The notes beneath the pieces are model-generated. The model searched no databases. It was not told the origin of the DNA and saw nothing but the letters and a program-made list of their open reading frames with translations. This document shows positions 1-64,000 of a stretch of DNA of 64,000 bases, in pieces. Positions within the stretch are counted from its first letter, which is position 1. Every line of letters starts with the position of its first letter. The position numbers were made by a program, and so were the translations under genes. The stretch lies in assembly GCA_963703655.1 (NCBI GenBank), contig CAVPFA010000008.1, positions 4,060-68,059 of the forward strand, read 5' to 3'. The stretch is from an uncultured Acidimicrobiaceae bacterium. Its GTDB lineage: Bacteria; Actinomycetota; Acidimicrobiia; Acidimicrobiales; Bog-793.

Positions 1-3000
1 GTCGATTTCGGTCGCGTGGGCGCTCGCCGACGACGGGACCAGGGCGGTCATCTACGAGTGCCACGAACAGGCGATCGAGTACGTGATCTCCTACGCGGAG
101 CGCGAGGTGTTCCACTCGCGTTCTGGCAAGAACGGGGTCGTGGAAGAAGACGTGACCGGCGTGGTCGCGGCTGGGTTCACGCACTTCACGAGCAGGGCTG
201 ACGACCCTCAGCTGCACGACCACCTCGTCGTTTGGAACCGGGCCAGATCGGTGTCGGACGGCAAGTGGCGCACCCTCGACTCCAAGGCGATCTTCAAGGC
301 GACGACGACGCTGTCTGAGCTTCACCAGGGAGTCCTGTCCGATCTTTTGACCTCGGCGCTCGGTGTCGGCTGGGAGGCGCGCGGACGGCGCCATTCGGCC
401 AAGCCCCGCTATGAGATCACCGGGGTCCCCGAGACGCTCATGTCCGAGTTCTCGCGCCGGTCCGGCCAGATCGTCGCGAAGTCCGAGGTCCTCCGGGCCG
501 AGTTCGCCGCCGCTCACGGGCGCAGCGCCAGCGCTGTCGAGGACATGCGCTTGCATCACACGGCGACGATTCTCACCCGGCCCGACAAGACCAAGCACAA
601 CCTTGCCGAGCTCACGACACAGTGGCGCGGCCGGGCCGCCGGTCACCTTCCCGAGGACGGCCAGATCGCCTGGGTGTCGAGCTTGAGCAAGCTCAACGAC
701 CTGCCGCTGCTTCACCGCGACGACCTCGGCGAGCCGATCCTCGCCGATGCCGCCGAGGCCGTTGTCGCGACGGTTGCCGAGCGCCACTCCACATTCGGTC
801 GCCAGAACCTTCTCGCCGAGGCTCATCGGATGCTGCACGGCGTGCGCTTTGCGTCCCCAGACGACCGGGTGGTCGTCGCCGAGCACATCGCGGATCTCGC
901 CGTCGCCCGCTCGTTGATGCTCACGCCGCCGTCGCTGCACCACACTCCCGAGCGTTACGTGCGCCCCGACGGGTCGTCGCGGCTGTCGCCCAAGAGCCAC
1001 ATCGTCTATACGACCGCGACGCTCCTCGAAGCAGAATCGCGCCTGTTAGAGGTCGCCAGAAAGACGGCGGGACCCAGAGTGAGCGTCGCTGTCGTCGCGA
1101 AGGTCGTCGGGGAGAACCTGCCGGGCCGCGACATCGCGCTCAGCATGGACCAGGCGCTCGCGGTTGAGAAGATCGCCACCTCAGGACGCCTACTCGACGT
1201 GCTCGTCGGCCCGTCCGGCACCGGCAAGTCGACCACCATGGCGGGGCTTCGCGCCACGTGGGAGGAGGCCTACGGTCAGGGCTCGGTGATCGGCCTCGCC
1301 CCCTCGGCCGCAGCCGCACAAGTGCTCGGTGACGAGCTCGGTATCGAGACGGAGAACACCGCCAAGTGGCTCACAGAGTGGCGGCGCATCCCAGAGCTTT
1401 CCGCACGACGCGACCGCCTGGCTTTGAACCTCGCCCGGCACGCCTACCCCCGCTCTCCGAGCGCGGCCAAGCTCCACCGCGAAGCTCGAGGCTACCGACC
1501 GGGCCATCGCCGAGCGGCGGCTACAGGCGCGGACAGCTCGTCATGATCGACGAGGCAACCCTCGCCGGGACGCTCGGGCTCGACGAGCTCGTCAGCGTCG
1601 CCGGGCAAGCCGGATCGAAGGTGCTGTTGCTCGGAGACGGAGAACAGAACGGGTCCGTCGAGGCGGGTGGGGCGTTCTCGCTCCTGGTGCGAGACCGCGG
1701 TGATCTCGTCGCGGAGCTGACTGACGTCCGGCGGTTCCGCTCGGAGTGGGAGATCACCGCCAGCCTCCAGCTCCGCCGCGGCGACAGGTCGGCTATCGAC
1801 TCTTACCAAGCCCACGATCGCATCACAGGCGGTGATCGCGAAGTCCTGCTCGACGCCCTCTACGCGGCGTGGAAGGAAGATGTTGACGCCGGCAAGACGA
1901 GCCTGATGATCGCCGCCGACGCGGTCACCGTCTCCGAGCTGAACCGGCGCGCGAGAGAAGACCGCGTCTGCGAAGGGACGGTCACTCAAGACGGCGTGCC
2001 GATAGCCGGGGGACAGACTGCAGGCGCAGGCGACGAGATCGTGACCCGTCAGAACGACCGGGCGCTCACTGCCGGCAAGAGCTGGGTCAAAAACGGCGAC
2101 CGCTTCGTGGTCTCTTCCACCAGCTCCGATGGCAGCATGACCGTGCGCCGCAGCTCGAGATCCTCCGAGGTGGTGTTGCCCGCGGACTACGTGGCCCAGC
2201 ACGTCGAGCTCGCGTATGCGACGACCGCATTTCGTTCGCAAGGTCGCACCGTTGACACCACGCACTCGATGGTCGCTCCGACTACGACGCGCGAGGTGCT
2301 GTATGTCGCCGCGACGCGAGGTCGCGAGTGCAACTGGCTTTATGTCGACACCACGTACGACCCGGATCCTGCGACGAGCCACGACGGCGTCGTCGTGCCA
2401 CAAAGCGCTAGCGACGTGCTGGCCGGCGTGCTCGCGAACGAGGGTGCGGAGCGCTCCGCACACGAGGCTCTCGAGCGTGCTCAAAGCCAGGCAGAAGACT
2501 TCGCCACCCTCGCGGCCGAGTACGAGACGCTCGCCCGGGTAGCCCAACAGCAACGTTGGGACGACTTGCTCGATCGGTCGGGTCTCGGACACGGCCGTCT
2601 CGAGCAGGTACGCCAGAGCGCCGCCTACGGCCCACTGCTCACCGACCTTAGAGATGCTGAGTCGCGCGGTCTCGACGTGGAAAGAGTCTTCCCCGATCTC
2701 GTCGCGGCTCGCGCACTCGACGACGCGGAGGACCCAGCCGCGGTCATGCACGCCCGGGTGGGAGCTTGGGCACGAGCCGACGGGTCGGACCAGCATGCGA
2801 GTACGAACCTCATCGCGGGACTGATCCCCCGAGCTGCCGGCGTCACCGATCCGGACATGGCCCGGGCCCTTGACGAGCGGGACGTCGCGATGGGGCGCCG
2901 GGCGCGGGAGATGGCAGAGCAGGCCATCGTGGAGGGACAGGCCTGGGCGCGCTCCCTCGGTGCGCCACCCTCGGACCCGATAACCCGGGAACGTTGGATG

Positions 3001-3225
3001 GAGGCCCTCTCGATCGTCGCTGCCTACCGGGACCGCCGGAAGCTCGGCATGGACCATCGACCCCTTGGCCCCACCAGCGCGGTCGAAGCGGTCGGCGAAC
3101 GCAACCGCGCCCACGCGGCGCTCCAGCGGGCGATCAAGCTCGGCGTGGAGCCCCAGAGGCAGCCAGCCGAAACCCACTACGCCGTCGAGGTCGGTACGGC
3201 TGCTGAACGCTCGCTTGCACTCTGA
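1..3225 (+). pseudogene. traA: MobF-family conjugative relaxase-helicase (TraA/TrwC-like); 5' end outside window; reading frame broken near 1.44-1.54 kb
   Basis: Frame 2 is open from nt 2 (SISVAWALADDGTRAVIYECHEQAIEYV). ORF 83..1546 has the relaxase His-triad motif (HFTSRADDPQLHDHLVVWN) and a Walker A (VGPSGTGKST). ORF 1366..3225, in another frame, continues with a Walker B-like LVMIDEATL and RecD/TraA-type C-terminal motifs (YATTAFRSQGRTVD, LYVAATRGRE). Confidence 0.8.
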
Positions 3226-3470
3226 TCCCGTAACGGCCAGCGGGACGGAGCGGGGAGGCGAAGTGTGGCATCGGGCGCACCCTTCGCTGGTCGAGTGGGA
3301 GCAACGCTTCATCGAACGGACCGGAGCGCATTCGCAATCAAGCGCTCTCAGCGACAAGCCCACCTCGGGTCACTAGTCCTCCGCGGGTGAGGCCGCTGAC
3401 AACCCGCCATCATGCTCCGATCGTAGGTCGGCTCCGAGTGTAGGGTCGATCAGCTGAGCATTGTCAGGAT

Positions 3471-4760
3471 GTGACGAAAATGAGCTGGAGTCCCTCGGGT
3501 GATGGCAACCCGCTGGGTGAGCGTTGGTGGCTCCAGTTCGACGAGCAGGTCCTGTGGGAGGGTGCTCCGGACCCGACGGTAATCTTCGCCAAGCAAGACC
3601 GGGTTCTTGTTCCCTTCAGCATCGTCTGGGCGGGCTTCGCGCTCTTCTGGGAAGCGGGCGTCAGCACGGCTGGCTTCATTCCCGGATCGATCTTTGGGCT
3701 TGTCTTCGTCATTGTCGGCGTGTACTTGGTCATCGGGCGGTTCTTTTACAAGAGATGGGATCGTCGGCGCACCCGGTACGTAGTCACCAACCGCAGGGCG
3801 GTGGTACTGCGCTCGGGTGGGCGCTCTCTCCAAGAGGCGCCGATCGCGTTCGCTCCCATGCAGGTCGAGCTCGCCCGGGATGGTCGGCACGCTTCAGTGG
3901 TTTGGTCACTGGACCCCCAACCCGACCGGCAGGCAGGCGGCTTCGCTCGCCTCACCAGCACGGGCGCGATGGGCAGCACGTGGTTGATCGGCAGCGGTTG
4001 GCCGGGGAGCGGTGGCAGCCGCACACCGGCGGTGGCCTTTCTCGACGTGACAGATTTCGAGCGCCTGCTCGCCGTCGTCAATCAAGTTCGTGCCGGTGCG
4101 TACCCACCGGTTCCGACTGCAGCGCCGTCGACTGGGTGGTTACCTCCGCCACCGCCGCCGACAGCTAGGGAGTGGTTCCCCACTGGGGCCGCCATTAGAG
4201 GACCCGGGCTACCGGCGGCGGGCGCCGTCCTCATGGTTGGATTGGCGGTCACGGTCTTCACGGCAGTGTTCGCTGTCAACCGGGTGACGAGATACCTGGA
4301 TCATCCGCCGCGGATGTCGGCTCCCGGGTCGACCACTCTGGCTCTCGACCCCGGAACCTACGTGATCTTTGAGCACCCGAGTTCCCCGCGTGTGCCGAGC
4401 TACTGCCCGATCAGCAGCCAGTGTGCGACCTTCGGACCCTCAGACGTCGACGTCGTCAGCACTTCGGGAGTCCGCCTGGTCGTCGACGCCGACTTGAGTT
4501 CCGATCGGATCACTGAGGGTGATCTGACCTATCGCGGAGTTGTGGAGTTCCACGTGGCAAGAGCGGGCTCCTACAGGATTGTCGTCCGGCCATCGGCTCC
4601 GGGGCATCTCGTCATTGATCCGTCTCCCGGTCAGGAGGTCCATGCCTTTGCAGGCTGGATCGCTCTCGGAGGCGCTGGTCTGATCGGGATTGTCACGGGG
4701 GTGGTCTCGATCGCTCGCACTCGTCGGAGGCGCCGTCTGCCGGCAACGTTGCCTCCCTAA
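3471..4760 (+). CDS. Membrane protein with putative bacterial PH-like (YdbS/YdbT-type) N-terminal module and an extracytoplasmic C-terminal domain
   Basis: 429-aa ORF. Two N-terminal TM helices are followed by an RYVVTNRRAVVL-type segment, a Pro-rich linker (PPPPPP), a third TM, a ~150-aa domain, and a C-terminal TM plus RRRRR anchor. The family call is tentative. Confidence 0.5.
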   Translation: MTKMSWSPSGDGNPLGERWWLQFDEQVLWEGAPDPTVIFAKQDRVLVPFSIVWAGFALFWEAGVSTAGFIPGSIFGLVFVIVGVYLVIGRFFYKRWDRRRTRYVVTNRRAVVLRSGGRSLQEAPIAFAPMQVELARDGRHASVVWSLDPQPDRQAGGFARLTSTGAMGSTWLIGSGWPGSGGSRTPAVAFLDVTDFERLLAVVNQVRAGAYPPVPTAAPSTGWLPPPPPPTAREWFPTGAAIRGPGLPAAGAVLMVGLAVTVFTAVFAVNRVTRYLDHPPRMSAPGSTTLALDPGTYVIFEHPSSPRVPSYCPISSQCATFGPSDVDVVSTSGVRLVVDADLSSDRITEGDLTYRGVVEFHVARAGSYRIVVRPSAPGHLVIDPSPGQEVHAFAGWIALGGAGLIGIVTGVVSIARTRRRRRLPATLPP

Positions 4761-4860
4761 TCCACTCGGAGGCGGCAGTCGTAGTGGGCCGCTATTACGA
4801 CCGGTTCAGGCCAATTCTGATCAGGCCAGTGGCTTATCGCGGGACACAAACGATCGCGGC

Positions 4861-5190
4861 TTAGCTAGCGGGAAAGATACTGCGGAGAATCTCAGGCAAC
4901 TCCTGCCACTCATCTCGTGCCATAAAAAGGCAGAAGTTTGGAACGAGTATCCCTAAAAAGACGAGATGGCAACCGCCTCCGATGGCCAAAGGAACACCAC
5001 CACTAACGATGCCAAGGAGCATGAACAGCAGTGACCCAAGACACATCATCAATGTGTAGAGCTTTGTAACTCTGGAGACGCCAACCCTGCCTACCACGGC
5101 GGTTCCTGTGGAACGAGCTTCCAATCTGCCGATGTAGTGAGGGCGCCAAACATTTCCGCGTAGACCTGTCAACTTTTCGAGGTAGTACAT
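4861..5190 (-). CDS. Hypothetical small membrane protein (two TM helices) in a lower-GC patch
   Basis: 109-aa ORF lying 9 nt downstream of ORF 5200..5433 on the same strand. It has hydrophobic stretches LMMCLGSLLFMLLGIVSGGVPLAIGG and HLVFLGILVPNFCLF. Local GC is visibly lower than the surroundings. No family recognised. Confidence 0.45.
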   Translation of the reverse strand: MYYLEKLTGLRGNVWRPHYIGRLEARSTGTAVVGRVGVSRVTKLYTLMMCLGSLLFMLLGIVSGGVPLAIGGGCHLVFLGILVPNFCLFMARDEWQELPEILRSIFPAS

Positions 5191-5199
5191 ATCAAACGC

Positions 5200-5433
5200 T
5201 CACGACTGAATCCGCCCTTGTAGCAAGACACCTTCCGACCTCAGGCGCTGCACCCGTCGCCAGTCGTCGCCGAACAGCGAGGGCGAGTCACGGGTGAACG
5301 TGCCTAGAGGCGACGTTGTTCGCGCCGACAACACTCGTTTGTAGTCCTCTGGGGACCGAGTGGAATAGAAGCGCAGTTCCACGCCGAAGATCCTTCCCCG
5401 TAGAGATCGTCTCCAGCTGGTCCAAGAAGACAT
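5200..5433 (-). CDS. Hypothetical small basic protein, first gene of the lower-GC two-gene cassette
   Basis: 77-aa ORF directly upstream of the 109-aa membrane ORF. No family recognised. Its start lies about 15 nt from the IS256-family inverted repeat. Confidence 0.4.
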   Translation of the reverse strand: MSSWTSWRRSLRGRIFGVELRFYSTRSPEDYKRVLSARTTSPLGTFTRDSPSLFGDDWRRVQRLRSEGVLLQGRIQS

Positions 5434-5447
5434 GGAGGAATCGTCAA

Positions 5448-6845
5448 GAGTTGTGGATAGCCCTTCCCGATGATCACGCGGCGGCTTCCTGATCGGACAG
5501 CTTGGCGCGCTCGACCATCACCCCCTTTTCGAACTTGGCGCCGGCGCGGACGAGTGCGACGAGGTGCGGAGCATTCACCGAGCGCCAGCGCTCCTCGGCG
5601 GCTTCCATGAGTTTGAAGGCCATGGCGAGACCGGCCGCTTTGGATCCCGGGCCTTTTGTGACCCGCGTCCGGAGCCGGACCGTCGAGAAGGTCGACTCGA
5701 TCGGGTTCGAGGTCTTCAAGTGGATCCAGTGCTCGAGCGGGAAGTCATAGAACGTGAGGAGCTCGTCGAGATCGTCGGTGATCTTGGCGGTCGCCTTCGG
5801 CCATTTGCCGCCCAGCTCGTGGCAGAAGGCCTGAGCGCCAATGCGTGCGTGCTCTTTGTCCTCGGCGTCACGGATCTCAGACAGGAGCTTCTTCGCGAGC
5901 GGCTTGATCGATGCAGGCAGCGCTCCGAGAACGTTCGCCGCCTTGTGGAACCAGTCGCGCTGCTCGCGAGTCTCGGGGAAGACGAGACGTAGCGCCTTCC
6001 AGAACCCGAGGGCCCCGTCACCGACGGCCACCATCGGGGCTTTCATGCCGCGGTGGCGCAGGTCGCGAAGCATCGCCTGCCCAGGCGTCCGCGGACTCGC
6101 GGTGTCCCTCTCCGATCGCGACGAGCTCCTTGTGGCCGTCCTGGCGAACTCCCACCACGACAAGAGCGCACAGGCGGGCCTCTTCGAGACGAACGTTGAA
6201 GTGCACGCCGTCGACCCAGACATAGACGAAGTCCCGATCAGCAAGGGACCGCTTCATGAACGCCTCGTGCTCGGCCTGCCAGGCCACACAGAGTCGCCCG
6301 ATAGCAGAGGCCGAGAGCCCGGCCGCCGAGCCGAAGAACCCCTCGAGAGCCGGGACGAAGTCCTTGGTCGACAACCCGTGCAGGTACAACAACGGCAGCA
6401 CCTCGGTCACCTTCGGCGAGGTTCGACACCACGGAGGCACGATCGAGGACTTGAACCGCATCTTGTCCCCGCTCTCGGGGTCGACCCGGCGGTCGTCGAC
6501 GCGCGGTGCCTCGATCTCGATGGCTCCAGCAGAGGTCGTCACCCTTCGGCGCCGAGCGTGTCCGTTGCGCACCACGAGGCGGTGGCCATCGTCGTCGAGC
6601 ACGCTCGCGTGGCTCTCGACGTAGTCATCCACCTCGGCCTCGAGCGCGACCGCCAGCATCTGGCGCGCTCCGTACCTGCAGATCTCGTCCAGCATCGACG
6701 CAACGTCCTCACGCGCGTCGCCGTTGATCACTACGCTCAACATTGGCGTTCCTTCCTCGCCGGAGCTCGAACTCCGGCGCTCTTCTTCTTTGGTCAAGAA
6801 GGAAGGTACGCCGCGCCCTCGAACGGGTGGGCGATCCACAACTTC
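5448..6845 (-). mobile_element. IS256-family insertion sequence (~1.4 kb)
   Basis: Terminal inverted repeats: GTTGTGGATAGCCC at 5450-5463, and GGGCGATCCACAAC at 6829-6842 (reverse complement GTTGTGGATCGCCC). They enclose a Mutator/IS256-type transposase. Exact ends are +/- a few nt. I saw no target-site duplication. Confidence 0.75.
5474..6743 (-). pseudogene. IS256-family transposase, frame-shifted near 6074
   Basis: ORF 6018..6839 (from internal Met MLSVVINGDAREDV at 6743) and ORF 5474..6244 together give a typical IS256 transposase (GHRESADAWAG | MLRDLRHRGMKAPMVAVGDGALGFWKAL ... SNPIESTF). The two halves are offset by one nt around 6070-6080. Confidence 0.8.
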
Positions 6846-6997
6846 AGGTCATACCTCGAAGACATGAAGCTCGTTAGTTTAGAGTGTATAGATTGCGAGG
6901 GCCCGCAAGCCAGTCGCAGTGGATTAATCATCATGGTATGACCTTCACGCTGGCGAAAGGGCGCGCATCACAGTCACAGGCCACGAAGGATGACATG

Positions 6998-7741
6998 TCA
7001 GGCTGTCACAACCTCGAGGGGTTTCGGGTCGGTGCTGGCCTTCGCGGCCAAGCGCTTCAAGTAGTGGTCGCGGGAGATATAGATACCGAACCGGATCATC
7101 CAGATGGTCTCCGGGTACGCGGCCAGCCGCTCCATGGCGCCCGGACCGAGGCCGAAGTATCGCTGGCAAGCGAACAGTAGAAGCGCCACCAGTGAAGCCA
7201 GACTGAAGAAGATCGAGTATCCGCGCAACCGAACGGGGAGCCGCACAGCTAGTCCGACCAGCAATATGCCGAGGTTGCCTATTCCAATGGCAAGCCCTGC
7301 GCCGGTCATGTGAAGGATACGAACCGTGTTTTCGGGCCGCACACCCACGAGGATGACGCCAAGACCGCCCAAGCCGAGGCACAAGAAGCCCCAGAACGAC
7401 GCTCGGCGTTCCCTCCGCTCGCGCTCGGTGAACTCCTGATAGAGCAGCAGCGCGCCCGAGAACATCACCAAGCCGAGGCCAACGAAACCGATGTTCATCC
7501 ACAAGTTCCGCGGAGAGCAGACGTAAGAGCCGCGGTACTGGCCACACGCTGTGCTGCCCAAATCGCTGATGGTGTTGCTAACCAAGCTGTAGGGCGGATG
7601 CCATACCCAGCCGACAAATATCTGGTCAATGAAGTAGAGAACGCTGGCCATCCAGAGGGTAGGTCCAAGCCAGGGGTGGTCGTCCGCGAAGCTCTTGACT
7701 CGGGCTCGTGGTCCCGAAGCGGCGACGATCATCGGCTGCAC
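6998..7741 (-). CDS. Polytopic membrane protein, DUF998-like
   Basis: 247-aa ORF with about 6 TM helices. The motif PYSLVSNTISDLGSTACG ... VCSPRNLWMNIGFVGLGL resembles DUF998 proteins, recalled from memory. Confidence 0.55.
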   Translation of the reverse strand: MQPMIVAASGPRARVKSFADDHPWLGPTLWMASVLYFIDQIFVGWVWHPPYSLVSNTISDLGSTACGQYRGSYVCSPRNLWMNIGFVGLGLVMFSGALLLYQEFTERERRERRASFWGFLCLGLGGLGVILVGVRPENTVRILHMTGAGLAIGIGNLGILLVGLAVRLPVRLRGYSIFFSLASLVALLLFACQRYFGLGPGAMERLAAYPETIWMIRFGIYISRDHYLKRLAAKASTDPKPLEVVTA

Positions 7742-8104
7742 TCCCCCTTTCGAGGTTCCATCTGTCCGGCATGCCGCTGGAGATAGGACCTGACGACTAG
7801 GTCGACTGATCGCTCAGGGACACGCAGCAGAGTTCAGTGTAAGCACGCCAGGCCTATCGTCAAGTACGCGTCACTCCCGCCGGCCGCCTCGGTTTTCCCT
7901 CTCGGTTCCAGCGTCAGCAGAGCGAGCGCATCGAACCACCCTGGGTTCGATGGAGAGACCGTCTTGATCACTCGCCGGTGGCTGACCCGCCGGCGACGGA
8001 CCCGCTTGGCGGAACCTGCGCCAGCCGCCTGCCAGACCTGCTCATGCGGGCCTCCGCGTCGGCGCACGAGGGTTGAAGACGGTGTCGACAGTTGACCGCT
8101 CCGT

Positions 8105-10135
8105 CTCGAGCGCCGCGAGAGGATCACCGGTCGAGACACGTCAAGACAAGCAACGGGATCATTGATTGCGGTAGGGACCGCCCTTTCGGGCGGCCCCCCG
8201 CACAGATCCCAGCGTGCACTCCTAATGCACTGGGCTCCTGCCTTAGGTCCGAGCGTCAAAGCGCACGCTCGGGAAGGGATGCTTTACACGGACCGGGGGT
8301 ATCCACCGTTTCTCGTAGAGTCTCATCCGCTTCCAGTTCATCCGGGTGCGCTGGCTTCGACGCCGGAGCGCCTCGAACCAGTACCGGATCAGCTGAGTGC
8401 GGAATGCCGCCACGGCGTCGGTGTTGCCGGGCACGGCGTAATAGGCGAGATGGCCTCGCACCACTGAGCCGAGCCACTCCCCTTGTTCGGGAACGGGGTA
8501 GTGCCGACGTTGCTTGATCTGGTCTTTGACCTCGGCAAGCTTGGCCCGCATCCGCTTCGAGATGGTCTTTCGCTTCAGCCAGAACCGCCCGGCCTTGGTC
8601 TTCCCGCAGTAGTGCGTTAACCCCAAGAAACCGAACGTCTCGGGCTTCCCGTCGCCCCGGGCCGCACGATCCCGGGCGGCATTGCGCCCGAACTCGATGA
8701 GCCTGGTCTTGTCGGGATGCAATTCCAGGCCGAACTTCGAGAATCGCTCTCGGAGGTCGATGAGGAACTGCTCGGCGTCGGACTTGTACTCGAACCCGGC
8801 GACGAAGTCGTCGGCGAACCTCACGATGATGACGTCACCGTGGGCGTGCCGCTTCCTCCATTGCCGGACCCATCGGTCGAGGACGTAGTGGAGGTAGACA
8901 TTGGCGAGCAACGGAGAAGCCGATGCCCCCTGAGGGGCACCGGTCTCGCTCGCCGTCCACTCCCCGTCTTCGATCACCCCTGCGTTCAGCCACTTTCGGA
9001 TGAGCCGCAGTACCCGCTTGTCCGCTATCCGGTGCTCGAGGAACCTCGTGAGCCAATCGTGATCGAGATTGGTGAAAAATTCTTTCACGTCGGCGTCAAG
9101 CACCCAGTTCACCTTTTTCCGTTCGATCCCGACCGTGAGGGCGTCGAGCGCATCGTGCGGTCGGCGCCCGGGTCGGAACCCGTAGGAAAAGCCCAGGAAG
9201 TCCTCCTCGTAGATGGCGTTGAGCACCTCGACGACGGCCCGCTGAAGGATCTTGTCCTCCAGCGTGGCGATGCCGAGCGGCCGGAGCCGCCCGTCCGCCT
9301 TCTCGATGTACGCCCTGCGAGACGGACTTGCCCGGTATGCCCCGCTGTTGACTCTGGCGAGCAGTCCCTGGAGGTTCGCTTCCAGGTCCTCCCCGTAGGA
9401 ATCCCACGTCACCCCGTCGATCCCCGGTGCGGCCAGGGGGCGGATCGCCCAGTAGGCCTTCCAGAGACGGTCGAAGTCGACATGGTGCAGCAAGGCGGTG
9501 AACCGTGCATCCTTGTCCTTGCGTGCTGCTTTGCGCACACGGTCCAGCCCGCTTGACACGTCAGGCCCGGCACTGCGTCCGGGACGTGTTGGGTCGTCCG
9601 TGTTCCCCTCGGCCAGCCCCCTTTCCTCCACCACCTCCGCACCGACGGCCGACGCCATCGCCTTGTTCGGCGGCTTCGCAGGTACTACGGGGCTGTCAGA
9701 CTTCCCACGCTCGTTCATCCCAGGATTACGGCCTTGGCCTTGCCCGAGCGGCCCGACGGGCGATCAACCCGAGGGGCGAGTGTGGGATCTCCCGGTTCTC
9801 GCGCATGGAGATTCCGTACATGCACAGGTTCTTCGACCGCGCGGGGTCCGCAAGCAGCTCGCGATCGCGCGGCCTGCGATGTGGCCTTCCGCTCATTTCG
9901 ACAGCGTCGGCACCCCGGTCTCGTTGATTTCGCGGCTCAATAGCCCAGCCTGCACGCACCCCTATCCAACGCTTCGCCGCCGCCCTTGCGGACGACAACG
10001 CATGGTCGGGGCCGTCGTGGGTCGCTACCCCTTCAACGTAGAGCGTCTTCCTCTCCTTCTCCATGCCGGTTTATCCCGGCGCTCCGAAGCACGGCCACGA
10101 CGAACATCGCGATGGGGTGCCGGATCGGTCGCATC
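8105..10135 (-). mobile_element. Group II intron (about 2.0 kb, boundaries approximate)
   Basis: Encodes an RT/maturase. A domain V-like hairpin lies just 3' of the ORF (minus-strand GUGCGGGGGGCCGCCCGAAAGGGCGGUCCCUACCGCA, 8167-8203), followed by a domain VI-like hairpin (~8122-8160). About 415 nt of structured RNA lies 5' of the ORF. The exact 5' (near 10130) and 3' (near 8110) splice sites were not determined. Confidence 0.7.
8243..9718 (-). CDS. Group II intron reverse transcriptase/maturase (no endonuclease domain seen)
   Basis: 491-aa intact ORF. RT blocks: RPLGIATLEDKILQRAV, FSYGFRPGRRPHDAL, the catalytic FADDFV, and an X/maturase-like C-terminus (RGHLAYYAVPGN). There is no HNH motif at the C-terminus. 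Confidence 0.9.
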   Translation of the reverse strand: MNERGKSDSPVVPAKPPNKAMASAVGAEVVEERGLAEGNTDDPTRPGRSAGPDVSSGLDRVRKAARKDKDARFTALLHHVDFDRLWKAYWAIRPLAAPGIDGVTWDSYGEDLEANLQGLLARVNSGAYRASPSRRAYIEKADGRLRPLGIATLEDKILQRAVVEVLNAIYEEDFLGFSYGFRPGRRPHDALDALTVGIERKKVNWVLDADVKEFFTNLDHDWLTRFLEHRIADKRVLRLIRKWLNAGVIEDGEWTASETGAPQGASASPLLANVYLHYVLDRWVRQWRKRHAHGDVIIVRFADDFVAGFEYKSDAEQFLIDLRERFSKFGLELHPDKTRLIEFGRNAARDRAARGDGKPETFGFLGLTHYCGKTKAGRFWLKRKTISKRMRAKLAEVKDQIKQRRHYPVPEQGEWLGSVVRGHLAYYAVPGNTDAVAAFRTQLIRYWFEALRRRSQRTRMNWKRMRLYEKRWIPPVRVKHPFPSVRFDART

Positions 10136-11136
10136 ACGCCGCCCCTTAGCGAGTACACGATGGTCCTGGCGATCATCCCGTTCCCGGCCAAACCTACGGA
10201 CACGAAGACTGGCTTGGTGCGCCCTGGCACCGTGACGCGGAGGACGAGGATGGAGTAGGGCGGCAACGTCGCCGGACAGGCGGCAAGACCGTGCAGGTCA
10301 AGGCAGCGGGCCGGAAACGCGAGAGTCACCATTGGTTCGGTGCGGAGTCCTGAATCGACCTGGACGCCGTTGACCGGCTCCTGAGGAAGCGGCAGCAAGT
10401 AGGCGCAAGGCGGAAGAAGCATGGGACGCGCGTCGGTGCTCAGCGTCACCGTTGTTCCGGAAAACGCAACGCCAGGTGTCCGGCAGATTGCTCCGAGGCC
10501 GGGCGTCACCTGCGTCCGATTGACGGGCCAGCCAGCTGGGACCGAGAAGTGCAAACCTGCGAACGTTACCGAACGCCATCCCGACGGGACCTCCGGCGCG
10601 GGACGTGTAGCCAGTACAACAGCTCGCGGCGAGACCGCCAGCGTGTCGGTCACCCGAGTACCGGACCCATCGGTTGCCCATAGCTCAACATGCAGCGACG
10701 GCACGAAGTAGGTGACAAACGTGGCGGCCCTCGGTCCCAGGAGCACGAAGATGCCGTGAAGCAGAACCGGTTTTTCCTGTCGGTATGGAGTAGGGATCGA
10801 ACCGAGCGGGGTGATCCGCACCGTGGGGGACGACGCAGCCGTGGGGCATCCGAGGTCCTGCCGAACTACACCGAGTTGGATGATGGGCGGCCACTTTCCT
10901 CCGCACCACGCGTGGGTCATAACAGCCCATGTCGCGGGTACGGACACCTGCGCGTCCCCGTAGGCGACCGGCACCCAGCCGGCAAGTGTGGCCGAGAGGT
11001 CAACGGCATGAAGCGGCGGGGCCGTGCGCGGGATGCCGCTGTGCGTCGTCGGAGTGACCGCCTCGAAGCCAGTGCACGTAGCGAGGATGAGAGCCGGGAC
11101 CACCAGCACCAGGACGCGAAGTCTCACTGCCGCCAT
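10033..11136 (-). CDS. Putative lipoprotein; 3' end uncertain because the ORF runs into the group II intron
   Basis: The internal Met at 11136 gives a signal peptide plus lipobox (MAAVRLRVLVLVVPALILATC). There are internally repeated segments (VSVPATWAV / FSVPAGWPV). Protein-like sequence ends about 10136 (..ARTIVYSLRGG). The remaining residues up to the track's stop at 10033 are intron sequence. Confidence 0.55.
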   Translation of the reverse strand: MAAVRLRVLVLVVPALILATCTGFEAVTPTTHSGIPRTAPPLHAVDLSATLAGWVPVAYGDAQVSVPATWAVMTHAWCGGKWPPIIQLGVVRQDLGCPTAASSPTVRITPLGSIPTPYRQEKPVLLHGIFVLLGPRAATFVTYFVPSLHVELWATDGSGTRVTDTLAVSPRAVVLATRPAPEVPSGWRSVTFAGLHFSVPAGWPVNRTQVTPGLGAICRTPGVAFSGTTVTLSTDARPMLLPPCAYLLPLPQEPVNGVQVDSGLRTEPMVTLAFPARCLDLHGLAACPATLPPYSILVLRVTVPGRTKPVFVSVGLAGNGMIARTIVYSLRGGVMRPIRHPIAMFVVAVLRSAGINRHGEGEEDALR

Positions 11137-11503
11137 GGTCCCATAAAGCTGCACCGGAGCGCTTCGCGTACGACCTGGCGGCCGACAGCACATCGCCGTG
11201 CAGCCAACGACACCGTTGGGCATAGCGGGACCGGTGCAGGCTCGCGCACCGACGTGAGGCGGACACTGTTCAGGCGTTGCGGGACGCGTCCTGGCCTTTG
11301 AGTTGGGTGACCCTCCCATATCCGACAAACGTGCTGTTTCGCGCCGCGCGCCAAACCGTCATGCGTGTCAACGCCCCAGATTGGGTCTGCGAGCCTGAGC
11401 CGCCGCGACCGCCCGATGACCCCGACGGCTGGCTTGCGGCTCGGTCCGAACGTCAACCAAGAGCGGTTGGGGAGGCGGGGGTGCCCTCCCGCTACTCAGC
11501 AAG

Positions 11504-12712
11504 TCAACTTGCGTACTCCACCTTCCAAGTGCGACCCGCGTCACTCGTGTGCACGAGACGGTAAACAGTCGATGAGCCACCAGCCTTATACCGAATAAAC
11601 ATGCCCGTGACCCAACCAGAACGGGATGTGACAAAGCTGGCCCCAAGGGACACGGTGATGTAGCCGACGTCGCCGCGGCGAACCAGCTCTTTGCCACTTC
11701 GCTCGGCAATCGCCCACGGGGCTGTCCCGAATCCGCAAGCTAGACATCCGTCGATAAACGCGGCGGTGTCCGCGTCGATGGCGCTGAAAGCTCCCGGTTC
11801 GGTCCCGGGCGACTCGACTGAGACCGCGACGCCGCGATAGGGAAAGTAAAGCTCGGCGAAAATGGGCCTCCAGGCGCCACCGTCGCTGTGATAGGCGACG
11901 TGAGGAGTTTGACTCATGGCACCGCCCGGTCCGTCGAGCACAGCCCAGCCAGCTTTTTGTCCCGCGCACTGAACCATCGCGAGGGGGCGGGCCTGTCCCA
12001 GCCCGTAGCCCTTCAGGGCGAGCGACCATGATTTTCCACCGTCATGGCTGCGGTAGACACTTCCATCGGCTCCGAGCCAGCCGTCATCAGGCGTCGCGAA
12101 GCACACGCTCTGCGCGTCGGCCGGAGCAGCGAGCAGCGTCCAGCTCTGTCCCGCGTCATCTGTCTTCAGCACTACCCCGCCCGTCCAAGGAGCCATCGGG
12201 CTCAAGCTGCCGAAGGTTTTTCCGCCCGCGACCGCGTAGGCGATCCTCCTTGTGACGAAGTGCACGGAGCGAACTGGCCAGGCGGGCTCGTGAAGCTGTT
12301 GCCAGCGCCGACCGCCGTCGGTAGTGACGAGCAAGTCCGTCAGACCGACAGCCCACCCGTGCTCAGAGTCAACGAAATCGACCTCGCTCAGGTCCGCGCA
12401 TCGGGCTCGGTATTGAACTGTCCAACGTATGCCGCCGTCATCAGTAGCAAGGATCTCGTTGGACCCGACAGTCCAACCTGTCGTGACCGAGAGGAACTGC
12501 ACGCCGTAAAGCTCGCCTGGTGCGAAGAAACCTGCATCGAGCCCACCCGGGCACGCGTCAGAAGACGACACCGACCGCAGGCTGTACAGGATCGTCCTCG
12601 CGACCACACCGGCACCGGCGGTCGGTGAGATCGCTTGCGCGCTTGAACACACGGCGAGAATCAGTGCAATGGCCACGATCACAATGCCGGCGAGCTTGCG
12701 CACCGTGCTCAT
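11504..12712 (-). CDS. Secreted BNR/Asp-box repeat beta-propeller protein (sialidase/Ycf48-like fold)
   Basis: The Met at 12712 gives a signal peptide (MSTVRKLAGIVIVAIALILAVCSSAQA). Five Asp-box-like motifs are present: DDGGIRW, TDGGRRW, DDAGQSW, HDGGKSW, SDAGRTW. Confidence 0.75.
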   Translation of the reverse strand: MSTVRKLAGIVIVAIALILAVCSSAQAISPTAGAGVVARTILYSLRSVSSSDACPGGLDAGFFAPGELYGVQFLSVTTGWTVGSNEILATDDGGIRWTVQYRARCADLSEVDFVDSEHGWAVGLTDLLVTTDGGRRWQQLHEPAWPVRSVHFVTRRIAYAVAGGKTFGSLSPMAPWTGGVVLKTDDAGQSWTLLAAPADAQSVCFATPDDGWLGADGSVYRSHDGGKSWSLALKGYGLGQARPLAMVQCAGQKAGWAVLDGPGGAMSQTPHVAYHSDGGAWRPIFAELYFPYRGVAVSVESPGTEPGAFSAIDADTAAFIDGCLACGFGTAPWAIAERSGKELVRRGDVGYITVSLGASFVTSRSGWVTGMFIRYKAGGSSTVYRLVHTSDAGRTWKVEYAS

Positions 12713-12802
12713 TGTCACACTAATCGCCGGTTTCGGGCAGTCGGGCAGCAGAGAGCGCAGGCTGCTGCTTGACGCCGACCGCTCGGGGGGTATAGTCACA
12801 GC

Positions 12803-12982
12803 ATGAGTAGTACCACACCAACGGTGGAGATCGACCCCACCAGCCCGGTCCCCCTCCACGAACGGGTTGCTTCCGCCATACGCCGCGCCATCGCCGATGG
12901 CGGGGCGAAGCCAGGCGAGCGGCTACCTCCTGCTCGGGACCTCGACAAGGTGCTCGGCGTGAACTCGACCGACTGTCGGTGA
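12803..12982 (+). pseudogene. Truncated GntR-family HTH fragment (59 codons)
   Basis: MSSTTPTVEIDPTSPVPLHERVASAIRRAIADGGAKPGERLPPARDLDKVLGVNSTDCR* matches only the N-terminal wHTH of GntR regulators and stops inside the recognition helix. TATAGT lies 6 nt upstream of the ATG, which looks like a leaderless start. Confidence 0.5.
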
Positions 12983-13082
12983 CCCGCCTGCGGACGCCAA
13001 GATTGTGGGGGGCATGACGAACTCGAACGTGAGACCGAGCCGACCAGAAGTCACTCCCGACGTGTACCTAGGATGACCGGAT

Positions 13083-13904
13083 GTGAAGGGTTTCGCCTAC
13101 GTGACTGCGGCGGTGATCGTGGTAGTGGGCGTCACGTTGGGCGCGATAGCTCTGGTGGGAGCTTGGTCGTCCCAGTCCTACGCGTCGGCCACCGCTGTTC
13201 TTCGTCAGATCGGCTGCACGGATCAAGAGATTCAGATGGTCGGTGCCTCAGCGGTTTGCCCGCCACAGGTCAACTTAGGCCCCTTTGACTACCTGGCCAT
13301 GACCTTCAAGCCAGGCTCATCCCCAACGACCTACCTCCTCAGTCACGAAACAGAGTTCACGGGCAGTGAGGTCGGCGTCGTCTACGGACCCAACTGGTTG
13401 ATCGCGGTTTCGAGCGCCGAGGTTAACGGCCCCATGGAACACGTGGTGAAGGCCACCGGTGGGACCGTTTGGCACGCCGCAGATCAGGAGGCCTTTCTGA
13501 CCCTCTGCCAGGCAGTGTCATCCCTGGACCGGCTAATCGTTCACCGGACCAACGCCAATCCGCAGTTGCACCTTCACTTCCCGTTCCCGAGCGTGGTGAT
13601 CGTGACCAACGCCAGTTCGGTCCATGATGCCGCCAAAAGTTTGTGCGCGCTGCAGAGGATGCCAAAGGGGGTGTTCCACTGTCCGGCTGTCATCGGCCTG
13701 GACTATCACCTGACGTTCTCTACGGTTAACCGGGGCTTCCCGACCATCGTCGTTCCCGCTACGGGCTGCCAGGAGGTCAGCGGACTAGGCCCGACGCGCT
13801 GGGTGGCCCGTACGCCAAGTTTCTGGGGCGCGCTCGGCAAGGCGATGGGGCTGGCGAAGGCGACATACTCAACCTTCAGCGACGACGGTTGTGGCTACTG
13901 CTGA
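13083..13904 (+). CDS. Hypothetical membrane-anchored extracytoplasmic protein
   Basis: 273-aa ORF with an N-terminal TM helix (FAYVTAAVIVVVGVTLGAIALVGAW), several Cys residues, and a C-terminal DDGCGYC. No family recognised. Confidence 0.5.
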   Translation: MKGFAYVTAAVIVVVGVTLGAIALVGAWSSQSYASATAVLRQIGCTDQEIQMVGASAVCPPQVNLGPFDYLAMTFKPGSSPTTYLLSHETEFTGSEVGVVYGPNWLIAVSSAEVNGPMEHVVKATGGTVWHAADQEAFLTLCQAVSSLDRLIVHRTNANPQLHLHFPFPSVVIVTNASSVHDAAKSLCALQRMPKGVFHCPAVIGLDYHLTFSTVNRGFPTIVVPATGCQEVSGLGPTRWVARTPSFWGALGKAMGLAKATYSTFSDDGCGYC

Positions 13905-14053
13905 GAGGACTTATCGGCGTGGCCCCACGGTGCGCGTCCGTGACGTACTTCTCAACTCCCTCGCAGGGGCAGTGAGAACCGGCGTGGCGGCCAGCGGAGG
14001 GCACCAACCTGGCCGCTCATCCCGGAGCATTCTGGACGTGCCGGAGAGCAGCT

Positions 14054-14183
14054 AGAGGGCACTGCCCGATGCAGCTCGACGTCGAGCGCGTCGGCGAGGC
14101 CAAGCAACCCCGGGCAGCGGCCTGCACGACCGCGCCTACGCCTAAGCCTTGGCGAGTTCCTCAATCTGACGGGCGGCGAAGTC
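14054..14183. repeat. Copy 1 of an imperfect ~130-bp repeat (partner at 16091-16219)
   Basis: The core 14146-14183 matches 16182-16219 at 35/38 nt (GCCTTGGCGAGTTCCTC[A/G]ATCTGACGGGC..AAGTC). AGAGGGCACTGCC and CAGCGGCCTGC blocks are also shared. On the minus strand the core reads DFAARQIEELAKA-stop, an orphan C-terminal coding fragment. Confidence 0.7.
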
Positions 14184-14267
14184 TGCTCATTCCCTACGAT
14201 GCGACAGAGACCGCCTGAGGCGCTCGTGCCCATACACTCGGTCGTCCTGACGTGGCACACTGCTTCT

Positions 14268-15230
14268 GTGTTCGAGGGCTTCACTCCTGGTGCGCAAAAA
14301 GTTCTATTCCTCGCTCGGCAAGAGGCGCTGTTGTTGCGCCACTATTACGTCGATACCGAGCACCTGCTCCTCGGGGTATCGAAGGAGCGGGAGGGTATCG
14401 GGGCACGAACGCTCCAGGCGCTGGACATCACTCCCGAATCGCTCCGGGACAAGATCGACGAGTTCGTCGATCCGTCCGACGCCGAGCCCGCGGAGTCACC
14501 GCCATACACGCCGGGTGCCATGAAGGCGCTGGAGCTTGCAAAGCGGGAGTCCCTCTCTCTCGGGTCGCACTACATCGGCACCGAGCACCTACTCCTCGCC
14601 ATCGTGCGCGAGGGCGAAGGTGTCGCTGCCAGGGTTCTTCTCCAGTTTGGTGCCAACCTTGAGCGCGTCCGGCTGCACGTGAGCCGCCTCTTGATGGAGG
14701 AAGAAGGGATCATCCAAGACCCGGCTCAAGAAAGCGTCGCTACAGTCGGCTCAACCGGATCGAGACCCCGGGTCGTTTCACAAACCTGGGTGGCGGGCAT
14801 GGGGCTCTTGACGACGGTAGCCGGGACGCCAGATCGTCGGAGTCCGAGCCAGCGGCGCTACATGGAAGACCACCAGACTGAGATGATCATCAAGCTCGCG
14901 GTGCGCCATGCAGGGGTCGCTCAAGAACCCAACCCGACCATGGTGAAGTGGGTAGCCACAAACCGACGGGATGCGAATCGGGTGTTGCTGGACGCCGTCG
15001 TCGACGACGTCGAACCCGTATTCGCCTTGGAGGTCACCGGCGGCACATTCCAGCGCCTGAGAGGTGGTCCCCGGGGGTCAGGTGGTCCGACACCGGGCTC
15101 AGTGCTCAAACTGATCGTGAGCCAGGCATTTCACGTTCTAGACATCGGAATCGGTGACCTCACATCTGACCTGTCACCGTTGGGTGTAGTGCAGACCCAG
15201 CGGCTCACCGGAAGCGCCGAGCCGGACTGA
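14268..15230 (+). CDS. Clp N-terminal (Clp_N/R-domain) repeat protein fused to an unrecognised ~175-aa C-terminal region; no ATPase domain
   Basis: Two Clp_N repeats: FTPGAQKVLFLARQEALLLRHYYVDTEHLLLGV and YTPGAMKALELAKRESLSLGSHYIGTEHLLLAIV. No Walker motifs follow them. I chose the GTG at 14268 because it gives the usual FExFT N-terminus; the ORF track starts at 14199. Confidence 0.7.
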   Translation: MFEGFTPGAQKVLFLARQEALLLRHYYVDTEHLLLGVSKEREGIGARTLQALDITPESLRDKIDEFVDPSDAEPAESPPYTPGAMKALELAKRESLSLGSHYIGTEHLLLAIVREGEGVAARVLLQFGANLERVRLHVSRLLMEEEGIIQDPAQESVATVGSTGSRPRVVSQTWVAGMGLLTTVAGTPDRRSPSQRRYMEDHQTEMIIKLAVRHAGVAQEPNPTMVKWVATNRRDANRVLLDAVVDDVEPVFALEVTGGTFQRLRGGPRGSGGPTPGSVLKLIVSQAFHVLDIGIGDLTSDLSPLGVVQTQRLTGSAEPD

Positions 15231-15467
15231 GCCGGGAGCCGATGCTGCGGCGGCTCTTTGCCGGTCGCGGTGATATTCGACACCGGGCGCGTGTTGTCGG
15301 TCACTCAGCGGGCCATCCGAGCGACGCTCAGAATGCCTCGGCCTGACCAGCGGGCAGGTGCTATTTCCACAGGTCGCGACGCGTGCGCGACGGCCGGTGC
15401 GGACCGCGCGGCCGATCGGGTCGCTATGCCTGATCAGCCTTGACCCCGGGCAGGTGCGTGGCGCGAC

Positions 15468-15731
15468 CTAGCTGGCTTTCGCGACGAGCTCGGCCTGGTA
15501 GCGGCCCGCCTCGAGTTGGGGATCGCTGTCGAGCACAAGTCCTTGAACCGTCACGGTGACAGCCTCGTCGGTCAAGTAGAGCGAGAGGGCCTCAGTGAGC
15601 GCCTCCTCGAGCTCCTCTTTCGTGTCGCCCGACGCGAACAGCCCAGGTAGCTCGGGGACCTCTGCCCAGAAGCTCCCGTCCTCGACATGAACGTCAACGG
15701 CAAAGCTGCGCAGCTCTTGAAAGAAGGTCAT
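15468..15731 (-). CDS. hicB: HicB-family antitoxin
   Basis: 87 aa. DGSFWAEVPELPGLFASGDTKEELEEALTEALSLYL is the typical HicB/UPF0150 N-domain. The gene lies directly downstream of hicA. Confidence 0.75.
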   Translation of the reverse strand: MTFFQELRSFAVDVHVEDGSFWAEVPELPGLFASGDTKEELEEALTEALSLYLTDEAVTVTVQGLVLDSDPQLEAGRYQAELVAKAS

Positions 15732-15747
15732 TCGACCGTTTCCGTGC

Positions 15748-15969
15748 TCATCGAGTGAGCCCTGCTTGTCTCAAGATTGCGGCGCGGAGCTCGGCGCCGT
15801 AATCGTTGCCTTTGTGCCTCGGGAGCGTGATCGGCCGGCGCCCTTGTTTCACCATCTTCACGACGTGCTTGCCGCCGAAGGTGCGCGTCCAGCCTGCCCG
15901 TTCGAGCAGTGCTATCGCCTTCGCCTGGTTTGAGAACGGTCGGAGGCGCGGGAAGATCCTTCGGCACAC
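15748..15969 (-). CDS. hicA: HicA-family mRNA interferase toxin
   Basis: 73 aa. AIALLERAGWTRTFGGKHVVKMVKQGRRPITLPRHKGNDYGAELRAAILRQAGL matches the HicA dsRBD-like fold signature. GAGGAGG lies upstream of the GTG start. Confidence 0.75.
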   Translation of the reverse strand: MCRRIFPRLRPFSNQAKAIALLERAGWTRTFGGKHVVKMVKQGRRPITLPRHKGNDYGAELRAAILRQAGLTR

Positions 15970-16090
15970 GACCTCCTCAGCTCCTCCGGGCGAACCTTGT
16001 CCACGCTGTCGAAGCCTCCGCCTTCGCGGTGCTCCCCATGAGGGAGCGTATTGACACTGTACGCCTTGGCGGTGTCAGTGCCGCCCTTGG

Positions 16091-16219
16091 AGAGGGCACT
16101 GCCGGGCGGCTCGGCGTCAAGGCGTCGGCGGGACCGAGCGACCTTCTGGACAGCGGCCTGCTCGACTGCGGCTAAGTCTCAGCCTTGGCGAGTTCCTCGA
16201 TCTGACGGGCCGCAAAGTC
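16091..16219. repeat. Copy 2 of the imperfect ~130-bp repeat (partner at 14054-14183)
   Basis: See copy 1. Here the minus-strand fragment is longer (KRNIISRQILSTPAGRDFAARQIEELAKAET-stop) but has no start codon. It lies between hicA and tRNA-Val. Confidence 0.7.
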
Positions 16220-16443
16220 GCGGCCCGCAGGAGTCGACAAGATCTGCCTGCTGATGATGTTCCGCTTATGACACCGCCAGCCTCCCGGAACCGGCGCCCT
16301 GACTCAGTTTGACCAGCGATTGCAGCAGCCATTGCGGCAACGCTGCTTCAGACCGATACACACCCGTGGACACAAGTGAACACCCTGCCGAACGGTCTAG
16401 GCTGAGGAAAGCCAGTAAACAGAAGGCTTTCCCAGGTCACCGG

Positions 16444-16520
16444 TGGTGGGCCGTACAAGACTTGAACTTGTGACCTCTTGCGTGTCATGCAAGCGCGCTA
16501 CCAGGCTGCGCCAACGGCCC
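16444..16520 (-). tRNA. tRNA-Val (anticodon GAC), CCA encoded
   Basis: Minus strand: GGGCCGTTGGCGCAGCCTGGTAGCGCGCTTGCATGACACGCAAGAGGTCACAAGTTCAAGTCTTGTACGGCCCACCA. It folds as a cloverleaf with a 7-bp acceptor stem, anticodon stem CTTGC/GCAAG, anticodon loop ATGACAC, and T-arm ACAAG-TTCAAGT-CTTGT. Confidence 0.9.
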
Positions 16521-16592
16521 GTTTCCTGCTGGGCACTCTAGCCTCTCATCCTCAAGGCCGTCGTCGGCATTTCTGCACTGGGCCAGGCTGCC

Positions 16593-17216
16593 TCAGTGCC
16601 CTGCGGATGGCCGTCGCATGAACCAGTTGGTCACGCCGATTACTCGCTCCTCGGCGATGATCTTGAACCCGAACCGCGTGTAGAGCCGAACATTGTCCTC
16701 CGTCTCGGTCTCCAAGTAGCCCGTCAGGTTCGCCTCGTCAAGGTGTCGGCAGTAGGCGTGAAGTACTTGCGTACCGATGCCTCTGCCCTTGAGATGGGCG
16801 TCAACCCCCAGAGGACCAAGGTGCGAGTGCGGCTCTTTCGGGTCAAATTTGCCCCACGCCGCCGACAGGCGGACCGTGCGCAGGAGGGAACCTGGACCAG
16901 TCGGGAGCATCGGCGGAATGAGCCTGAGGCGCTGAGCATTCGTGGGCTGGCAAGTGCCAGGGGGCGCGATGCCGGCCACCGCGACGATGGTCTGGCCATC
17001 GAGACCGACGAGTGGCGGCTGGTTTACCAGGGTGACGCGAAACATCGCCCCGAACATCATTTCGAGGCACCGGCGCCGGCGTTCGGGATCCCCTCTGAAC
17101 AAGGCCGTGGGTATGGGGTTGTCACGAAAGCTACGAGCGAGCAGGGCTACCGCTGCAAGGAGCTCATCTGGTTGAAGGTCGCGTACCTCCACGACCGGCC
17201 GGTCTCCGCTGCCCAC
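16593..17216 (-). CDS. GNAT-family N-acetyltransferase
   Basis: 207 aa. Acetyl-CoA binding motif LGPLGVDAHLKGRGIGTQVL ... NVRLYTRFGF. Confidence 0.75.
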   Translation of the reverse strand: MGSGDRPVVEVRDLQPDELLAAVALLARSFRDNPIPTALFRGDPERRRRCLEMMFGAMFRVTLVNQPPLVGLDGQTIVAVAGIAPPGTCQPTNAQRLRLIPPMLPTGPGSLLRTVRLSAAWGKFDPKEPHSHLGPLGVDAHLKGRGIGTQVLHAYCRHLDEANLTGYLETETEDNVRLYTRFGFKIIAEERVIGVTNWFMRRPSAGH

Positions 17217-17329
17217 CGCCTGACGATACCCGAGCGATGTCGGGCAGTCCTCGGTACGCTCACCGGTGGCACGGTCGCGCCGGCCCGCCCGCTTCTGGTG
17301 TCATGGACCACTGACAAGGGAGGAACCGG

Positions 17330-17731
17330 ATGCATCCCGACGAGGTCGCTGCGGAGCTTGCTGCTCGTTTTGCCAGTGCTTGGAACCGCCACGACATGGG
17401 CGAGCTCGCCAGCCTCTTTGATGACGACGCTTCGTTCGTGAACGTCGCCGGCATGCGCATGCGAGGCCGCGAGGCGATCCGGCAGGCCCACGCCAGCGTT
17501 CACGCAGGTATCTATCGCGACTCTCACGTTCTCGTGGAAGTCGACGATGCGCGTGAGCTGGCCCCGAACGTGATCGTCGCTGCCCTGCGCACCGAGCTCA
17601 TCGGGGACGAGCGGGCGCCGGGTGAAGTCCGGTACTCCCTGCTGACTTTGGTGATCGACCGACATGGAGATGACTGGGCAATCGCCGCGGCTCAGAACAC
17701 CCACGTGGTCACACCTCCGCCCGATCGTTGA
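17330..17731 (+). CDS. SnoaL-like / SgcJ-EcaC family (NTF2-fold) protein
   Basis: 133 aa. FASAWNRHDMGELASLFDDDASFVNVAGMRMRGREAIRQAH is typical of the DUF4440/SgcJ-EcaC NTF2-like family. Confidence 0.65.
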   Translation: MHPDEVAAELAARFASAWNRHDMGELASLFDDDASFVNVAGMRMRGREAIRQAHASVHAGIYRDSHVLVEVDDARELAPNVIVAALRTELIGDERAPGEVRYSLLTLVIDRHGDDWAIAAAQNTHVVTPPPDR

Positions 17732-17753
17732 GGGCCGGGCCGGCCGGCCAGCT

Positions 17754-19526
17754 TCAGAACACCTCGACGAACCCTGAGTCCTCCTCGCCGCGCAGCACCT
17801 GCTTCAGTACTTTGCCCGACGGATTGCGAGGCAGCGGATCATCCGTGAATTCGACGTAAGCCGGCACCTTGAAGTCCGCCAGCTTCTCGGCGACGAAGCT
17901 GCGGACCTGGTCCGGCGTCATCGTCTCGCCGGGCTCGAGTCGCACGATGGCCTTCACCTCCTGGCCGAGTACCACATGGGCCACGCCGACGACGGCTGCT
18001 TCCGCAATGCTCGGGTGCTCGATCAGGCGATTCTCGATCTCGACGCAGTAGACGTTCTCACCACCACGAATGATCACGTCCTTGGCCCGGTCGGTGATGT
18101 AGAGGAATCCGTCGGCATCCACCCGGCCTAGGTCGCCGGTTCGCAGCCAGCCGCCCGCCATGACCTCGGCGGTGTCGTTCGGCTTGTTCCAGTAGCCGCG
18201 CATGAGCAGCGGCCCCTTGATGCACACCTCGCCGACCTCGGCCGGCGGCAGGCCGGCGGCGTCCGCGATCTCGCCGGTTGCGGTCTCGGGCGATACGACC
18301 TTGATCTCGACGATCGGGAGCGGTCGGCCGACCGAATCTGGCCGCTCGAGCGCGTCCGGGCCACTGTTGATCGTGACGACCGAGCTGGTCTCTGTCAGGC
18401 CGTACACGTTGGCGATGGACCGTACGTTGGGAAACGTCTCGCGCACCTTCCGCTGGAGCTCACCCGCTGACGGGGAGCCACCGTAAGCGATCGACACCAC
18501 CGATGAGAGGTCGAACTCGTGACGCCTCGGATGATCGACTACACGCCACACCATGGTCGGGACGGCTGCCCAGATCGCGACGCGCTCGCGCTCGATCACC
18601 TGCAACGCCACCTCGGGATCGAATCGGCCGGGCGGGATGATCAGCCGCATTCCCGCAGCGAACGAGCCGACCAGGTTGGAATGGCAACCCGAGACGTGGA
18701 ACAGCGGCGATGTGAGCAACGACGCGCTCTGGCCGTCACCTGGGGCCGGGAAGAGCGAACCGCCGGCGCCCGACCCGGCTTCGAGCAGGACACCGACGAC
18801 CGCCAGGAAGAAGGTGTTTTGGAGATTCGCGATCATCCCCCGGTGGCTGGAAATCGCACCTTTGGGTCGGCCTGTCGTGCCGCTCGTATAGAAGATGACG
18901 GCCGCGTCGTCCTCGTCGATCTCCGCGGCCTCGGCAGGTGGCGAGGGCGTCGCGCTCTCGAAGAGCTCTCGTGCGTGCCGCATCTCGACCGTGCCGCCGG
19001 GCGCAGGCAGGTCTCCCGGCTCTGCGTCGATGAGGTACACGACCCGGAGCTCGGGGCATTCTCCCAGGAGTCCTGCGATCCGGGCGTAGCGCACACTGTC
19101 GGCGACGAGCGCCCTTGCTCCGGAATCGCTGAGGCCATAGAGCAGCTCGTCACTCTTCCACCACCCGTTCAGGCCTACCAGCACCGCACCCGAAACAACG
19201 GTGGACCAGAACGTCTGACACCAGTCCGGGCAGTTGGCGGCAGCGACGGCGACGCGATCCCCGCGTGTGATTCCGGCGAGCCCCGCAGCGAGCTCGACAG
19301 CGCCCGCTCGGCAGCTCGTCACGAAATCGCCGTAAGAGATCGTCCGGTCGCCGTAGACGAGGAACGTCTCGTCGCCCCTAGCCCCGACGAGCTCGAACAA
19401 CTCCCGCAGGGAGCCCATGCGCTGGGAGTAGACCTTCATGACGACTCCCCCGACGTCCTCCTCGACGACCTCGAAGCTGCCGCCCAGACCGGTGAGAAGC
19501 TCCTCGATCTCCCGCACCGACCGCAT
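17754..19526 (-). CDS. AMP-dependent acyl-CoA synthetase/ligase (FadD-like)
   Basis: AMP-binding signature IFYTSGTTGRPKGA, plus GYWN..T...GWLRTGDLG and PRNPSGKVLK. I chose the start at Met 19526 (MRSVREIEELL); the ORF track's 19691 start would overlap the divergent gene. Confidence 0.85.
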   Translation of the reverse strand: MRSVREIEELLTGLGGSFEVVEEDVGGVVMKVYSQRMGSLRELFELVGARGDETFLVYGDRTISYGDFVTSCRAGAVELAAGLAGITRGDRVAVAAANCPDWCQTFWSTVVSGAVLVGLNGWWKSDELLYGLSDSGARALVADSVRYARIAGLLGECPELRVVYLIDAEPGDLPAPGGTVEMRHARELFESATPSPPAEAAEIDEDDAAVIFYTSGTTGRPKGAISSHRGMIANLQNTFFLAVVGVLLEAGSGAGGSLFPAPGDGQSASLLTSPLFHVSGCHSNLVGSFAAGMRLIIPPGRFDPEVALQVIERERVAIWAAVPTMVWRVVDHPRRHEFDLSSVVSIAYGGSPSAGELQRKVRETFPNVRSIANVYGLTETSSVVTINSGPDALERPDSVGRPLPIVEIKVVSPETATGEIADAAGLPPAEVGEVCIKGPLLMRGYWNKPNDTAEVMAGGWLRTGDLGRVDADGFLYITDRAKDVIIRGGENVYCVEIENRLIEHPSIAEAAVVGVAHVVLGQEVKAIVRLEPGETMTPDQVRSFVAEKLADFKVPAYVEFTDDPLPRNPSGKVLKQVLRGEEDSGFVEVF

Positions 19527-19657
19527 CGCAGGGTCCTCTCCATCGCCGTAGGAACTGAGGCGTCGCCCCTTCGGCGAGCCCGAATCGAAGGCCCATGATC
19601 TCAGGATCAATCGGGGGGTGCAGCCACTAAGGGCGTTCGCGCAGGTAGATTGCCGCC

Positions 19658-22171
19658 GTGCAGGCCATCGCCGAGGCGCCGGGCCGGACAAGCGGCGAGG
19701 CCACCCCGGAAGCTCCCGTCGAGCCGCCGAGCGCGGCCCGGGGCGAGGCCGTCACGAAGGTCCTCGGGTTCGTCGCGGTTGCCGGAGCGACGATCTTCGT
19801 GATCTGGCAGCTGCGACCCGGTCTTCTGTTCAGCCCGGCTATGGACGTCGGCGGCGACAACGCCGGCCACGTCGTCACCCCCTACTTCCTCATCCACGAC
19901 CTTCTGCCGCAGGGTCGCATCACGGGTTGGGACCCGCAATGGTTCGAGGGCTTCCCGTTGTACGTCTTCTACTTCCCGCTGCCGGCCTTGCTGGTCGCAG
20001 CCTTCTCGGTCGTCTTCCCGTACGCCGTGGCCTTCAAGCTCGTAACGGTCCTCGGGTCGATCACGCTTCCCGCAGCGGCGTGGGCCTTCGGTCGGCTGGC
20101 GGACTTCAAGAGGCCGATCCCGGTGCTTATGGCCGCGGCGACCCTGCCGTTCTTGTTCAATACCTCCTACACCATCGAAGGCGGGAACCTCACCTCGACG
20201 CTCGCGGGGGAGTTTTCCTTTTCGCTCGCTCTCACGAGCGGACTGCTCTTCCTCGGCGTCTTCGCGCACGCGCTCCGAACGGGTCGGCTCCGATGGCTCG
20301 CGGCCACACTGTATGGGGTCACGTTGCTCTGCCACGTCGTTCCGGCACTCGGCTTCGCGGCCGTCGCGATCGTGCTTGCTCTGAGCCGGTGGGACAAGAG
20401 CTCGTGGAGGGTGCTCGTCCCGGTCGGGGCGGTCGGCGGGCTGCTCGCGGCATTCTGGCTCGTCCCGTTCGCGGCGGATCTGCATTACAGCTCGTCCATG
20501 GGCTATACGAGGGTGATCGGTCTCTGGTCGAACATCCTGCCCCGGGGCTATCTCTGGATGATCATTCCCGCAGGCGTCGGCACGCTGATCGCCCTGATCC
20601 GCCTCGACAAGACGCCGATCGTGCTCGCGGTGGGGACAGTCGGAGCGGTGGCGGGGTTCCAGTGGCTCCCGGCCGGCTTCGTCTACAACGGCAGATGGCT
20701 GCCCTTCTACTTTCTCTTCACTGCGCTGCTCGCCGCGTACGGCGTCGGCGAGTTCTTTCGCCTCGCGGGACGCTGGCTCGAGCTCGACGCCTGGCAGGCA
20801 CCGGTCGCGACTGTCCTCGGAAGCTTCGGTGCCGTGCTCGGCGCGTTCATCGCCGGCGGCATCGCCATCCCGGGCTTCCAGCCCAGCGGCAGCCAGATCG
20901 AAGTGCCGGGATGGATCTCGTGGAACTACACCGGCTTCCAAGGGAAATCGGGGTGGCCCGTCTATCAAGGCATCGTGCGAATGTTGGACAGGGCAGGCAG
21001 GACGTATGGCTGCGGGAGGCTGCAGTACGAGTACATCACAGAGACCCAAGATCCCTTCGGTTCCACCGAGTCGACGATGGCCTTGCCGTATTGGACCAAC
21101 GGATGCATGGACACGATCGACGGTGTCCTGTTCGAGTCCTCGACTACGACTCCGTTTCACTTCCTCGACCAGGCCGAGTACTCGCTCCCGGGCGAATCCT
21201 CGAACCCGGTCGCCAACTTGAATTATCCGGCCTTCAACCTCGCCGACGGCATACGACATCTGCAGTTCGCGGGTGTTCGGTACTTCCTCGCTGTCTCACC
21301 GCAGGTCGAGACCGCTGCCAAGCACGTCCCGGGGCTCCTCGAGATCGCCTCGACGCCAGGGTTCCCCGGCCCGATCAACCAGGTGACCGCGGCTCACCCT
21401 GTCTGGGATCTCTACCTCATCAAGGGCAGCGGACCGCTCGTGACACCGCTCGATCACCTGCCGGTCGTGGAACCGGGCGGCTCTGCGCTGAACTGGCTCG
21501 ACACCAACCTCAAGTGGTGGGAAAGCGAGGGGTACTGGCCGGTCGAGCTCGCGCAGAGCGGGCCGCCGAACTGGCCCAGAGCCAAGGTCGGGACGCTTGT
21601 CCCGCCGCAGCAGGCGGTGCCGGTGAAGCCGACGACGGTGACTGGAGTGCGCACGACGAATTCGACCGTCAGATTCGACGTCGGGCGTCTCGGGGAGCCG
21701 GTCCTGGTGAAGGTGCCGTATTTCCCCAACTGGCACGCCACGGGAGCGCTCGGCCCGTACGAGGTCTCTCCAAATTTGATGGCAGTCGTACCGACAGCAC
21801 ATCACGTTACTCTCTCGTACGGCACCACCGCAGCCGACCAGCTCGGCAAGCTCGCCTCGCTCGGCGGAGTAGTCGGCCTGGGCATGCTCGTCACGCTGCG
21901 CCCGCCGGTCATGAAGAAAGGCGGGCCCGAGCCGGCACGCTCACCAACATCCACGGGCGACGGCGAATCCGGGCTCGCAGTCCCAGGGCGCTCGGACGAT
22001 GGGGACACAGGCGACGAACAGAACGAGGGGGACGAGGACGAAGGGGACGAACCTGGCACCGCCACAGGCCACGAGCCCTACGGCCCGCCCCTGCCCCAAC
22101 ACGAGCGCAATCCCACGGCGGCAGAGGAAGGCCCGCCACCCAAACCGCCGGTGCAGCCGCCTCCGGGGTGA
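19658..22171 (+). CDS. Large polytopic membrane protein with an extracytoplasmic C-terminal domain and an acidic low-complexity tail (possible GT-C-type envelope glycosyltransferase)
   Basis: 837-aa ORF. About 12 TM helices occupy the first ~400 aa, followed by a soluble domain (WISWNYTGFQGKSGW...) and a D/E/G-rich tail. It lies next to an LCP ligase gene. Function is inferred only from topology and context. Confidence 0.6.
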   Translation: MQAIAEAPGRTSGEATPEAPVEPPSAARGEAVTKVLGFVAVAGATIFVIWQLRPGLLFSPAMDVGGDNAGHVVTPYFLIHDLLPQGRITGWDPQWFEGFPLYVFYFPLPALLVAAFSVVFPYAVAFKLVTVLGSITLPAAAWAFGRLADFKRPIPVLMAAATLPFLFNTSYTIEGGNLTSTLAGEFSFSLALTSGLLFLGVFAHALRTGRLRWLAATLYGVTLLCHVVPALGFAAVAIVLALSRWDKSSWRVLVPVGAVGGLLAAFWLVPFAADLHYSSSMGYTRVIGLWSNILPRGYLWMIIPAGVGTLIALIRLDKTPIVLAVGTVGAVAGFQWLPAGFVYNGRWLPFYFLFTALLAAYGVGEFFRLAGRWLELDAWQAPVATVLGSFGAVLGAFIAGGIAIPGFQPSGSQIEVPGWISWNYTGFQGKSGWPVYQGIVRMLDRAGRTYGCGRLQYEYITETQDPFGSTESTMALPYWTNGCMDTIDGVLFESSTTTPFHFLDQAEYSLPGESSNPVANLNYPAFNLADGIRHLQFAGVRYFLAVSPQVETAAKHVPGLLEIASTPGFPGPINQVTAAHPVWDLYLIKGSGPLVTPLDHLPVVEPGGSALNWLDTNLKWWESEGYWPVELAQSGPPNWPRAKVGTLVPPQQAVPVKPTTVTGVRTTNSTVRFDVGRLGEPVLVKVPYFPNWHATGALGPYEVSPNLMAVVPTAHHVTLSYGTTAADQLGKLASLGGVVGLGMLVTLRPPVMKKGGPEPARSPTSTGDGESGLAVPGRSDDGDTGDEQNEGDEDEGDEPGTATGHEPYGPPLPQHERNPTAAEEGPPPKPPVQPPPG

Positions 22172-22209
22172 CCCTGAATTCCGACTGACTGTCGGTATCC
22201 TGCCTTGGC

Positions 22210-23385
22210 GTGTCGAGGGATCTCCTGACCAGCCCCCGGTCTCGTCGCCGCGCTGCTCACCGAGCCAGCGGGGCTCGGCGCTGGCCCAAGCGCGTGCTGA
22301 TCGGAGTGTCGATCCTGGTGGGCCTGGCGCTCATCGCCGGCGTCGGAGGCTGGTTCTACGTCAACTCGGTGCTGGGCTCGGTCACGCGCTTTCAGGCTCC
22401 GAGCCTCACGGCCGAGACTTCCGGTGCGCCGATCGACGTCCTCCTCGTGGGCTCGGACTCCCGCGCGTTCGTCACTGAGCCCGGTCAGGCCGCTTCCTTT
22501 GGCAGCGCGGCCACCCAAACCGGGCAGCGCTCGGACGTGATCGTCATCATGCGGCTGGTGCCGAAGACCCACCGGGTCGAGATGCTCTCGATTCCACGAG
22601 ACACCTACGTCCCGATCCCGGGCACGGGCGGCTCGAACCGGGTCAACGCGGCTTTCAACACTGGCCCGGGCCTGCTCGTCAAGACGATTCAACAGGACTT
22701 CGGCATCCCCATAAATCATGTTGTCGTGGCGAATTTCCCGGGTTTCGAGGGGATTGTCAACGCGCTCGGCGGCATCTCCCTCGACTTCCCGGTACCCGTG
22801 CGCGACCCGTACTCCGGCCTGAACGTCTCCACGACCGGGTGCCAGACCGTGGACGGGACGTCGGCTCTCGCACTTGTCCGAAGCCGGCACCTGTACTACT
22901 GGAAGGACGGGAGCTGGAGCTACGACGGGATGAGCGACTGGAGCAGGATCCAGCGCCAACAGGCCTTCTTCCACGCCGTGGTCAACAAGCTGAACGGGGA
23001 GTTCCCCAACCTTCTCGCGCTCAACAGTTTCCTTCAGGCGACCGCTCACGACTTGCAGGTGGACTCGGGATTCTCAGCTCGCGACATGATCTCGCTCGGC
23101 TTGCAGTTCAGGAGCGTAGCCTCGAGCGACCTCGCCACGGAGGTCCTCCCGACCTACGGCGCGCAAATCGCCGGCAACGACGTGCTGATCGCGGCCCAGC
23201 CCTATGCCAACAAGATGATCTCGAGCTTCCTCGCCGTCGGATCAGCGTCCCGCCCGACTAGGCCGACCCAGTCCGGAACCACCGCGGGGAGCCCGGCCTC
23301 GCCCGGGACCACCGCCCCGGCGAGCCAGGTCGTCCTCGACAGCCCCAAGAACCTGCCCGAGCCCTGGAACCCGAAGCCCTGCTGA
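22210..23385 (+). CDS. LytR-CpsA-Psr (LCP) family cell-wall glycopolymer ligase
   Basis: N-terminal TM helix, then LCP motifs: DVLLVGSDSR, RSDVIVIMRL, LSIPRDTYVPIPG, NRVNAAF, and ALALVRSR. Confidence 0.85.
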   Translation: MSRDLLTSPRSRRRAAHRASGARRWPKRVLIGVSILVGLALIAGVGGWFYVNSVLGSVTRFQAPSLTAETSGAPIDVLLVGSDSRAFVTEPGQAASFGSAATQTGQRSDVIVIMRLVPKTHRVEMLSIPRDTYVPIPGTGGSNRVNAAFNTGPGLLVKTIQQDFGIPINHVVVANFPGFEGIVNALGGISLDFPVPVRDPYSGLNVSTTGCQTVDGTSALALVRSRHLYYWKDGSWSYDGMSDWSRIQRQQAFFHAVVNKLNGEFPNLLALNSFLQATAHDLQVDSGFSARDMISLGLQFRSVASSDLATEVLPTYGAQIAGNDVLIAAQPYANKMISSFLAVGSASRPTRPTQSGTTAGSPASPGTTAPASQVVLDSPKNLPEPWNPKPC

Positions 23386-23392
23386 GGAGGCT

Positions 23393-24463
23393 TCAGCCGA
23401 GGCCGGCCTGGGCGGCCGCTCTCGACTCCGCCACAAGCCGGTCGAGGGCGCTCCGGGCGTTTCCGTCATCGATGGCGGCGCCGGCGAGTTCGAGGCCGTC
23501 AGCGAGGTCGTCGGCCAGCGCGGCGACCACGAGGGCCGCTGCGGCGTTCAGGCGCACGAGATCGCGCCTCGGGCCCCTTTCACCGTCGAGGATTCGAAGC
23601 CCGAGTTCGGCGTTTCTCGCGGCGTCGCCGCCCCTGAGGTCGGCCAGGGTGGCCCGGTCCAGGCCGAGCGAAGCCGGTTCGATCTCCAACCGCCGCCGCC
23701 GGCACGTTCCGTCCGGCTCGCGCACCGACTCGATAAGCGTCGAGGGCGCCACGGTGGAGAGCTCGTCGAGGCCGTCGTGACCGTAGACGACCATCGCGTG
23801 CACGGAACCGAAGATCTCGAGTACCTCGAGCATCTTGTCGGCCATCGCGGGGTCGGAGACGCCGACGAGCTGGCGCCTGGCCCCGGCGGGGTTGACCAGC
23901 GGCCCGACGAAGTTGAAAACCGTGGCAACGCCGAGCTCGCGGCGGACCGGAGCGGCAAAGCGCATCGCCGGGTGGTAACGAGGCGCAAAGCAAAAGCCGA
24001 TGCCGGCCTCCTCGATACATCGCAGGACGCCGTCGGGGCCGAGATCGATGACGACGCCGAGCGCCTCGAGCACGTCGGCCGACCCTGCCAGCGACGACGC
24101 CGCACGGCCACCGTGCTTGCACACGACCCCACCCGCGCCGGCGACAACGAGCGCGCTGAGCGTCGAGACGTTGATCGTGCCGCTCCGGTCCCCCCCGGTG
24201 CCGCAGGTGTCCACCACCTCGACGCCGGCGTCCAGGCTCTCGGCGTGGGCCCGCATGGCCAGCACGAGGCCCACCATCTCGTCCACGGTCTCGCCTTTGG
24301 TCCTCAAGCCCGCCACGAACGCGGCAATCTGCGCCGCAGTCGCCGTACCCTCGAGCACGTCGTCGAGTGCTGCGGAAGCCTCGGCCGCTGTCAGGTCCCG
24401 GCGCCCGAAGAGCCGTCCGAGAACCGCCGGCCAGCCGCCGACGGCCTCGAGCGTCGCCGCCAT
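23393..24463 (-). CDS. trpD: Anthranilate phosphoribosyltransferase
   Basis: Motifs VDTCGTGGDRSGTINVST and KHGGRAASS, with the typical C-terminal helical region. The Met at 24463 avoids overlapping the upstream gene's stop at 24471. Confidence 0.9.
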   Translation of the reverse strand: MAATLEAVGGWPAVLGRLFGRRDLTAAEASAALDDVLEGTATAAQIAAFVAGLRTKGETVDEMVGLVLAMRAHAESLDAGVEVVDTCGTGGDRSGTINVSTLSALVVAGAGGVVCKHGGRAASSLAGSADVLEALGVVIDLGPDGVLRCIEEAGIGFCFAPRYHPAMRFAAPVRRELGVATVFNFVGPLVNPAGARRQLVGVSDPAMADKMLEVLEIFGSVHAMVVYGHDGLDELSTVAPSTLIESVREPDGTCRRRRLEIEPASLGLDRATLADLRGGDAARNAELGLRILDGERGPRRDLVRLNAAAALVVAALADDLADGLELAGAAIDDGNARSALDRLVAESRAAAQAGLG

Positions 24464-24470
24464 CGCCGCC

Positions 24471-25646
24471 TCAGTCCCACCACAGATGGCGGTCGAGAAC
24501 ACCTTTGGCAACGAGATTCAGCTGGACCTGCGAGGTCCCCTCGACGATCGTGAGCTGACGGGCGTCGCGGTACCAGAGCTCCGTCGGATGGTCCTTCATG
24601 TAACCGGCCGCCCCGAGCAGTTGCAGCGCGAGCCCGGATGCCTTGACCGCTACCTCCGTCGCGTAGTACTTGGCCATCGACAGATAGGGAACCCATTCGC
24701 GGGTGAACTTCCCCTGGTCCGCCAACCAGGCCGAGCGGTACGTGAGCAGCCTCGCGGCCTCGATCTCGACCGCCAGCTTGGCGATCTCCCACTGGATGCC
24801 CTGGAAGTCCGCAATCGTCCCGCCGAACGCCCGACGCTGCTGGACGTAGTCGACGGCGTACATGAGCGCCCCCTCGGCCAGCCCGATCCCTCGAGCGGCG
24901 ACGATCGGGCGCATGGAATTCAGCCCCAGCATCGCGAGACGGAACCCACCGACCTCGCCGATCACGTTCTCGGCGGGCACGCGGGCGTCGGAGAGCACGA
25001 GCTCCCCGGTGTCGACGCCTCGGACGCCCATCTTCCGGTCGATCGAGCCGACCGCGACGCCTGCTGAGTCGCGCTCGACGATGAAGGCGGTGATCGAGTC
25101 GTGGCTTCGGCTGGAGGGTTCGCCCGTCTTCGCGAATACCGTGTACCAGTCGGCCTGAACGACTCCCGACATCCAGCACTTCACGCCGTTCAGTACCCAG
25201 CCACCGTCGCGCTCGGCGTCGGGGGTGGCGCGAGTGCGCATCCCGACGACGTCACTGCCGGCGCCGGACTCGGACAGCCCGAAGCCGGACCGCTGCGTCC
25301 CGGCAGCGATTCCGGGGAGGTACCGCTGCTTTTGCTCCTCGGACCCGGCGATCATGACCGGGCCGGTCGCGAGGCGTGTGAGCAGCAACATCAGCGCGCA
25401 GGTGCTGGAGTACTTCGCCACCTCCTCGATGGCGACGGTGAGGCCGAGGATCCCGGCTCCCGAACCGCCGTACTCGACCGGAATGCACAGTCCGAGAAGG
25501 CCGGCGTCACGAAACGCCTCGAAGACGTCCTCGGGGTATTCACCTGTTTCGTCGATCTCGCGCGCCCGAGGCAGCACCTTGTCCCGAGCCAACCGCCGGA
25601 CCGACGCCCGCAGCTCGCTCAGCTCCTCGGAGAGGTCGAAGTTCAC
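24471..25646 (-). CDS. Acyl-CoA dehydrogenase
   Basis: 391 aa. Typical ACAD organisation, with a C-terminal IVEGTSQVQLNLVAK motif and a catalytic-base region (YATEVAVKASGLALQLLG). Confidence 0.85.
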   Translation of the reverse strand: MNFDLSEELSELRASVRRLARDKVLPRAREIDETGEYPEDVFEAFRDAGLLGLCIPVEYGGSGAGILGLTVAIEEVAKYSSTCALMLLLTRLATGPVMIAGSEEQKQRYLPGIAAGTQRSGFGLSESGAGSDVVGMRTRATPDAERDGGWVLNGVKCWMSGVVQADWYTVFAKTGEPSSRSHDSITAFIVERDSAGVAVGSIDRKMGVRGVDTGELVLSDARVPAENVIGEVGGFRLAMLGLNSMRPIVAARGIGLAEGALMYAVDYVQQRRAFGGTIADFQGIQWEIAKLAVEIEAARLLTYRSAWLADQGKFTREWVPYLSMAKYYATEVAVKASGLALQLLGAAGYMKDHPTELWYRDARQLTIVEGTSQVQLNLVAKGVLDRHLWWD

Positions 25647-25701
25647 AGCGTGAGGCTACCCGGAGGCTTTTCGCCCCGTTCTGGCGACGAAGCGAGTCGC
25701 C

Positions 25702-25932
25702 TCAGGCGCTCTTGCGGCGCTGCCGGACGATCCGGCGCCGCTCGCGCTCGTTCAGCCCGCCCCACACGCCCTCACGCTCGCGTGCGGCGAGGGAATACTC
25801 GAGGCATGGCTGGCGGACCGTGCACGACGCACAGATCGTCTTCGCCTCTTCGCAGTCGTCGTCCGACGCTGGGTAGAAGATGCTCGGATCAACCCCACGG
25901 CATGCGGCTCGTTGGCGCCAGTTGGCCTTCAT
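25702..25932 (-). CDS. WhiB-family Fe-S transcriptional regulator
   Basis: 76 aa. Four Cys residues (C..C-x2-C-x5-C: AACRGVDP ... CASCTVRQPC), the GVWGG turn, and a basic tail. Confidence 0.9.
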   Translation of the reverse strand: MKANWRQRAACRGVDPSIFYPASDDDCEEAKTICASCTVRQPCLEYSLAAREREGVWGGLNERERRRIVRQRRKSA

Positions 25933-26058
25933 CTCGGTTCACTTTCGTCGTGTGTCGACCGTCGACGGCGACTTACCGCGGGCGATCGATGTGCAGAAGT
26001 CCGGTGGGCAGGGCGACGCCTTTACCACACGCCAGGGGGTTCGCCGACCGGAATCCCA

Positions 26059-26087
26059 ATTATGAAAGATCGTAACGAAACTGTCAA
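26059..26087 (-). promoter_or_regulatory. Near-consensus sigma-A-type promoter upstream of the whiB-family gene
   Basis: Minus strand: TTGACA (26087-26082), a 17-nt spacer, then CATAAT (26064-26059). It sits in a local AT-rich patch about 125-155 nt upstream of the ATG at 25932. Confidence 0.5.
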
Positions 26088-26277
26088 CGATTCACGCACC
26101 ATCCGGCCCGTTAACCTGCGCCCGGAGAGTGCGCTCCTCGTCTTCCAATCTTCGGCCGCGGAGACGTTCGTCTTGACAGGCAAATCGGTCGGGCGGGTGT
26201 AATTCGGGCGCTGGCCAGCGTTGGCGCGCTCCGGGCCCGTCCGCGGTTTGTGGCAGGCTGTCGAGACCGGTGCCTTG

Positions 26278-28092
26278 ATGAGACGACCTGCGAGCATGTT
26301 CGACCGCAAGGTCGCGCTGGCGAGGCTGGCGGAGGAGACCTTCGACGTCGCGGTGGTCGGGGGCGGGATCACCGGAGCGGGCGTCGCACTCGACGCGGCC
26401 TCGAGGGGCTTTCGCACCGCGCTCGTGGAACGCGGAGACTTCGCGTCCGGCACCTCGTCCAAGTCCTCCAAACTGGTGCACGGCGGCCTGCGCTACCTCC
26501 AGCAGAAGGAATTCGGCCTCGTCCACGAGAGCCTCACCGAGCGCCGCCTTTTGCTCGAGAACGCCCCACACTTAGTCGAGCCCCTGACGTTCCTGATCCC
26601 CCTTTTCGGAAAAGGCGGTGCCGTCGACCGGGCCGTCGCGAGGACGTACTCGACGGCGCTTTGGATGTACGACCTCGGCGGCGGCTGGCGGATCGGCAGG
26701 CGACATCGTCGCATCTCGGCCGAGGAGCTCGCTTCTCACTTCCCGACGCTGCGAACCGACCGTCTCGTCGCCGGATTCGCGTACTACGACGCTCGGACCG
26801 ACGATGCCCGGCTGACTCTCGCGGTGCTGCGAACAGCGGTGCTCGAGCACGGCGCCGTCGCGTCGAACTACACCCCGGTCGTCGGCCTTCTCCACGATGA
26901 GAGCGGCCGCGTCGCAGGCATCCGGGTCGCGCCGGTCGCCGAGCCGCGCTCCGGCACCTGGCTCGCATCGCCGCCGTCACCTTCGCCGGCCTCACCTTCG
27001 GCGCCGTCAGCCCTCTCGGCGCCGCCACCACCCCCAGGAGCCGGGAGGGCCGCCGCCACCCTTGAGGTTCGAGCGAAGGTTGTCGTGAACGCGACCGGCG
27101 TATGGGCCGACGACATCCGCCGTCTCGACGACCCGGCCTACCCGGACTCGATCCGGCCCGCCAAGGGGATCCACATCGCAGTCCCGCGCTCGAAGCTGCC
27201 GTGTGACCTCGCTGCTGTGCTGCCGGTCCGGGCGGACCGGCGCTCGATCTTCGTCATACCGTGGGAGGAGCACACCTACATCGGGACGACCGACACCGCC
27301 TATACGGGGTCGTTGGACGACCCTCGCGTCGAGCCGGAAGACGTCGCTTATGTGCTCAGCGCCGTCAACGCAGCCGTCTCGTCCCCGCTCGAACCCGGAG
27401 ACGTGACAGCTACCTGGGCGGGTCTGCGCCCCCTCCTCGCGGCGACGGGCGCACACGGGCGTGCGCCGAGCGCCCGGACGGCGGACCTGTCCCGGCGCCA
27501 CAGGGTTGAGCGGTCGGCCTCCGGCCTCGTCTCGATCACCGGGGGCAAGCTCACGACCTACCGCAAGATGGCGGCTGACACCGTCGACTCCGTCCAGCTC
27601 GAGCTGGGCTCGAGCTCCGTGCGGTCTCGCACCAGGCACCTGCGCCTTCGCGGCGCGGAAGGCCTCGACGCGCTAAGGGTTGCGGGCCTCGCCGATGAGC
27701 TCGGAGTCGACGCCGAGGTCCTGGACCGCCTCGGGCGCCGGTACGGCGGAGAGGCGATGGCCGTCCTCGGGCTCACCTTCGAGCGGCCGGAGCTTCGCGA
27801 GCGTCTCGTGGCGGGCCTTCCCCACCTCGCGGCGGAGGTCGTGTACGCGGCTCGCTTCGAGATGGCGACCTGCGTCGAGGATGTCCTGTCGCGCCGCACC
27901 CGGGCCCTGCTGCTCGATGCCCGGGCGGCGTCGGCGGCGGCGGCCCGGACCGCCGAGCTGCTTACGGACGAGCTCGGCTGGGACGCCGCTCGAGCGCGCG
28001 AAGAGGGGGCTGTGTTCTCCGCCATCGAACGTCACGACCTGGCGGCGACCCGGTCACTCGCTGAGCAGAGTTACCTCGAGTGGGAGAGGTAG
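26278..28092 (+). CDS. glpD: FAD-dependent glycerol-3-phosphate dehydrogenase
   Basis: DVAVVGGGITGAGVALDAASRGFRTALVERGDFASGTSSKSSKLVHGGLRYL is the canonical GlpD N-terminus. A C-terminal GlpD-type helical domain is present. The start is at ATG 26278. The gene contains a Pro/Ser/Ala-rich insertion (see findings). Confidence 0.85.
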   Translation: MRRPASMFDRKVALARLAEETFDVAVVGGGITGAGVALDAASRGFRTALVERGDFASGTSSKSSKLVHGGLRYLQQKEFGLVHESLTERRLLLENAPHLVEPLTFLIPLFGKGGAVDRAVARTYSTALWMYDLGGGWRIGRRHRRISAEELASHFPTLRTDRLVAGFAYYDARTDDARLTLAVLRTAVLEHGAVASNYTPVVGLLHDESGRVAGIRVAPVAEPRSGTWLASPPSPSPASPSAPSALSAPPPPPGAGRAAATLEVRAKVVVNATGVWADDIRRLDDPAYPDSIRPAKGIHIAVPRSKLPCDLAAVLPVRADRRSIFVIPWEEHTYIGTTDTAYTGSLDDPRVEPEDVAYVLSAVNAAVSSPLEPGDVTATWAGLRPLLAATGAHGRAPSARTADLSRRHRVERSASGLVSITGGKLTTYRKMAADTVDSVQLELGSSSVRSRTRHLRLRGAEGLDALRVAGLADELGVDAEVLDRLGRRYGGEAMAVLGLTFERPELRERLVAGLPHLAAEVVYAARFEMATCVEDVLSRRTRALLLDARAASAAAARTAELLTDELGWDAARAREEGAVFSAIERHDLAATRSLAEQSYLEWER

Positions 28093-29636
28093 ACGGCATC
28101 GTGACCCCCGAGCGCACCTCCGCGGTCCCACCGATCAGCTTCGGCGTCGGAGCCGAGCAGCTTCGGGACCGGCTCGGCGGAGATCGCGTCGCACTCGACG
28201 ACGGCTTCCTCGACCGCCTCTCTGGGGCCTGTGCGGTCCTCGACTCTGACCCCGACGCGCTGGCCGAGGCGGGCCGCGACTGGTGGCCCATCTCGCTGCG
28301 GTGGGCGCTGTCGGGGTCGGTGCCGGCGCGGCCCGGCGTCGTCGCCCGCCCCGCTGACGTCACCGAAGTCGCCGGCGTGCTCCGGTGCTGCAACGACGCC
28401 GGCGTCCCGGTCACCGCGACCGGAGGGCGCAGTGGCGTGTGCGGCGGCGCCGTCCCGGTCTTCGGCGGCGTCAGCCTCGATTGCTGCGCCCTCGACGGTG
28501 TGCAGGAACCCCTGAGCGGAGCCCTGCTCGTCGACGTCGGGGCCGGCGCCTTCGGGGGCGATCTCGAACGGGCGCTTCGGACCCGCTACGGGCTCACCAC
28601 CGGCCACTGGCCCCAGTCGGTCGAGCTCGCGACGCTCGGAGGCGCGATCGCGTGCCGCGGCGCCGGCCAGTACTCGACCCGCTACGGGAAGATCGAGGAC
28701 ATCGTGGCCGGCCTCGAGGTCGTTCTCGCCGACGGGACGGTCGTGCGCACGGGCGCGCTGGCCGGGCGCGGAGCCGGGCCTCGCTCGGCCACGGGGCCGG
28801 ACCTGACGAACCTGTTCGTGGGCAGCGAGGGCACGCTCGGCGTCATCACCTCCGCCCGGCTTCGAGCCCACCCGGTCGCGGCCACCGAGCGGCGCGCGGC
28901 CTGGGCCTTCTCGAGCTTCGCCGAGGGTCTCGAGGCGCTTCGCCGAACACTCCGGCGCGGTGCGACGCCCGCGGTCGTTCGCCTCTATGACCCGACCGAG
29001 TCGCAACGTGGCTTCGACTCGGTCGAGGGCAGCATCCTCGTCGCCGTCGACGAGGGCGACGAGGTCATCGTCGACGCCGCGATGCAGGTGCTCTCGGAGG
29101 AGTGCAAGACGGGCGAGCCGCTGGACGTCGCCGTCGTCGAGCGCTGGTTCGCTAACCGCAACGACGTGTCGGCGCTCGAGTCGGTCGTCCGGGCCGGGAT
29201 CGTGGCCGACACGATCGAGATCTCCGCACCGTGGACGTCGCTCCCGAGCATCTACGAGGGCGCGTTGGCGGGGCTGCGGGAGACGCCCGGGATCATCGCT
29301 GCCTCGGCGCACGAGTCGCACGCGTACCTCGAAGGGGCTTGCCTGTACTTCACGTTCGCCGGCCGTGGCCCAGATCCTGCCGACGACGCCTGGGCCGAGG
29401 CTTTCTACCGCCAATGCTGGCGCTGTGTCCTCAGCGCCACCTCGGCTCACGGGGGCTCGATCAGCCATCACCACGGCATCGGCCTGGTTCGTGGCCCGTA
29501 CCTCGCGGACGCCCTCGGCGCCGGCTTCGGGGTGCTGCGGAGCCTCAAGACGGTGCTCGATCCCCGGGGTATCTTGAACCCCGGAAAGCTCGGTCTTCCC
29601 TCGGCTTTCGGCGCCTCACCCTGGCCGGGAAGCTGA
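28080..29636 (+). CDS. FAD-linked oxidase (GlcD / alkyl-DHAP-synthase-like, PCMH-type FAD-binding domain)
   Basis: 518 aa. VPVTATGGRSGVCGGA and SHHHGIGL motifs. The exact start is uncertain; the ORF track start overlaps the glpD end by 13 nt. Confidence 0.8.
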   Translation: MGEVDGIVTPERTSAVPPISFGVGAEQLRDRLGGDRVALDDGFLDRLSGACAVLDSDPDALAEAGRDWWPISLRWALSGSVPARPGVVARPADVTEVAGVLRCCNDAGVPVTATGGRSGVCGGAVPVFGGVSLDCCALDGVQEPLSGALLVDVGAGAFGGDLERALRTRYGLTTGHWPQSVELATLGGAIACRGAGQYSTRYGKIEDIVAGLEVVLADGTVVRTGALAGRGAGPRSATGPDLTNLFVGSEGTLGVITSARLRAHPVAATERRAAWAFSSFAEGLEALRRTLRRGATPAVVRLYDPTESQRGFDSVEGSILVAVDEGDEVIVDAAMQVLSEECKTGEPLDVAVVERWFANRNDVSALESVVRAGIVADTIEISAPWTSLPSIYEGALAGLRETPGIIAASAHESHAYLEGACLYFTFAGRGPDPADDAWAEAFYRQCWRCVLSATSAHGGSISHHHGIGLVRGPYLADALGAGFGVLRSLKTVLDPRGILNPGKLGLPSAFGASPWPGS

Positions 29637-29698
29637 GCGCTGGTTGCGATCGCGAGGCGAGTTGAAAGGCGGGTGCTTTAAGTGCCGGTACGCTCGCT

Positions 29699-30700
29699 GT
29701 GCGTGAGGACCAGCTCGTGACCACCGACGATCTCGTCAGGCGACCCATCGTGGACGCGTCGCTCGACGACGCCTTAGAGCTGGCTGCGTCGCTCCAGAGG
29801 AATCTGAGCGCGGTGGTGCTCGGTACCCCCGGTGCCGTCGTAGCCGCGACGACGGCGGTCCTGGCGGCGGGGAACCTCCTTATCGAGGACGTACCGGGTG
29901 TCGGCAAGACGATGCTCGCGAAGGCGGTTGCTGTGTCGATCGGCACTCGTCTGGCACGCATCCAAGGTCACCCCGACCTGCTCCCGTCCGACATAACGGG
30001 AGTCTCGGTCTATTCCGCGTCGTCGGAGGCCTGGGACTTCCGGCCCGGTCCCGTATTTGCGCACGTCGTTCTCTTCGACGAGCTGAACCGGACCCCGCCG
30101 AGGAGCCAGGCGGCCCTGCTCGAGGCGATGGAGGAGCACCAGGTCACCGTCGACGCCGAGTCGTGGCCGCTGCCCGAGCCACACCTCGTGCTGGCGACTC
30201 AGAATCCTGTCGATCAGGCGGGGACGTTTCCTCTCGTCGAAAGTCAGATGGACCGTTTCCTGCTCGCCACGCGCCTCGGGTATCCGGACGAGGCCACCGA
30301 GACGAAGCTCGCGCTCGCTCACGGGGCCCAACCGTCGCTCTCCTCGCTCTCGCCCGTCTGCACTCCGGCCGGCCTCGCGGCCGCACAGGCGGCCGTTGCC
30401 GAAGTGCCCATCGCGCCCACGGTCGCGAGCTACGCCGTCGCCATCGTGCGAGCGAGTCGGGTGGACCCGCTCATCCGCCTCGGCGCCAGCCCTCGCGCGA
30501 CGATCGGGCTCCTCGCCGCCGCCCGGGCACACGCAGTGATAGCAGGCCGAGGCTTCGTGATTCCCGACGACGTCAAGGCAGTGGCGGTCAGCGTGCTCGC
30601 TCACCGCCTGGTCACCGACGCCGGCCCCGTCGGGGCGTTCGACGCCGGGATCGCGGCGGTGCGAGCGATCCTCGAACAGGTCCCCTCGCCGAGGCCTTGA
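29699..30700 (+). CDS. MoxR-type AAA+ ATPase
   Basis: Walker A LIEDVPGVGKT, Walker B VVLFDELNR, and the typical MoxR ending. It is the first gene of a MoxR-DUF58-transglutaminase operon. Confidence 0.9.
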   Translation: MREDQLVTTDDLVRRPIVDASLDDALELAASLQRNLSAVVLGTPGAVVAATTAVLAAGNLLIEDVPGVGKTMLAKAVAVSIGTRLARIQGHPDLLPSDITGVSVYSASSEAWDFRPGPVFAHVVLFDELNRTPPRSQAALLEAMEEHQVTVDAESWPLPEPHLVLATQNPVDQAGTFPLVESQMDRFLLATRLGYPDEATETKLALAHGAQPSLSSLSPVCTPAGLAAAQAAVAEVPIAPTVASYAVAIVRASRVDPLIRLGASPRATIGLLAAARAHAVIAGRGFVIPDDVKAVAVSVLAHRLVTDAGPVGAFDAGIAAVRAILEQVPSPRP

Positions 30701-31650
30701 TGCAAGGGCGCGCTCGGAGGGACGATCCCGCTGCGAGGCGGGCGCGCCGCAGCAGGGCCGCCGCTCCTCGGCTCCGCCAGCTAGCACTGCCGGAGCGGGC
30801 CCTCGGACCGGTCGCGGGCACGGTTCTGTTGTTGTTCGTCTGGGCCGGAGTGGCGCACGCGAGCGGCTCGGGCTGGGTACAGGCCGTGGGCGCGGTGACC
30901 GCAGGATTGCTCCTTCTCGGGCTCGTCGCTCCCGCGTTCGCGGCTCCGGGCCTCTCGCTCATCTGCGAGAGATCCCCCGCTGACGTGGTCGCCGGCTCCC
31001 CGGCGGTCCTCGACGTGGTCGGAAATCGGTCCATGCGCTGCACACCACGGTCGGCGGGCGGAATGCCCCTGTTGGTCTCGCGAAGGATCCCGGCACGCCT
31101 CGTCATCGTGCCGCACCGCCGTGGGGTCATCTCGACGGTCACGGTCCGGCTCGCCACCGCCGCCCCCTTCGGGTTGCTGTGGTGGTCGCGAGATCAAGTC
31201 CTCCAGCTGCCCCGCCCACTGCACGTGGCGCCCCAACCACGCGAGCAACATGCGGCGAGCACCGAGGTTCTCGCGACCGAAGACGGGCGCCACCCGCCTC
31301 GTCCGACGCTCACGGGAGACCTTCGGGGCGTTCGGCCCTACGAGCACGGCGACGGGCGGCGGCGGGTGCACTGGCACGCGAGCGCCCATACCGGTCACCT
31401 AATGGTGCGAGAGTCCGAGAGCCGCACCGACGAGCCGGTGCGGATAGTGGTCGACCTCCCTCGCGACCTCGACGCCGCCGACCGCCTCGCGGAGGAGGCC
31501 ATGGGAACGGCCGTGGCCGAGCTTCGGACCGGCCGCCGCGTGCTGATGGAGACGACCGAGATCACCGGCAAGGTCCTCGCCCCCGTGGCCGACCGCCTCA
31601 CCGCAGGGCGCCGTCTCGCGCGCTCGGTGGCGTCGGGCGAGAGGTCCTAG
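30700..31650 (+). CDS. DUF58 (vWA-related) protein partnered with MoxR
   Basis: The ATG at 30700 overlaps the moxR stop (TGATG). Two TM helices are followed by the DUF58 signature DLRGVRPYEHGDGRRRVHWHASAHTGHLMVRE. The upstream 179 codons of ORF 30163..31650 overlap moxR out of frame, so I discarded them. Confidence 0.85.
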   Translation: MQGRARRDDPAARRARRSRAAAPRLRQLALPERALGPVAGTVLLLFVWAGVAHASGSGWVQAVGAVTAGLLLLGLVAPAFAAPGLSLICERSPADVVAGSPAVLDVVGNRSMRCTPRSAGGMPLLVSRRIPARLVIVPHRRGVISTVTVRLATAAPFGLLWWSRDQVLQLPRPLHVAPQPREQHAASTEVLATEDGRHPPRPTLTGDLRGVRPYEHGDGRRRVHWHASAHTGHLMVRESESRTDEPVRIVVDLPRDLDAADRLAEEAMGTAVAELRTGRRVLMETTEITGKVLAPVADRLTAGRRLARSVASGERS

Positions 31651-31661
31651 GAGCCACGGGC

Positions 31662-34025
31662 ATGGCGACCGCCGCCGATCGCCGAAGGGCTGCTGCCCGC
31701 CGCCGAGGCGCTGACCCCACCCGTCGGGATCGGCGCGCCGTTGCTCTGAGCGCCCCCGACCGCCGTGGCGGCGCTGACCGCAGGGCCCCCACCAAAGGAC
31801 GGCGAGCTGCCGACGCCACGGCGGCAAGCTGGCGCGCCCTCGGGTTTTTTGAAATGGTCCGGCGTGCGAATGCGTCTCCGCCGCCCGAGCACTCCGTCAC
31901 CTTCCGGGTCTCGACGGCCGTCGCGGTCGTCACCGGCATCCTTGCCTGCGCCGCCGTGGGCGAGGTCTCGGTCCCGAGCGCCGTGCTCGCTTGCGCCGGG
32001 GCCGTGGCGGGGATGCTGTTCTCCTACCTGACTCGTCACAGACCGTGGCAGTGGGTGAAGCTCATTCTGGCGGTCGCGGTACTGGGAATCTTCGCCTCCT
32101 TCGTCCTGCAGGTCCTCGGCGCCGCACAGGCCGGCCAGCTGAGCTCGATCGAGGTCCCACTCGCCGGCCTGTTTACCTGGGTGCAGGTCATCCACGCCTT
32201 CGACGTACCCGCGAGACGGGACCTGCTCTTCTCGCTCGCCGCGGCCGGCGCTCTCCTGACGGTCGGAGCGGCCCAGGCGGTTTCGATCGGGTTTCTCGGC
32301 TACGTCGCGGTCTGGCTCGGGGCCTGCCTCGTCGGTCTCGGGTGCTCCTGGCGCTCGATGACCGGCGGGAGGGGTCCGATCGCGCTCGGCTCCATCGCGG
32401 CGACGGGCATGGTGGTCGTGCTGCTCGGCGGGGCTTTCCTCGTCTTCCTGCCGGCGCCCCGTGCGGCTCAATCGATCACGCTGCCCGCCTCTCTCACCTC
32501 TTACCTGCCACTGCGCGATCCCGCCGGCATCACTGGCAGCGGGTCCCAGTCGACCGAGCCTGCCCAAGCCGGCAAGCCGACCGGGCGCATCGGGGTCGGC
32601 GGCTACCTGGGGTTCGCGAGCGAGCTCGACACCGCAACCCGCGGCGGCCTCGGCAACGAGGTGGTGATGCGTGTGCGGGCCGACCGACCCGGCTATTTCC
32701 TGGGAATGACCTACGACACCTGGGACGGCCAGAACTGGAAACGCTCGCCATCCACCAGCCGGTTCACCGCCCTGCATACCGGATCGCCGTTCGACGTCAG
32801 TTCGGCCATGAGCTCTTTCCCAAAGGTTCGAGGCCAACTCGGCGGCGGCAGCTTCCTCGGGGCGCCCGGGGAACCGAGCTCGGGCTCGCTCGCTCTCGCC
32901 TTCGGACCCGCGAACGTCCAAACCTTCTATGTCGAACAGCAGCTCGCCAACCTGCTGTTCGCGACCGCCCAACCGACGCAGGTCTACTTCCCCGCACACT
33001 CGCTGATCGTCGGCGCGGACGGCTCGATGCGGTCCCCGATCGCAATGTCACCGGGCACCGTCTACACGGTCATCTCTGCCGACAACGCGGAGCCGCCGAG
33101 CGTCCTCTCGAGGATCCAGTCCATCGAGCCGTCCCAAGTCCCGAGCTCTCTCAAGCCTGACCTCCAGGTCTCACTGGTCCGCTACAAGCGGCTGGCGGCG
33201 CTCACCCTCCAGATCGTTACCGCCGCCCGGGCGACGACGACGTATGCGGAGGTGACCGCTCTCGAGGCGTGGATGGGTCGCCACCTGCGGTACTCGACCG
33301 ACATCCCACCTCTGCTGCCCGGCCAGGACGCCGTCAACCAGTTCCTGTTCGGCTCCCGGGTCGGCTATTGCGAGCAGATCTCGACGTCGCTGGCGGTCAT
33401 GCTCCGCACTTTAGGAGTGCCGACCCGCGAGGCGATCGGGTACGTGCCCGGGCCGTACGACCCGCTGAGCGACCTCTACGAGATACAGGCCAAGGACGCT
33501 CACGCCTGGGTGCAGGTGTGGTTCCCGGGGGTCGGGTGGCAGAGCTTCGACCCGACGGCGCAGGTGCCGCTCGCACCGCCTGATCCCGGCGCGGTGCTGC
33601 TCTCCGATATCGGCCACGCCATCGCCGGCCTCCCGTGGCCGCCCATCGGTGCCAGCCTCGGTGCGATCGCGCTCGGAGCGTTCTTCTATCTCGAGCGCCT
33701 CCGGCGCCGGCGGCGCCCGACGGGCTGGGTCGAGAAGGTCACGGCCGACCTCGAGCGCCGCGGCGCGGCGGCCGGACTGCGGAGGTTGCCGCCCGAGACC
33801 CTGGGTGAGTACTCGGCCCGGCTCGGCGCATTCGGCCGGTGGAGGGACGGGCCTGCTGCGACGGCTTCGCTCGGGATCGCGGCCGCCCTCCTCGAACGCG
33901 CCGCCTACGGGGGTTTCGAGCCGGACGGCCGAACGCGAGCGTTCGTCGAAGCCGTCGTAGGAGGGCTTCATCGCGCACGCGGCGGCCGCGGCGCGACCTC
34001 AGGCCGCCGGCTCACTACGGCGTGA
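31662..34025 (+). CDS. Transglutaminase-like domain membrane protein (TgpA-like)
   Basis: The start is at ATG 31662, just after the DUF58 stop. It has multiple TM helices and a Cys-His-Asp transglutaminase core (GYCEQISTSLAVMLRTLGVPTREAIGY ... DAHAWVQVWFPGVGWQSFDPT). Confidence 0.85.
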   Translation: MATAADRRRAAARRRGADPTRRDRRAVALSAPDRRGGADRRAPTKGRRAADATAASWRALGFFEMVRRANASPPPEHSVTFRVSTAVAVVTGILACAAVGEVSVPSAVLACAGAVAGMLFSYLTRHRPWQWVKLILAVAVLGIFASFVLQVLGAAQAGQLSSIEVPLAGLFTWVQVIHAFDVPARRDLLFSLAAAGALLTVGAAQAVSIGFLGYVAVWLGACLVGLGCSWRSMTGGRGPIALGSIAATGMVVVLLGGAFLVFLPAPRAAQSITLPASLTSYLPLRDPAGITGSGSQSTEPAQAGKPTGRIGVGGYLGFASELDTATRGGLGNEVVMRVRADRPGYFLGMTYDTWDGQNWKRSPSTSRFTALHTGSPFDVSSAMSSFPKVRGQLGGGSFLGAPGEPSSGSLALAFGPANVQTFYVEQQLANLLFATAQPTQVYFPAHSLIVGADGSMRSPIAMSPGTVYTVISADNAEPPSVLSRIQSIEPSQVPSSLKPDLQVSLVRYKRLAALTLQIVTAARATTTYAEVTALEAWMGRHLRYSTDIPPLLPGQDAVNQFLFGSRVGYCEQISTSLAVMLRTLGVPTREAIGYVPGPYDPLSDLYEIQAKDAHAWVQVWFPGVGWQSFDPTAQVPLAPPDPGAVLLSDIGHAIAGLPWPPIGASLGAIALGAFFYLERLRRRRRPTGWVEKVTADLERRGAAAGLRRLPPETLGEYSARLGAFGRWRDGPAATASLGIAAALLERAAYGGFEPDGRTRAFVEAVVGGLHRARGGRGATSGRRLTTA

Positions 34026-35241
34026 GCGCCAAGGCCTCCTTGAAGTTCGCCCCACGCTCGAGCAGGGGTCGATAGGCCATGAGGACCCTGGGGCGGCTGC
34101 ATCCGACGACCCCCGTCAGACGTCCCTCACGTCCGAACAGGGCCACAAAACGAAGCTCCTCCAACGACCCGTCCACCACCACGGTCTCGTCGGTGGTCTG
34201 CGGACTACCCATCACCTGGAGCTTGGCGTCGTACTGGTCCGACCAGACATAGGGCACCGGGGTAAAGGCGGGGCGAGGCCCGCCGCCGGCCCAGGCGAGG
34301 AGGCTCCCTGCGGCGTGCTCGCCCTGCTCGGCCGCGTTCGTTCGGTGCTCGACGCGAAGGCACTCCCCGGTCACGAGGTGTGGCCACCGGACGAGGTCGC
34401 CGGCTGCGACGACTCCGGGAGCCGCCGTGAGCGACTCGTCGCAGCTGAGCCCCCAGCGACCGACCTCGAGCCCGGATCCTTCGAGCCAGGATGTCGCCGG
34501 CAGCGCCCCCACCGCGACGAGCAGTGCGTCCCCCTGCACGCTCGTCCCGTCGCTGAGCTGGCAGGTGACGCCCGACCCGCGCCGCGTGCCCGTTTCGACG
34601 CTGTCGAGCGCGGTACCGAGCCGCAGGTCGACGCCGTGGTCTCGGTGCACGACCTCGAGCGCCCCACCTATGAGCTGACCAACGGCCCGTTCCAGCGGAA
34701 TGGCGAGGGGTTCGACGACGACCACGTCGGCACCGAGCCCGCGTGCGGTAGCAGCAACCTCGAGGCCGACAAACCCGGCTCCCGCGATGACGAGCCGGGC
34801 TCCCCCACCGGTGATGACGGCGCGAAGGGCCAGCGCGTCGTCGAGGTCGCGCAGCGCCATGACGTCCGGCCGACCCGTGATACCGGGAAGCGGCCGAGGA
34901 ACGGCGCCGGTCGCGATCACGAGCCCGTCGAAGCGCAGCGCACGACCGTCGGTCAGTACGACCGCCCTCGTCGCAAGGTCGAGGCTCTCTGCGGTCGATC
35001 CGAGATGGAGCTCGATCCCGAGGGCGTCGAGATCCGGGCGTGTCCTCAGCGTGCAACGATCGACGTCCCACAAGCCCGAGAGCAGCTGCTTCGAGAGGGG
35101 CGGGCGGTCGTAGGGCAGGTGGTTCTCGCTGCCGACGAGCGTGAGGCGTCCCTCGAAGCCGTGCTGGCGCAGAGCTTCACAGGCGCGCAATCCGGCCAAG
35201 CCAGCCCCGACGGTCACGACGGATCTGAGCGAATCGGCCAC
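34015..35241 (-). CDS. FAD/NAD(P)-dependent pyridine nucleotide-disulfide oxidoreductase (ferredoxin-reductase type)
   Basis: The GTG at 35241 gives VADSLRSVVTVGAGLAGLRACEAL (dinucleotide-binding GxGxxG). A second GxGxxG is present (LVIAGAGFVGLEVA). The upstream 99 codons of the ORF track are Arg/Ser-rich and overlap xseB, so I discarded them. Confidence 0.8.
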   Translation of the reverse strand: MADSLRSVVTVGAGLAGLRACEALRQHGFEGRLTLVGSENHLPYDRPPLSKQLLSGLWDVDRCTLRTRPDLDALGIELHLGSTAESLDLATRAVVLTDGRALRFDGLVIATGAVPRPLPGITGRPDVMALRDLDDALALRAVITGGGARLVIAGAGFVGLEVAATARGLGADVVVVEPLAIPLERAVGQLIGGALEVVHRDHGVDLRLGTALDSVETGTRRGSGVTCQLSDGTSVQGDALLVAVGALPATSWLEGSGLEVGRWGLSCDESLTAAPGVVAAGDLVRWPHLVTGECLRVEHRTNAAEQGEHAAGSLLAWAGGGPRPAFTPVPYVWSDQYDAKLQVMGSPQTTDETVVVDGSLEELRFVALFGREGRLTGVVGCSRPRVLMAYRPLLERGANFKEALALTP

Positions 35242-35323
35242 GAAACTGAGACTACGGGCAGCCCGGGGCGCAGCTGCAGGGCCCCGGCAGCCCGAGCGCC
35301 GGCTCGCCACGGCCCCCGACGAC

Positions 35324-35602
35324 CTAGCTGCCCTCGTCTCCGAAATCGCCCTCCTGGCCCACGGCTTCGAGCCGTGGCAACAACGAGCTGACCTTGTCCC
35401 GGGCTCCGCGGATGCGACGATCGAGCTCCTCGACGATCTCGACGGCTCGGCGCAGACGGACCTCGAGCAGGTCGACGTCGATGACGCCGCGCTCGAGTTC
35501 GGCAATCGTCGCATCGAGCTCCTCGCCCGCCTCCACATAGCCGAGCTCTGCGACCGGCCTTGAGCTGGTGACGGGCTCGGCGAAGGGGTCTGTCGTGCTC
35601 AT
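35324..35602 (-). CDS. xseB: Exodeoxyribonuclease VII small subunit
   Basis: 92 aa, helical, with a LEEIVEELE-like segment (LRRAVEIVEELDRRIRGARDKV). Its ATG overlaps the xseA stop (ATGA at 35600-35604). Confidence 0.8.
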   Translation of the reverse strand: MSTTDPFAEPVTSSRPVAELGYVEAGEELDATIAELERGVIDVDLLEVRLRRAVEIVEELDRRIRGARDKVSSLLPRLEAVGQEGDFGDEGS

Positions 35603-37191
35603 CAGGTCCCACCGCCGCCGGCAGCGCGAGTGGGTCGAACCTCCTCGACGACCGAGCCTGCGCTCCCGTCGGCAAAGGTGGTGATCAGCTTCTCGCCCGG
35701 GCGCAGGGAGACCGAGGATCGGACGATCCTCCCGTCCTCGTCACGTGTGAGCGACCAACCCCTCTCCAGCTGCCGCTGAGGCTCGAGCAGCTGCAGCAGC
35801 TCGCGCTGGTGGGAGACGCGCTGTGCCTCGAGGGTGATCAGTCGCGACGACGGGGCTGCAAGTCGCTGGGCGCGGTTCACCAGTTGCCCCTGGTTCCGCT
35901 CGATCGCCAAGAGCGCGGAGTTGCAGATGCGCGTCTCCGCGCCACGCAGAGCCGCATGGCAACGCTCGAGTGCGTGGCGGGCTGATCGACCAGTCGACGC
36001 ACAGGCTCGCGCCAGCTCCCGGCTCGCTTCGTCCAGCCGGGCTTCTACGCGTTGCGCGAGGAGTCGTGCGCGCCGGTCGATGCCCTCGAGATAGGTCGCG
36101 ACCGCCGCCACGACCGCCTCCCCGCACTGGGTCGGCGTCACGAGGGCTTGCTGCGCGACCTCGTCGGCGACCGACCGGTCGCCGGTGTGGCCGATACCTG
36201 TCCAGACCGGGAACGACGCGGTGGCGATCGCCCGTGCCACCAGCTCGGAGTCGAAGGCCTGAAGATCGCCCTTGGCTCCCCCTCCGCGCACGACGACCGC
36301 GAGCTGCGGCCCAAATGCCGCCAGCCTCCTCAGGGCGTCGGCGATGTGCGCGGGTGCCTCCGGCCCCTGAACGACCGACGGCACAAAACGGACGTCGAAT
36401 GCGTAACCAGATCGTGCCAACTGTCCCGTGAAGTCCCGGTAAGCCTCCGAGCCCGGGCTCGTCACGAGCCCGATGCGAAGCGGCACCGGCGCCATGGGGA
36501 GGCGTCGGTTCGCCTCGAGGAGGCCTTCGGCAGCAAGTGTGCCCAGCAACCGCCGGCGAGCCGCGGCGATTCCGCCGACCAGCGCCTCGACATCCAGCGC
36601 GGCCATGGAGAACCGCAACTTGCTTGCGCCCTCCCAGACCGTGACCCTGCCGCGCACCCGCACCACGAGCCCTGGTACAAGATCGACGCCGACCGCAGCC
36701 AGGTCGTACTCGATCACGGGCCAGTCCCGGGCCCAGCACGCGACCTCGAGGGTGGCGTTCCCGCTGCGAGCCGGCGGTCCCCACCTGGATGCCGTCGTGG
36801 CTTGTGCGGTCGGCGGCACCGGCCCGTCGAGATGATCCGCAAGCTCCAGGTAATGGTTGCCCCGGGAGGTCGTAACCTTCCGGATCTCCCCCGTCACCCA
36901 GACCTCGCCCGGAAAGGCGTCCCGAAGAGCACCGCGAATGCGGTCGTAGAGCTCGCTGATCGAAAGCGCCGCGTCCGAGACGGACCCCGGCGGCAATGAC
37001 TCCGCCGAGGCTACGACCGACAGCTTGGCCGGCTCGGGGACGACGGGCGATACCTCAGATGGCCGAAGGGCTGGCGACGCCCGGCCGGGCGAGGGACTCA
37101 CCGGATCTCGCGCCTGGCCGCCGCCTCCGAAATCGAAACGAAGCTCCTCGACGCCCGGACGTTTCCCCCGGGTCGCTCGGGTTCCGGCCAC
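35602..37191 (-). CDS. xseA: Exodeoxyribonuclease VII large subunit
   Basis: 529 aa. An N-terminal OB-fold region (VWVTGEIRKVTTSRGNHYLELAD) is followed by the catalytic region (GLVTSPGSEAYRDF, VVRGGGAKGDLQAFD) and a long coiled-coil. Confidence 0.85.
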   Translation of the reverse strand: MAGTRATRGKRPGVEELRFDFGGGGQARDPVSPSPGRASPALRPSEVSPVVPEPAKLSVVASAESLPPGSVSDAALSISELYDRIRGALRDAFPGEVWVTGEIRKVTTSRGNHYLELADHLDGPVPPTAQATTASRWGPPARSGNATLEVACWARDWPVIEYDLAAVGVDLVPGLVVRVRGRVTVWEGASKLRFSMAALDVEALVGGIAAARRRLLGTLAAEGLLEANRRLPMAPVPLRIGLVTSPGSEAYRDFTGQLARSGYAFDVRFVPSVVQGPEAPAHIADALRRLAAFGPQLAVVVRGGGAKGDLQAFDSELVARAIATASFPVWTGIGHTGDRSVADEVAQQALVTPTQCGEAVVAAVATYLEGIDRRARLLAQRVEARLDEASRELARACASTGRSARHALERCHAALRGAETRICNSALLAIERNQGQLVNRAQRLAAPSSRLITLEAQRVSHQRELLQLLEPQRQLERGWSLTRDEDGRIVRSSVSLRPGEKLITTFADGSAGSVVEEVRPTRAAGGGGT

Positions 37192-37236
37192 GGCCTCAGG
37201 CTACCGCTGGGCGAGGACATCCTCGGCGAGGGCGGA

Positions 37237-38115
37237 TCAGCAACCTTCCGGCGGGCCGAACGCGCCGGCGCCGAGGACCGGGTCGTCCACGATCCCGGCG
37301 ACAGACTTGCGAGAGATCGCACCGAGGTGCACGACGTACCACTCGCCGCGCCACGAGATGAGCGAGGCGACCATGAAGGATCGGACCTGACCGTGCACCT
37401 CGTAGACGAGGCGCGATCCGGCGACCTGGAAATACCCGATCCTGTTGAAGCAGTCGCCCGGCACGACCCACTGAGCCTGATCCGCGGGCACGGCCACGCG
37501 GACCAGCTTTGCATTCGAGGCTCCTTGTCCGAGCAGCCGGTGCGCGGCGTCGACGTCGAGCTGGAACTCCACGAGAAGGCGATTCAGGTAGTCCGTCCGC
37601 GGTGCCGGCAACGTCTTCAGCTGAAGGTACGCGGCCTCGGGGAAGAACGCCGGCAGCGCCGCTGCGAGTGAGTCCGATCGGATCCCCTGCCAGAGCGCTC
37701 CCATCGCGGATCGGAAGGCGGACGTGTCGGAGGAGGGGAGCTGGACGGTCTGTGGGAGAGAACCCGGGCCGGTGGCCGATAGTGTCGTCGAGCCTCCGGG
37801 GGAAGAGACCGCGGTGGCCGGCACGGACGCCCTGGTGGGCAAAAGCGTCGTCGCCGAGGTTGCCGTCCGCGAGATGCCGCCCCTGTCGTGTCGCGGACTC
37901 GAGCGGTGCGGTGAAGCCGAAGGTCGGTAGCCCACGGCGGTGAAAACGCCGGCAGCGAGCAGCATCGCCAACAGGGCGATCCCCGGCACGGTCGCCTTGT
38001 GCCGCACCAGCCCTTCGCGCCGGCTACGAGCCAACCGGTGCCCGGGACGTCCCGTGGCGCTGGGCTCCACCGCGGTGGTCCGCGGCCAGCGAGACAGCGT
38101 GCCCTGGCCGGTCAT
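37237..38115 (-). CDS. Hypothetical membrane-anchored/secreted protein
   Basis: The ORF carries a TM/signal segment (VPGIALLAMLLAAGVFTAV) and a conserved-looking C-terminal domain. I chose the internal Met at 38115 so it does not overlap the divergent bluB. No family recognised. Confidence 0.5.
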   Translation of the reverse strand: MTGQGTLSRWPRTTAVEPSATGRPGHRLARSRREGLVRHKATVPGIALLAMLLAAGVFTAVGYRPSASPHRSSPRHDRGGISRTATSATTLLPTRASVPATAVSSPGGSTTLSATGPGSLPQTVQLPSSDTSAFRSAMGALWQGIRSDSLAAALPAFFPEAAYLQLKTLPAPRTDYLNRLLVEFQLDVDAAHRLLGQGASNAKLVRVAVPADQAQWVVPGDCFNRIGYFQVAGSRLVYEVHGQVRSFMVASLISWRGEWYVVHLGAISRKSVAGIVDDPVLGAGAFGPPEGC

Positions 38116-38225
38116 TGACGGCCGAACGTACCATGCGATGCTTGCCGAGGGCGGCCACGGACTGGGGCGGCGGGACTGCCGGCCCCGCGCAGTGCGCTCT
38201 GCGGGCCTATAGCGGGAGCTTGCCA

Positions 38226-38858
38226 ATGGAGGTCAACAGCATCGAGGCCGTCTACGAGACCATCATGCGGCGACGGGACGTGCGAAGCGAATTCACCGGG
38301 GAGCCGATCCCGCAGTCCACCCTGCACCGTCTCCTAGCCGCAGCCCACGCCGCGCCGAGCGTGGGCTTGAGCCAGCCGTGGGACTTCATCGTCATCCACG
38401 CGCGCTCGACGAGAGAGCGCTTCTTGGATCACGTCGTCACCGAGCGCGACACGTTCTCGGCCACGCTGTTGGCCGACCGCGCGAAGGTATTCGCCAAGAT
38501 CAAGATCGAGGGAATCCTCGAGTCCAGTGTCGGCATCGTCGTGACGTACGACTCGAGCCGCGGAGCACCCGACGTTCTCGGGCGCCACGCCATCGCCGAT
38601 ACCGGCCTTTACTCGACGTGCCTCGCCATCGAGAACCTCTGGCTCGCCGCCACCGCCGAAGGCTACGGCGTCGGCTGGGTGTCGTTCTTCCGGGAGCCGT
38701 TCCTGCGTGACCTCCTGAGCATCCCCGATCGCGTTCGACCGATCGCATGGCTCTGCGTCGGTCCGGTCTCCCACCTCCAAGAGGTGCCCGACCTCGAGCG
38801 CCACAAGTGGCGAGTGCGGCGCCCCCTCGAAGCCGCAACGCACCTGGAAACCTGGTAG
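38226..38858 (+). CDS. bluB: 5,6-dimethylbenzimidazole synthase (BluB, nitroreductase fold)
   Basis: MEVNSIEAVYETIMRRRDVRSEFTGEPIPQSTLHRLLAAAHAAPSVGLSQPWDFIVI is the characteristic BluB N-terminus. The start is at Met 38226. Confidence 0.8.
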   Translation: MEVNSIEAVYETIMRRRDVRSEFTGEPIPQSTLHRLLAAAHAAPSVGLSQPWDFIVIHARSTRERFLDHVVTERDTFSATLLADRAKVFAKIKIEGILESSVGIVVTYDSSRGAPDVLGRHAIADTGLYSTCLAIENLWLAATAEGYGVGWVSFFREPFLRDLLSIPDRVRPIAWLCVGPVSHLQEVPDLERHKWRVRRPLEAATHLETW

Positions 38859-39072
38859 GGACTCGGTTTGGTCACTGGGCCCGCCACAGGCCGCCCAGCT
38901 GGCGGACGTCGTCGGCGAACTCGTGAGCTGACGCCGGCTTTCACGACGCCGCGGCGACTGTAGATGCACTGGGGTGTAGCGTTGGGCTCGTCCCGTCTTG
39001 GGAGTGACGCCTTGTTTGGGCAGGACGACCGTTTCGGTTGTCGCCCCGTACAGGCTTGACGCCTTCTTCTGA

Positions 39073-39306
39073 GTGTCCGAAGGAGAGCCGATGCCTGTCG
39101 TGCCCATAGACCAACCTGTTGTCACGGTCCTGCCAGAGCTTGCCGAGGTGGCGGAGGGACCAGAGGACTACGCGGACCCGGTCACCAGGTGCGCACGGTG
39201 CCGCCTTACCTTCCTTCGGCACCCATCTGTCACTGCGGACGACGCCGCCGAGTGGTGGCTGTGTCCGCCCTGCAGGAACCGGCTGTCGGGCCGGAACCGG
39301 AAGTAG
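39073..39306 (+). CDS. Small zinc-ribbon-like protein (hypothetical)
   Basis: 77 aa with CxxC ... CxxC (RCARC ... CPPC). GGAGAG lies upstream of the start. No family recognised. Confidence 0.45.
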   Translation: MSEGEPMPVVPIDQPVVTVLPELAEVAEGPEDYADPVTRCARCRLTFLRHPSVTADDAAEWWLCPPCRNRLSGRNRK

Positions 39307-39308
39307 CG

Positions 39309-39971
39309 GTGTGCTTCTCTCCCGAGGGTGACCTCGTCGGCGGGATCGTCGTTACCGCCATCGGTGTCGATGCCTGCCGGCATCTCCGAGGCCGCAACGA
39401 CCACATGTTCTTGGCCGCCCTGCCCCTTCTCCTAGGGATCCACCAAATCGACGAGGCCTTCGTGTGGTGGGGGCTTCAAGGCGTCGTCTCGCGCGAGACC
39501 GGCCGGGTGGCGATGTGGATCTACCTCGTCATCGCTTTCGTCGTGCTGCCGATCTTCGTGCCGCTCGTCATCACGCTGCTCGAGCCGACGGCTCGCCGAA
39601 AATGGAGAATCGCTCCGTTTCTCGTGATCGGGGCCGGAGTGTCGGCTGTCTTGCTGGACACGATGCTACGGAACCGCCCGAGCGTCACGCTCGGCGCTTA
39701 TCATCTCGCATACTCGATCGGATTGAAGCACGGGATCGTCGTCATCGGGTTCTACATCGTGGCGACCTGCGGGTCGCTACTGGCTTCGGGGTTCCGCCAC
39801 ATAGTGGTGTTCGGCTTGGCGAACCTCGTTGCCGTCGTCGTTCTGGCCCGGCTGAGCGCGGATGGGTTCGCCTCGTTGTGGTGTTTCTATGCGGCCGTCG
39901 CCTGCGGGGCGATCATGCTGCACATGCGCTACGCCAAGCCCCACAGGGCAACGCCGTACGCAGTCAGCTGA
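39309..39971 (+). CDS. Polytopic membrane protein (DUF6629-like)
   Basis: The GTG at 39309 gives (M)CFSPEGDLVGGIVVTAIG, followed by about 6 TM helices. The family resemblance is recalled from memory. The upstream 40 codons of the ORF track overlap the preceding gene. Confidence 0.5.
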   Translation: MCFSPEGDLVGGIVVTAIGVDACRHLRGRNDHMFLAALPLLLGIHQIDEAFVWWGLQGVVSRETGRVAMWIYLVIAFVVLPIFVPLVITLLEPTARRKWRIAPFLVIGAGVSAVLLDTMLRNRPSVTLGAYHLAYSIGLKHGIVVIGFYIVATCGSLLASGFRHIVVFGLANLVAVVVLARLSADGFASLWCFYAAVACGAIMLHMRYAKPHRATPYAVS

Positions 39972-40082
39972 CTCAGGGCGTCTTGGAACGACGTTGCGGC
40001 ACTGCGCCCGCATTGCTGAGGCTCTCCGCAGCCGTTGACGACAACCAGGTCACCCTATGTGAGCCCGGAGTGGCATCGAGGG

Positions 40083-40926
40083 CTATGAAGCCTCAAGGCT
40101 TCTCTCTTCAGCGTCATGGTCCGCTATGTAGCCGATCCTCTGGTAAATGGCGTTGGAGGTCGGGTTGGCGAGGTCGGTGTAGAGCACTACGTGCTCCGCC
40201 CCTGCCCGCAGCGCCTCACCGGTGGCCCAAGCGGTGACCGCCGAGCCGTAGCCCCGCCGGCGGTGCGCGGGCGGTGTGTACACGGGCCCCACCCGTGCGA
40301 CTCCTGCCGCCGGAGCGCTGTGAGCGGCGAGCGCCACCGGCGCTCCTTCGGCAGACCAGAGCCACAGTTCTCCAGCCGCGAGCCGGCGCGCCACGACCGC
40401 GCTCACCTCCAGTGGTTCGTTCTGAGCCGCTTCGGCCTGGAACCGGACGAGCCACGCGCAGACGAGGTCGCGGTCATCCTCGGTTGCAGCCCTCGCTTCT
40501 CCAGCGGAATGCGCCGGGGGCCTGAGCTCCGCCAGCCGGTACATCCTCATTGCCCGCCGCAGCGACGAAACGGCACCGGTGTGCTCGGTCCAGGCGTCGG
40601 CGAACTCCGCGACCGTCGCTTTCTCACCATTGACCCCAGGCACCTTGCGACCTATCCCAGACAATTCGAGGGCTATCTCGGATGCCACGCCGGCGGGCAG
40701 ACGGGGCAGGAAGAGGCTGTGAGGTGGGGTGTGCATCGCTCCTCCGACCAGGTGGCCTTCGTCGGATGGCCGTCAACCAAATGTCGTCGGCTCCTGCGGC
40801 CCGGACGCCGTTGAGGACTCCGTCGAGGTGTACCCCGATGACGTTCGTGCTGAACGGGTCCGAAGCCAGCCACGGATTGGCAAGCTCGGCGAACTCCTTG
40901 GCGTCCGTGAGCACTCGAACGTTCAT
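40083..40926 (-). pseudogene. GNAT-family acetyltransferase interrupted by a single-nt frame shift at about 40764
   Basis: The N-terminal part is in the frame of ORF 40624..41061 (MNVRVLTDAKEFAELANPWLASDPFSTNVIGV...DDIWLTAI). The rest is in ORF 40083..40736 (..DEGHLVGGAMHTPPHSLFLPRLP ... RRRGYGSAVTAW ... NAIYQRIGY). Removing one base at 40764 restores a continuous protein. Confidence 0.75.
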
Positions 40927-40967
40927 GCGATATTTTGCTGCATTACCGCCGGCCAGGGCGAGCGTGG

Positions 40968-41468
40968 TCAGTTGCCCACCGAGCCGTCCACCATCTCTCG
41001 GAGCAAGTCGGCGTGGCCGTTGTGGCGCGCCTCCTCCTCGATCACGTGATTCATCACCCAACGCAGGTTCGGTTGGGCGCCGTCGGCCCAGGTCACCGAG
41101 CCGACGGCGCGTTGATCGAGCGAGGCAGCATCAAGCTCGATTTGTCGGCTGGCCGCGCACGCGTCCTCGAAGATTGCGATCAGCTGGTCTCCAGAGAAAT
41201 CCTCGTTTCGTTTCCAGGGATCGTCCCAGTGATCAGTAGCACTCCGGCCGCTGAAGATGTGCTGGAACCAGTACGCCTCGACCTCGTACATGTGCCGGAT
41301 GAGGCCACCGAGGGATGTGCCGCTACCGACTGGTGAGAAGGCCAGACCCTGGGCGTCAACGCCCATAACCTTGTAGATCAGCGTGTCGCGGTGATAGTCG
41401 AGCCAGCGACGGAGGGACTCGCGTTCGGCTAGGGGCTCCATCGTGACAGATGGCGTACGTTCGTCCAT
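40968..41468 (-). CDS. DinB-family / DUF664 (mycothiol-type) metal-binding protein
   Basis: 166 aa. LRRWLDYHRDTLIYKV ... LIRHMYEVEAYWF ... HVIEEEARHNGHADLLRE is the typical His-triad four-helix DinB signature. Confidence 0.75.
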   Translation of the reverse strand: MDERTPSVTMEPLAERESLRRWLDYHRDTLIYKVMGVDAQGLAFSPVGSGTSLGGLIRHMYEVEAYWFQHIFSGRSATDHWDDPWKRNEDFSGDQLIAIFEDACAASRQIELDAASLDQRAVGSVTWADGAQPNLRWVMNHVIEEEARHNGHADLLREMVDGSVGN

Positions 41469-41591
41469 TCGCGCAGGCTAATCCCTGAGGTGGGTGCCCG
41501 ATATCGCCCAGGTAACGCACTGCTCCGGCGACCTGGCCGGTGCGCGTCCACCCCCCGGGCCGTAATCTTCCGGCGAGCAGAGGAGGTGTGG

Positions 41592-44500
41592 ATGCGCTGC
41601 GCGGAGTGTGGAGGCGAGACACCGGACGGCAAACGGTTCTGCAGGAACTGCGGCAGTTCGCTGGTTGCCGCCTGTTCGATATGCGGAGCGCAGCTCGAGC
41701 CTGACGACAGATTCTGCGCTGATTGCGGGACGCCGGTCGGAGCTACCACAAGTTCAGCTACCCCGGCCGCCCCAGTCCTAACGATCCAGCCGGCACAAAA
41801 GGCCTCGGACTCTTCCACTGAGCTTCGCCACGTCTCGGTGCTGTTCTGTGACCTCGTAGGCTTCACGCCGTTCTCGGAGAAACGAGACCCCGAGGAAATA
41901 AGAGAGGCCCTCTCCGGTTACTTCGAGCTTGCCCGCGCCATCGTCACCCGCTACGGAGGCATTGTCGAGAAGTTCATCGGTGACGCCGTCATGGCGGTCT
42001 GGGGCGTCCCGGTCGCGAAGGAGGACGACGCCGAGCGTGCGGTTCGCGCCGGGCTCGAGCTTGTCTCGGCCGTCGCCGCGTACGGCAGCGACCACTCGAC
42101 CGATCTCCAAGCCCGCGTCGGGGTCGTGACGGGCGAAGCTGCCACGACCGAGACCGCGGAGGAGGGCCTCGTCATCGGCGATCGGGTGAACACCGCCGCC
42201 CGCATCCAGTCGGTTGCCCCACCGGGCTGCTGCTATGTAGACGAGACGACTAGGTCCGCCACCGCGGCTGCGATCGCGTACACAGATGCGGGCGAGCACA
42301 CCCTCAAGGGCAAGTCCGAGCGGGTGCGGCTCTTCCAGGCGACTCGCGTCGTGGCAGCCAGAGCCGGCTCCCAGCGCTCGGGCGTCCTCGAGGCCCCATT
42401 CATCGGCCGCGATCACGAACTCGGGCTCGTCAAGGAGCTCTTCCACGCGTCGGCCGAGCGCCATTCAGCCCGCCTCGTCCTCGTCTCGGGGGTCGCCGGT
42501 GTCGGCAAGTCACGGCTTGCGTGGGAGTTCTTCAAGTATCTCGACGGTCTCGCGGCCGACACGCTCTGGCACGCCGGGCGGTGCCTCTCCTACGGCGAGG
42601 GAGTGAGCTACTGGGCGCTCTCGGAGATGGTCCGGGCTCGGCTTCAAATCAGCGAGGAAGACCCCCAGGAGGTCGTCGCGGAGCAGCTACGCACCGGGCT
42701 CGACCGGTGGATCGGAGACGCCGCTGACCGGGAGTTCATCGCCCCGCGCCTCGGCCAGCTCCTCGGGCTCCCCTCCTCTCAGGTACTGGCGAGAGAGGAG
42801 CTCTTCTCGGGCTGGCGTCTCTTCTTCGAGCGCCTGGCCGAGTACCTTCCGCTCGTCATGGTCGTGGAGGACCTGCAGTGGGCCGACGCCGGCATGGTCG
42901 ACTTCCTCGATCACCTCCTCGAGTGGTCCGGCGACCATGCCATCTTCCTGCTCGTGTTGTCGCGACCGGAGGGCACCGAGCGCAAAGGCCTCGGGCTCTC
43001 CCGCCGTTCGGTCACGACGCTCCCGCTCGACCCGCTGCCCGACCAGGTCATCGGCGAGATGTTGGATGGGCTCGTCACCGGCCTGCCTGTGGCCGCACGA
43101 GGACGCATCGTCGAGCGTGCCGAGGGGATCCCGCTGTATGCGATCGAGACGGTGCGAGGACTCCTCGACAAAGGCGTCCTCGAGAAAGGTGACGACGGCC
43201 TGTTGCACCTCGTCGGCAAGCTTGGCGAGCTCGAGATCCCACCTGGGCTGACAGCGCTGATCGCCTCTCGCCTCGACGCGCTCCGACCAGACGAGCGGCG
43301 TCTCGTGAAGGAGTGCTCGGTGCTCGGCACGAGCTTTCCCCGCCAAGCGATCGAGGCGGTGTCCGATATCGATGCAGCCGATCTTGACGAGCTCTTGACC
43401 TCGCTCGTGCGCAAGGAGGTGCTGACGGTCCGGGCCGACAAGCTCTCGCCCGAAAAGGGCCAGTACGCCTTCACCCAGTCGCTCATAAGGACCGTCGCCT
43501 ACGACTTGCTGACGCGGGCCGAGCGCAAAGCGCGGCACGTCAGGACCGCCGAGCACCTCCGAACGGCCTTCCCCGACGAGGGCGCAGAGGTCGCAGAGGT
43601 CATCGCCGCACACATGCACGACGCTTACAAGGCAGCAGGAGACGATCCGGACGCGAGCGAGCTACGGTCACAAGCAGCAGGCGCTTTCGTTCTTGCCGCC
43701 GAGAGGGCCGAGGCGATCGGTGCCCTCGAGACCGCAGAAGCTGCCTATCTCACGGCCGCAGAGCTCAGCTTCGACGAAGCCGAGCGGACCCGCCTTACCG
43801 AGACGGCCGGACGCATGGCTTCGCTCGCGGGCTTTTACGAGCGGGCTCTCGTTCACTTCGAGGCCGCAGTCGCCGGCTACAGGGCCGGCGGGCTCATCAT
43901 TGATGGCGCACGCTTGATAGCGCAGTTTGCTTCGCCGCTCCGCAGGCTTGGCCGGGGAGATCAGGCCACGAGTCTCCTACGCGAGGCACTCGCCTCGCTC
44001 GATTCGGACACCGCCCCGCCTTCCGTCATAGCAAACCTGCAGGAGGCGCTCGGAAGCACTTTGATATTCACCGGCCACCCGCAGGACGCCGCAGAGCCAA
44101 TCGAGCACGCGCTCACCCTCGCCCAGCACTACGAGCTGATTGAGACGTTTGCTCGTGCCCTTGTTTCGAGAGCCCTTCTCCTGCACTGGCTGGGGCGGTT
44201 CGAAGAGGCGCGCCTCGGCTATGAGGGTAGCCTCGCGGTCGCGCGCCGGCTTGGGCTCACCCAGGAAGAGATGCGCGTGGAGGCCAATCTGGCGGACCTG
44301 TGCATGACCCGCGACCTCCCCGGAGCCGAAGAGCACTGCCGGGCTCTGTTGGCCCTTGCCCGACGTTGGGGCGCTCGAGGCAGCGAGACCCTCGGAGCTG
44401 AGAACCTCATATACGTGCTGACCATGGCCGGGCGCTTCGAGGAGGCATATCGGCTCGGGACCGACGTGCTGCAAGCGGGTGCCGGCGAGACCCCGGACGC

Positions 44501-45206
44501 GAGATGGCTTCATAGCCAAATGGCGCTCGTGGATGCACTTCGCGGTCATGTCACGCGCGCTGGTGTGCATCTCGCGAATTGCGAGGACATGGTTTCGAGC
44601 GACGACGCTCAGGATCGTGCGATGTATGCGACGGCGGAAAGCGGTGTGGCCCTTGCAGATGGCAACTTCCCTCTTGCCCTCGGGGCAGCTCTGCGGGGGA
44701 TAGAAGACTTCCTGCGAGGGGGACTTCCACTTGCGAACGAGTCAATCCGTCTTAGTTTCGCTGACGGCATCGACGCGGCTCTGGCCATGGGGGATCTCGG
44801 CGAAGCAGAGCAGCTTGTGGAACTCCTCGAAGGCCGGCCACCCGGGGAAATACCGCCCTTCCTTCAGAGCCAGATCCGCCGGAACCGGTCCCTCTTGGCA
44901 GCTGCGAGAGGAGATGACAAGGTTGTTGAAGCGGGCTTGTTAGCGGCGGAGAAGGGGTTCCGTATCCTCAACTACCCGTACTGGGCCGCCCGCACTCAGC
45001 TCGACCTGGCCGAGTGGCTCGCCCACCAGGGGCGTGCGAGTGAAGCGGCGGCATGCGGCGGCGAGGCGGCGGCGACATTCGAGAGTCTCGGGGCCCAGCC
45101 GATGCTCGCCCGGGCACGGACCCTCCTCGAGGTTGAGATCGTTCGCAACCCCGGCGCAGATGGCGAACGCGCTGTCGGTCAGAGCTCCCCGTCGCCCGCC
45201 GAATAG
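41592..45206 (+). CDS. Double zinc-ribbon + class III adenylyl/guanylyl cyclase + STAND P-loop NTPase + TPR-like repeats (no C-terminal HTH)
   Basis: AGGAGG lies 5 nt upstream of ATG 41592. Zinc ribbons: CAECGG..CRNCG and CSICG..CADCG. Cyclase motifs: VSVLFCDLVGFT, KFIGDAVMAVWG, GDRVNTAARIQS. P-loop GVAGVGKSRLA and Walker B LVMVVEDLQWAD. About 600 aa of helical repeats follow. Confidence 0.85.
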   Translation: MRCAECGGETPDGKRFCRNCGSSLVAACSICGAQLEPDDRFCADCGTPVGATTSSATPAAPVLTIQPAQKASDSSTELRHVSVLFCDLVGFTPFSEKRDPEEIREALSGYFELARAIVTRYGGIVEKFIGDAVMAVWGVPVAKEDDAERAVRAGLELVSAVAAYGSDHSTDLQARVGVVTGEAATTETAEEGLVIGDRVNTAARIQSVAPPGCCYVDETTRSATAAAIAYTDAGEHTLKGKSERVRLFQATRVVAARAGSQRSGVLEAPFIGRDHELGLVKELFHASAERHSARLVLVSGVAGVGKSRLAWEFFKYLDGLAADTLWHAGRCLSYGEGVSYWALSEMVRARLQISEEDPQEVVAEQLRTGLDRWIGDAADREFIAPRLGQLLGLPSSQVLAREELFSGWRLFFERLAEYLPLVMVVEDLQWADAGMVDFLDHLLEWSGDHAIFLLVLSRPEGTERKGLGLSRRSVTTLPLDPLPDQVIGEMLDGLVTGLPVAARGRIVERAEGIPLYAIETVRGLLDKGVLEKGDDGLLHLVGKLGELEIPPGLTALIASRLDALRPDERRLVKECSVLGTSFPRQAIEAVSDIDAADLDELLTSLVRKEVLTVRADKLSPEKGQYAFTQSLIRTVAYDLLTRAERKARHVRTAEHLRTAFPDEGAEVAEVIAAHMHDAYKAAGDDPDASELRSQAAGAFVLAAERAEAIGALETAEAAYLTAAELSFDEAERTRLTETAGRMASLAGFYERALVHFEAAVAGYRAGGLIIDGARLIAQFASPLRRLGRGDQATSLLREALASLDSDTAPPSVIANLQEALGSTLIFTGHPQDAAEPIEHALTLAQHYELIETFARALVSRALLLHWLGRFEEARLGYEGSLAVARRLGLTQEEMRVEANLADLCMTRDLPGAEEHCRALLALARRWGARGSETLGAENLIYVLTMAGRFEEAYRLGTDVLQAGAGETPDARWLHSQMALVDALRGHVTRAGVHLANCEDMVSSDDAQDRAMYATAESGVALADGNFPLALGAALRGIEDFLRGGLPLANESIRLSFADGIDAALAMGDLGEAEQLVELLEGRPPGEIPPFLQSQIRRNRSLLAAARGDDKVVEAGLLAAEKGFRILNYPYWAARTQLDLAEWLAHQGRASEAAACGGEAAATFESLGAQPMLARARTLLEVEIVRNPGADGERAVGQSSPSPAE

Positions 45207-45274
45207 GCAGCGTGACCGTCCAGGAAGTGCTGGGTGCCCCCTGCGGTCGCAGGGCACCCGTCGTTCGGCGATGA

Positions 45275-45295
45275 GGCGGCGGTGTTTTCGCCGCC
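45275..45295 (+). terminator. Possible intrinsic terminator hairpin after the cyclase-STAND gene
   Basis: GGCGGCG-gtgtttt-CGCCGCC (7-bp GC stem) lies 69 nt after the stop. There is no U-tract, so this is weak. Confidence 0.25.
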
Positions 45296-45397
45296 GGTAA
45301 GCCACCGAGCGGCGGGGCGGCGATCTCGACCGGGTCGAATTGTCGAGCGTCTCGGCCGCGCTGGAATGGCCGAGGGGGTTGCGCACAACCATCGCCC

Positions 45398-45429
45398 TTG
45401 ACAAGTAGTTATCAAAGTGATATCACTTT
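45398..45429 (+). promoter_or_regulatory. Consensus -35/-10 promoter overlapped by a perfect 16-bp palindrome (operator candidate)
   Basis: TTGACA (45398-45403), a 17-nt spacer, then TATCAC (45421-45426). AAAGTGATATCACTTT at 45414-45429 is a perfect palindrome. It sits in a sharply AT-rich island within GC-rich DNA, upstream of ORF 45486..45779. Confidence 0.55.
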
Positions 45430-45485
45430 CTTAGGTGATCGGAGTGGCCGGAGTGCCCGGTACGCAGGTCACAGGAGGCATCCCG

Positions 45486-45779
45486 ATGCACGCACAGAAT
45501 GACAACGCCACTCCCAGCTCAACCGCGACCTGGTGGCGCTGGGGGACGCCTCCGCGATCCGGAATGAGGCGCCTGATCGCGCCATGGGAGTACCGCCACC
45601 TCCGCGGCTTTGGAGTCACGCGTACTGTCGGTGGCGGTGTCCAGGCCGCCGCTGGCCTCGTCTGCCTCTCGTACGGCGTCCACGGATGGGCAGCCTTCTT
45701 CCTGGTTATTGCGGCGCTGAATCTCGCGGGTGGCTACTGGTACATCACTATCGCCCGGTCCGCATCTGCCCGAATCTGA
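45486..45779 (+). CDS. Hypothetical small membrane protein
   Basis: The Met at 45486 gives MHAQNDN.... There are two TM helices (GGGVQAAAGLVCLSYGV, AAFFLVIAALNLAGGYWYI). No family recognised. Confidence 0.45.
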   Translation: MHAQNDNATPSSTATWWRWGTPPRSGMRRLIAPWEYRHLRGFGVTRTVGGGVQAAAGLVCLSYGVHGWAAFFLVIAALNLAGGYWYITIARSASARI

Positions 45780-45984
45780 GCCTGCGCTGCTCGCACTGGC
45801 CTGCTACCCCTACAGCGATGCGTCCAGAGGTAGCCCCGCAAGGATCCGTGGCAGAGCGAACAGGAAGCACGGGCCAAAATGAGCGCCCAGGGCGCTGAAG
45901 GCCCGCGATCACTTCTTTCCCCAGCACTATCGCCAAGTATCTCTATCCGCCGCCCAAAGGCGGGACCCGCCAATAGGAGGAATC

Positions 45985-46902
45985 ATGAGCCAGTCTGCCC
46001 AACCGTACATTGAGCCAGAAGCAACGCCGGTCGGTCACTCGGGAGTCCGCGTCGAAATCCGGGAACGAAAAGCATGGGCCATCAGCGGCTGGCTCGGCGT
46101 CATCGTCCTCGCCGCCTCGATCGCCGGGGCGGTCTTGCTCGCTCGGAGCTCGGTGAAGGCCCTCATCACGGTGCCGATCGTGGTCGCTTCCGTCGTCTTC
46201 GGCTCGCTGATCATTGTCCAGCCCGGCCAGACGAAAGTCGTGCGATTCTTCGGCCGCTACGTCGGCACCGTGCGTCGTACCGGCCTGTCCTGGATCCTGC
46301 CCTTAAGCGACCGGAGGAACGTGAGCATCCGGGTGAGGAACTTCGAGACGAACCACCTGAAGGTCAACGACTCCGACGGCAACCCCGTGGAGGTCGCCGC
46401 GATCGTCGTCTGGCAGGTTGCCGATACATCGCGTGCTCTCTACGCCGTCGATGACTACCTCAATTTCGTGCGTGTCCAGGCCGAGTCTGCATTACGGCAT
46501 GTTGCGAGCACGCATCCATACGACAACCCCGCAGACGATGGCCTATCGCTGCGCGGCTCGACTGACATCGTCGCTGGCGAGCTCGCCGAGGAGATGGCCG
46601 CGCGGGTCGTCATCGCCGGGGTGGAGATCGTCGAGGTGCGCATCAGCCATCTTGCCTACGCACCGGAAATCGCCCAGGCGATGCTGCGCCGACAGCAGGC
46701 CAACGCCGTCGTCGCTGCCCGTTCTCGGATCGTCGACGGCGCTGTCGGGATGGTTGAAATGGCGCTCGACCGGCTGGCGGAACGCAACATCGTCGAGCTT
46801 GACGAGGAGCGCAAAGCGGCCATGGTGAGCAATCTGATGGTCGTGCTTTGCAGTGACCAACCAGCTTCGCCAGTCGTCAACACCGGCACTCTCTACTCGT
46901 GA
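45985..46902 (+). CDS. SPFH/Band-7 (stomatin/prohibitin-like) domain protein
   Basis: AGGAGG precedes the ATG. An N-terminal TM segment is followed by SPFH-like sequence: [22 protein letters not shown] ... [22 protein letters not shown] ... [12 protein letters not shown]. Confidence 0.75.
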
Positions 46903-46905
46903 TCC

Positions 46906-47100
46906 GTGAGTGACCGTAAGCAGATACTGCTTCGAATCGATCCCACCGTGCATGACGCCCTGGCCCGGTGGGCGGCGGACGAGTTTCGTAGCCTCAACGC
47001 CCAGATCGAGATGCTGCTGCGCCGGGCCCTCGACGACGCGGGGCGAATGCCTAAGAAGGCTGGACCTTTGCCAAAGCGGGGCAGGCCACCCAGAGCTTGA
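46906..47100 (+). CDS. Ribbon-helix-helix (Arc-like) DNA-binding protein
   Basis: 64 aa. KQILLRIDPTVHDALARWAADEFRSLNAQIEMLLRRAL is a beta-alpha-alpha RHH pattern. The gene starts 3 nt after the SPFH stop. Confidence 0.6.
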   Translation: MSDRKQILLRIDPTVHDALARWAADEFRSLNAQIEMLLRRALDDAGRMPKKAGPLPKRGRPPRA

Positions 47101-47244
47101 CCTGATGCGCCGGCTCGGCATGGGGCACGTGATTCCGCAAGGCTCCGCCAAGTCATTCGAGTGATGGGCAAATTACCGATTTCCGTCAGCTGATCGCGAG
47201 GTACGGCTTCAAGCAGTGTTCGCCCGCCCGTTACACATTCCGCC

Positions 47245-47613
47245 TCATCCAGGCGGCAGTACGTCGATGTCGAACTCATTTCCCTCAGGGTCGGCCATAC
47301 AGCGCCACCTGAAGCCTTCCAGCTCGCGGGTGTTGCCGGGCTCCAACCACCGGCCACCAAGCGCCTGGACCTCGGCGGTGGCTTGCTCCAGATCCTCGAC
47401 GATCAAATCGAGGTGCACTCGGTTCTTCACGATCTTGGCCTCTGGGACCTTTTGAAATCCGAGAGTCAGACCGTCCTTCGTGGCAGACAGAAGGAGGAAC
47501 TGACCTTGACCGATCGTCGTGTCCACTTCCACCCCCAGAAGCCCACACCAGAAGGGCGCCAGTCGATCAGGATCCACTGAGTCGATAGCGAGGTAGCCCA
47601 CGGCAGCTAGCAC
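47245..47613 (-). CDS. VOC/glyoxalase-family protein
   Basis: 122 aa. YLAIDSVDPDRLAPFWCGLLG ... VHLDLIVEDLEQATAEVQALGG ... ADPEGNEFDI is the typical VOC beta-alpha-beta-beta-beta pattern. Confidence 0.75.
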   Translation of the reverse strand: MLAAVGYLAIDSVDPDRLAPFWCGLLGVEVDTTIGQGQFLLLSATKDGLTLGFQKVPEAKIVKNRVHLDLIVEDLEQATAEVQALGGRWLEPGNTRELEGFRWRCMADPEGNEFDIDVLPPG

Positions 47614-47729
47614 GGTTTCTTCCTTCCGGCCTCTGGAGATCGTTCGAGAAAAGTGCTCCGTGCGTACTCCTTTTTCCGGTCTACTGTCAAGCGGTTCGAC
47701 GCTCAGCTAGACCCAGCACAGTCTCGACG

Positions 47730-47921
47730 ATGGTCGGATCGATGCTCGAAGGCTCCACACCATTGAATCGCATGATCTCGAGCAAGATCGGCTGGCTCGT
47801 CCGCTTCGACCCGGCGGAGATCGCCGCCTGGCTCGACGGTGCTCGGCATCCGCATCGCAGGGCGACGATCGCGCGGGCGTGGTGCTTCCAACCGGCCGGC
47901 GTGGTCCGAATGGCGGCTTGA
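47730..47921 (+). CDS. Possible excisionase/AlpA-type HTH protein (may be degenerate)
   Basis: STPLNRMISSKIGWLVRFDPAEIAAWLDG resembles the C-terminal half of HTH_17/excisionase domains (..IG..vRF....I..WL). The N-terminal helix is not convincing. Confidence 0.3.
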   Translation: MVGSMLEGSTPLNRMISSKIGWLVRFDPAEIAAWLDGARHPHRRATIARAWCFQPAGVVRMAA

Positions 47922-47987
47922 GCTCACCGTGCCGATTTGACCGTTCAGGTTCTCGTGAACCGATCGGGCTCGTAGTGCAATAGAGGG

Positions 47988-48542
47988 GTGATGGATGACG
48001 ACGGGCTGATTGCCCGGCTCGCCGCTGGTGACGACGGGGCGCTTCGGGAACTGTTTTCCCGGCATGCACCCTGGCTGGCAGCGCGCCTGCGGGTTGTGCT
48101 GCCTGCCGTGGATGTGGAGGACGTGTTGCAAGAGACCTTTCTTGGGGTGTGGCGGGGGGCGGCCGGCTACCGACCCGATGGGACGGCGGGCGGGTGGCTA
48201 TGGGGGATCGCTCGACGCCAGGCGGCCCTGTTCTTGCGCCGCCGAGGACCGGGAGAGCTGGTACTGCCCGCTGTTGTGGAAGCGGATATGGGCGGCGTCG
48301 GGGATCCGACCGAGGCGGTGCTGTCGCGAGTGGACTTGGAGAACGCGGTGGCCGCATTAGGGCCTCCGGGCGGGCCCGACCGGGAAACGTGGCAGCTGTT
48401 ATGTGTCGAGGACCGGTCGGTGGCAGAGGTGGCTGCGTTGATGGGCGTACCGCAGGGGACTGTGAAGAGCCGGGCACATCGGGCTCGGCGAACGCTGCGG
48501 GAGGCCCTCGGTGACCGGCTGGCGGTGGAGGGAGATTCGTGA
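47988..48542 (+). CDS. ECF-type sigma-70 family RNA polymerase sigma factor
   Basis: 184 aa. Region 2 (DVEDVLQETFLGVWRGAAGY) and region 4 HTH (RSVAEVAALMGVPQGTVKSRAHRARRTL). Confidence 0.85.
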   Translation: MMDDDGLIARLAAGDDGALRELFSRHAPWLAARLRVVLPAVDVEDVLQETFLGVWRGAAGYRPDGTAGGWLWGIARRQAALFLRRRGPGELVLPAVVEADMGGVGDPTEAVLSRVDLENAVAALGPPGGPDRETWQLLCVEDRSVAEVAALMGVPQGTVKSRAHRARRTLREALGDRLAVEGDS

Positions 48543-49264
48543 TGAGCGACATGCGCACGACGGGCCAGGAATGGGACGGGGTGCCGCCTGATGTCGATCT
48601 GGGAAGGGTGTGGAGAGCGGTGGCCACAGAGGTGTGGCACCGCCAGCCGAGCTGGCTAGAGCGCCGTGTTGCGAGGTGGTTGGGCTCGCCGGGTCTGGCA
48701 CGGGCTCTACTGACAACTCCTTCGCTGTTGGTGGCGTGGCTGATCTCGACCGTGGTTGTGCTCGCGGTGGGAGCGGCGGCGACAGTAGGGACAGGCCTCC
48801 CGCTCGTGGCGCTCTTGGCTCCGGCGGTGGCGGGGGCAGGGATCGCGTACGCGTACGGGCCGGGGATGGACCCGGCCTGGGAGCTGTCGTGCAGCATGGC
48901 GGTCAACGACCGGATGGTCCTACTGGTGCGGGCACTGGCAGTCTTCGCCGTCAATGCCGTCTTCGGGCTGGCGGCCTCTGCCGCGTCAGGTTTGGCCGTT
49001 TCGGTCACCTTCGGCTGGCTTGTCCCGATGACCGCGGTGTCGGCGCTGGCGTTGGCCACGGCGACCGTTGCCCGCTCGGCGAACGTGGGCGTAGCGGCGG
49101 GAATGGCTGGCTGGGCAATCACAGTCTTGGCGGCCCAAGCAAGTTCGGGCCAGTGGAGTGCGGCGATCACCGACTGGGCTTTAGTGGCTCCCTACCTGAT
49201 CTTCGCGGCCGGCTGTGCTGCTGTGGTGATTCTTGTTACCCGTGTTCCACGAGGAGCGTCATGA
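48539..49264 (+). CDS. Polytopic membrane protein in the anti-sigma position
   Basis: GTGA overlap with the sigma gene stop. A ~45-aa cytoplasmic N-terminus is followed by about 5-6 TM helices. No zf-HC2 motif is present. The role is inferred from position only. Confidence 0.55.
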   Translation: MMSDMRTTGQEWDGVPPDVDLGRVWRAVATEVWHRQPSWLERRVARWLGSPGLARALLTTPSLLVAWLISTVVVLAVGAAATVGTGLPLVALLAPAVAGAGIAYAYGPGMDPAWELSCSMAVNDRMVLLVRALAVFAVNAVFGLAASAASGLAVSVTFGWLVPMTAVSALALATATVARSANVGVAAGMAGWAITVLAAQASSGQWSAAITDWALVAPYLIFAAGCAAVVILVTRVPRGAS

Positions 49265-50004
49265 ACATCGACATCGACCATCTGACGAGAAAGTTCGGCC
49301 GTACCCAAGCGGTGGCCGGGGTCGACCTGCAAGTCGGTCCCGGGGTGTTCGGGCTCCTCGGCCCGAACGGGGCCGGCAAGACTTCGCTGTTGCGGATGAT
49401 GGCCACCGTGCTGCAACCGTCCTCAGGAAGCTTGCGGCTGTTGGGCCGTGATCCTGCGAGCTACAGCCAGCGTCGTGAGATCCGCCGCCGACTGGGCTAC
49501 CTGCCTCAGAACCTCGGCTACTACCCGGGGTTTACGGTCGTGGAGTTCGTCGAGTACTTCGCACTCTTGAAGGAGATGCCGCCCGCTCGGATACCCGCTG
49601 CAGTGGCCGCCGCCGTAGAGCGGGTCGAGCTCGGGGAAAGGGCCAAGTCCAAGCTACGCACCCTCTCGGGGGGGATGTTGCGCCGGGTGGGGATCGCCCA
49701 AGCCATCGTCAACGACCCTGAGCTGCTGCTGTTGGACGAGCCGACCGCTGGGCTCGACCCCGAGCAGCGGGTGCAGTTCCGGGCCGTGCTGCGCGAGTTT
49801 GGCGAGACGGCCACCGTGATCGTGAGCACGCACCTCGTCGAAGACGTCGGGGCCGCCTGCACCGAGGTGGCGCTCATGGACGGGGGAGGCATTGTGTTTC
49901 GGGGCACCCCCGACGCACTGGCGGCACGGGGTGTAGGGCATGGAGTGGGCGACGCGCCACTGGAACGGGGATACAGCGCTGTGCTTGCCGAGGGGCGCGC
50001 ATGA
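49261..50004 (+). CDS. ABC transporter ATP-binding protein
   Basis: ATGA overlap with the upstream gene. Walker A GPNGAGKTS, signature LSGGMLRR, Walker B LLLLDEPTAGLD. Confidence 0.9.
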   Translation: MNIDIDHLTRKFGRTQAVAGVDLQVGPGVFGLLGPNGAGKTSLLRMMATVLQPSSGSLRLLGRDPASYSQRREIRRRLGYLPQNLGYYPGFTVVEFVEYFALLKEMPPARIPAAVAAAVERVELGERAKSKLRTLSGGMLRRVGIAQAIVNDPELLLLDEPTAGLDPEQRVQFRAVLREFGETATVIVSTHLVEDVGAACTEVALMDGGGIVFRGTPDALAARGVGHGVGDAPLERGYSAVLAEGRA

Positions 50005-51455
50005 CCTCGGTCACGGTCCCGCTCCGCTCCCGGTCACAGCGGGTTCGCCCGGCTCGTCGCGCGCGGTTGCTGCGCCTAGAGCTTCGCCACAGCAACATGA
50101 TCTGGCTGCTCCCACTGCTTGGGGCCCTGTTCTACTTCGACGCCTTCCACAAGGCCGCGGGCTATCCACCGTTTTGGTTGGTGCGCTCCTCGGTTATCCT
50201 TCACGAGCTGGTCCCGGACGTCTCGCTGTTCGCGGCGGGCGTCGGCGCCTGGACCGGATCGCGGGAGGGACGGCGCCAAACGGTCGACCTTGTCACCATT
50301 GCGGCCCGGCCGCGCTGGGCCACCGCACTCGCCTCGTTTGCAGCCACGACCATCTGGACACTCGTAGCGTTCCTCGGCTGTGTCGCTGTGCTCTATGGAT
50401 TCACGGCGACCCAAGCCAGCTGGGGTGGGCCGCCTTGGTGGCCGGTGGCGGCTGGAGCGGCAGTGCTGTGTGCCTTCTGCGCGTTCGGGTTTGCCGCCGG
50501 CGTGTTGCTGCCCGGTCGGTTCACTGCCCCGCTGGCTGCGCTTGTGGCATTCCTGGTGCTCATCGTGGCGTTCCGGGTTGTGCTCAACGAGTCGCAACCC
50601 ACCTTCGCGCTCCTCTCGCCGATGAACTCGGTGCCGCACGGGGACGCCGGGGTGTTCTTCCACTACTTTCCCGACCTCTACATCGTCCAGATCATGTTCT
50701 TCGCCGGGATCGCCGTCGCGGTCCTCGGCGGACTCGGGCTTGCAACGGCGTCGGGCAGCCGGATCGTGTGGCGCACCGCAGCCGTCGTTACCGCGCTTGG
50801 TCTGGCGGCAGCCTCTACTGGCGTCGGTCTCGCCGGGACCGCCCGCGTGGAGGCCAACGGCGTGGTCATCCCTGCCGTCCACGACGCAGCCAGCGACCGG
50901 CCCATCGCCTACACGCCCGTCTGCCAGCAAGGAGCGATCCCTGTCTGCGTCCATCCCGCCTTCCGGGCCTACCTGCCCGACCTCGTTGCCGCCTTGAACC
51001 CGCTCATACACCAGTTCGCGGGGCTCCCCGGGGCACCGGTGCGTGTCGAGCAGGTTTCTTCCTCGACCGTCGCGGAGCTGTCGGTGGCGCTGAGCTCGAC
51101 CGAGATCGAGACCTTGGTCGGTACCAGTGCGACCCTCACCGGTAACCCTCCGGTGCTACACCTGGCCCTCACCCAAATGCCGAGCCAGCCGGAACCACCC
51201 AGTTCACAGCCACTCGCGATCGAGCAGGCCGCCTTCGTGGATGCCTTCATCGGCCCGGCCGGAGGCGCCCTCGGCGACCCGGCTCAGGCAGCGATCGAAG
51301 CGGCCCTGCTCCACGACGCCGGTTCGCTTCCGTCACCCGCGGCCAAAGCCGCAAATCGGTTTGCGGCCCTCGAACCCAGCGTCCGGCGTGCCTGGCTGGC
51401 AACTCACCTCTTGGTTCTTCGATCGGGCCACGTCGCCCTGGCACAGATCCCGTGA
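50001..51455 (+). CDS. Membrane protein (ABC-associated permease-like N-terminal half plus extracytoplasmic domain)
   Basis: ATGA overlap with the ATPase gene. About 6 TM helices occupy the first ~270 aa, followed by a ~210-aa non-membrane region. Confidence 0.6.
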   Translation: MTSVTVPLRSRSQRVRPARRARLLRLELRHSNMIWLLPLLGALFYFDAFHKAAGYPPFWLVRSSVILHELVPDVSLFAAGVGAWTGSREGRRQTVDLVTIAARPRWATALASFAATTIWTLVAFLGCVAVLYGFTATQASWGGPPWWPVAAGAAVLCAFCAFGFAAGVLLPGRFTAPLAALVAFLVLIVAFRVVLNESQPTFALLSPMNSVPHGDAGVFFHYFPDLYIVQIMFFAGIAVAVLGGLGLATASGSRIVWRTAAVVTALGLAAASTGVGLAGTARVEANGVVIPAVHDAASDRPIAYTPVCQQGAIPVCVHPAFRAYLPDLVAALNPLIHQFAGLPGAPVRVEQVSSSTVAELSVALSSTEIETLVGTSATLTGNPPVLHLALTQMPSQPEPPSSQPLAIEQAAFVDAFIGPAGGALGDPAQAAIEAALLHDAGSLPSPAAKAANRFAALEPSVRRAWLATHLLVLRSGHVALAQIP

Positions 51456-52126
51456 CACCCGCCCATGTACGAACACGCGCGGGAAAAGAGTCGAGAATCC
51501 TCCACCCCCTGCCAAGCTGGGGCAGTGCCGCAGCCGGTTCACGACTTGTACGCCTGTACGTCGCGAGCCGGCGCGTCCCCGCCGCTCTGGGAGCGCTCGT
51601 TGGCTGCAGCTTGGTCTTGCGCGCCGCGCTCGAGTGGCACTGGATACCCAGTAGCGGCCCGCTCACCCAGCAGCTGCCGGTGCTGCTGGAGGCTGGAACG
51701 GCATCGGTAATCGCGGTAACCACGTACAGTCCGTTCGGCGAGCCTGAACGCGCCACCGGTCGCTGGCTTCCGTACCTGCGGTTCGGCACGGCTGGAGCCC
51801 TCACCGGAATCGCCGTCGGCTTGCTGAGCGCCGGAGCCGCAGCAGCTCACCTGCCAGGTGGCACTCTCGACGTGGTGCGCAACGTCGCAGGCATGACAGG
51901 CATCGGCCTCATCTCAGCCGCCGTGGTCGGCGGAGGGCTCTCCTGGATCGGACCGATGGCATACCTTGTCCTGAGCGAGGACGCGATATTGAACGACTGG
52001 AGAACCCCGTGGATCTGGCCGACCACACCATCACAGGACGCCGGCGCCGCCCTCTGTGCCGCCCTGGTGTTCGTCGCCGGCGCCGCCATCATCACCGCAC
52101 GCGGCGCCCGCCAGCGCGCCAACTGA
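51452..52126 (+). CDS. Hypothetical polytopic membrane protein (last gene of the sigma/ABC operon)
   Basis: GTGA overlap with the upstream gene. 224 aa with about 5 TM helices. Confidence 0.55.
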   Translation: MTPAHVRTRAGKESRILHPLPSWGSAAAGSRLVRLYVASRRVPAALGALVGCSLVLRAALEWHWIPSSGPLTQQLPVLLEAGTASVIAVTTYSPFGEPERATGRWLPYLRFGTAGALTGIAVGLLSAGAAAAHLPGGTLDVVRNVAGMTGIGLISAAVVGGGLSWIGPMAYLVLSEDAILNDWRTPWIWPTTPSQDAGAALCAALVFVAGAAIITARGARQRAN

Positions 52127-52196
52127 CCATAGACCTCTGTATCAGCGGGAAGGACGAAACCGCAGGCCCAGACGCCATTTTAGCGCGCTCATCGGG

Positions 52197-52236
52197 GGGT
52201 GGTGGTGGCGAGCCGGCCTGTAGGCGGGTTTCTGTC
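52197..52236. repeat. Distal att-like direct repeat (displaced rnpB 3'-end fragment)
   Basis: GGGTGGTGGTGGCGAGCCGGCCTGTAGGCGGGTTTCTGTC is 38/40 identical to 57419-57458. Weaker similarity to rnpB continues for about 25 nt to the right. Confidence 0.8.
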
Positions 52237-52529
52237 GTGGCCAATCTCGTTGCCTGCGGAGCTGGCTGGAAACCGCCTCCGAACTGGTTTTTTGCTTCAC
52301 CGACATTGACCGAGGTTGACAGCCCTTGGCCGACCTCGCGTGTCACGTTTGTGTCATGAAGACGGGGGTCATGCAGGCTGTCGACCTGTTGTAGTCCATC
52401 GCTCGAATGAGCCCGTGGAGCCCACGGACGCGGCCCGTGTCGAGCCGGAGGCGCTCGGAGCGAAATGTCCGTCCGCTACGCGCTCTCGACGTGACTGAAG
52501 ACGCACCTTGCGCGGCGTACAGATGATTC

Positions 52530-52708
52530 GATCGGCGGCAGCCCTCGCGCCGGCCGGCGGCACGATCTAAGGCACACCGGCGTCGCGCTGTTGGCCGGCG
52601 GGCGGCGACGCGATCGAGATCGCGACACGAGCTGGTCACGCAAGCGACGCGTTCACCCATGACCGTTATGGCCATCTTCTCCCGGACGTGGACAAGCAGC
52701 GGCGGTAA
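52530..52708 (+). pseudogene. Remnant of a second tyrosine recombinase (C-terminal ~55 codons, internally frame-shifted)
   Basis: One frame reads GRRHDLRHTGVALLAGG (box II HDLRHT). After a frame slip, GGDAIEIATRAGHASDAFTHDRYGHLLPDVDKQRR-stop (52706-52708) follows, containing the catalytic-Tyr region. Compare the intact-looking RLGHASAAETLDTYSHLWPDSED in the neighbouring integrase. Confidence 0.6.
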
Positions 52709-52748
52709 AGTTGGAAGCGCTGCGGTCAGCTGCCCGTCTCCTCTGAAC

Positions 52749-53816
52749 TCACGCGTACTGGCGTCGCAGCCACCAGTAGGTGAATCCGCACAACACCAGC
52801 GCTGCCGCGAGGAAGATCCCCATCTCCGCCCACTGGAACGGCCAGAAGCGACTCGCCGGCTGATGGGTGACGACCGTGTGGAAGGTCGCGGAGAGCTTGC
52901 TCACGCACGCTTGGAGTCCCGGCGCCGCGCGAGGTCCGCCACCGGAGTGCTCCCCGACGATGGCGCCCCCGCCACCCACCTGCGGGAGCTTGGCGAGCGC
53001 GGGGCAGTTATGGAGCAGGTACTGGCTCGTAGGTACATGTCCGGCCTTGTCGACCACCCTCGTCGAGTACACCCAGCCGTTCGAAACGTTCACGTTCGGT
53101 GGCGTGAGCGAGACACTGCTGTTGGACACGCGGAAGCCGGGACCCGAACCGGTCGAGAGCGGGAGGGACTCGTGCACGGGCGAGGCGAGGTTGGGGCGAA
53201 CCCAGTACGTGACGGCGAGGCGTGCAGCCGCGAACCCCACGCCCGTGACGGCCATTGCTGCGACCGTCCGGCGCAGCAGGACGCCTGCAGTCGCGCCGAG
53301 CGCGAACGCGAACGCAGCGTAACCGAGCGGCGCGACACCCTGAAGACCGAAGTTCCCGAGGCCGAAGCGATTCTGATTCACGGCGTCGAGCGGGCTCGCC
53401 CACCAATCAGCCATCCAAGTGACCAGTCCACCGATCACCATGGACGCGATGCCGACCACTGCGAACTTCACCGCGAGCCAGCGCCGCCGGGTGACGCTCT
53501 GGGTCCAGGCGAGGCGGAAGGTACCCGTCTCGAGCTCGCGGGCGACGAGCGGCGCGCCGAAGAAGAGCCCGATGAGCGCCGGCGCGATGACCACGATGAA
53601 CGGCAGGGCACTCTGCAGCGGCTTCTCGGCGTTCAGCACCGGGTTCGAGGCCGACACCGCGGCACAGTTCCCCGCCGCCTTACAGGTGGACTGGAAGGCG
53701 TCGCTCACATGCACGAGGTGGACACCGGTGACGGCGAGCACGATGGCGAGGACGACGAACAGACCGAAGCCGATGATCGCTTCGGTGCGGAACTGACGGA
53801 GCGTCAGGCGGATCAC
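52749..53816 (-). CDS. ABC-2-type transporter permease
   Basis: The GTG at 53816 overlaps the ATPase stop (GTGA), and GGAGG lies upstream. The product starts VIRLTLRQFRTEAIIGFGLFVV and has about 6 TM helices with a large extracytoplasmic loop. Confidence 0.7.
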   Translation of the reverse strand: MIRLTLRQFRTEAIIGFGLFVVLAIVLAVTGVHLVHVSDAFQSTCKAAGNCAAVSASNPVLNAEKPLQSALPFIVVIAPALIGLFFGAPLVARELETGTFRLAWTQSVTRRRWLAVKFAVVGIASMVIGGLVTWMADWWASPLDAVNQNRFGLGNFGLQGVAPLGYAAFAFALGATAGVLLRRTVAAMAVTGVGFAAARLAVTYWVRPNLASPVHESLPLSTGSGPGFRVSNSSVSLTPPNVNVSNGWVYSTRVVDKAGHVPTSQYLLHNCPALAKLPQVGGGGAIVGEHSGGGPRAAPGLQACVSKLSATFHTVVTHQPASRFWPFQWAEMGIFLAAALVLCGFTYWWLRRQYA

Positions 53817-54703
53817 GATCGGACCTCCAGGTTTGGCCGGCGGTCCTCTTGGACGGCGCGGGTCATGTAGGCAAGGACGAGATCTTCGAGATCGAGGCTC
53901 TCGACCGACCACGCCGGATCGAGAACGGGCTTGTCGGTGCGCACGACGAGCGTGCTCTGCCGGTCGGTGTGGCTCTCGCCGATGACCTGCTGATCGCTCG
54001 GGAGCGCGTCGCGGTCGTGTCGCGGACCCGTCAACCGGTGGTGGGCCGCGAGCAGCTCGTCGATGTCGCCAGCGACCTGCACGCGCGAGTCGACGAGCAC
54101 GACGAGGTAGTCACAGACCCGCTCCAGGTCGGCGACGAGGTGGGAGGAGAGGATGACGCTCGCGCCTTGCTCGACGACGACCTCCATCAGGCCCTGGAGG
54201 AACTCGCGTCGTGCGAGAGGATCGAGGCTCGCCACCGGCTCGTCGAGCACGAGCAGCTCCGGGCGTTTCGCCACCGAGAGAGTGAGCGCGAGCTGGGCGC
54301 GCTGGCCGCCCGAGAGCTTGCCGGCCTTCTGTCGGGGATCGAGCCCGAGGCGCTCGATCCGTATCCGAGCGAGCTTCGCGTCCCAGCTCGGGTTCATCCA
54401 CCCGCCGAATCGGAGGTGATCGGCGATCGACAGTCCCGCGTACGTCGGGGTGTCCTGGGCGACGAAACCGACGCGGGCGAGCTGGCCCGGTGTCGTGCCG
54501 GGACGCCCACCGAGGACGGAGATCGACCCAGCGCTCGGCTGCAGGAGACCGACCGAGAGGTGAAGCAGCGTGGTCTTGCCGGCGCCGTTCGGTCCGACGA
54601 GGCCGACGACCTTGCCAGCTGGGACGGCGAGCGTGCACTCCGAGAGCGCCCACTTGTGTCCGTAGCGCTTACCGAGGCCGTTCGCCTCCAGGACGGCGGT
54701 CAC
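53813..54703 (-). CDS. ABC transporter ATP-binding protein
   Basis: The GTG at 54703 overlaps the GntR stop (GTGA). Walker A GPNGAGKTT, signature LSGGQRAQ, Walker B LLVLDEPVASLD. Confidence 0.9.
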   Translation of the reverse strand: MTAVLEANGLGKRYGHKWALSECTLAVPAGKVVGLVGPNGAGKTTLLHLSVGLLQPSAGSISVLGGRPGTTPGQLARVGFVAQDTPTYAGLSIADHLRFGGWMNPSWDAKLARIRIERLGLDPRQKAGKLSGGQRAQLALTLSVAKRPELLVLDEPVASLDPLARREFLQGLMEVVVEQGASVILSSHLVADLERVCDYLVVLVDSRVQVAGDIDELLAAHHRLTGPRHDRDALPSDQQVIGESHTDRQSTLVVRTDKPVLDPAWSVESLDLEDLVLAYMTRAVQEDRRPNLEVRS

Positions 54704-55104
54704 GCTACGTCTTCCGCGGAGGAGGACCGAACGACCTCGCGAAAGAGCGCCTCGATGCTCTCCTCGTCGAGGCCCGCGCGTCGCGCCTGCGCCAGCCAAC
54801 GTTGCAGGCTCTGACGGAGCGGACCGTGGGCGGCGAGAGAGTCGTCGCTCAGGGTCGTCGTGACGAAGATGCCAATGCCCGGTCGAGCGGCGACGAGACC
54901 GAGGTGCTCCAGCTCCTTGTACGCCTTGAGCACCGTGTTCGGATTGATCGCGAGACTCGTCACCACCTCCTTCACGGTGGGGAGCTGGTCGCCAACTTCG
55001 AGCAGGCCGAGTCGCAGCGCGTGGCGGACCTGTTGGACGACCTGTTGGTAGGGCGCGACACCCGAGCGCTTGTCAAGATGGAATTCGATCACCGTTGACT
55101 CCAT
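54700..55104 (-). CDS. GntR-family regulator, short YtrA-like subtype
   Basis: 134 aa. wHTH PYQQVVQQVRHALRLGLLEVGDQLPTVKEVVTSLAINPNTVLKAYKELEHLGLV, with a short C-terminal domain. It is the first gene of the GntR-ABC operon. Confidence 0.85.
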   Translation of the reverse strand: MESTVIEFHLDKRSGVAPYQQVVQQVRHALRLGLLEVGDQLPTVKEVVTSLAINPNTVLKAYKELEHLGLVAARPGIGIFVTTTLSDDSLAAHGPLRQSLQRWLAQARRAGLDEESIEALFREVVRSSSAEDVA

Positions 55105-55139
55105 GGTTAACTAGGAACATAGGTAACCATGAACCATGG
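55101..55139. promoter_or_regulatory. AT-rich inverted-repeat region overlapping the GntR start codon (operator candidate)
   Basis: CCATGGTTAACTAGGAACATAGGTAACCATGAACCATGG. The outer inverted repeat is CCATGGTT/AACCATGG, and the inner palindromes are GTTAAC and GGTAACC. It is the only AT-rich stretch nearby. Confidence 0.45.
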
Positions 55140-55468
55140 CCGAGCATCTGTCAAGGCAGATCCGTCAGCGGCTGCCGTCCGGCGTGAGGCACATTTGAGA
55201 GGCACCATTAAGGGGTCGCAGTCGGACCACGCCTCGCGCTGCCTCCGCGACCTGTACGACGCCTCCCGTCGTGCTTCGCGAAAGGGTGCGCACCGGGCAG
55301 CACACCTTTATGCAGAAGTCGGATCGCGTCGCGATAGAACCTCGGTCAGATCGCACTCGGGGCGTCGAGTGCGGTCGGAAATATTCGGCGTTATACGCTC
55401 ACTCACTGACCGAGGCGATCACTTTCGTGGCCCACGGTCACCCGCGAGCTGCGCGCGACCGGGGACCC

Positions 55469-55828
55469 TCACGATCCTTCGGGCCGTCGAACCCGAACCA
55501 GATGGCCGCGCACGACGACGATGCATCCTGTGAGATCGCCGAGCTGCTCGTTGCTCAGGAAACTCCGAACCGTGGCGGCGACTGTGGCTACGTCCTGGTG
55601 CCGAGAGCGGATGACAGCAATACCTGGGTGGCTGCCGGGCGGGTATCGACGGATGTCGCCAAAGCCTCGATCGAGCGTGATAAGGAAGCGCTGGTCCCTT
55701 ATAGCTGCGGCTAGGACCTCGGGGTCACCTGTACCTTCGAGACCTTCCTCGATCACGGTGTCGACCTCGTGACCCAACGAGGCGGCAGCGAGTCGTGCCT
55801 CCTCTGGGAGATTCTCGTCGAGCTTCAG
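55469..55828 (-). CDS. DUF5615 (Mut7-C/PIN-like) putative toxin; apparent non-canonical start
   Basis: The ORF track starts at the TTG (MGHEV...) at 55777. The frame stays open and family-like upstream (LKLDENLPEEARLAAASLGHEV), back to the CTG at 55828, 2 nt after the DUF433 stop. There is no ATG/GTG/TTG in that stretch. Confidence 0.6.
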   Translation of the reverse strand: MKLDENLPEEARLAAASLGHEVDTVIEEGLEGTGDPEVLAAAIRDQRFLITLDRGFGDIRRYPPGSHPGIAVIRSRHQDVATVAATVRSFLSNEQLGDLTGCIVVVRGHLVRVRRPEGS

Positions 55829-55830
55829 CC

Positions 55831-56073
55831 TTACCCCGGCGACGGCTCGAGTGGATGCAGCTCGTCGCGGGCGAGAAACGCCGCGTAGGCGAGGGCGGCA
55901 GCCACCGCTCCGGTCGGAAGTGACGGGTACTCGGCGTGGATCTGCTCTTCGGTCATTCCCGCTGCCAGGCAGTCAAGTACCACGCTCACCGGGATGCGAG
56001 TACCGCGAATCCGGGCCTGACCGTGCACGACCGCGGGGTCAGCGTCGACGAGGTCGAGGGGCTCCGTTGGCAT
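55831..56073 (-). CDS. DUF433 putative antitoxin (HTH-like)
   Basis: The Met at 56073 gives MPTEPLDLVDADPAVVHGQARIRGTRIPVSVVLDCLAAGMTEEQIHAEYPSLPTGAVAAALAYA, the typical DUF433 signature. Confidence 0.7.
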   Translation of the reverse strand: MPTEPLDLVDADPAVVHGQARIRGTRIPVSVVLDCLAAGMTEEQIHAEYPSLPTGAVAAALAYAAFLARDELHPLEPSPG

Positions 56074-56301
56074 CGCTTCATGGTCCCACATCGGTCGGCC
56101 AAGGCGGAGAAGTGTGATCGCCCTATGTTCCTGTGGTACGAAGGGTACGGCCACGTGACACGGGCGGATTCGAACAGTCGATCCGCTTTCCACGTCGGCA
56201 GATCGCGCCGACGGGCTCCGTCGGAGCCACGTCTATTCGACCGCGCAACGCCGCTCGCTCACTCGCCGTGACGGCCGACAGTTGCCGACGAAAGAGGAAC
56301 C

Positions 56302-57404
56302 ATGAGCTCCGTCACGAAGGTCCCCACTGGCTGGCGTGCCCGCTGGCGCACGCCCGATGGCAAGTCCCGCTCGAAGACATTCGCGCGGAAGATCGACGCC
56401 GAGAAGCACCTCACCGGCACCGACCACGCGAAGCTGACGGGGGCTTATGTCGACCCCGGCGCCGGCCGGATCACGTTCAGGACCTACGGCGAGCAGTGGC
56501 GGGCGGTCCAGGTGCACCGGCCGTCCACGGCGGTCCAGCTCGAGACGAACCTGCGTCGTCACGTCTACCCGACGCTCGGTGATCAACCAATCGGCGCCGT
56601 CCGCCCGTCCGAGGTCCAAGCCTGGGTGCGCAGCCTCGCCGAGGTCCTCGAGCCGAGCACCGTTGAACTCGTCTACCGCTACATGGTCGCCATCTTCCGG
56701 GCCGCTGCTGCTGACCGGGTCATCTCGCAGAACCCCGCGATCGGGACCCGGCTGCCGAAGAGCGAACCGCGACGGATCGAGCCGTTGGAGGCCGAAGTCG
56801 TTCAGGCGATCATCGAGGCGGTGCCTGACCGCTATCGGGCGCTCGTGGTCCTCGCAGCAGGCACCGGGCTCCGCCAGGGCGAGTGCTTCGAGCTGACATT
56901 GGATCGGGTGGATTTCCTGCGCCGACAGCTCACCATCGACCGTCAACTCGTACTCCTCCCGGGTCAGGGCGCGTGCTCGGGGCGCCGAAGACGCAGGCGA
57001 GCTACCGGATTGTGCCGCTGCCTGCTTACGTGCTCGACGCCCTGGCCGTTCACCTCGCCCGCTACCCGGTTGGCCCCGATGGTTTCCTGTTCACCAATCA
57101 CGCCGGCGATCCGATCCGCCGGACTCGGTTCTCGGACATGTGGCGTCCTGCCGTGAAGGCTTCTGGCGCGCCCGCAGGGACCGGCTTTCACTCCCTGAGG
57201 CACTTCTACGCATCGTTGCTGATCCGACACGGGGAGTCCGTCAAGGTCGTGCAGGCCCGCCTCGGCCATGCAAGCGCGGCTGAGACGCTCGACACGTACT
57301 CGCACCTTTGGCCCGACAGCGAGGACCGGACACGCGCCGCCGTCGACGAAGTGCTCGGACCTCGTGTGTCACCTGCGTGTCACGCCGTGGAGGCCGGAAC
57401 ATAA
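56302..57404 (+). pseudogene. Tyrosine recombinase/phage-type integrase, frame broken at about 56971
   Basis: ORF 56302..57156 supplies the N-terminal SAM-like domain and the catalytic Arg region (AAGTGLRQGECFEL). ORF 56883..57404 supplies PKTQASYRIVPLP, HSLRHFYASLL and RLGHASAAETLDTYSHLW (catalytic Tyr). The two frames join at ..LLPGQG / VLGAPKT with 2 extra (or 1 missing) nt. Confidence 0.85.
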
Positions 57405-57418
57405 AACCCTGGTCAGGC

Positions 57419-57458
57419 GGGTGGTGGTGGCGAGCCGGCCTATAGGCGGGGTTCTGTC
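57419..57458. repeat. rnpB-proximal att-like direct repeat
   Basis: GGGTGGTGGTGGCGAGCCGGCCTATAGGCGGGGTTCTGTC. Positions 57431-57458 are the last 28 nt of rnpB. The repeat starts 14 nt after the integrase stop codon. Confidence 0.8.
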
Positions 57459-57797
57459 CGCCGGCCCGGTCTTGCCGGTACCGGCGGGGTGGCCATCCAT
57501 CTACGCGGCCTACCTGGGGACTTAGGGCGGGCCGCCCGTCCCACGTTTGGCCTTGCTCCGGGTGGGGTTTACCAAGCCGACCAGGTCACCCCGGCCGCTG
57601 GTGCGCTCTTGCCGCACCGTTTCACCCTTGCCTGTGCACAGCAAGCCGTGCCATCGGCGGTCTGTTCTCTGTGGCACTGTCCTGCGGGTTGCCCCGACTA
57701 GCCGTTAGCCAGCACCCTTGCCCTATGGAGCCCCGACCTTCCTCAGCCGGTGGCAGCGCCAAAGCGCCGCTCCGGCCGCGACCACCCGGCCGACTCG
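57431..57797 (-). ncRNA. rnpB: RNase P RNA, bacterial type A
   Basis: Minus strand conserved blocks: GAGGAAGGTCGGGGCTCCATAGGGCAAGGGTGCTGGCTAACGGC, ACAGTGCCACAGAGAACAGACCGCC, GGTGAAACGGTGCGGCAAGAGCGCACC, GGTAAACCCCACCCGGAGCAAGGCCAAA, and ACAGAACCCCGCCTATAGG. P1 pairs CGAGTCGGCC (57797-57788) with GGCCGGCTCG (57440-57431). Ends are +/- a few nt. Confidence 0.9.
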
Positions 57798-58335
57798 CCA
57801 CCACCGGGGTCATTCTCGCACGCTCTCGGCAACCCGGCCGCAACCAACCAAGCGTCGCCGCCCGACCGCACCGACGAGCAGGCCGCGTGTCGCCGTGTAT
57901 CCCGATATACTGGCATGAGTGCTTGCAGACCAGAAAGCTAAGCATTAGATTGTCAAGACAGATTATAAGGCCACTGAATAGATTGTGGATAACCGGGCGA
58001 GCCATGTGGAAGAGTTTCGATCTCTCTCATGAGATTGCGTAGCAACCGATGACCGAACCAGTTGCCGAATCGGCCGCTAGCCTCGAGATCGATATGCCGT
58101 GGGCGCCCCAGAGGACTGTAGAGTCCTCACGGTCGCCCCGGCCGAAGTCTGATCGGGATGCGCTTTTGCGCCCCCGGTCATAGGACCGATTACCTGCGAA
58201 CCCCCCCTTGCGGGTGATCAGGGTGGGGCCGTCCCCCGGGCGCCCGGCCGAAAGGCTGGAGCTCGGGGGACGTCCGCGTCAACGCCCCGCTTAAGCGGGT
58301 AGGACCGCGCCGCGGCGCCGCGTGATCCTGTCTCG

Positions 58336-58965
58336 TCATTCGGACAGGTGTGCGAGATGCGCCGTCTCGTTGAAGCTGACCAGGGCCGGGCCGCCTGAAC
58401 CACCCGTCTGGATCCGGCTGATCGACGCGACGCCGAGCGACAACCGCCACGACATTTCCGCGCCGCCGCCCAGTGCCCAGATGACGGCGGCCTTGATCGG
58501 CGATACGTGGCTCACGACGACGACATCGCAGCTGGCCGCCTCCGCGGCAAGCTCTTCGCAGGCGGCCGCCACCCTTGCCAGGACCTCTTCGAGCGTCTCG
58601 CCGCCGGGGGGTCTCCACGTTGCGTCCGAGCGCCACCGATCCCAGAGTCCGGGCGGAAGGTCCCCGGGCGCCGTTACATCGAGGTTGCCATAGTCAAGTT
58701 CGATGTAGCGCCCGTCGACTTCCACCTCGGGCCACGCTCCCCAGGAGAGCGGCGCCGGGGTCGCGGCGATCGCCTCTGCAGTCTGCCGGGCGCGCTGTAG
58801 GGGACTGGTGACGAGGCGGCAAGGCGCTATACGGCGCGACGCGAGCACGTCGCCGAGGACAGCGGCCTGCCGGCGCCCCAGATCGGTAAGGGGCGAGTCT
58901 GCCCTTCCGAGCAGGAGGCCGGCGGCATTAGCCTCGCTCTGGCCGTGACGCACCAGCACCAGCAT
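58336..58965 (-). CDS. Histidine phosphatase family protein (phosphoglycerate mutase/CobC-like)
   Basis: MLVLVRHGQSEANAAGLLLGRADSPLTDLGRRQA has the RHG catalytic motif. 209 aa. Confidence 0.8.
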   Translation of the reverse strand: MLVLVRHGQSEANAAGLLLGRADSPLTDLGRRQAAVLGDVLASRRIAPCRLVTSPLQRARQTAEAIAATPAPLSWGAWPEVEVDGRYIELDYGNLDVTAPGDLPPGLWDRWRSDATWRPPGGETLEEVLARVAAACEELAAEAASCDVVVVSHVSPIKAAVIWALGGGAEMSWRLSLGVASISRIQTGGSGGPALVSFNETAHLAHLSE

Positions 58966-58994
58966 CAGTTGCTAAAAGACCGCTTGGTCGCCCA

Positions 58995-59786
58995 TCAGGG
59001 CACGAGGATGCGACCGCACTGCTCGCAGTAAACGATCGAGTCAGGAGCGGCGTGGCGCAGCCTGTCCAGCTCCCCCGCCGGCAGCTGCAGATGACAGCCG
59101 CTGCACGCCCCGCCGACCAGTCGTGCGGCGCCCACTCCGCCGAGCTTGGCCTTGAGACGCTCGTAGGACGCCGCCAGTTCCGGCGCGACACGCGTGGCGA
59201 GTTCATCGCGCGCTGCGCGCGTCGATGCAGCCTCTTCGTCGATCGCAGCCTCTGCGAGGCCGAGCTGCTCGCGGGCAAGCGCCAGCTCCTCGATGCCTGC
59301 GGCGGCGCTCTCCTCGAGCGCGGACAGCTCCTGATCGAGCGGCTCCAGAGCTTCCATGACCTCGAGCTCCTGGTCCTCGATCTCTCGCCGCTGGCGACTG
59401 AGGGATGCGGCCTCCTCACCCATCGCCTGTTCGTCCCGATAGGAGCCGGCTCGCCCCGAACGCAGGCGCTGCTCGATGGCCGCGATCCGTTGACCTACGG
59501 CCTCAGATCGGGCATCGAAGGTCAGCTGCTGCGCTGCGAGCTTGTCGCGCTGCTCTCGGGCCTCGATGACTCGGGCAGTCTGCTCGGCAAGCCTGGCGCT
59601 CAGCTCCGACACCGCGGCTCGCTCGGCCAGCTCACGGCGACGGTAGGCGAGGCGATCGAGCCCAAGGTCCTGCTCTTGAAGCTGTAGGAGGAGAGACAGC
59701 TGCGGCGCCTGAGAAGAAGTGGCTGACTCGGCTGCGGAGGGCTCGGCTGAGGAGGCTGCTGACGACTCGGCTGCGCTCGGGGACAT
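58995..59786 (-). CDS. Coiled-coil protein with C-terminal C4 zinc ribbon (DUF164/CT398-like)
   Basis: Long heptad-rich region ending in GACSGCHLQLPAGELDRLRHAAPDSIVYCEQCGRILVP (CxxC ... CxxC). Confidence 0.75.
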   Translation of the reverse strand: MSPSAAESSAASSAEPSAAESATSSQAPQLSLLLQLQEQDLGLDRLAYRRRELAERAAVSELSARLAEQTARVIEAREQRDKLAAQQLTFDARSEAVGQRIAAIEQRLRSGRAGSYRDEQAMGEEAASLSRQRREIEDQELEVMEALEPLDQELSALEESAAAGIEELALAREQLGLAEAAIDEEAASTRAARDELATRVAPELAASYERLKAKLGGVGAARLVGGACSGCHLQLPAGELDRLRHAAPDSIVYCEQCGRILVP

Positions 59787-59798
59787 CGCGGATCGAGG

Positions 59799-60554
59799 TT
59801 ACCGGTGCCACGTCGCCCTGGCTGCGACCAGCTCGGCCAGCAGTGCTGGTGTGCCGGCCGCGACGGGCGTCCTGCGGGCCGAGTGGTCCCTCACGACGAG
59901 ATCACGGCCCTCAGCGTCGACTAGAAGCGCACCCGCCTCGGCACACACCAGCAGTGCGCCTAGGTAGTCCCAGCTGCCGTGCGCATCGTGCACGCAGTCG
60001 ACATAACCGTCCAAGGTCCCGTCCGCGACTGCGCACAGGTCCAGCGCTGCGGCTCCGAGCGCTCGAAACTGCCGCCATCCGAGATAGCGAGGCGGGTACC
60101 CGGACACTCCGATAAGCGAGCGGCCGAGCGACTCCGACGAAGAGGGGGCGATCGTTTCTCCGTCACGCCGTGCGCCGGCGCCTCGCGCTGCCTCGTAACG
60201 GGCACCGGTCGCCTGATTGACGACGAGCGCGGCGAGCGGCCCGACGTCGTCCAGAACGCAGATGCTGGTCGCGTACCACGGAATGCGCCGCGAAGCGTTC
60301 GTGGAGCCGTCGACCGGATCGAGCACCGCGAGCAGCGGCCGCTCGGGAGCCTCGGCACTGAGGCCGGACTCCTCGCTCAGGATCCCGAGGCCGGCATCGG
60401 TGAGAACGCGAACCGCGGCTGAGTCCGCGACGAGATCGGACCGGTACTGTCCGGGCCGGGCGCCGGTCAACCCCCAGTCGGCGAGGCCGCTGAGCGAGCC
60501 TGCGACCGCATCGGCCGCTTCGCCGAGGACCTGCAGAAGCTCCGCGCCGTCCAC
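59799..60554 (-). CDS. Inositol monophosphatase family protein (SuhB/ImpA/CysQ-like)
   Basis: Motifs ILSEESG, LDPVDGSTNASRRIPWYATS and GSWDYLGALLVCAEAGA. Confidence 0.8.
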   Translation of the reverse strand: MDGAELLQVLGEAADAVAGSLSGLADWGLTGARPGQYRSDLVADSAAVRVLTDAGLGILSEESGLSAEAPERPLLAVLDPVDGSTNASRRIPWYATSICVLDDVGPLAALVVNQATGARYEAARGAGARRDGETIAPSSSESLGRSLIGVSGYPPRYLGWRQFRALGAAALDLCAVADGTLDGYVDCVHDAHGSWDYLGALLVCAEAGALLVDAEGRDLVVRDHSARRTPVAAGTPALLAELVAARATWHR

Positions 60555-60604
60555 AGGACCGAACCGTAGCGTCCCACCCGCGCCCGACTAAACTCAGGTG
60601 CCGA

Positions 60605-61165
60605 ATGGCCGTCATCGACGTAGCTGGTTATGTTGCCGAGCTTAAGGATCATGCGGTCGACCACAAGTTTCACGTGCACGACGAGCGTCACTTCGTCGAG
60701 ACGTACTCTCTTCGACAGTTCTGGGAAGTCGACCTCCACCCCGAGGAAGGTTGTGGCGGACCGATCGACCTCCACCTCGCGCTCGAGGTCGAGCCCCGCG
60801 TGCTTCTCGACTTCGAGGATGCCGTCGTCGCTCTGCCCGAGGACGAGGACCCCGCCGACAAGTGGTTTTTCCCGCTCACGTTCAATTGGGGCGTGCCGCC
60901 CCTCCCGCAGGGGCCCGACCTCCTTCGGCTCGCGATCGACCTAGCAGGGGTAGGGGGCGTCGACCTCCCACTTGAGATCTCAGCGACGGACTCCTTCGCC
61001 TCGGTGACCGACGCTCCGGTCCGGCGCCTCACTATCGTCGCCAGGCAGCAGGTATCGCTGGCTCGGGTACTCGCGGGCGAGGAGCTGCTCTGCGACACGT
61101 TCGACCGTGCTCTCGGAGTTACCCGTTTCTTGCTCGACAAAGCCCCAATCTGGCTCGGAGAATAA
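60605..61165 (+). CDS. Hypothetical acidic cytoplasmic protein
   Basis: 186-aa ORF with plausible coding character. No family recognised. Confidence 0.45.
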   Translation: MAVIDVAGYVAELKDHAVDHKFHVHDERHFVETYSLRQFWEVDLHPEEGCGGPIDLHLALEVEPRVLLDFEDAVVALPEDEDPADKWFFPLTFNWGVPPLPQGPDLLRLAIDLAGVGGVDLPLEISATDSFASVTDAPVRRLTIVARQQVSLARVLAGEELLCDTFDRALGVTRFLLDKAPIWLGE

Positions 61166-61166
61166 A

Positions 61167-61526
61167 TTGGCGCGGCCGCGACTGGTCGCCGGCTTCATCA
61201 TTCTCGCTCTGGCATGCAACTTGGTCCTGACCGATTGCTCCTCGCAGGACGCCGCACCCCTGGCACACCAGGCGTGCGCCCAGGTCGAACGGGCTCTGGC
61301 CGCCGAGCGCCAGGTGGCCTCCGCCAGCGCCCCTCGTGCGGCGCACCTCGAGGCAGCCGCGCTCGACGACGTGCGGGCGGCTCTTCCGCTCGCGGCTCTG
61401 GCGGCCGGCGACGACACGTCCTGGCAGGCGCTCGACGCCACCTTGAGCGAGTCGAACCGTGTCCCGCTTCGCTATCTCCTCCACGCGCTCAGCGACCAGT
61501 GTGCCAACTCTGCCGGGGACGGCTGA
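61167..61526 (+). CDS. Putative lipoprotein
   Basis: The TTG at 61167, 1 nt after the upstream stop, gives LARPRLVAGFIILALACNLVLTDCSSQ, a signal peptide plus lipobox-like LTDC. The ORF track's start at 61107 overlaps the upstream gene. Confidence 0.5.
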   Translation: MARPRLVAGFIILALACNLVLTDCSSQDAAPLAHQACAQVERALAAERQVASASAPRAAHLEAAALDDVRAALPLAALAAGDDTSWQALDATLSESNRVPLRYLLHALSDQCANSAGDG

Positions 61527-61574
61527 GGCGGGCAGTTCTCTCCAAGGCCGCCCTTGATCCGACCGACTCACCAC

Positions 61575-62966
61575 TCAATGGTCGACCAGCTCCCAGAGCT
61601 TGATCCCGCCGAGGATGCCGGCGACGTTATCGACGATTGTCACCGAAGGGCCGAGATAGCCGGCGAGGAGGCGCGAATTGCCGCCTCCGACGTAGAGGCG
61701 GTCATAGTTGAGGAGGAGGTGAAAATTGGAGAACGCATCCTCCGCACGCTTGCGCCACTTCTTGGCGCCTACCCTCCGCAACGCCGCGTCGCCGAGCTGC
61801 TCGTTGTACGTCTCGCCCTTGCGGAACGGGTGTTGGGCGAGCTCGAGGTGCGGTGCGAGCTTTCCGTCAAGCAGCAGCGCCGTGCCGACGCCCGTACCCA
61901 GTGTCACGACGAGCTCGAGTCCCGAGCCGCTCACGACCTCGAGACCCTGAAGGTCCGCGTCATTTGCGAGGCGTACCGGATGGCCGAGTCGCTCTGCCAT
62001 TTGGCCGGCCAGGTCACAACCTGTCCACGCTGCGAGAAGCTTCCCGACTACCGGCGAGCCGGGACCCGATCGCGTCACGAAGTGAGGCGCCGTCAGGACG
62101 ATGCCTTTGCGGACAACTCCGGGGAAGCCAATCGAGACTCGGTCGAAGCTCGGCAGGGGCGCGACAAGTGCAGCCAGGGCCTCAACGAGACGCTCAGGCG
62201 GGCATGGGTAGGTCGTCGGAACACGGACACGGTCGGCGACGAGCTTGCCCGTTGCGTCCAGCACCGAAGCCTTCAGACCGGTGCCACCGACGTCGATCGC
62301 CAGCGTCCTCGGCTTCATCACGCCGGGGCCGGTTGCGACACCGGGACCTGCTGCGACACCTGGGCCGGCTGAGACGCCGGGACCGGCCGGGACGCCGGGA
62401 CCGGCCGGGACACCGGGGCCGGCCGGGACACCCGGGGCTCGAGCTGTCTTTGCAGCTTTGGGTGAAGCCGTTGCCGAGGCCGCCCGAGGAGCTGTCCGAG
62501 GTGATGTCCTTCTTGCTGGCCGTCCCCTCGCACCTGCGGGCGGGGGCGGGGGCGGGGGTGGGAGCGCACCCGATGGCGGCTCGGAGGCCGGCGTGGTGAG
62601 CTCAGTTGCTTCGGATGCTTCCCCTGCTGAAGCTGCCACGGACGGTACGGACGCCTCGAGAGGTTCGGACGCCTCGGGCAGATCGTCCGACATGGCAGGC
62701 CGCTGCCATCTGGACGGCTCAGAGGCGACCGCCGGCGGGGACGGCGGCGGCTGGTCGAGCGGCGAAGACGACGGGGGCGGCGGCGGCGGCTCCTGGAGCG
62801 GCGAAGACGACGGGGGCGGTGACGGCGGCTCCTGGAGCGGCGAAGACGAGGGGGGCGGCGGAGGCTGCTGGACCGGCGAAGACGACGGGGGCGGTGACGG
62901 GCGCTCAGCGCCCACAGGAGGGTCCGGCGGATGTGATCTCGCGTCGGTGTCCTCGTACCCGTTCAT
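61575..62966 (-). CDS. ppgK: Polyphosphate/ATP glucokinase (ROK family) with a ~215-aa Pro-rich repetitive N-terminal extension
   Basis: The C-terminal 247 aa (from MKPRTLAIDVGGTGLKASVLD at 62318) form a typical ROK/PpgK core (NDADLQGL, LGTGVGTALL). The frame stays open upstream to ATG 62966, which overlaps the pepA stop (ATGA). The real start could be either 62966 or 62318. Confidence 0.75.
   Translation of the reverse strand: MNGYEDTDARSHPPDPPVGAERPSPPPSSSPVQQPPPPPSSSPLQEPPSPPPSSSPLQEPPPPPPSSSPLDQPPPSPPAVASEPSRWQRPAMSDDLPEASEPLEASVPSVAASAGEASEATELTTPASEPPSGALPPPPPPPPAGARGRPARRTSPRTAPRAASATASPKAAKTARAPGVPAGPGVPAGPGVPAGPGVSAGPGVAAGPGVATGPGVMKPRTLAIDVGGTGLKASVLDATGKLVADRVRVPTTYPCPPERLVEALAALVAPLPSFDRVSIGFPGVVRKGIVLTAPHFVTRSGPGSPVVGKLLAAWTGCDLAGQMAERLGHPVRLANDADLQGLEVVSGSGLELVVTLGTGVGTALLLDGKLAPHLELAQHPFRKGETYNEQLGDAALRRVGAKKWRKRAEDAFSNFHLLLNYDRLYVGGGNSRLLAGYLGPSVTIVDNVAGILGGIKLWELVDH
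62319..62444. repeat. Seven tandem copies of an 18-bp unit (GACRCCGGGRCCGGCCGG-like)
   Basis: Units begin at 62319, 62337, 62355, 62373, 62391, 62409 and 62427. On the minus strand they encode (PGVxAG)x7, immediately N-terminal to the ROK core Met. Confidence 0.85.
62751..62906. repeat. Four tandem copies of a 36-42-bp unit
   Basis: The units are 62751-62792 (42 nt), 62793-62831 (39), 62832-62867 (36) and 62868-62906 (39), each starting CTGG(A/T)(G/C)CG(A)GCGGCGAAGACGA. On the minus strand they encode PPPxPPSSSPLQE-type repeats. All unit lengths are multiples of 3. Confidence 0.85.
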
Positions 62967-63997
62967 GGCACCACCTTCCGGCCGGCGGCACCTGCCGCCG
63001 GCGAGTCGAGCGGCTCGTACGCACACAGCAACTCGAGCAGCGTGCGGACCCCGAAACCTGTTGAGCCCCGCCGGAATTCGCCAGAATCCTCATCCGAGCG
63101 CGCAGGCCCCGCGATGTCCAGGTGGACCCACGGCCGATCCCCGACAAACTCCTCGAGCAGCAAACCAGCCGTGAGGGCGCCCCCGGCCGCTGGTTTACCA
63201 GTGTTCTTCATGTCTGCGACGTCCGAGTCTATGTCGGCGCGATAAGCCTCGGGAAGCGGGAGCGGCCACGTTGGCTCGCCGGCACGCTCTGAGGCGGTGC
63301 GCACCGCTGACACGAGTCGATCGTCGTTGCCCATCAGGCCGGCGATCTTGCGACCCAGCGCGACCACGCAGGCGCCGGTAAGCGTCGCAAGGTCGATTAT
63401 CGCGTCCGGGCCCTCCTCGGCCGCGAGCGAAAGACCGTCCGCAAGCACGAGGCGGCCCTCGGCGTCGGTGTTGAGCACCTCGATGGTCTTGCCGTTGCGG
63501 ATCTCGAGGACGTCACCGGGCTTGGTCGCCCGCCCGCCTGGCATGTTCTCGGTCGTCGGGGCGAAGCCGATCACTCGGACTCCCACCCCGAGCGCGCGGC
63601 AGGCGCCGAGCGTCGCGATCACGACCGCGGCGCCGCTCATGTCCGTCTTCATCATCATCATTCCGTCAGCTGTCTTCAGCGACAATCCTCCCGAATCGAA
63701 GGTGATGCCTTTTCCCACGAGAGCGACGGTCGGGATGCTGCCGTCGGGACGCCTCCGAGCCTCGGAGTCCGCGGGCTCGTACACGAGCTTGATCAGGCGC
63801 GGTGGCTCGGCCGAGCCTGCGGCCACGCCGAGCAGGCCGCCAAGGCGGGCCTCCGAGATCGCCGCCTTGTCGAGAATCGTCGCTTCGAGACCTGCGCGCT
63901 CGGCGACCTCGACGGCCACCTCGGCGAGCTGGACGGGGGTGAGGGCGCCCGCGGGCTCGTTCGAAAGGTCACGCGCGAGTCGAGTCGCGGTCTGCGA
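62963..63997 (-). CDS. pepA: Leucyl aminopeptidase (M17) catalytic domain; N-terminal part not resolved at the window edge
   Basis: Motifs NTDAEGRLVLAD, MKTDMSGAA and VGKGITFDSGG. The frame is family-like upstream of the track's GTG at 63919 (TRLARDLSNEPAGALTPVQLAE), but the last window codon (64000-63998) is an in-frame TGA. Confidence 0.8.
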   Translation of the reverse strand, partial: SQTATRLARDLSNEPAGALTPVQLAEVAVEVAERAGLEATILDKAAISEARLGGLLGVAAGSAEPPRLIKLVYEPADSEARRRPDGSIPTVALVGKGITFDSGGLSLKTADGMMMMKTDMSGAAVVIATLGACRALGVGVRVIGFAPTTENMPGGRATKPGDVLEIRNGKTIEVLNTDAEGRLVLADGLSLAAEEGPDAIIDLATLTGACVVALGRKIAGLMGNDDRLVSAVRTASERAGEPTWPLPLPEAYRADIDSDVADMKNTGKPAAGGALTAGLLLEEFVGDRPWVHLDIAGPARSDEDSGEFRRGSTGFGVRTLLELLCAYEPLDSPAAGAAGRKVVP

Positions 63998-64000
63998 TCA

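What the first reader, a model, noticed from the sequence alone, without database searches (positions are those of the whole stretch)
52197..57797. Integrated ~5.3-kb element that appears to use the 3' end of the RNase P RNA gene (rnpB) as its attachment site
A 40-nt direct repeat, 38/40 identical (GGGTGGTGGTGGCGAGCCGGCCT[G/A]TAGGCGGG[T/G]TTCTGTC), lies at 52197-52236 and 57419-57458. The right copy covers the last 28 nt of rnpB (minus strand: the 3' strand of helix P1 plus the conserved ACAGAAC block) and 12 nt downstream. A tyrosine-recombinase gene, convergent with rnpB, ends 14 nt from that copy. The far copy is an orphan 3' fragment. This is the layout of tRNA/tmRNA-targeting genomic islands: integrase next to the reconstituted RNA gene, displaced 3' fragment at the other end. 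Cargo is a YtrA-like GntR, an ABC ATPase, an ABC-2 permease, and a DUF433/DUF5615 TA-like pair. tRNA and tmRNA genes are the textbook RNA-gene targets. I am not aware of rnpB being an established target class, so this may be an undescribed attB type and integrase specificity.
Basis: partly seen in the sequence, partly recalled or inferred. Interest (0 to 1): 0.75.

Follow-up and report, generated by a model that had tools for sequence, protein, structure and literature searches.

The report
Mobile element inserted into rnpB gene
A decayed 5.2-kb mobile element sits at the 3' end of the essential RNase P RNA gene, and comparison with about 200 related loci shows that a whole clade of actinobacterial integrases, including those of two cultured phages, uses this gene as its docking site, a target I could not find reported in the searchable literature.

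Summary
A class A RNase P RNA gene lies at 57427-57797 (-). Its last 32 nt plus 11 nt beyond are repeated 5.2 kb away (52194-52236; 40/43 identical, unique in the window). A tyrosine integrase gene ends 11 nt from the gene-proximal copy.

- Of the 80 best genomic relatives of the integrase (53-90% identity, many actinobacterial genera), 66 have rnpB within 10 kb and 47 have it directly adjacent.
- Seventeen repeat pairs show orphan rnpB 3' fragments 4.8-11 kb away.
- One contig carries the attP-type junction, with both arms matching the window's two ends.
- Intact relatives at the same locus carry a MobF relaxase and an excisionase.
- Arthrobacter phages Kukla and TripleJ carry an rnpB 3'-end mimic right after their integrase gene.

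The window's copy is a fossil. The relaxase and excisionase genes are deleted, and the integrase has a 1-nt frameshift.

No empty site was found, because every relative examined is occupied. The DNA left of the orphan repeat is itself mosaic.

Ten literature searches found no paper that names rnpB as an attachment site. I rate this a new target class of a known mechanism.

The parts
52194..52236 (-). attL: orphan copy of the rnpB 3' end (core), the displaced fragment at the end of the element far from rnpB
   Evidence: Direct repeat of 57416-57458, 40/43 identical and unique in the window. It is complementary to the rnpB 5' end, like the real 3' end (pair I18). Homology to the L001 attP junction begins at this core and continues into the element.
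52237..52404 (+). P arm of the element. It includes a pair of arm-type repeats, GTGTCAC-N4-GTGTCA, at 52340-52356
   Evidence: 84% identical to L001 3300-3509, the stretch that runs from the attP core through the sequence just after it. The motif pair occurs only twice in 64 kb, once in each arm, against 0.06 expected.
52477..52724 (+). Frameshifted relic of the C-terminus of a second tyrosine recombinase (HDLRHT...RYGHLLP). It is conserved backbone near the left end of this element family
   Evidence: Three-frame translation. blastx matches integrase residues about 290-347 at 43-50% identity across two frames. 75% identical to L115 178-428 in an intact relative.
52749..53912 (-). Cargo: ABC-2 family permease
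   Evidence: PF12679, E=1e-14. Homologous to the cargo of L119.
53813..54799 (-). Cargo: ABC transporter ATPase (longest ORF; the true start is probably near 54700)
   Evidence: PF00005, E=8e-23. The best NCBIfam resemblances are PmtA, DrrA and lantibiotic-protection ATPases, all below their cut-offs.
54700..55104 (-). Cargo: small GntR-family regulator (YtrA/PmtR/Rv1152-like)
   Evidence: PF00392, E=3e-15. NCBIfam Rv1152 and PmtR models hit below their cut-offs.
55249..55433 (.). Deletion scar. The sequence that in intact relatives lies just downstream of the relaxase gene is joined directly to the toxin-antitoxin/integrase module. About 3.8 kb carrying the MobF relaxase and the excisionase is missing
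   Evidence: Window 55249-55411 matches L117 606-766, and window 55434-57843 matches L117 4611-7023. L117 767-4610 (TrwC/MobF relaxase plus HTH_17 excisionase) is absent.
55469..55777 (-). DUF5615 protein, the putative toxin of a TA-like pair
   Evidence: PF18480, E=4e-14. The same pair sits next to the integrase in L001 and L117.
55831..56193 (-). DUF433 protein, the putative antitoxin (longest ORF; the real start is probably internal)
   Evidence: PF04255, E=7e-21. Conserved next to the integrase in L115-L117 and L205-L209.
56302..57404 (+). Tyrosine integrase gene with a 1-nt deletion near 56957. The repaired product is 367 aa
   Evidence: PF14659, PF22022 and PF00589 spread over the two ORFs. 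Intact 367-aa homologues are 92-94% identical. The deletion is located by alignment to three intact genes. The positions I read as the catalytic R191, K230, H297, R300, H323 and Y333 are conserved columns in the family alignment and are present here.
57366..57382 (+). P' arm-type repeat pair GTGTCAC-N4-GTGTCA, inside the 3' end of the integrase ORF
   Evidence: Analogous 7-nt pairs at 11-bp spacing, with different sequences, lie at the same place in relatives.
57416..57458 (-). attR: the core copy that forms the functional 3' end of rnpB
   Evidence: The central 39 nt (57420-57458) are identical to the cores of L001, L002 and L004.
57427..57797 (-). rnpB, bacterial class A RNase P RNA, full length
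   Evidence: RF00010, 220.5 bits, model 1-367, not truncated.
47783..47902 (+). Outlying fragment: the 3' part of an excisionase (HTH_17) gene of the same element family, 4.3 kb left of attL. It may be a relic of an older or rearranged island
   Evidence: 90% identical to L115 8979-9099, which lies inside that element's excisionase gene.

Best explanation
Window 52237-57415 is the decayed remnant of an integrative mobilizable element. Its lambda-type tyrosine integrase recombines an element-borne site (attP) with the 3' end of the chromosomal RNase P RNA gene.

Shown:
- attP carries a 30-43-nt copy of the rnpB 3' end (P4 3' strand, P1 3' strand and a few bases beyond), flanked by arms that hold pairs of 7-nt direct repeats.
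- After insertion, the element-side copy completes rnpB, which scores as a full-length class A RNase P RNA. The displaced native fragment is left at the far end of the element.
- The same architecture recurs in dozens of actinobacterial species and in phage genomes, all with integrases of one clade.

Inferred:
- Strand exchange happens inside the shared core, probably around the imperfect palindrome CCGGCC-TATA-GGCGGG.
- The 7-nt repeats are arm-type binding sites for the integrase N-terminal domain.
- Excision needs the HTH_17 excisionase, and transfer uses the MobF relaxase seen in intact relatives.

In this window both of those genes are deleted and the integrase is frameshifted. This copy is therefore most likely immobile. 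What remains is a GntR-regulated ABC-2 exporter and a DUF433/DUF5615 addiction-type gene pair.
For: - Repeat and rnpB boundaries.
- Integrase family: 3787 homologues at E<=1e-20, with intact 367-aa versions 92-94% identical.
- Linkage to rnpB: among the 80 best loci from one genome per species, 38 have rnpB convergent within 150 nt, 9 co-directional about 178 nt upstream, 19 elsewhere within 10 kb, and 14 have none. Three of those 14 are contig ends and three carry only a core. Rfam confirms rnpB in 7 of 7 loci tested.
- Orphan cores: 17 repeat pairs (the window plus 14 relatives, two of them with two orphan copies) of 23-46 nt, mostly 100% identical, 4.8-11.2 kb from rnpB. In all but the window's own pair the identity block starts right after ACAGAA.
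- attP junction in L001: integrase (89% identical), then a core identical to the central 39 nt of the window's attR, then the homologue of window 52237-52404.
- The arm repeat pair occurs only twice in the window, once in each arm.
- Intact relatives at the same rnpB/His_Phos_1/CT398/Inositol_P locus carry a MobF relaxase (NF041492, 147 bits against a cut-off of 100) and an excisionase (TIGR01764, 46 bits against 28.8). One of them has the same GntR-ABC-ABC2 cargo.
- Phage-like contigs: 7 of 13 IMG/VR loci with an integrase of at least 44% identity have an rnpB-type core 70-100 nt after the integrase gene, against 0 of the 43 listed loci at 43% or less. One of the seven has a tail-protein gene.
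- Arthrobacter phages Kukla and TripleJ carry CACAGAACCCGGCGTATCGGTCAACCCATCCAC 12 nt after the integrase stop. This nearly matches Micrococcales rnpB 3' ends.
- In a neighbour-joining tree, all loci with rnpB or a core fall in one clade plus its Kukla/TripleJ sister group.
Against: - No empty site (left flank joined directly to rnpB) was found. Fourteen close relatives of the left-flank gene block have other DNA after window position 52141. All relatives that share the rnpB upstream genes are occupied or end at a contig break.
- The DNA left of attL (47783-52193) is not clearly stable chromosome.
- The L001 junction could be the boundary between two tandem islands rather than an excised circle.
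- The frameshift lies in a homopolymer in what looks like a long-read assembly, so it may be an artefact.
- All evidence is computational. No recombination was observed.
Confidence: 0.85

Rival explanations
1. The element is still functional. The frameshift is a homopolymer sequencing error, and excision or transfer functions are dispensable or supplied in trans by related elements.
For: The indel is one base in a C-run. The contig names and the 42 indels between two assemblies of the same population suggest error-prone long reads. The positions I read as catalytic residues, both cores and both arm-repeat pairs are all intact. Related integrases are common in the same habitat.
Against: The same truncated 284-aa ORF is present in two assemblies. 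The 3.8-kb relaxase-excisionase segment is truly absent when compared with L115-L117. No other excisionase or integrase of this family was noticed in the 64-kb window, apart from a 120-nt excisionase fragment.
Confidence: 0.12
2. The reader's 5.3-kb unit is only the rnpB-proximal member of a larger, rearranged array. The excisionase fragment at 47783-47902 and the ECF-sigma/ABC block at 47903-52141 would be remains of an older island, so the true limit of foreign DNA lies further left. This extends the best explanation and does not compete with it.
For: The excisionase fragment is 90% identical to that of intact relatives. In those relatives it would continue directly into the sequence found at window 55434. 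The 4.2-kb block has different neighbours on both sides in 14 related contigs, and in L092 it lies next to a PadR-ABC-FtsX module like the cargo of L115. Tandem arrays with two or three cores occur in L010, L024 and L049.
Against: The sequence just left of the attL core does not resemble a P' arm. No third core copy exists in the window. No model I tried explains both breakpoints with a single event.
Confidence: 0.3
3. The integrase gene is a domesticated, vertically inherited neighbour of rnpB, and the repeat arose by local duplication, not by integration.
For: Occupancy is very high in the lineage around the window. Every relative examined has an integrase at rnpB. No empty site was seen.
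Against: - Cargo differs completely between close relatives: PadR-ABC-FtsX, GntR-ABC, Nramp, Fic/TetR, AbiE.
- Integrase orientation differs between relatives at the same locus (L204 against L205-L209).
- Relaxase and excisionase genes, orphan cores at variable distances and tandem arrays are present.
- An attP-type junction and phage-borne copies of the core exist.
Confidence: 0.03

Closest known systems
Genomic islands and prophages integrated in the 3' ends of tRNA and tmRNA genes (Reiter 1989; Williams 2002; the Islander database, PMC4383910)
   Same: A tyrosine integrase lies next to the regenerated RNA gene. The element carries a copy of the gene's 3' end. The displaced 3' fragment marks the other end. 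Tandem arrays form by repeated use of the site. Target preference follows integrase subfamily.
   Different: The target is the RNase P ribozyme RNA, not a tRNA-like molecule. The shared block covers the P4 and P1 3' strands rather than an anticodon arm, T arm or acceptor stem. Islander searches only tRNA and tmRNA genes, and the TIGER/Islander resource reports targets as tRNA/tmRNA, protein-coding or intergenic (PMC12424338). Such islands would therefore be filed as intergenic, if they are found at all.
Enterococcus phage phiEf11 integration into ffs, the 4.5S/SRP RNA gene (Sci Rep 2025, PMC12540744)
   Same: A non-tRNA structural RNA gene serves as attB, with an identity block of about 27 nt close to the integrase gene. 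It was presented as a novel attachment-site class.
   Different: The RNA gene, the phylum (Bacillota) and the integrase are all different. That paper added RNase P models to Phage_Finder but reports no rnpB site.
Actinomycete integrative elements (AICEs and IMEs such as pSAM2, SLP1, pMEA300), named from my own knowledge of the literature, not tested here
   Same: Small (5-15 kb) actinobacterial elements with int and xis next to attP, integrated at the 3' end of an RNA gene.
   Different: The known examples target tRNA genes and move with an FtsK-like TraB. The intact relatives here carry a MobF (TrwC-type) relaxase instead, and I saw no TraB or replication genes.
Lambda-type integrases with arm-binding N-terminal domains
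   Same: Three-domain architecture (PF14659, PF22022, PF00589). Paired short direct repeats lie in both arms about 35-105 nt from the core. A separate HTH_17 excisionase is present in intact relatives.
   Different: Binding to the repeats is inferred only. The P' repeats overlap the integrase stop region. The closest cultured-phage integrases are only 37% identical.
dusA-specific integrase family (NAR 2015, PMC4482086)
   Same: A dedicated integrase clade is tied to one conserved housekeeping gene across many genera and was found by genomic context.
   Different: That family targets the 5' end of a protein-coding gene in Proteobacteria. I saw this paper only as a search hit and did not read it in detail.

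Membership tests
Bacterial RNase P RNA class A (Rfam RF00010) | Full-length match to the covariance model above the gathering score | tested here: met
   220.5 bits against 100, model 1-367, not truncated. The same holds for 7 related loci.
Tyrosine recombinase / phage integrase (PF00589) | Catalytic domain with the R-K-H-R-H/W-Y residues, plus SAM-like N-terminal and central domains | tested here: met
   PF14659, PF22022 and PF00589 hits. R191, K230, H297, R300, H323 and Y333 are conserved columns and are present in the repaired protein; their catalytic role is my assignment.
Tyrosine recombinase / phage integrase (PF00589) | Uninterrupted reading frame | tested here: not met
   A 1-nt deletion at about 56957 splits the gene. 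The same break is present in a second assembly. A sequencing artefact is not excluded.
Site-specific island in the 3' end of a structural RNA gene (Islander/Williams model) | Integrase gene at one end, next to the intact target gene | tested here: met
   The integrase ORF ends 11 nt before the core. 47 of 80 relatives have rnpB directly adjacent.
Site-specific island in the 3' end of a structural RNA gene (Islander/Williams model) | Direct repeat formed by the target gene's 3' end and an orphan fragment at the far end | tested here: met
   for the window. 16 further repeat pairs in 14 relatives.
Site-specific island in the 3' end of a structural RNA gene (Islander/Williams model) | attP form: both arms joined through the core on an unintegrated or tandem copy | tested here: met
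   L001 has the integrase, the core, then the homologue of the window's left interior. Phages Kukla and TripleJ and several IMG/VR contigs carry the core after the integrase gene.
Site-specific island in the 3' end of a structural RNA gene (Islander/Williams model) | Empty attB in a related genome | tested here: inconclusive
   Not found among 34 left-flank loci or 9 right-flank loci. The site is occupied, or the contig ends there, in every relative.
Site-specific island in the 3' end of a structural RNA gene (Islander/Williams model) | Observed integration or excision | not testable with these tools
   Needs reads, PCR or lysogeny experiments.
Integrative mobilizable element (IME) | Integrase plus excisionase plus relaxase/oriT, without a full conjugation apparatus | tested here: not met
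   The window lacks the relaxase and excisionase. Intact relatives L115-L117 and L119 have both. The window's copy is therefore a remnant of an IME and not a working one.
Type II toxin-antitoxin-like pair DUF433/DUF5615 | Adjacent small genes carrying the two domains | tested here: met
   PF04255 and PF18480. Toxin activity was not tested. No PADLOC scan was run.

The most novel reading that the evidence does not exclude
rnpB, the single-copy essential RNase P RNA gene, is a previously unrecognised and widely used attachment site. One clade of tyrosine integrases, carried by mobilizable islands and by temperate phages, targets its P4/P1 3' strands across the class-level diversity of Actinomycetota: Acidimicrobiia, Geodermatophilales, Propionibacteriales, Mycobacteriales, Pseudonocardiales and Micrococcales. 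Some lineages are close to fully occupied. Current island finders file these elements as intergenic.
Probability: 0.6. Interest if true: 0.65.

Novelty: new variant of a known kind. Interest (0 to 1): 0.6.

Why it matters
- It adds a fourth structural-RNA target (after tRNA, tmRNA and ffs) to the list of integrase docking sites. The integrase clade is coherent, which supports the idea that integrase subfamilies track particular RNA substructures.
- Island and prophage finders that look only at tRNA and tmRNA genes will misplace or miss these elements in Actinomycetota. Orphan rnpB 3' fragments are a precise boundary marker that they could use.
- rnpB is universal and single-copy, and its 3' end is highly conserved. 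These integrases are therefore candidates for broad-host-range single-copy integration vectors in actinobacteria.
- The element supplies part of the catalytic-core helix P4 of an essential ribozyme. Sequence differences between attP and attB could then change RNase P RNA itself, and this can be tested.
- Kukla and TripleJ on Arthrobacter globiformis provide a cultured system for such experiments.

Tried and rejected
1. Empty site through the left flank. A metagenome scan with the 224-aa left-flank protein gave 34 loci. None has rnpB or a core after the gene, and homology to the window stops at 52141.

2. Empty site through the right flank. Homologues of the His_Phos_1 gene upstream of rnpB were looked up on their contigs. 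All have an integrase at rnpB or a contig end there.

3. Conserved outer flanks among Geodermatophilaceae islands. The flanks do not match between species, or they match the inside of another species' island, which indicates tandem arrays.

4. A loose regular expression for orphan cores gave many chance hits in this GC-rich DNA. I dropped it and used the BLAST-defined repeats instead.

5. E. coli check. This test cannot see fragments of 30-40 nt, so it says little.

6. Cultured phages and plasmids with a close integrase. None exceeds 38% identity. Of the phage hits inspected, only Kukla and TripleJ have an rnpB-type core. Gordonia phage Schmidt and Glutamicibacter phage BIM BV-113 have tRNA 3' ends instead, and corynephage 304L has an unrelated annotated attP core.

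7. Single-event models (inversion, insertion, tandem deletion) for the excisionase fragment at 47783-47902 next to the 47903-52141 block. None fits both breakpoints, and no target-site duplication was seen.

8. Literature. Ten full-text searches and 13 papers were inspected, and none names rnpB as an att site. The TIGER 2020 and Williams 2002 papers are not held in the library.

Full report
**Observation**

Rfam places a full-length class A RNase P RNA gene at 57427-57797 on the minus strand. The score is 220.5 bits against a gathering score of 100, and the match covers model positions 1-367. A direct repeat links 52194-52236 to 57416-57458 (43 nt, 40/43 identical). With up to three mismatches the 39-mer occurs exactly twice in the window, and none of 100 shuffles gave a match. 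A short-word BLAST found no degenerate extra copies.

The right copy covers the last 32 nt of the covariance-model match plus 11 nt beyond it. In RNA terms this is GACAGAA, the 3' strand of helix P4 and the whole 3' strand of P1; the helix names follow my own knowledge of the E. coli M1 RNA structure. P1 remains paired, with 57423-57440 against 57788-57805 at 17/18.

**Gene content between the repeats**

Reading left to right:
- ABC-2 permease, 52749-53912 (-)
- ABC ATPase, 53813-54799 (-)
- small GntR regulator, 54700-55104 (-)
- DUF5615, 55469-55777 (-)
- DUF433, 55831-56193 (-)
- tyrosine integrase on the plus strand, split into 56302-57156 and 56883-57404

Alignment with three intact homologous genes shows one missing base in a C-run near 56957. 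The repaired protein is 367 aa and keeps the positions I read as the catalytic residues. Intact 367-aa proteins that are 92-94% identical exist in metagenomes.

A second assembly of the same population (L120; 98.9% identical, 42 indels over 17.7 kb, collinear) has the same truncated ORF and the same overall layout. In it the two cores differ only at the central A/G. The structure is therefore not an assembly artefact. The frameshift is reproducible, although a systematic homopolymer error cannot be excluded.

**Is the integrase tied to rnpB?**

I aligned 33 family members and scanned one genome per species of GTDB. This gave 580 confirmed relatives, of which the best 80 (53-90% identity) were fetched with 10-kb flanks. 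nhmmer with the window's rnpB sorted them as follows:

| Arrangement | Loci |
|---|---|
| rnpB convergent, within 150 nt of the integrase stop | 38 |
| rnpB convergent, 151-600 nt away | 7 |
| rnpB convergent, more than 600 nt away | 9 |
| rnpB co-directional, about 178 nt upstream of the integrase start | 9 |
| rnpB co-directional, further upstream | 3 |
| no rnpB found | 14 |

Of the 14 loci without rnpB, three are contig ends and three carry only a core. Rfam confirmed rnpB in all seven loci tested.

The hosts include:
- Acidimicrobiales
- Geodermatophilus, Blastococcus and Modestobacter
- Nocardioides and Marmoricola
- Mycobacterium and Mycolicibacterium
- Pseudonocardia and Actinomycetospora
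- Kineococcus, Actinotalea, Janibacter and Terrabacter

A 400-nt gene in a genome of several megabases would lie next to a random integrase about once in several thousand cases.

**Other ends of the islands**

The window and 14 relatives together give 17 repeat pairs. In each, a second copy of the rnpB 3' end (23-46 nt, mostly 100% identical) lies 4.8-11.2 kb away on the integrase side. In RNA orientation, the identity block in every pair except the window's own starts immediately after ACAGAA, at the first base of the P4 3' strand. It then runs 5-10 nt past the end of the gene. In the window's pair the block reaches 8 nt further in. L010, L024 and L049 have two orphan copies or a tandem arrangement. 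This matches the island anatomy known for tRNA and tmRNA genes.

**attP**

Contig L001 encodes an integrase 89% identical to the window's. Its 3' end is followed by a core identical to the central 39 nt of the window's rnpB-side core. After that comes not rnpB but the homologue of window 52237-52404, the sequence just inside the left repeat. This is the arm-core-arm arrangement expected of an excised circle or of the joint between two tandem islands. Either way, it shows that the window's two ends belong to one recombination site.

The motif GTGTCAC-N4-GTGTCA occurs exactly twice in 64 kb, once in each arm (52340-52356 and 57366-57382), against 0.06 expected. Relatives have different 7-nt pairs with the same 11-bp spacing at the integrase 3' end. 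I read these as arm-type integrase sites; that is an inference.

**What the intact element looks like**

Contigs that encode the 93-94% identical integrases sit at the same chromosomal place: rnpB followed by His_Phos_1, a CT398-like protein and inositol monophosphatase. Between cargo and integrase they carry a 1024-1052-aa MobF relaxase (NF041492, 147 bits against a cut-off of 100) and an excisionase (TIGR01764, 46 bits against 28.8), usually together with the DUF433/DUF5615 pair. One of them has the same GntR-ABC-ABC2 cargo, and others have PadR-ABC-FtsX.

Compared with L117, the window lacks 3.8 kb that holds the relaxase and excisionase. The junction lies between 55411 and 55434. The window's copy is therefore a remnant of a mobilizable element. 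With no excisionase, no relaxase and a broken integrase, it is most likely immobile.

**Phages**

No sequenced phage or plasmid has an integrase more than 38% identical. Among IMG/VR contigs with enough downstream sequence, 7 of 13 with an integrase of at least 44% identity carry an rnpB-type core 70-100 nt after the integrase gene, against 0 of the 43 listed loci at 43% or less. One of the seven has a tail-protein gene nearby.

The best cultured hits are the Arthrobacter phages Kukla and TripleJ (37% identity). They have CACAGAACCCGGCGTATCGGTCAACCCATCCAC 12 nt after the integrase stop. This is almost the same as the rnpB 3' ends of Terrabacter and other Micrococcales in my loci. Other phage relatives carry tRNA 3' ends instead.

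In a rough neighbour-joining tree without bootstrap support, all loci positive for rnpB or a core form one clade, with Kukla and TripleJ in the sister group. The co-directional arrangement forms its own subclade.

**What could not be shown**

I found no empty site. The left-flank gene block (ECF sigma factor, ABC ATPase and two membrane proteins, 47903-52141) is present in 14 related metagenome contigs at 90-96% identity, but with different DNA on both sides. None of them has rnpB or a core next to it.

Directly left of that block lies a 120-nt excisionase fragment (47783-47902). It is 90% identical to the excisionase of intact relatives, where it would continue straight into the sequence found at window 55434. 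So the DNA left of the orphan repeat may itself be island debris. I could not find one event that explains the arrangement.

Relatives found through the gene upstream of rnpB all have an integrase at rnpB, in either orientation and with different cargo, or else the contig ends there. This points to a heavily used hot spot with turnover. It does not give the clean before-and-after comparison.

**Comparison with what is known**

The mechanism is the classical one for tRNA and tmRNA islands; only the target is different. The TIGER/Islander resource classifies targets as tRNA/tmRNA, protein-coding or intergenic. A 2025 paper presents the SRP RNA gene ffs as a novel non-coding RNA attachment site and lists only tRNA/tmRNA and csRNA genes as known RNA targets.

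Ten full-text searches that combined rnpB or RNase P RNA with integrase, attB, attachment site, prophage, island or integrative returned no paper describing integration at rnpB. Subscription journals and database supplements were not searchable.

**Verdict**

The instance in the window is a fossil. The comparative result is that a coherent integrase clade, carried by mobilizable islands and by phages, uses the rnpB 3' end across Actinomycetota. I rate this a new variant of a known kind, of moderate to high interest, and directly testable with cultured phages and strains.

Noticed in passing
window 47783-47902 and 47903-52141: A 120-nt 3' fragment of an excisionase gene of the same element family abuts a 4.2-kb block (ECF sigma factor 47988-48542, ABC ATPase, two membrane ORFs). 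In 14 related contigs this block has different neighbours on both sides. In intact relatives the fragment would continue directly into window 55434. The rearrangement is unexplained.
   Followed up: partly
window 52477-52724: Frameshifted relic of a second tyrosine-recombinase C-terminus just inside the left end. It is conserved at the same place in the intact relative L115 (178-428), so it is old backbone and not a recent event.
   Followed up: partly
window 57843-58045 (AT-rich stretch about 57900-58040): Relatives L115-L118 and L201-L209 have an HSP20 gene between rnpB and His_Phos_1. The window has instead about 200 nt of unusually AT-rich sequence directly upstream of rnpB.
   Followed up: no
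window 30002-36750 against L003, L019 and L076: Genes at 34049-36750 are homologous, in inverted orientation, to the rnpB 5' flank of L003 and L019. Genes at 30002-34520 match the region upstream of rnpB(+) in L076. This suggests that a segment of about 20 kb containing rnpB was inverted or translocated in the window's lineage.
   Followed up: no
window 9827-10048 (-) and 16447-16520 (-): A group II intron domain D1-D4 match (RF02005, 177.6 bits) and a tRNA gene elsewhere in the window. Neither is connected to the finding.
   Followed up: no
L052, L057, L058, L060, L063, L065, L067, L074, L076, L204; L006, L070, L025: Two other layouts exist. In one, rnpB is co-directional and ends about 178 nt before the integrase start; these loci form a separate subclade in the tree. 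In the other, the integrase 3' end faces the orphan core at the end of the island far from rnpB. In L006 the arm sequences are inverted relative to the integrase when compared with the window.
   Followed up: partly
P' side of most convergent loci, e.g. window 57406-57413 (CTGGTCAG); L010, L020, L024 and others: A conserved motif, CTGACC(T/A)GC in rnpB orientation, lies just beyond the core on the integrase side in most loci. GCAGGTCAG also appears after more distant integrases that lack an rnpB core. It may be a binding site for an accessory protein or a core-type integrase site.
   Followed up: no
L210 (PQ362669.1 Kukla) 1780-1812; L211 (NC_049470.1 TripleJ) 1780-1812: These cultured Arthrobacter phages carry an rnpB 3'-end mimic 12 nt after the integrase gene. 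It is flanked by TGCCCATGG-type repeat pairs on both sides. The records carry no attP annotation.
   Followed up: yes
L010 11672-11829: A c-di-AMP riboswitch (RF00379, 45.9 bits) lies about 130 nt upstream of rnpB in Geodermatophilus arenarius.
   Followed up: no
L001 3730-8689: The cargo of the attP-bearing relative includes a retroviral-type aspartyl protease domain protein, an ankyrin-repeat protein and an AbiEi/AbiEii pair. Cargo in this element family changes quickly and is partly defence-related.
   Followed up: no
L120 against window 46318-64000: The public ENA contig that carries the same truncated integrase differs from the window by 144 substitutions and 42 indels over 17.7 kb. Its permease gene is broken into several called ORFs. 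These are two assemblies or polishing states of one population, so single-base indels in this region should be read with caution.
   Followed up: partly
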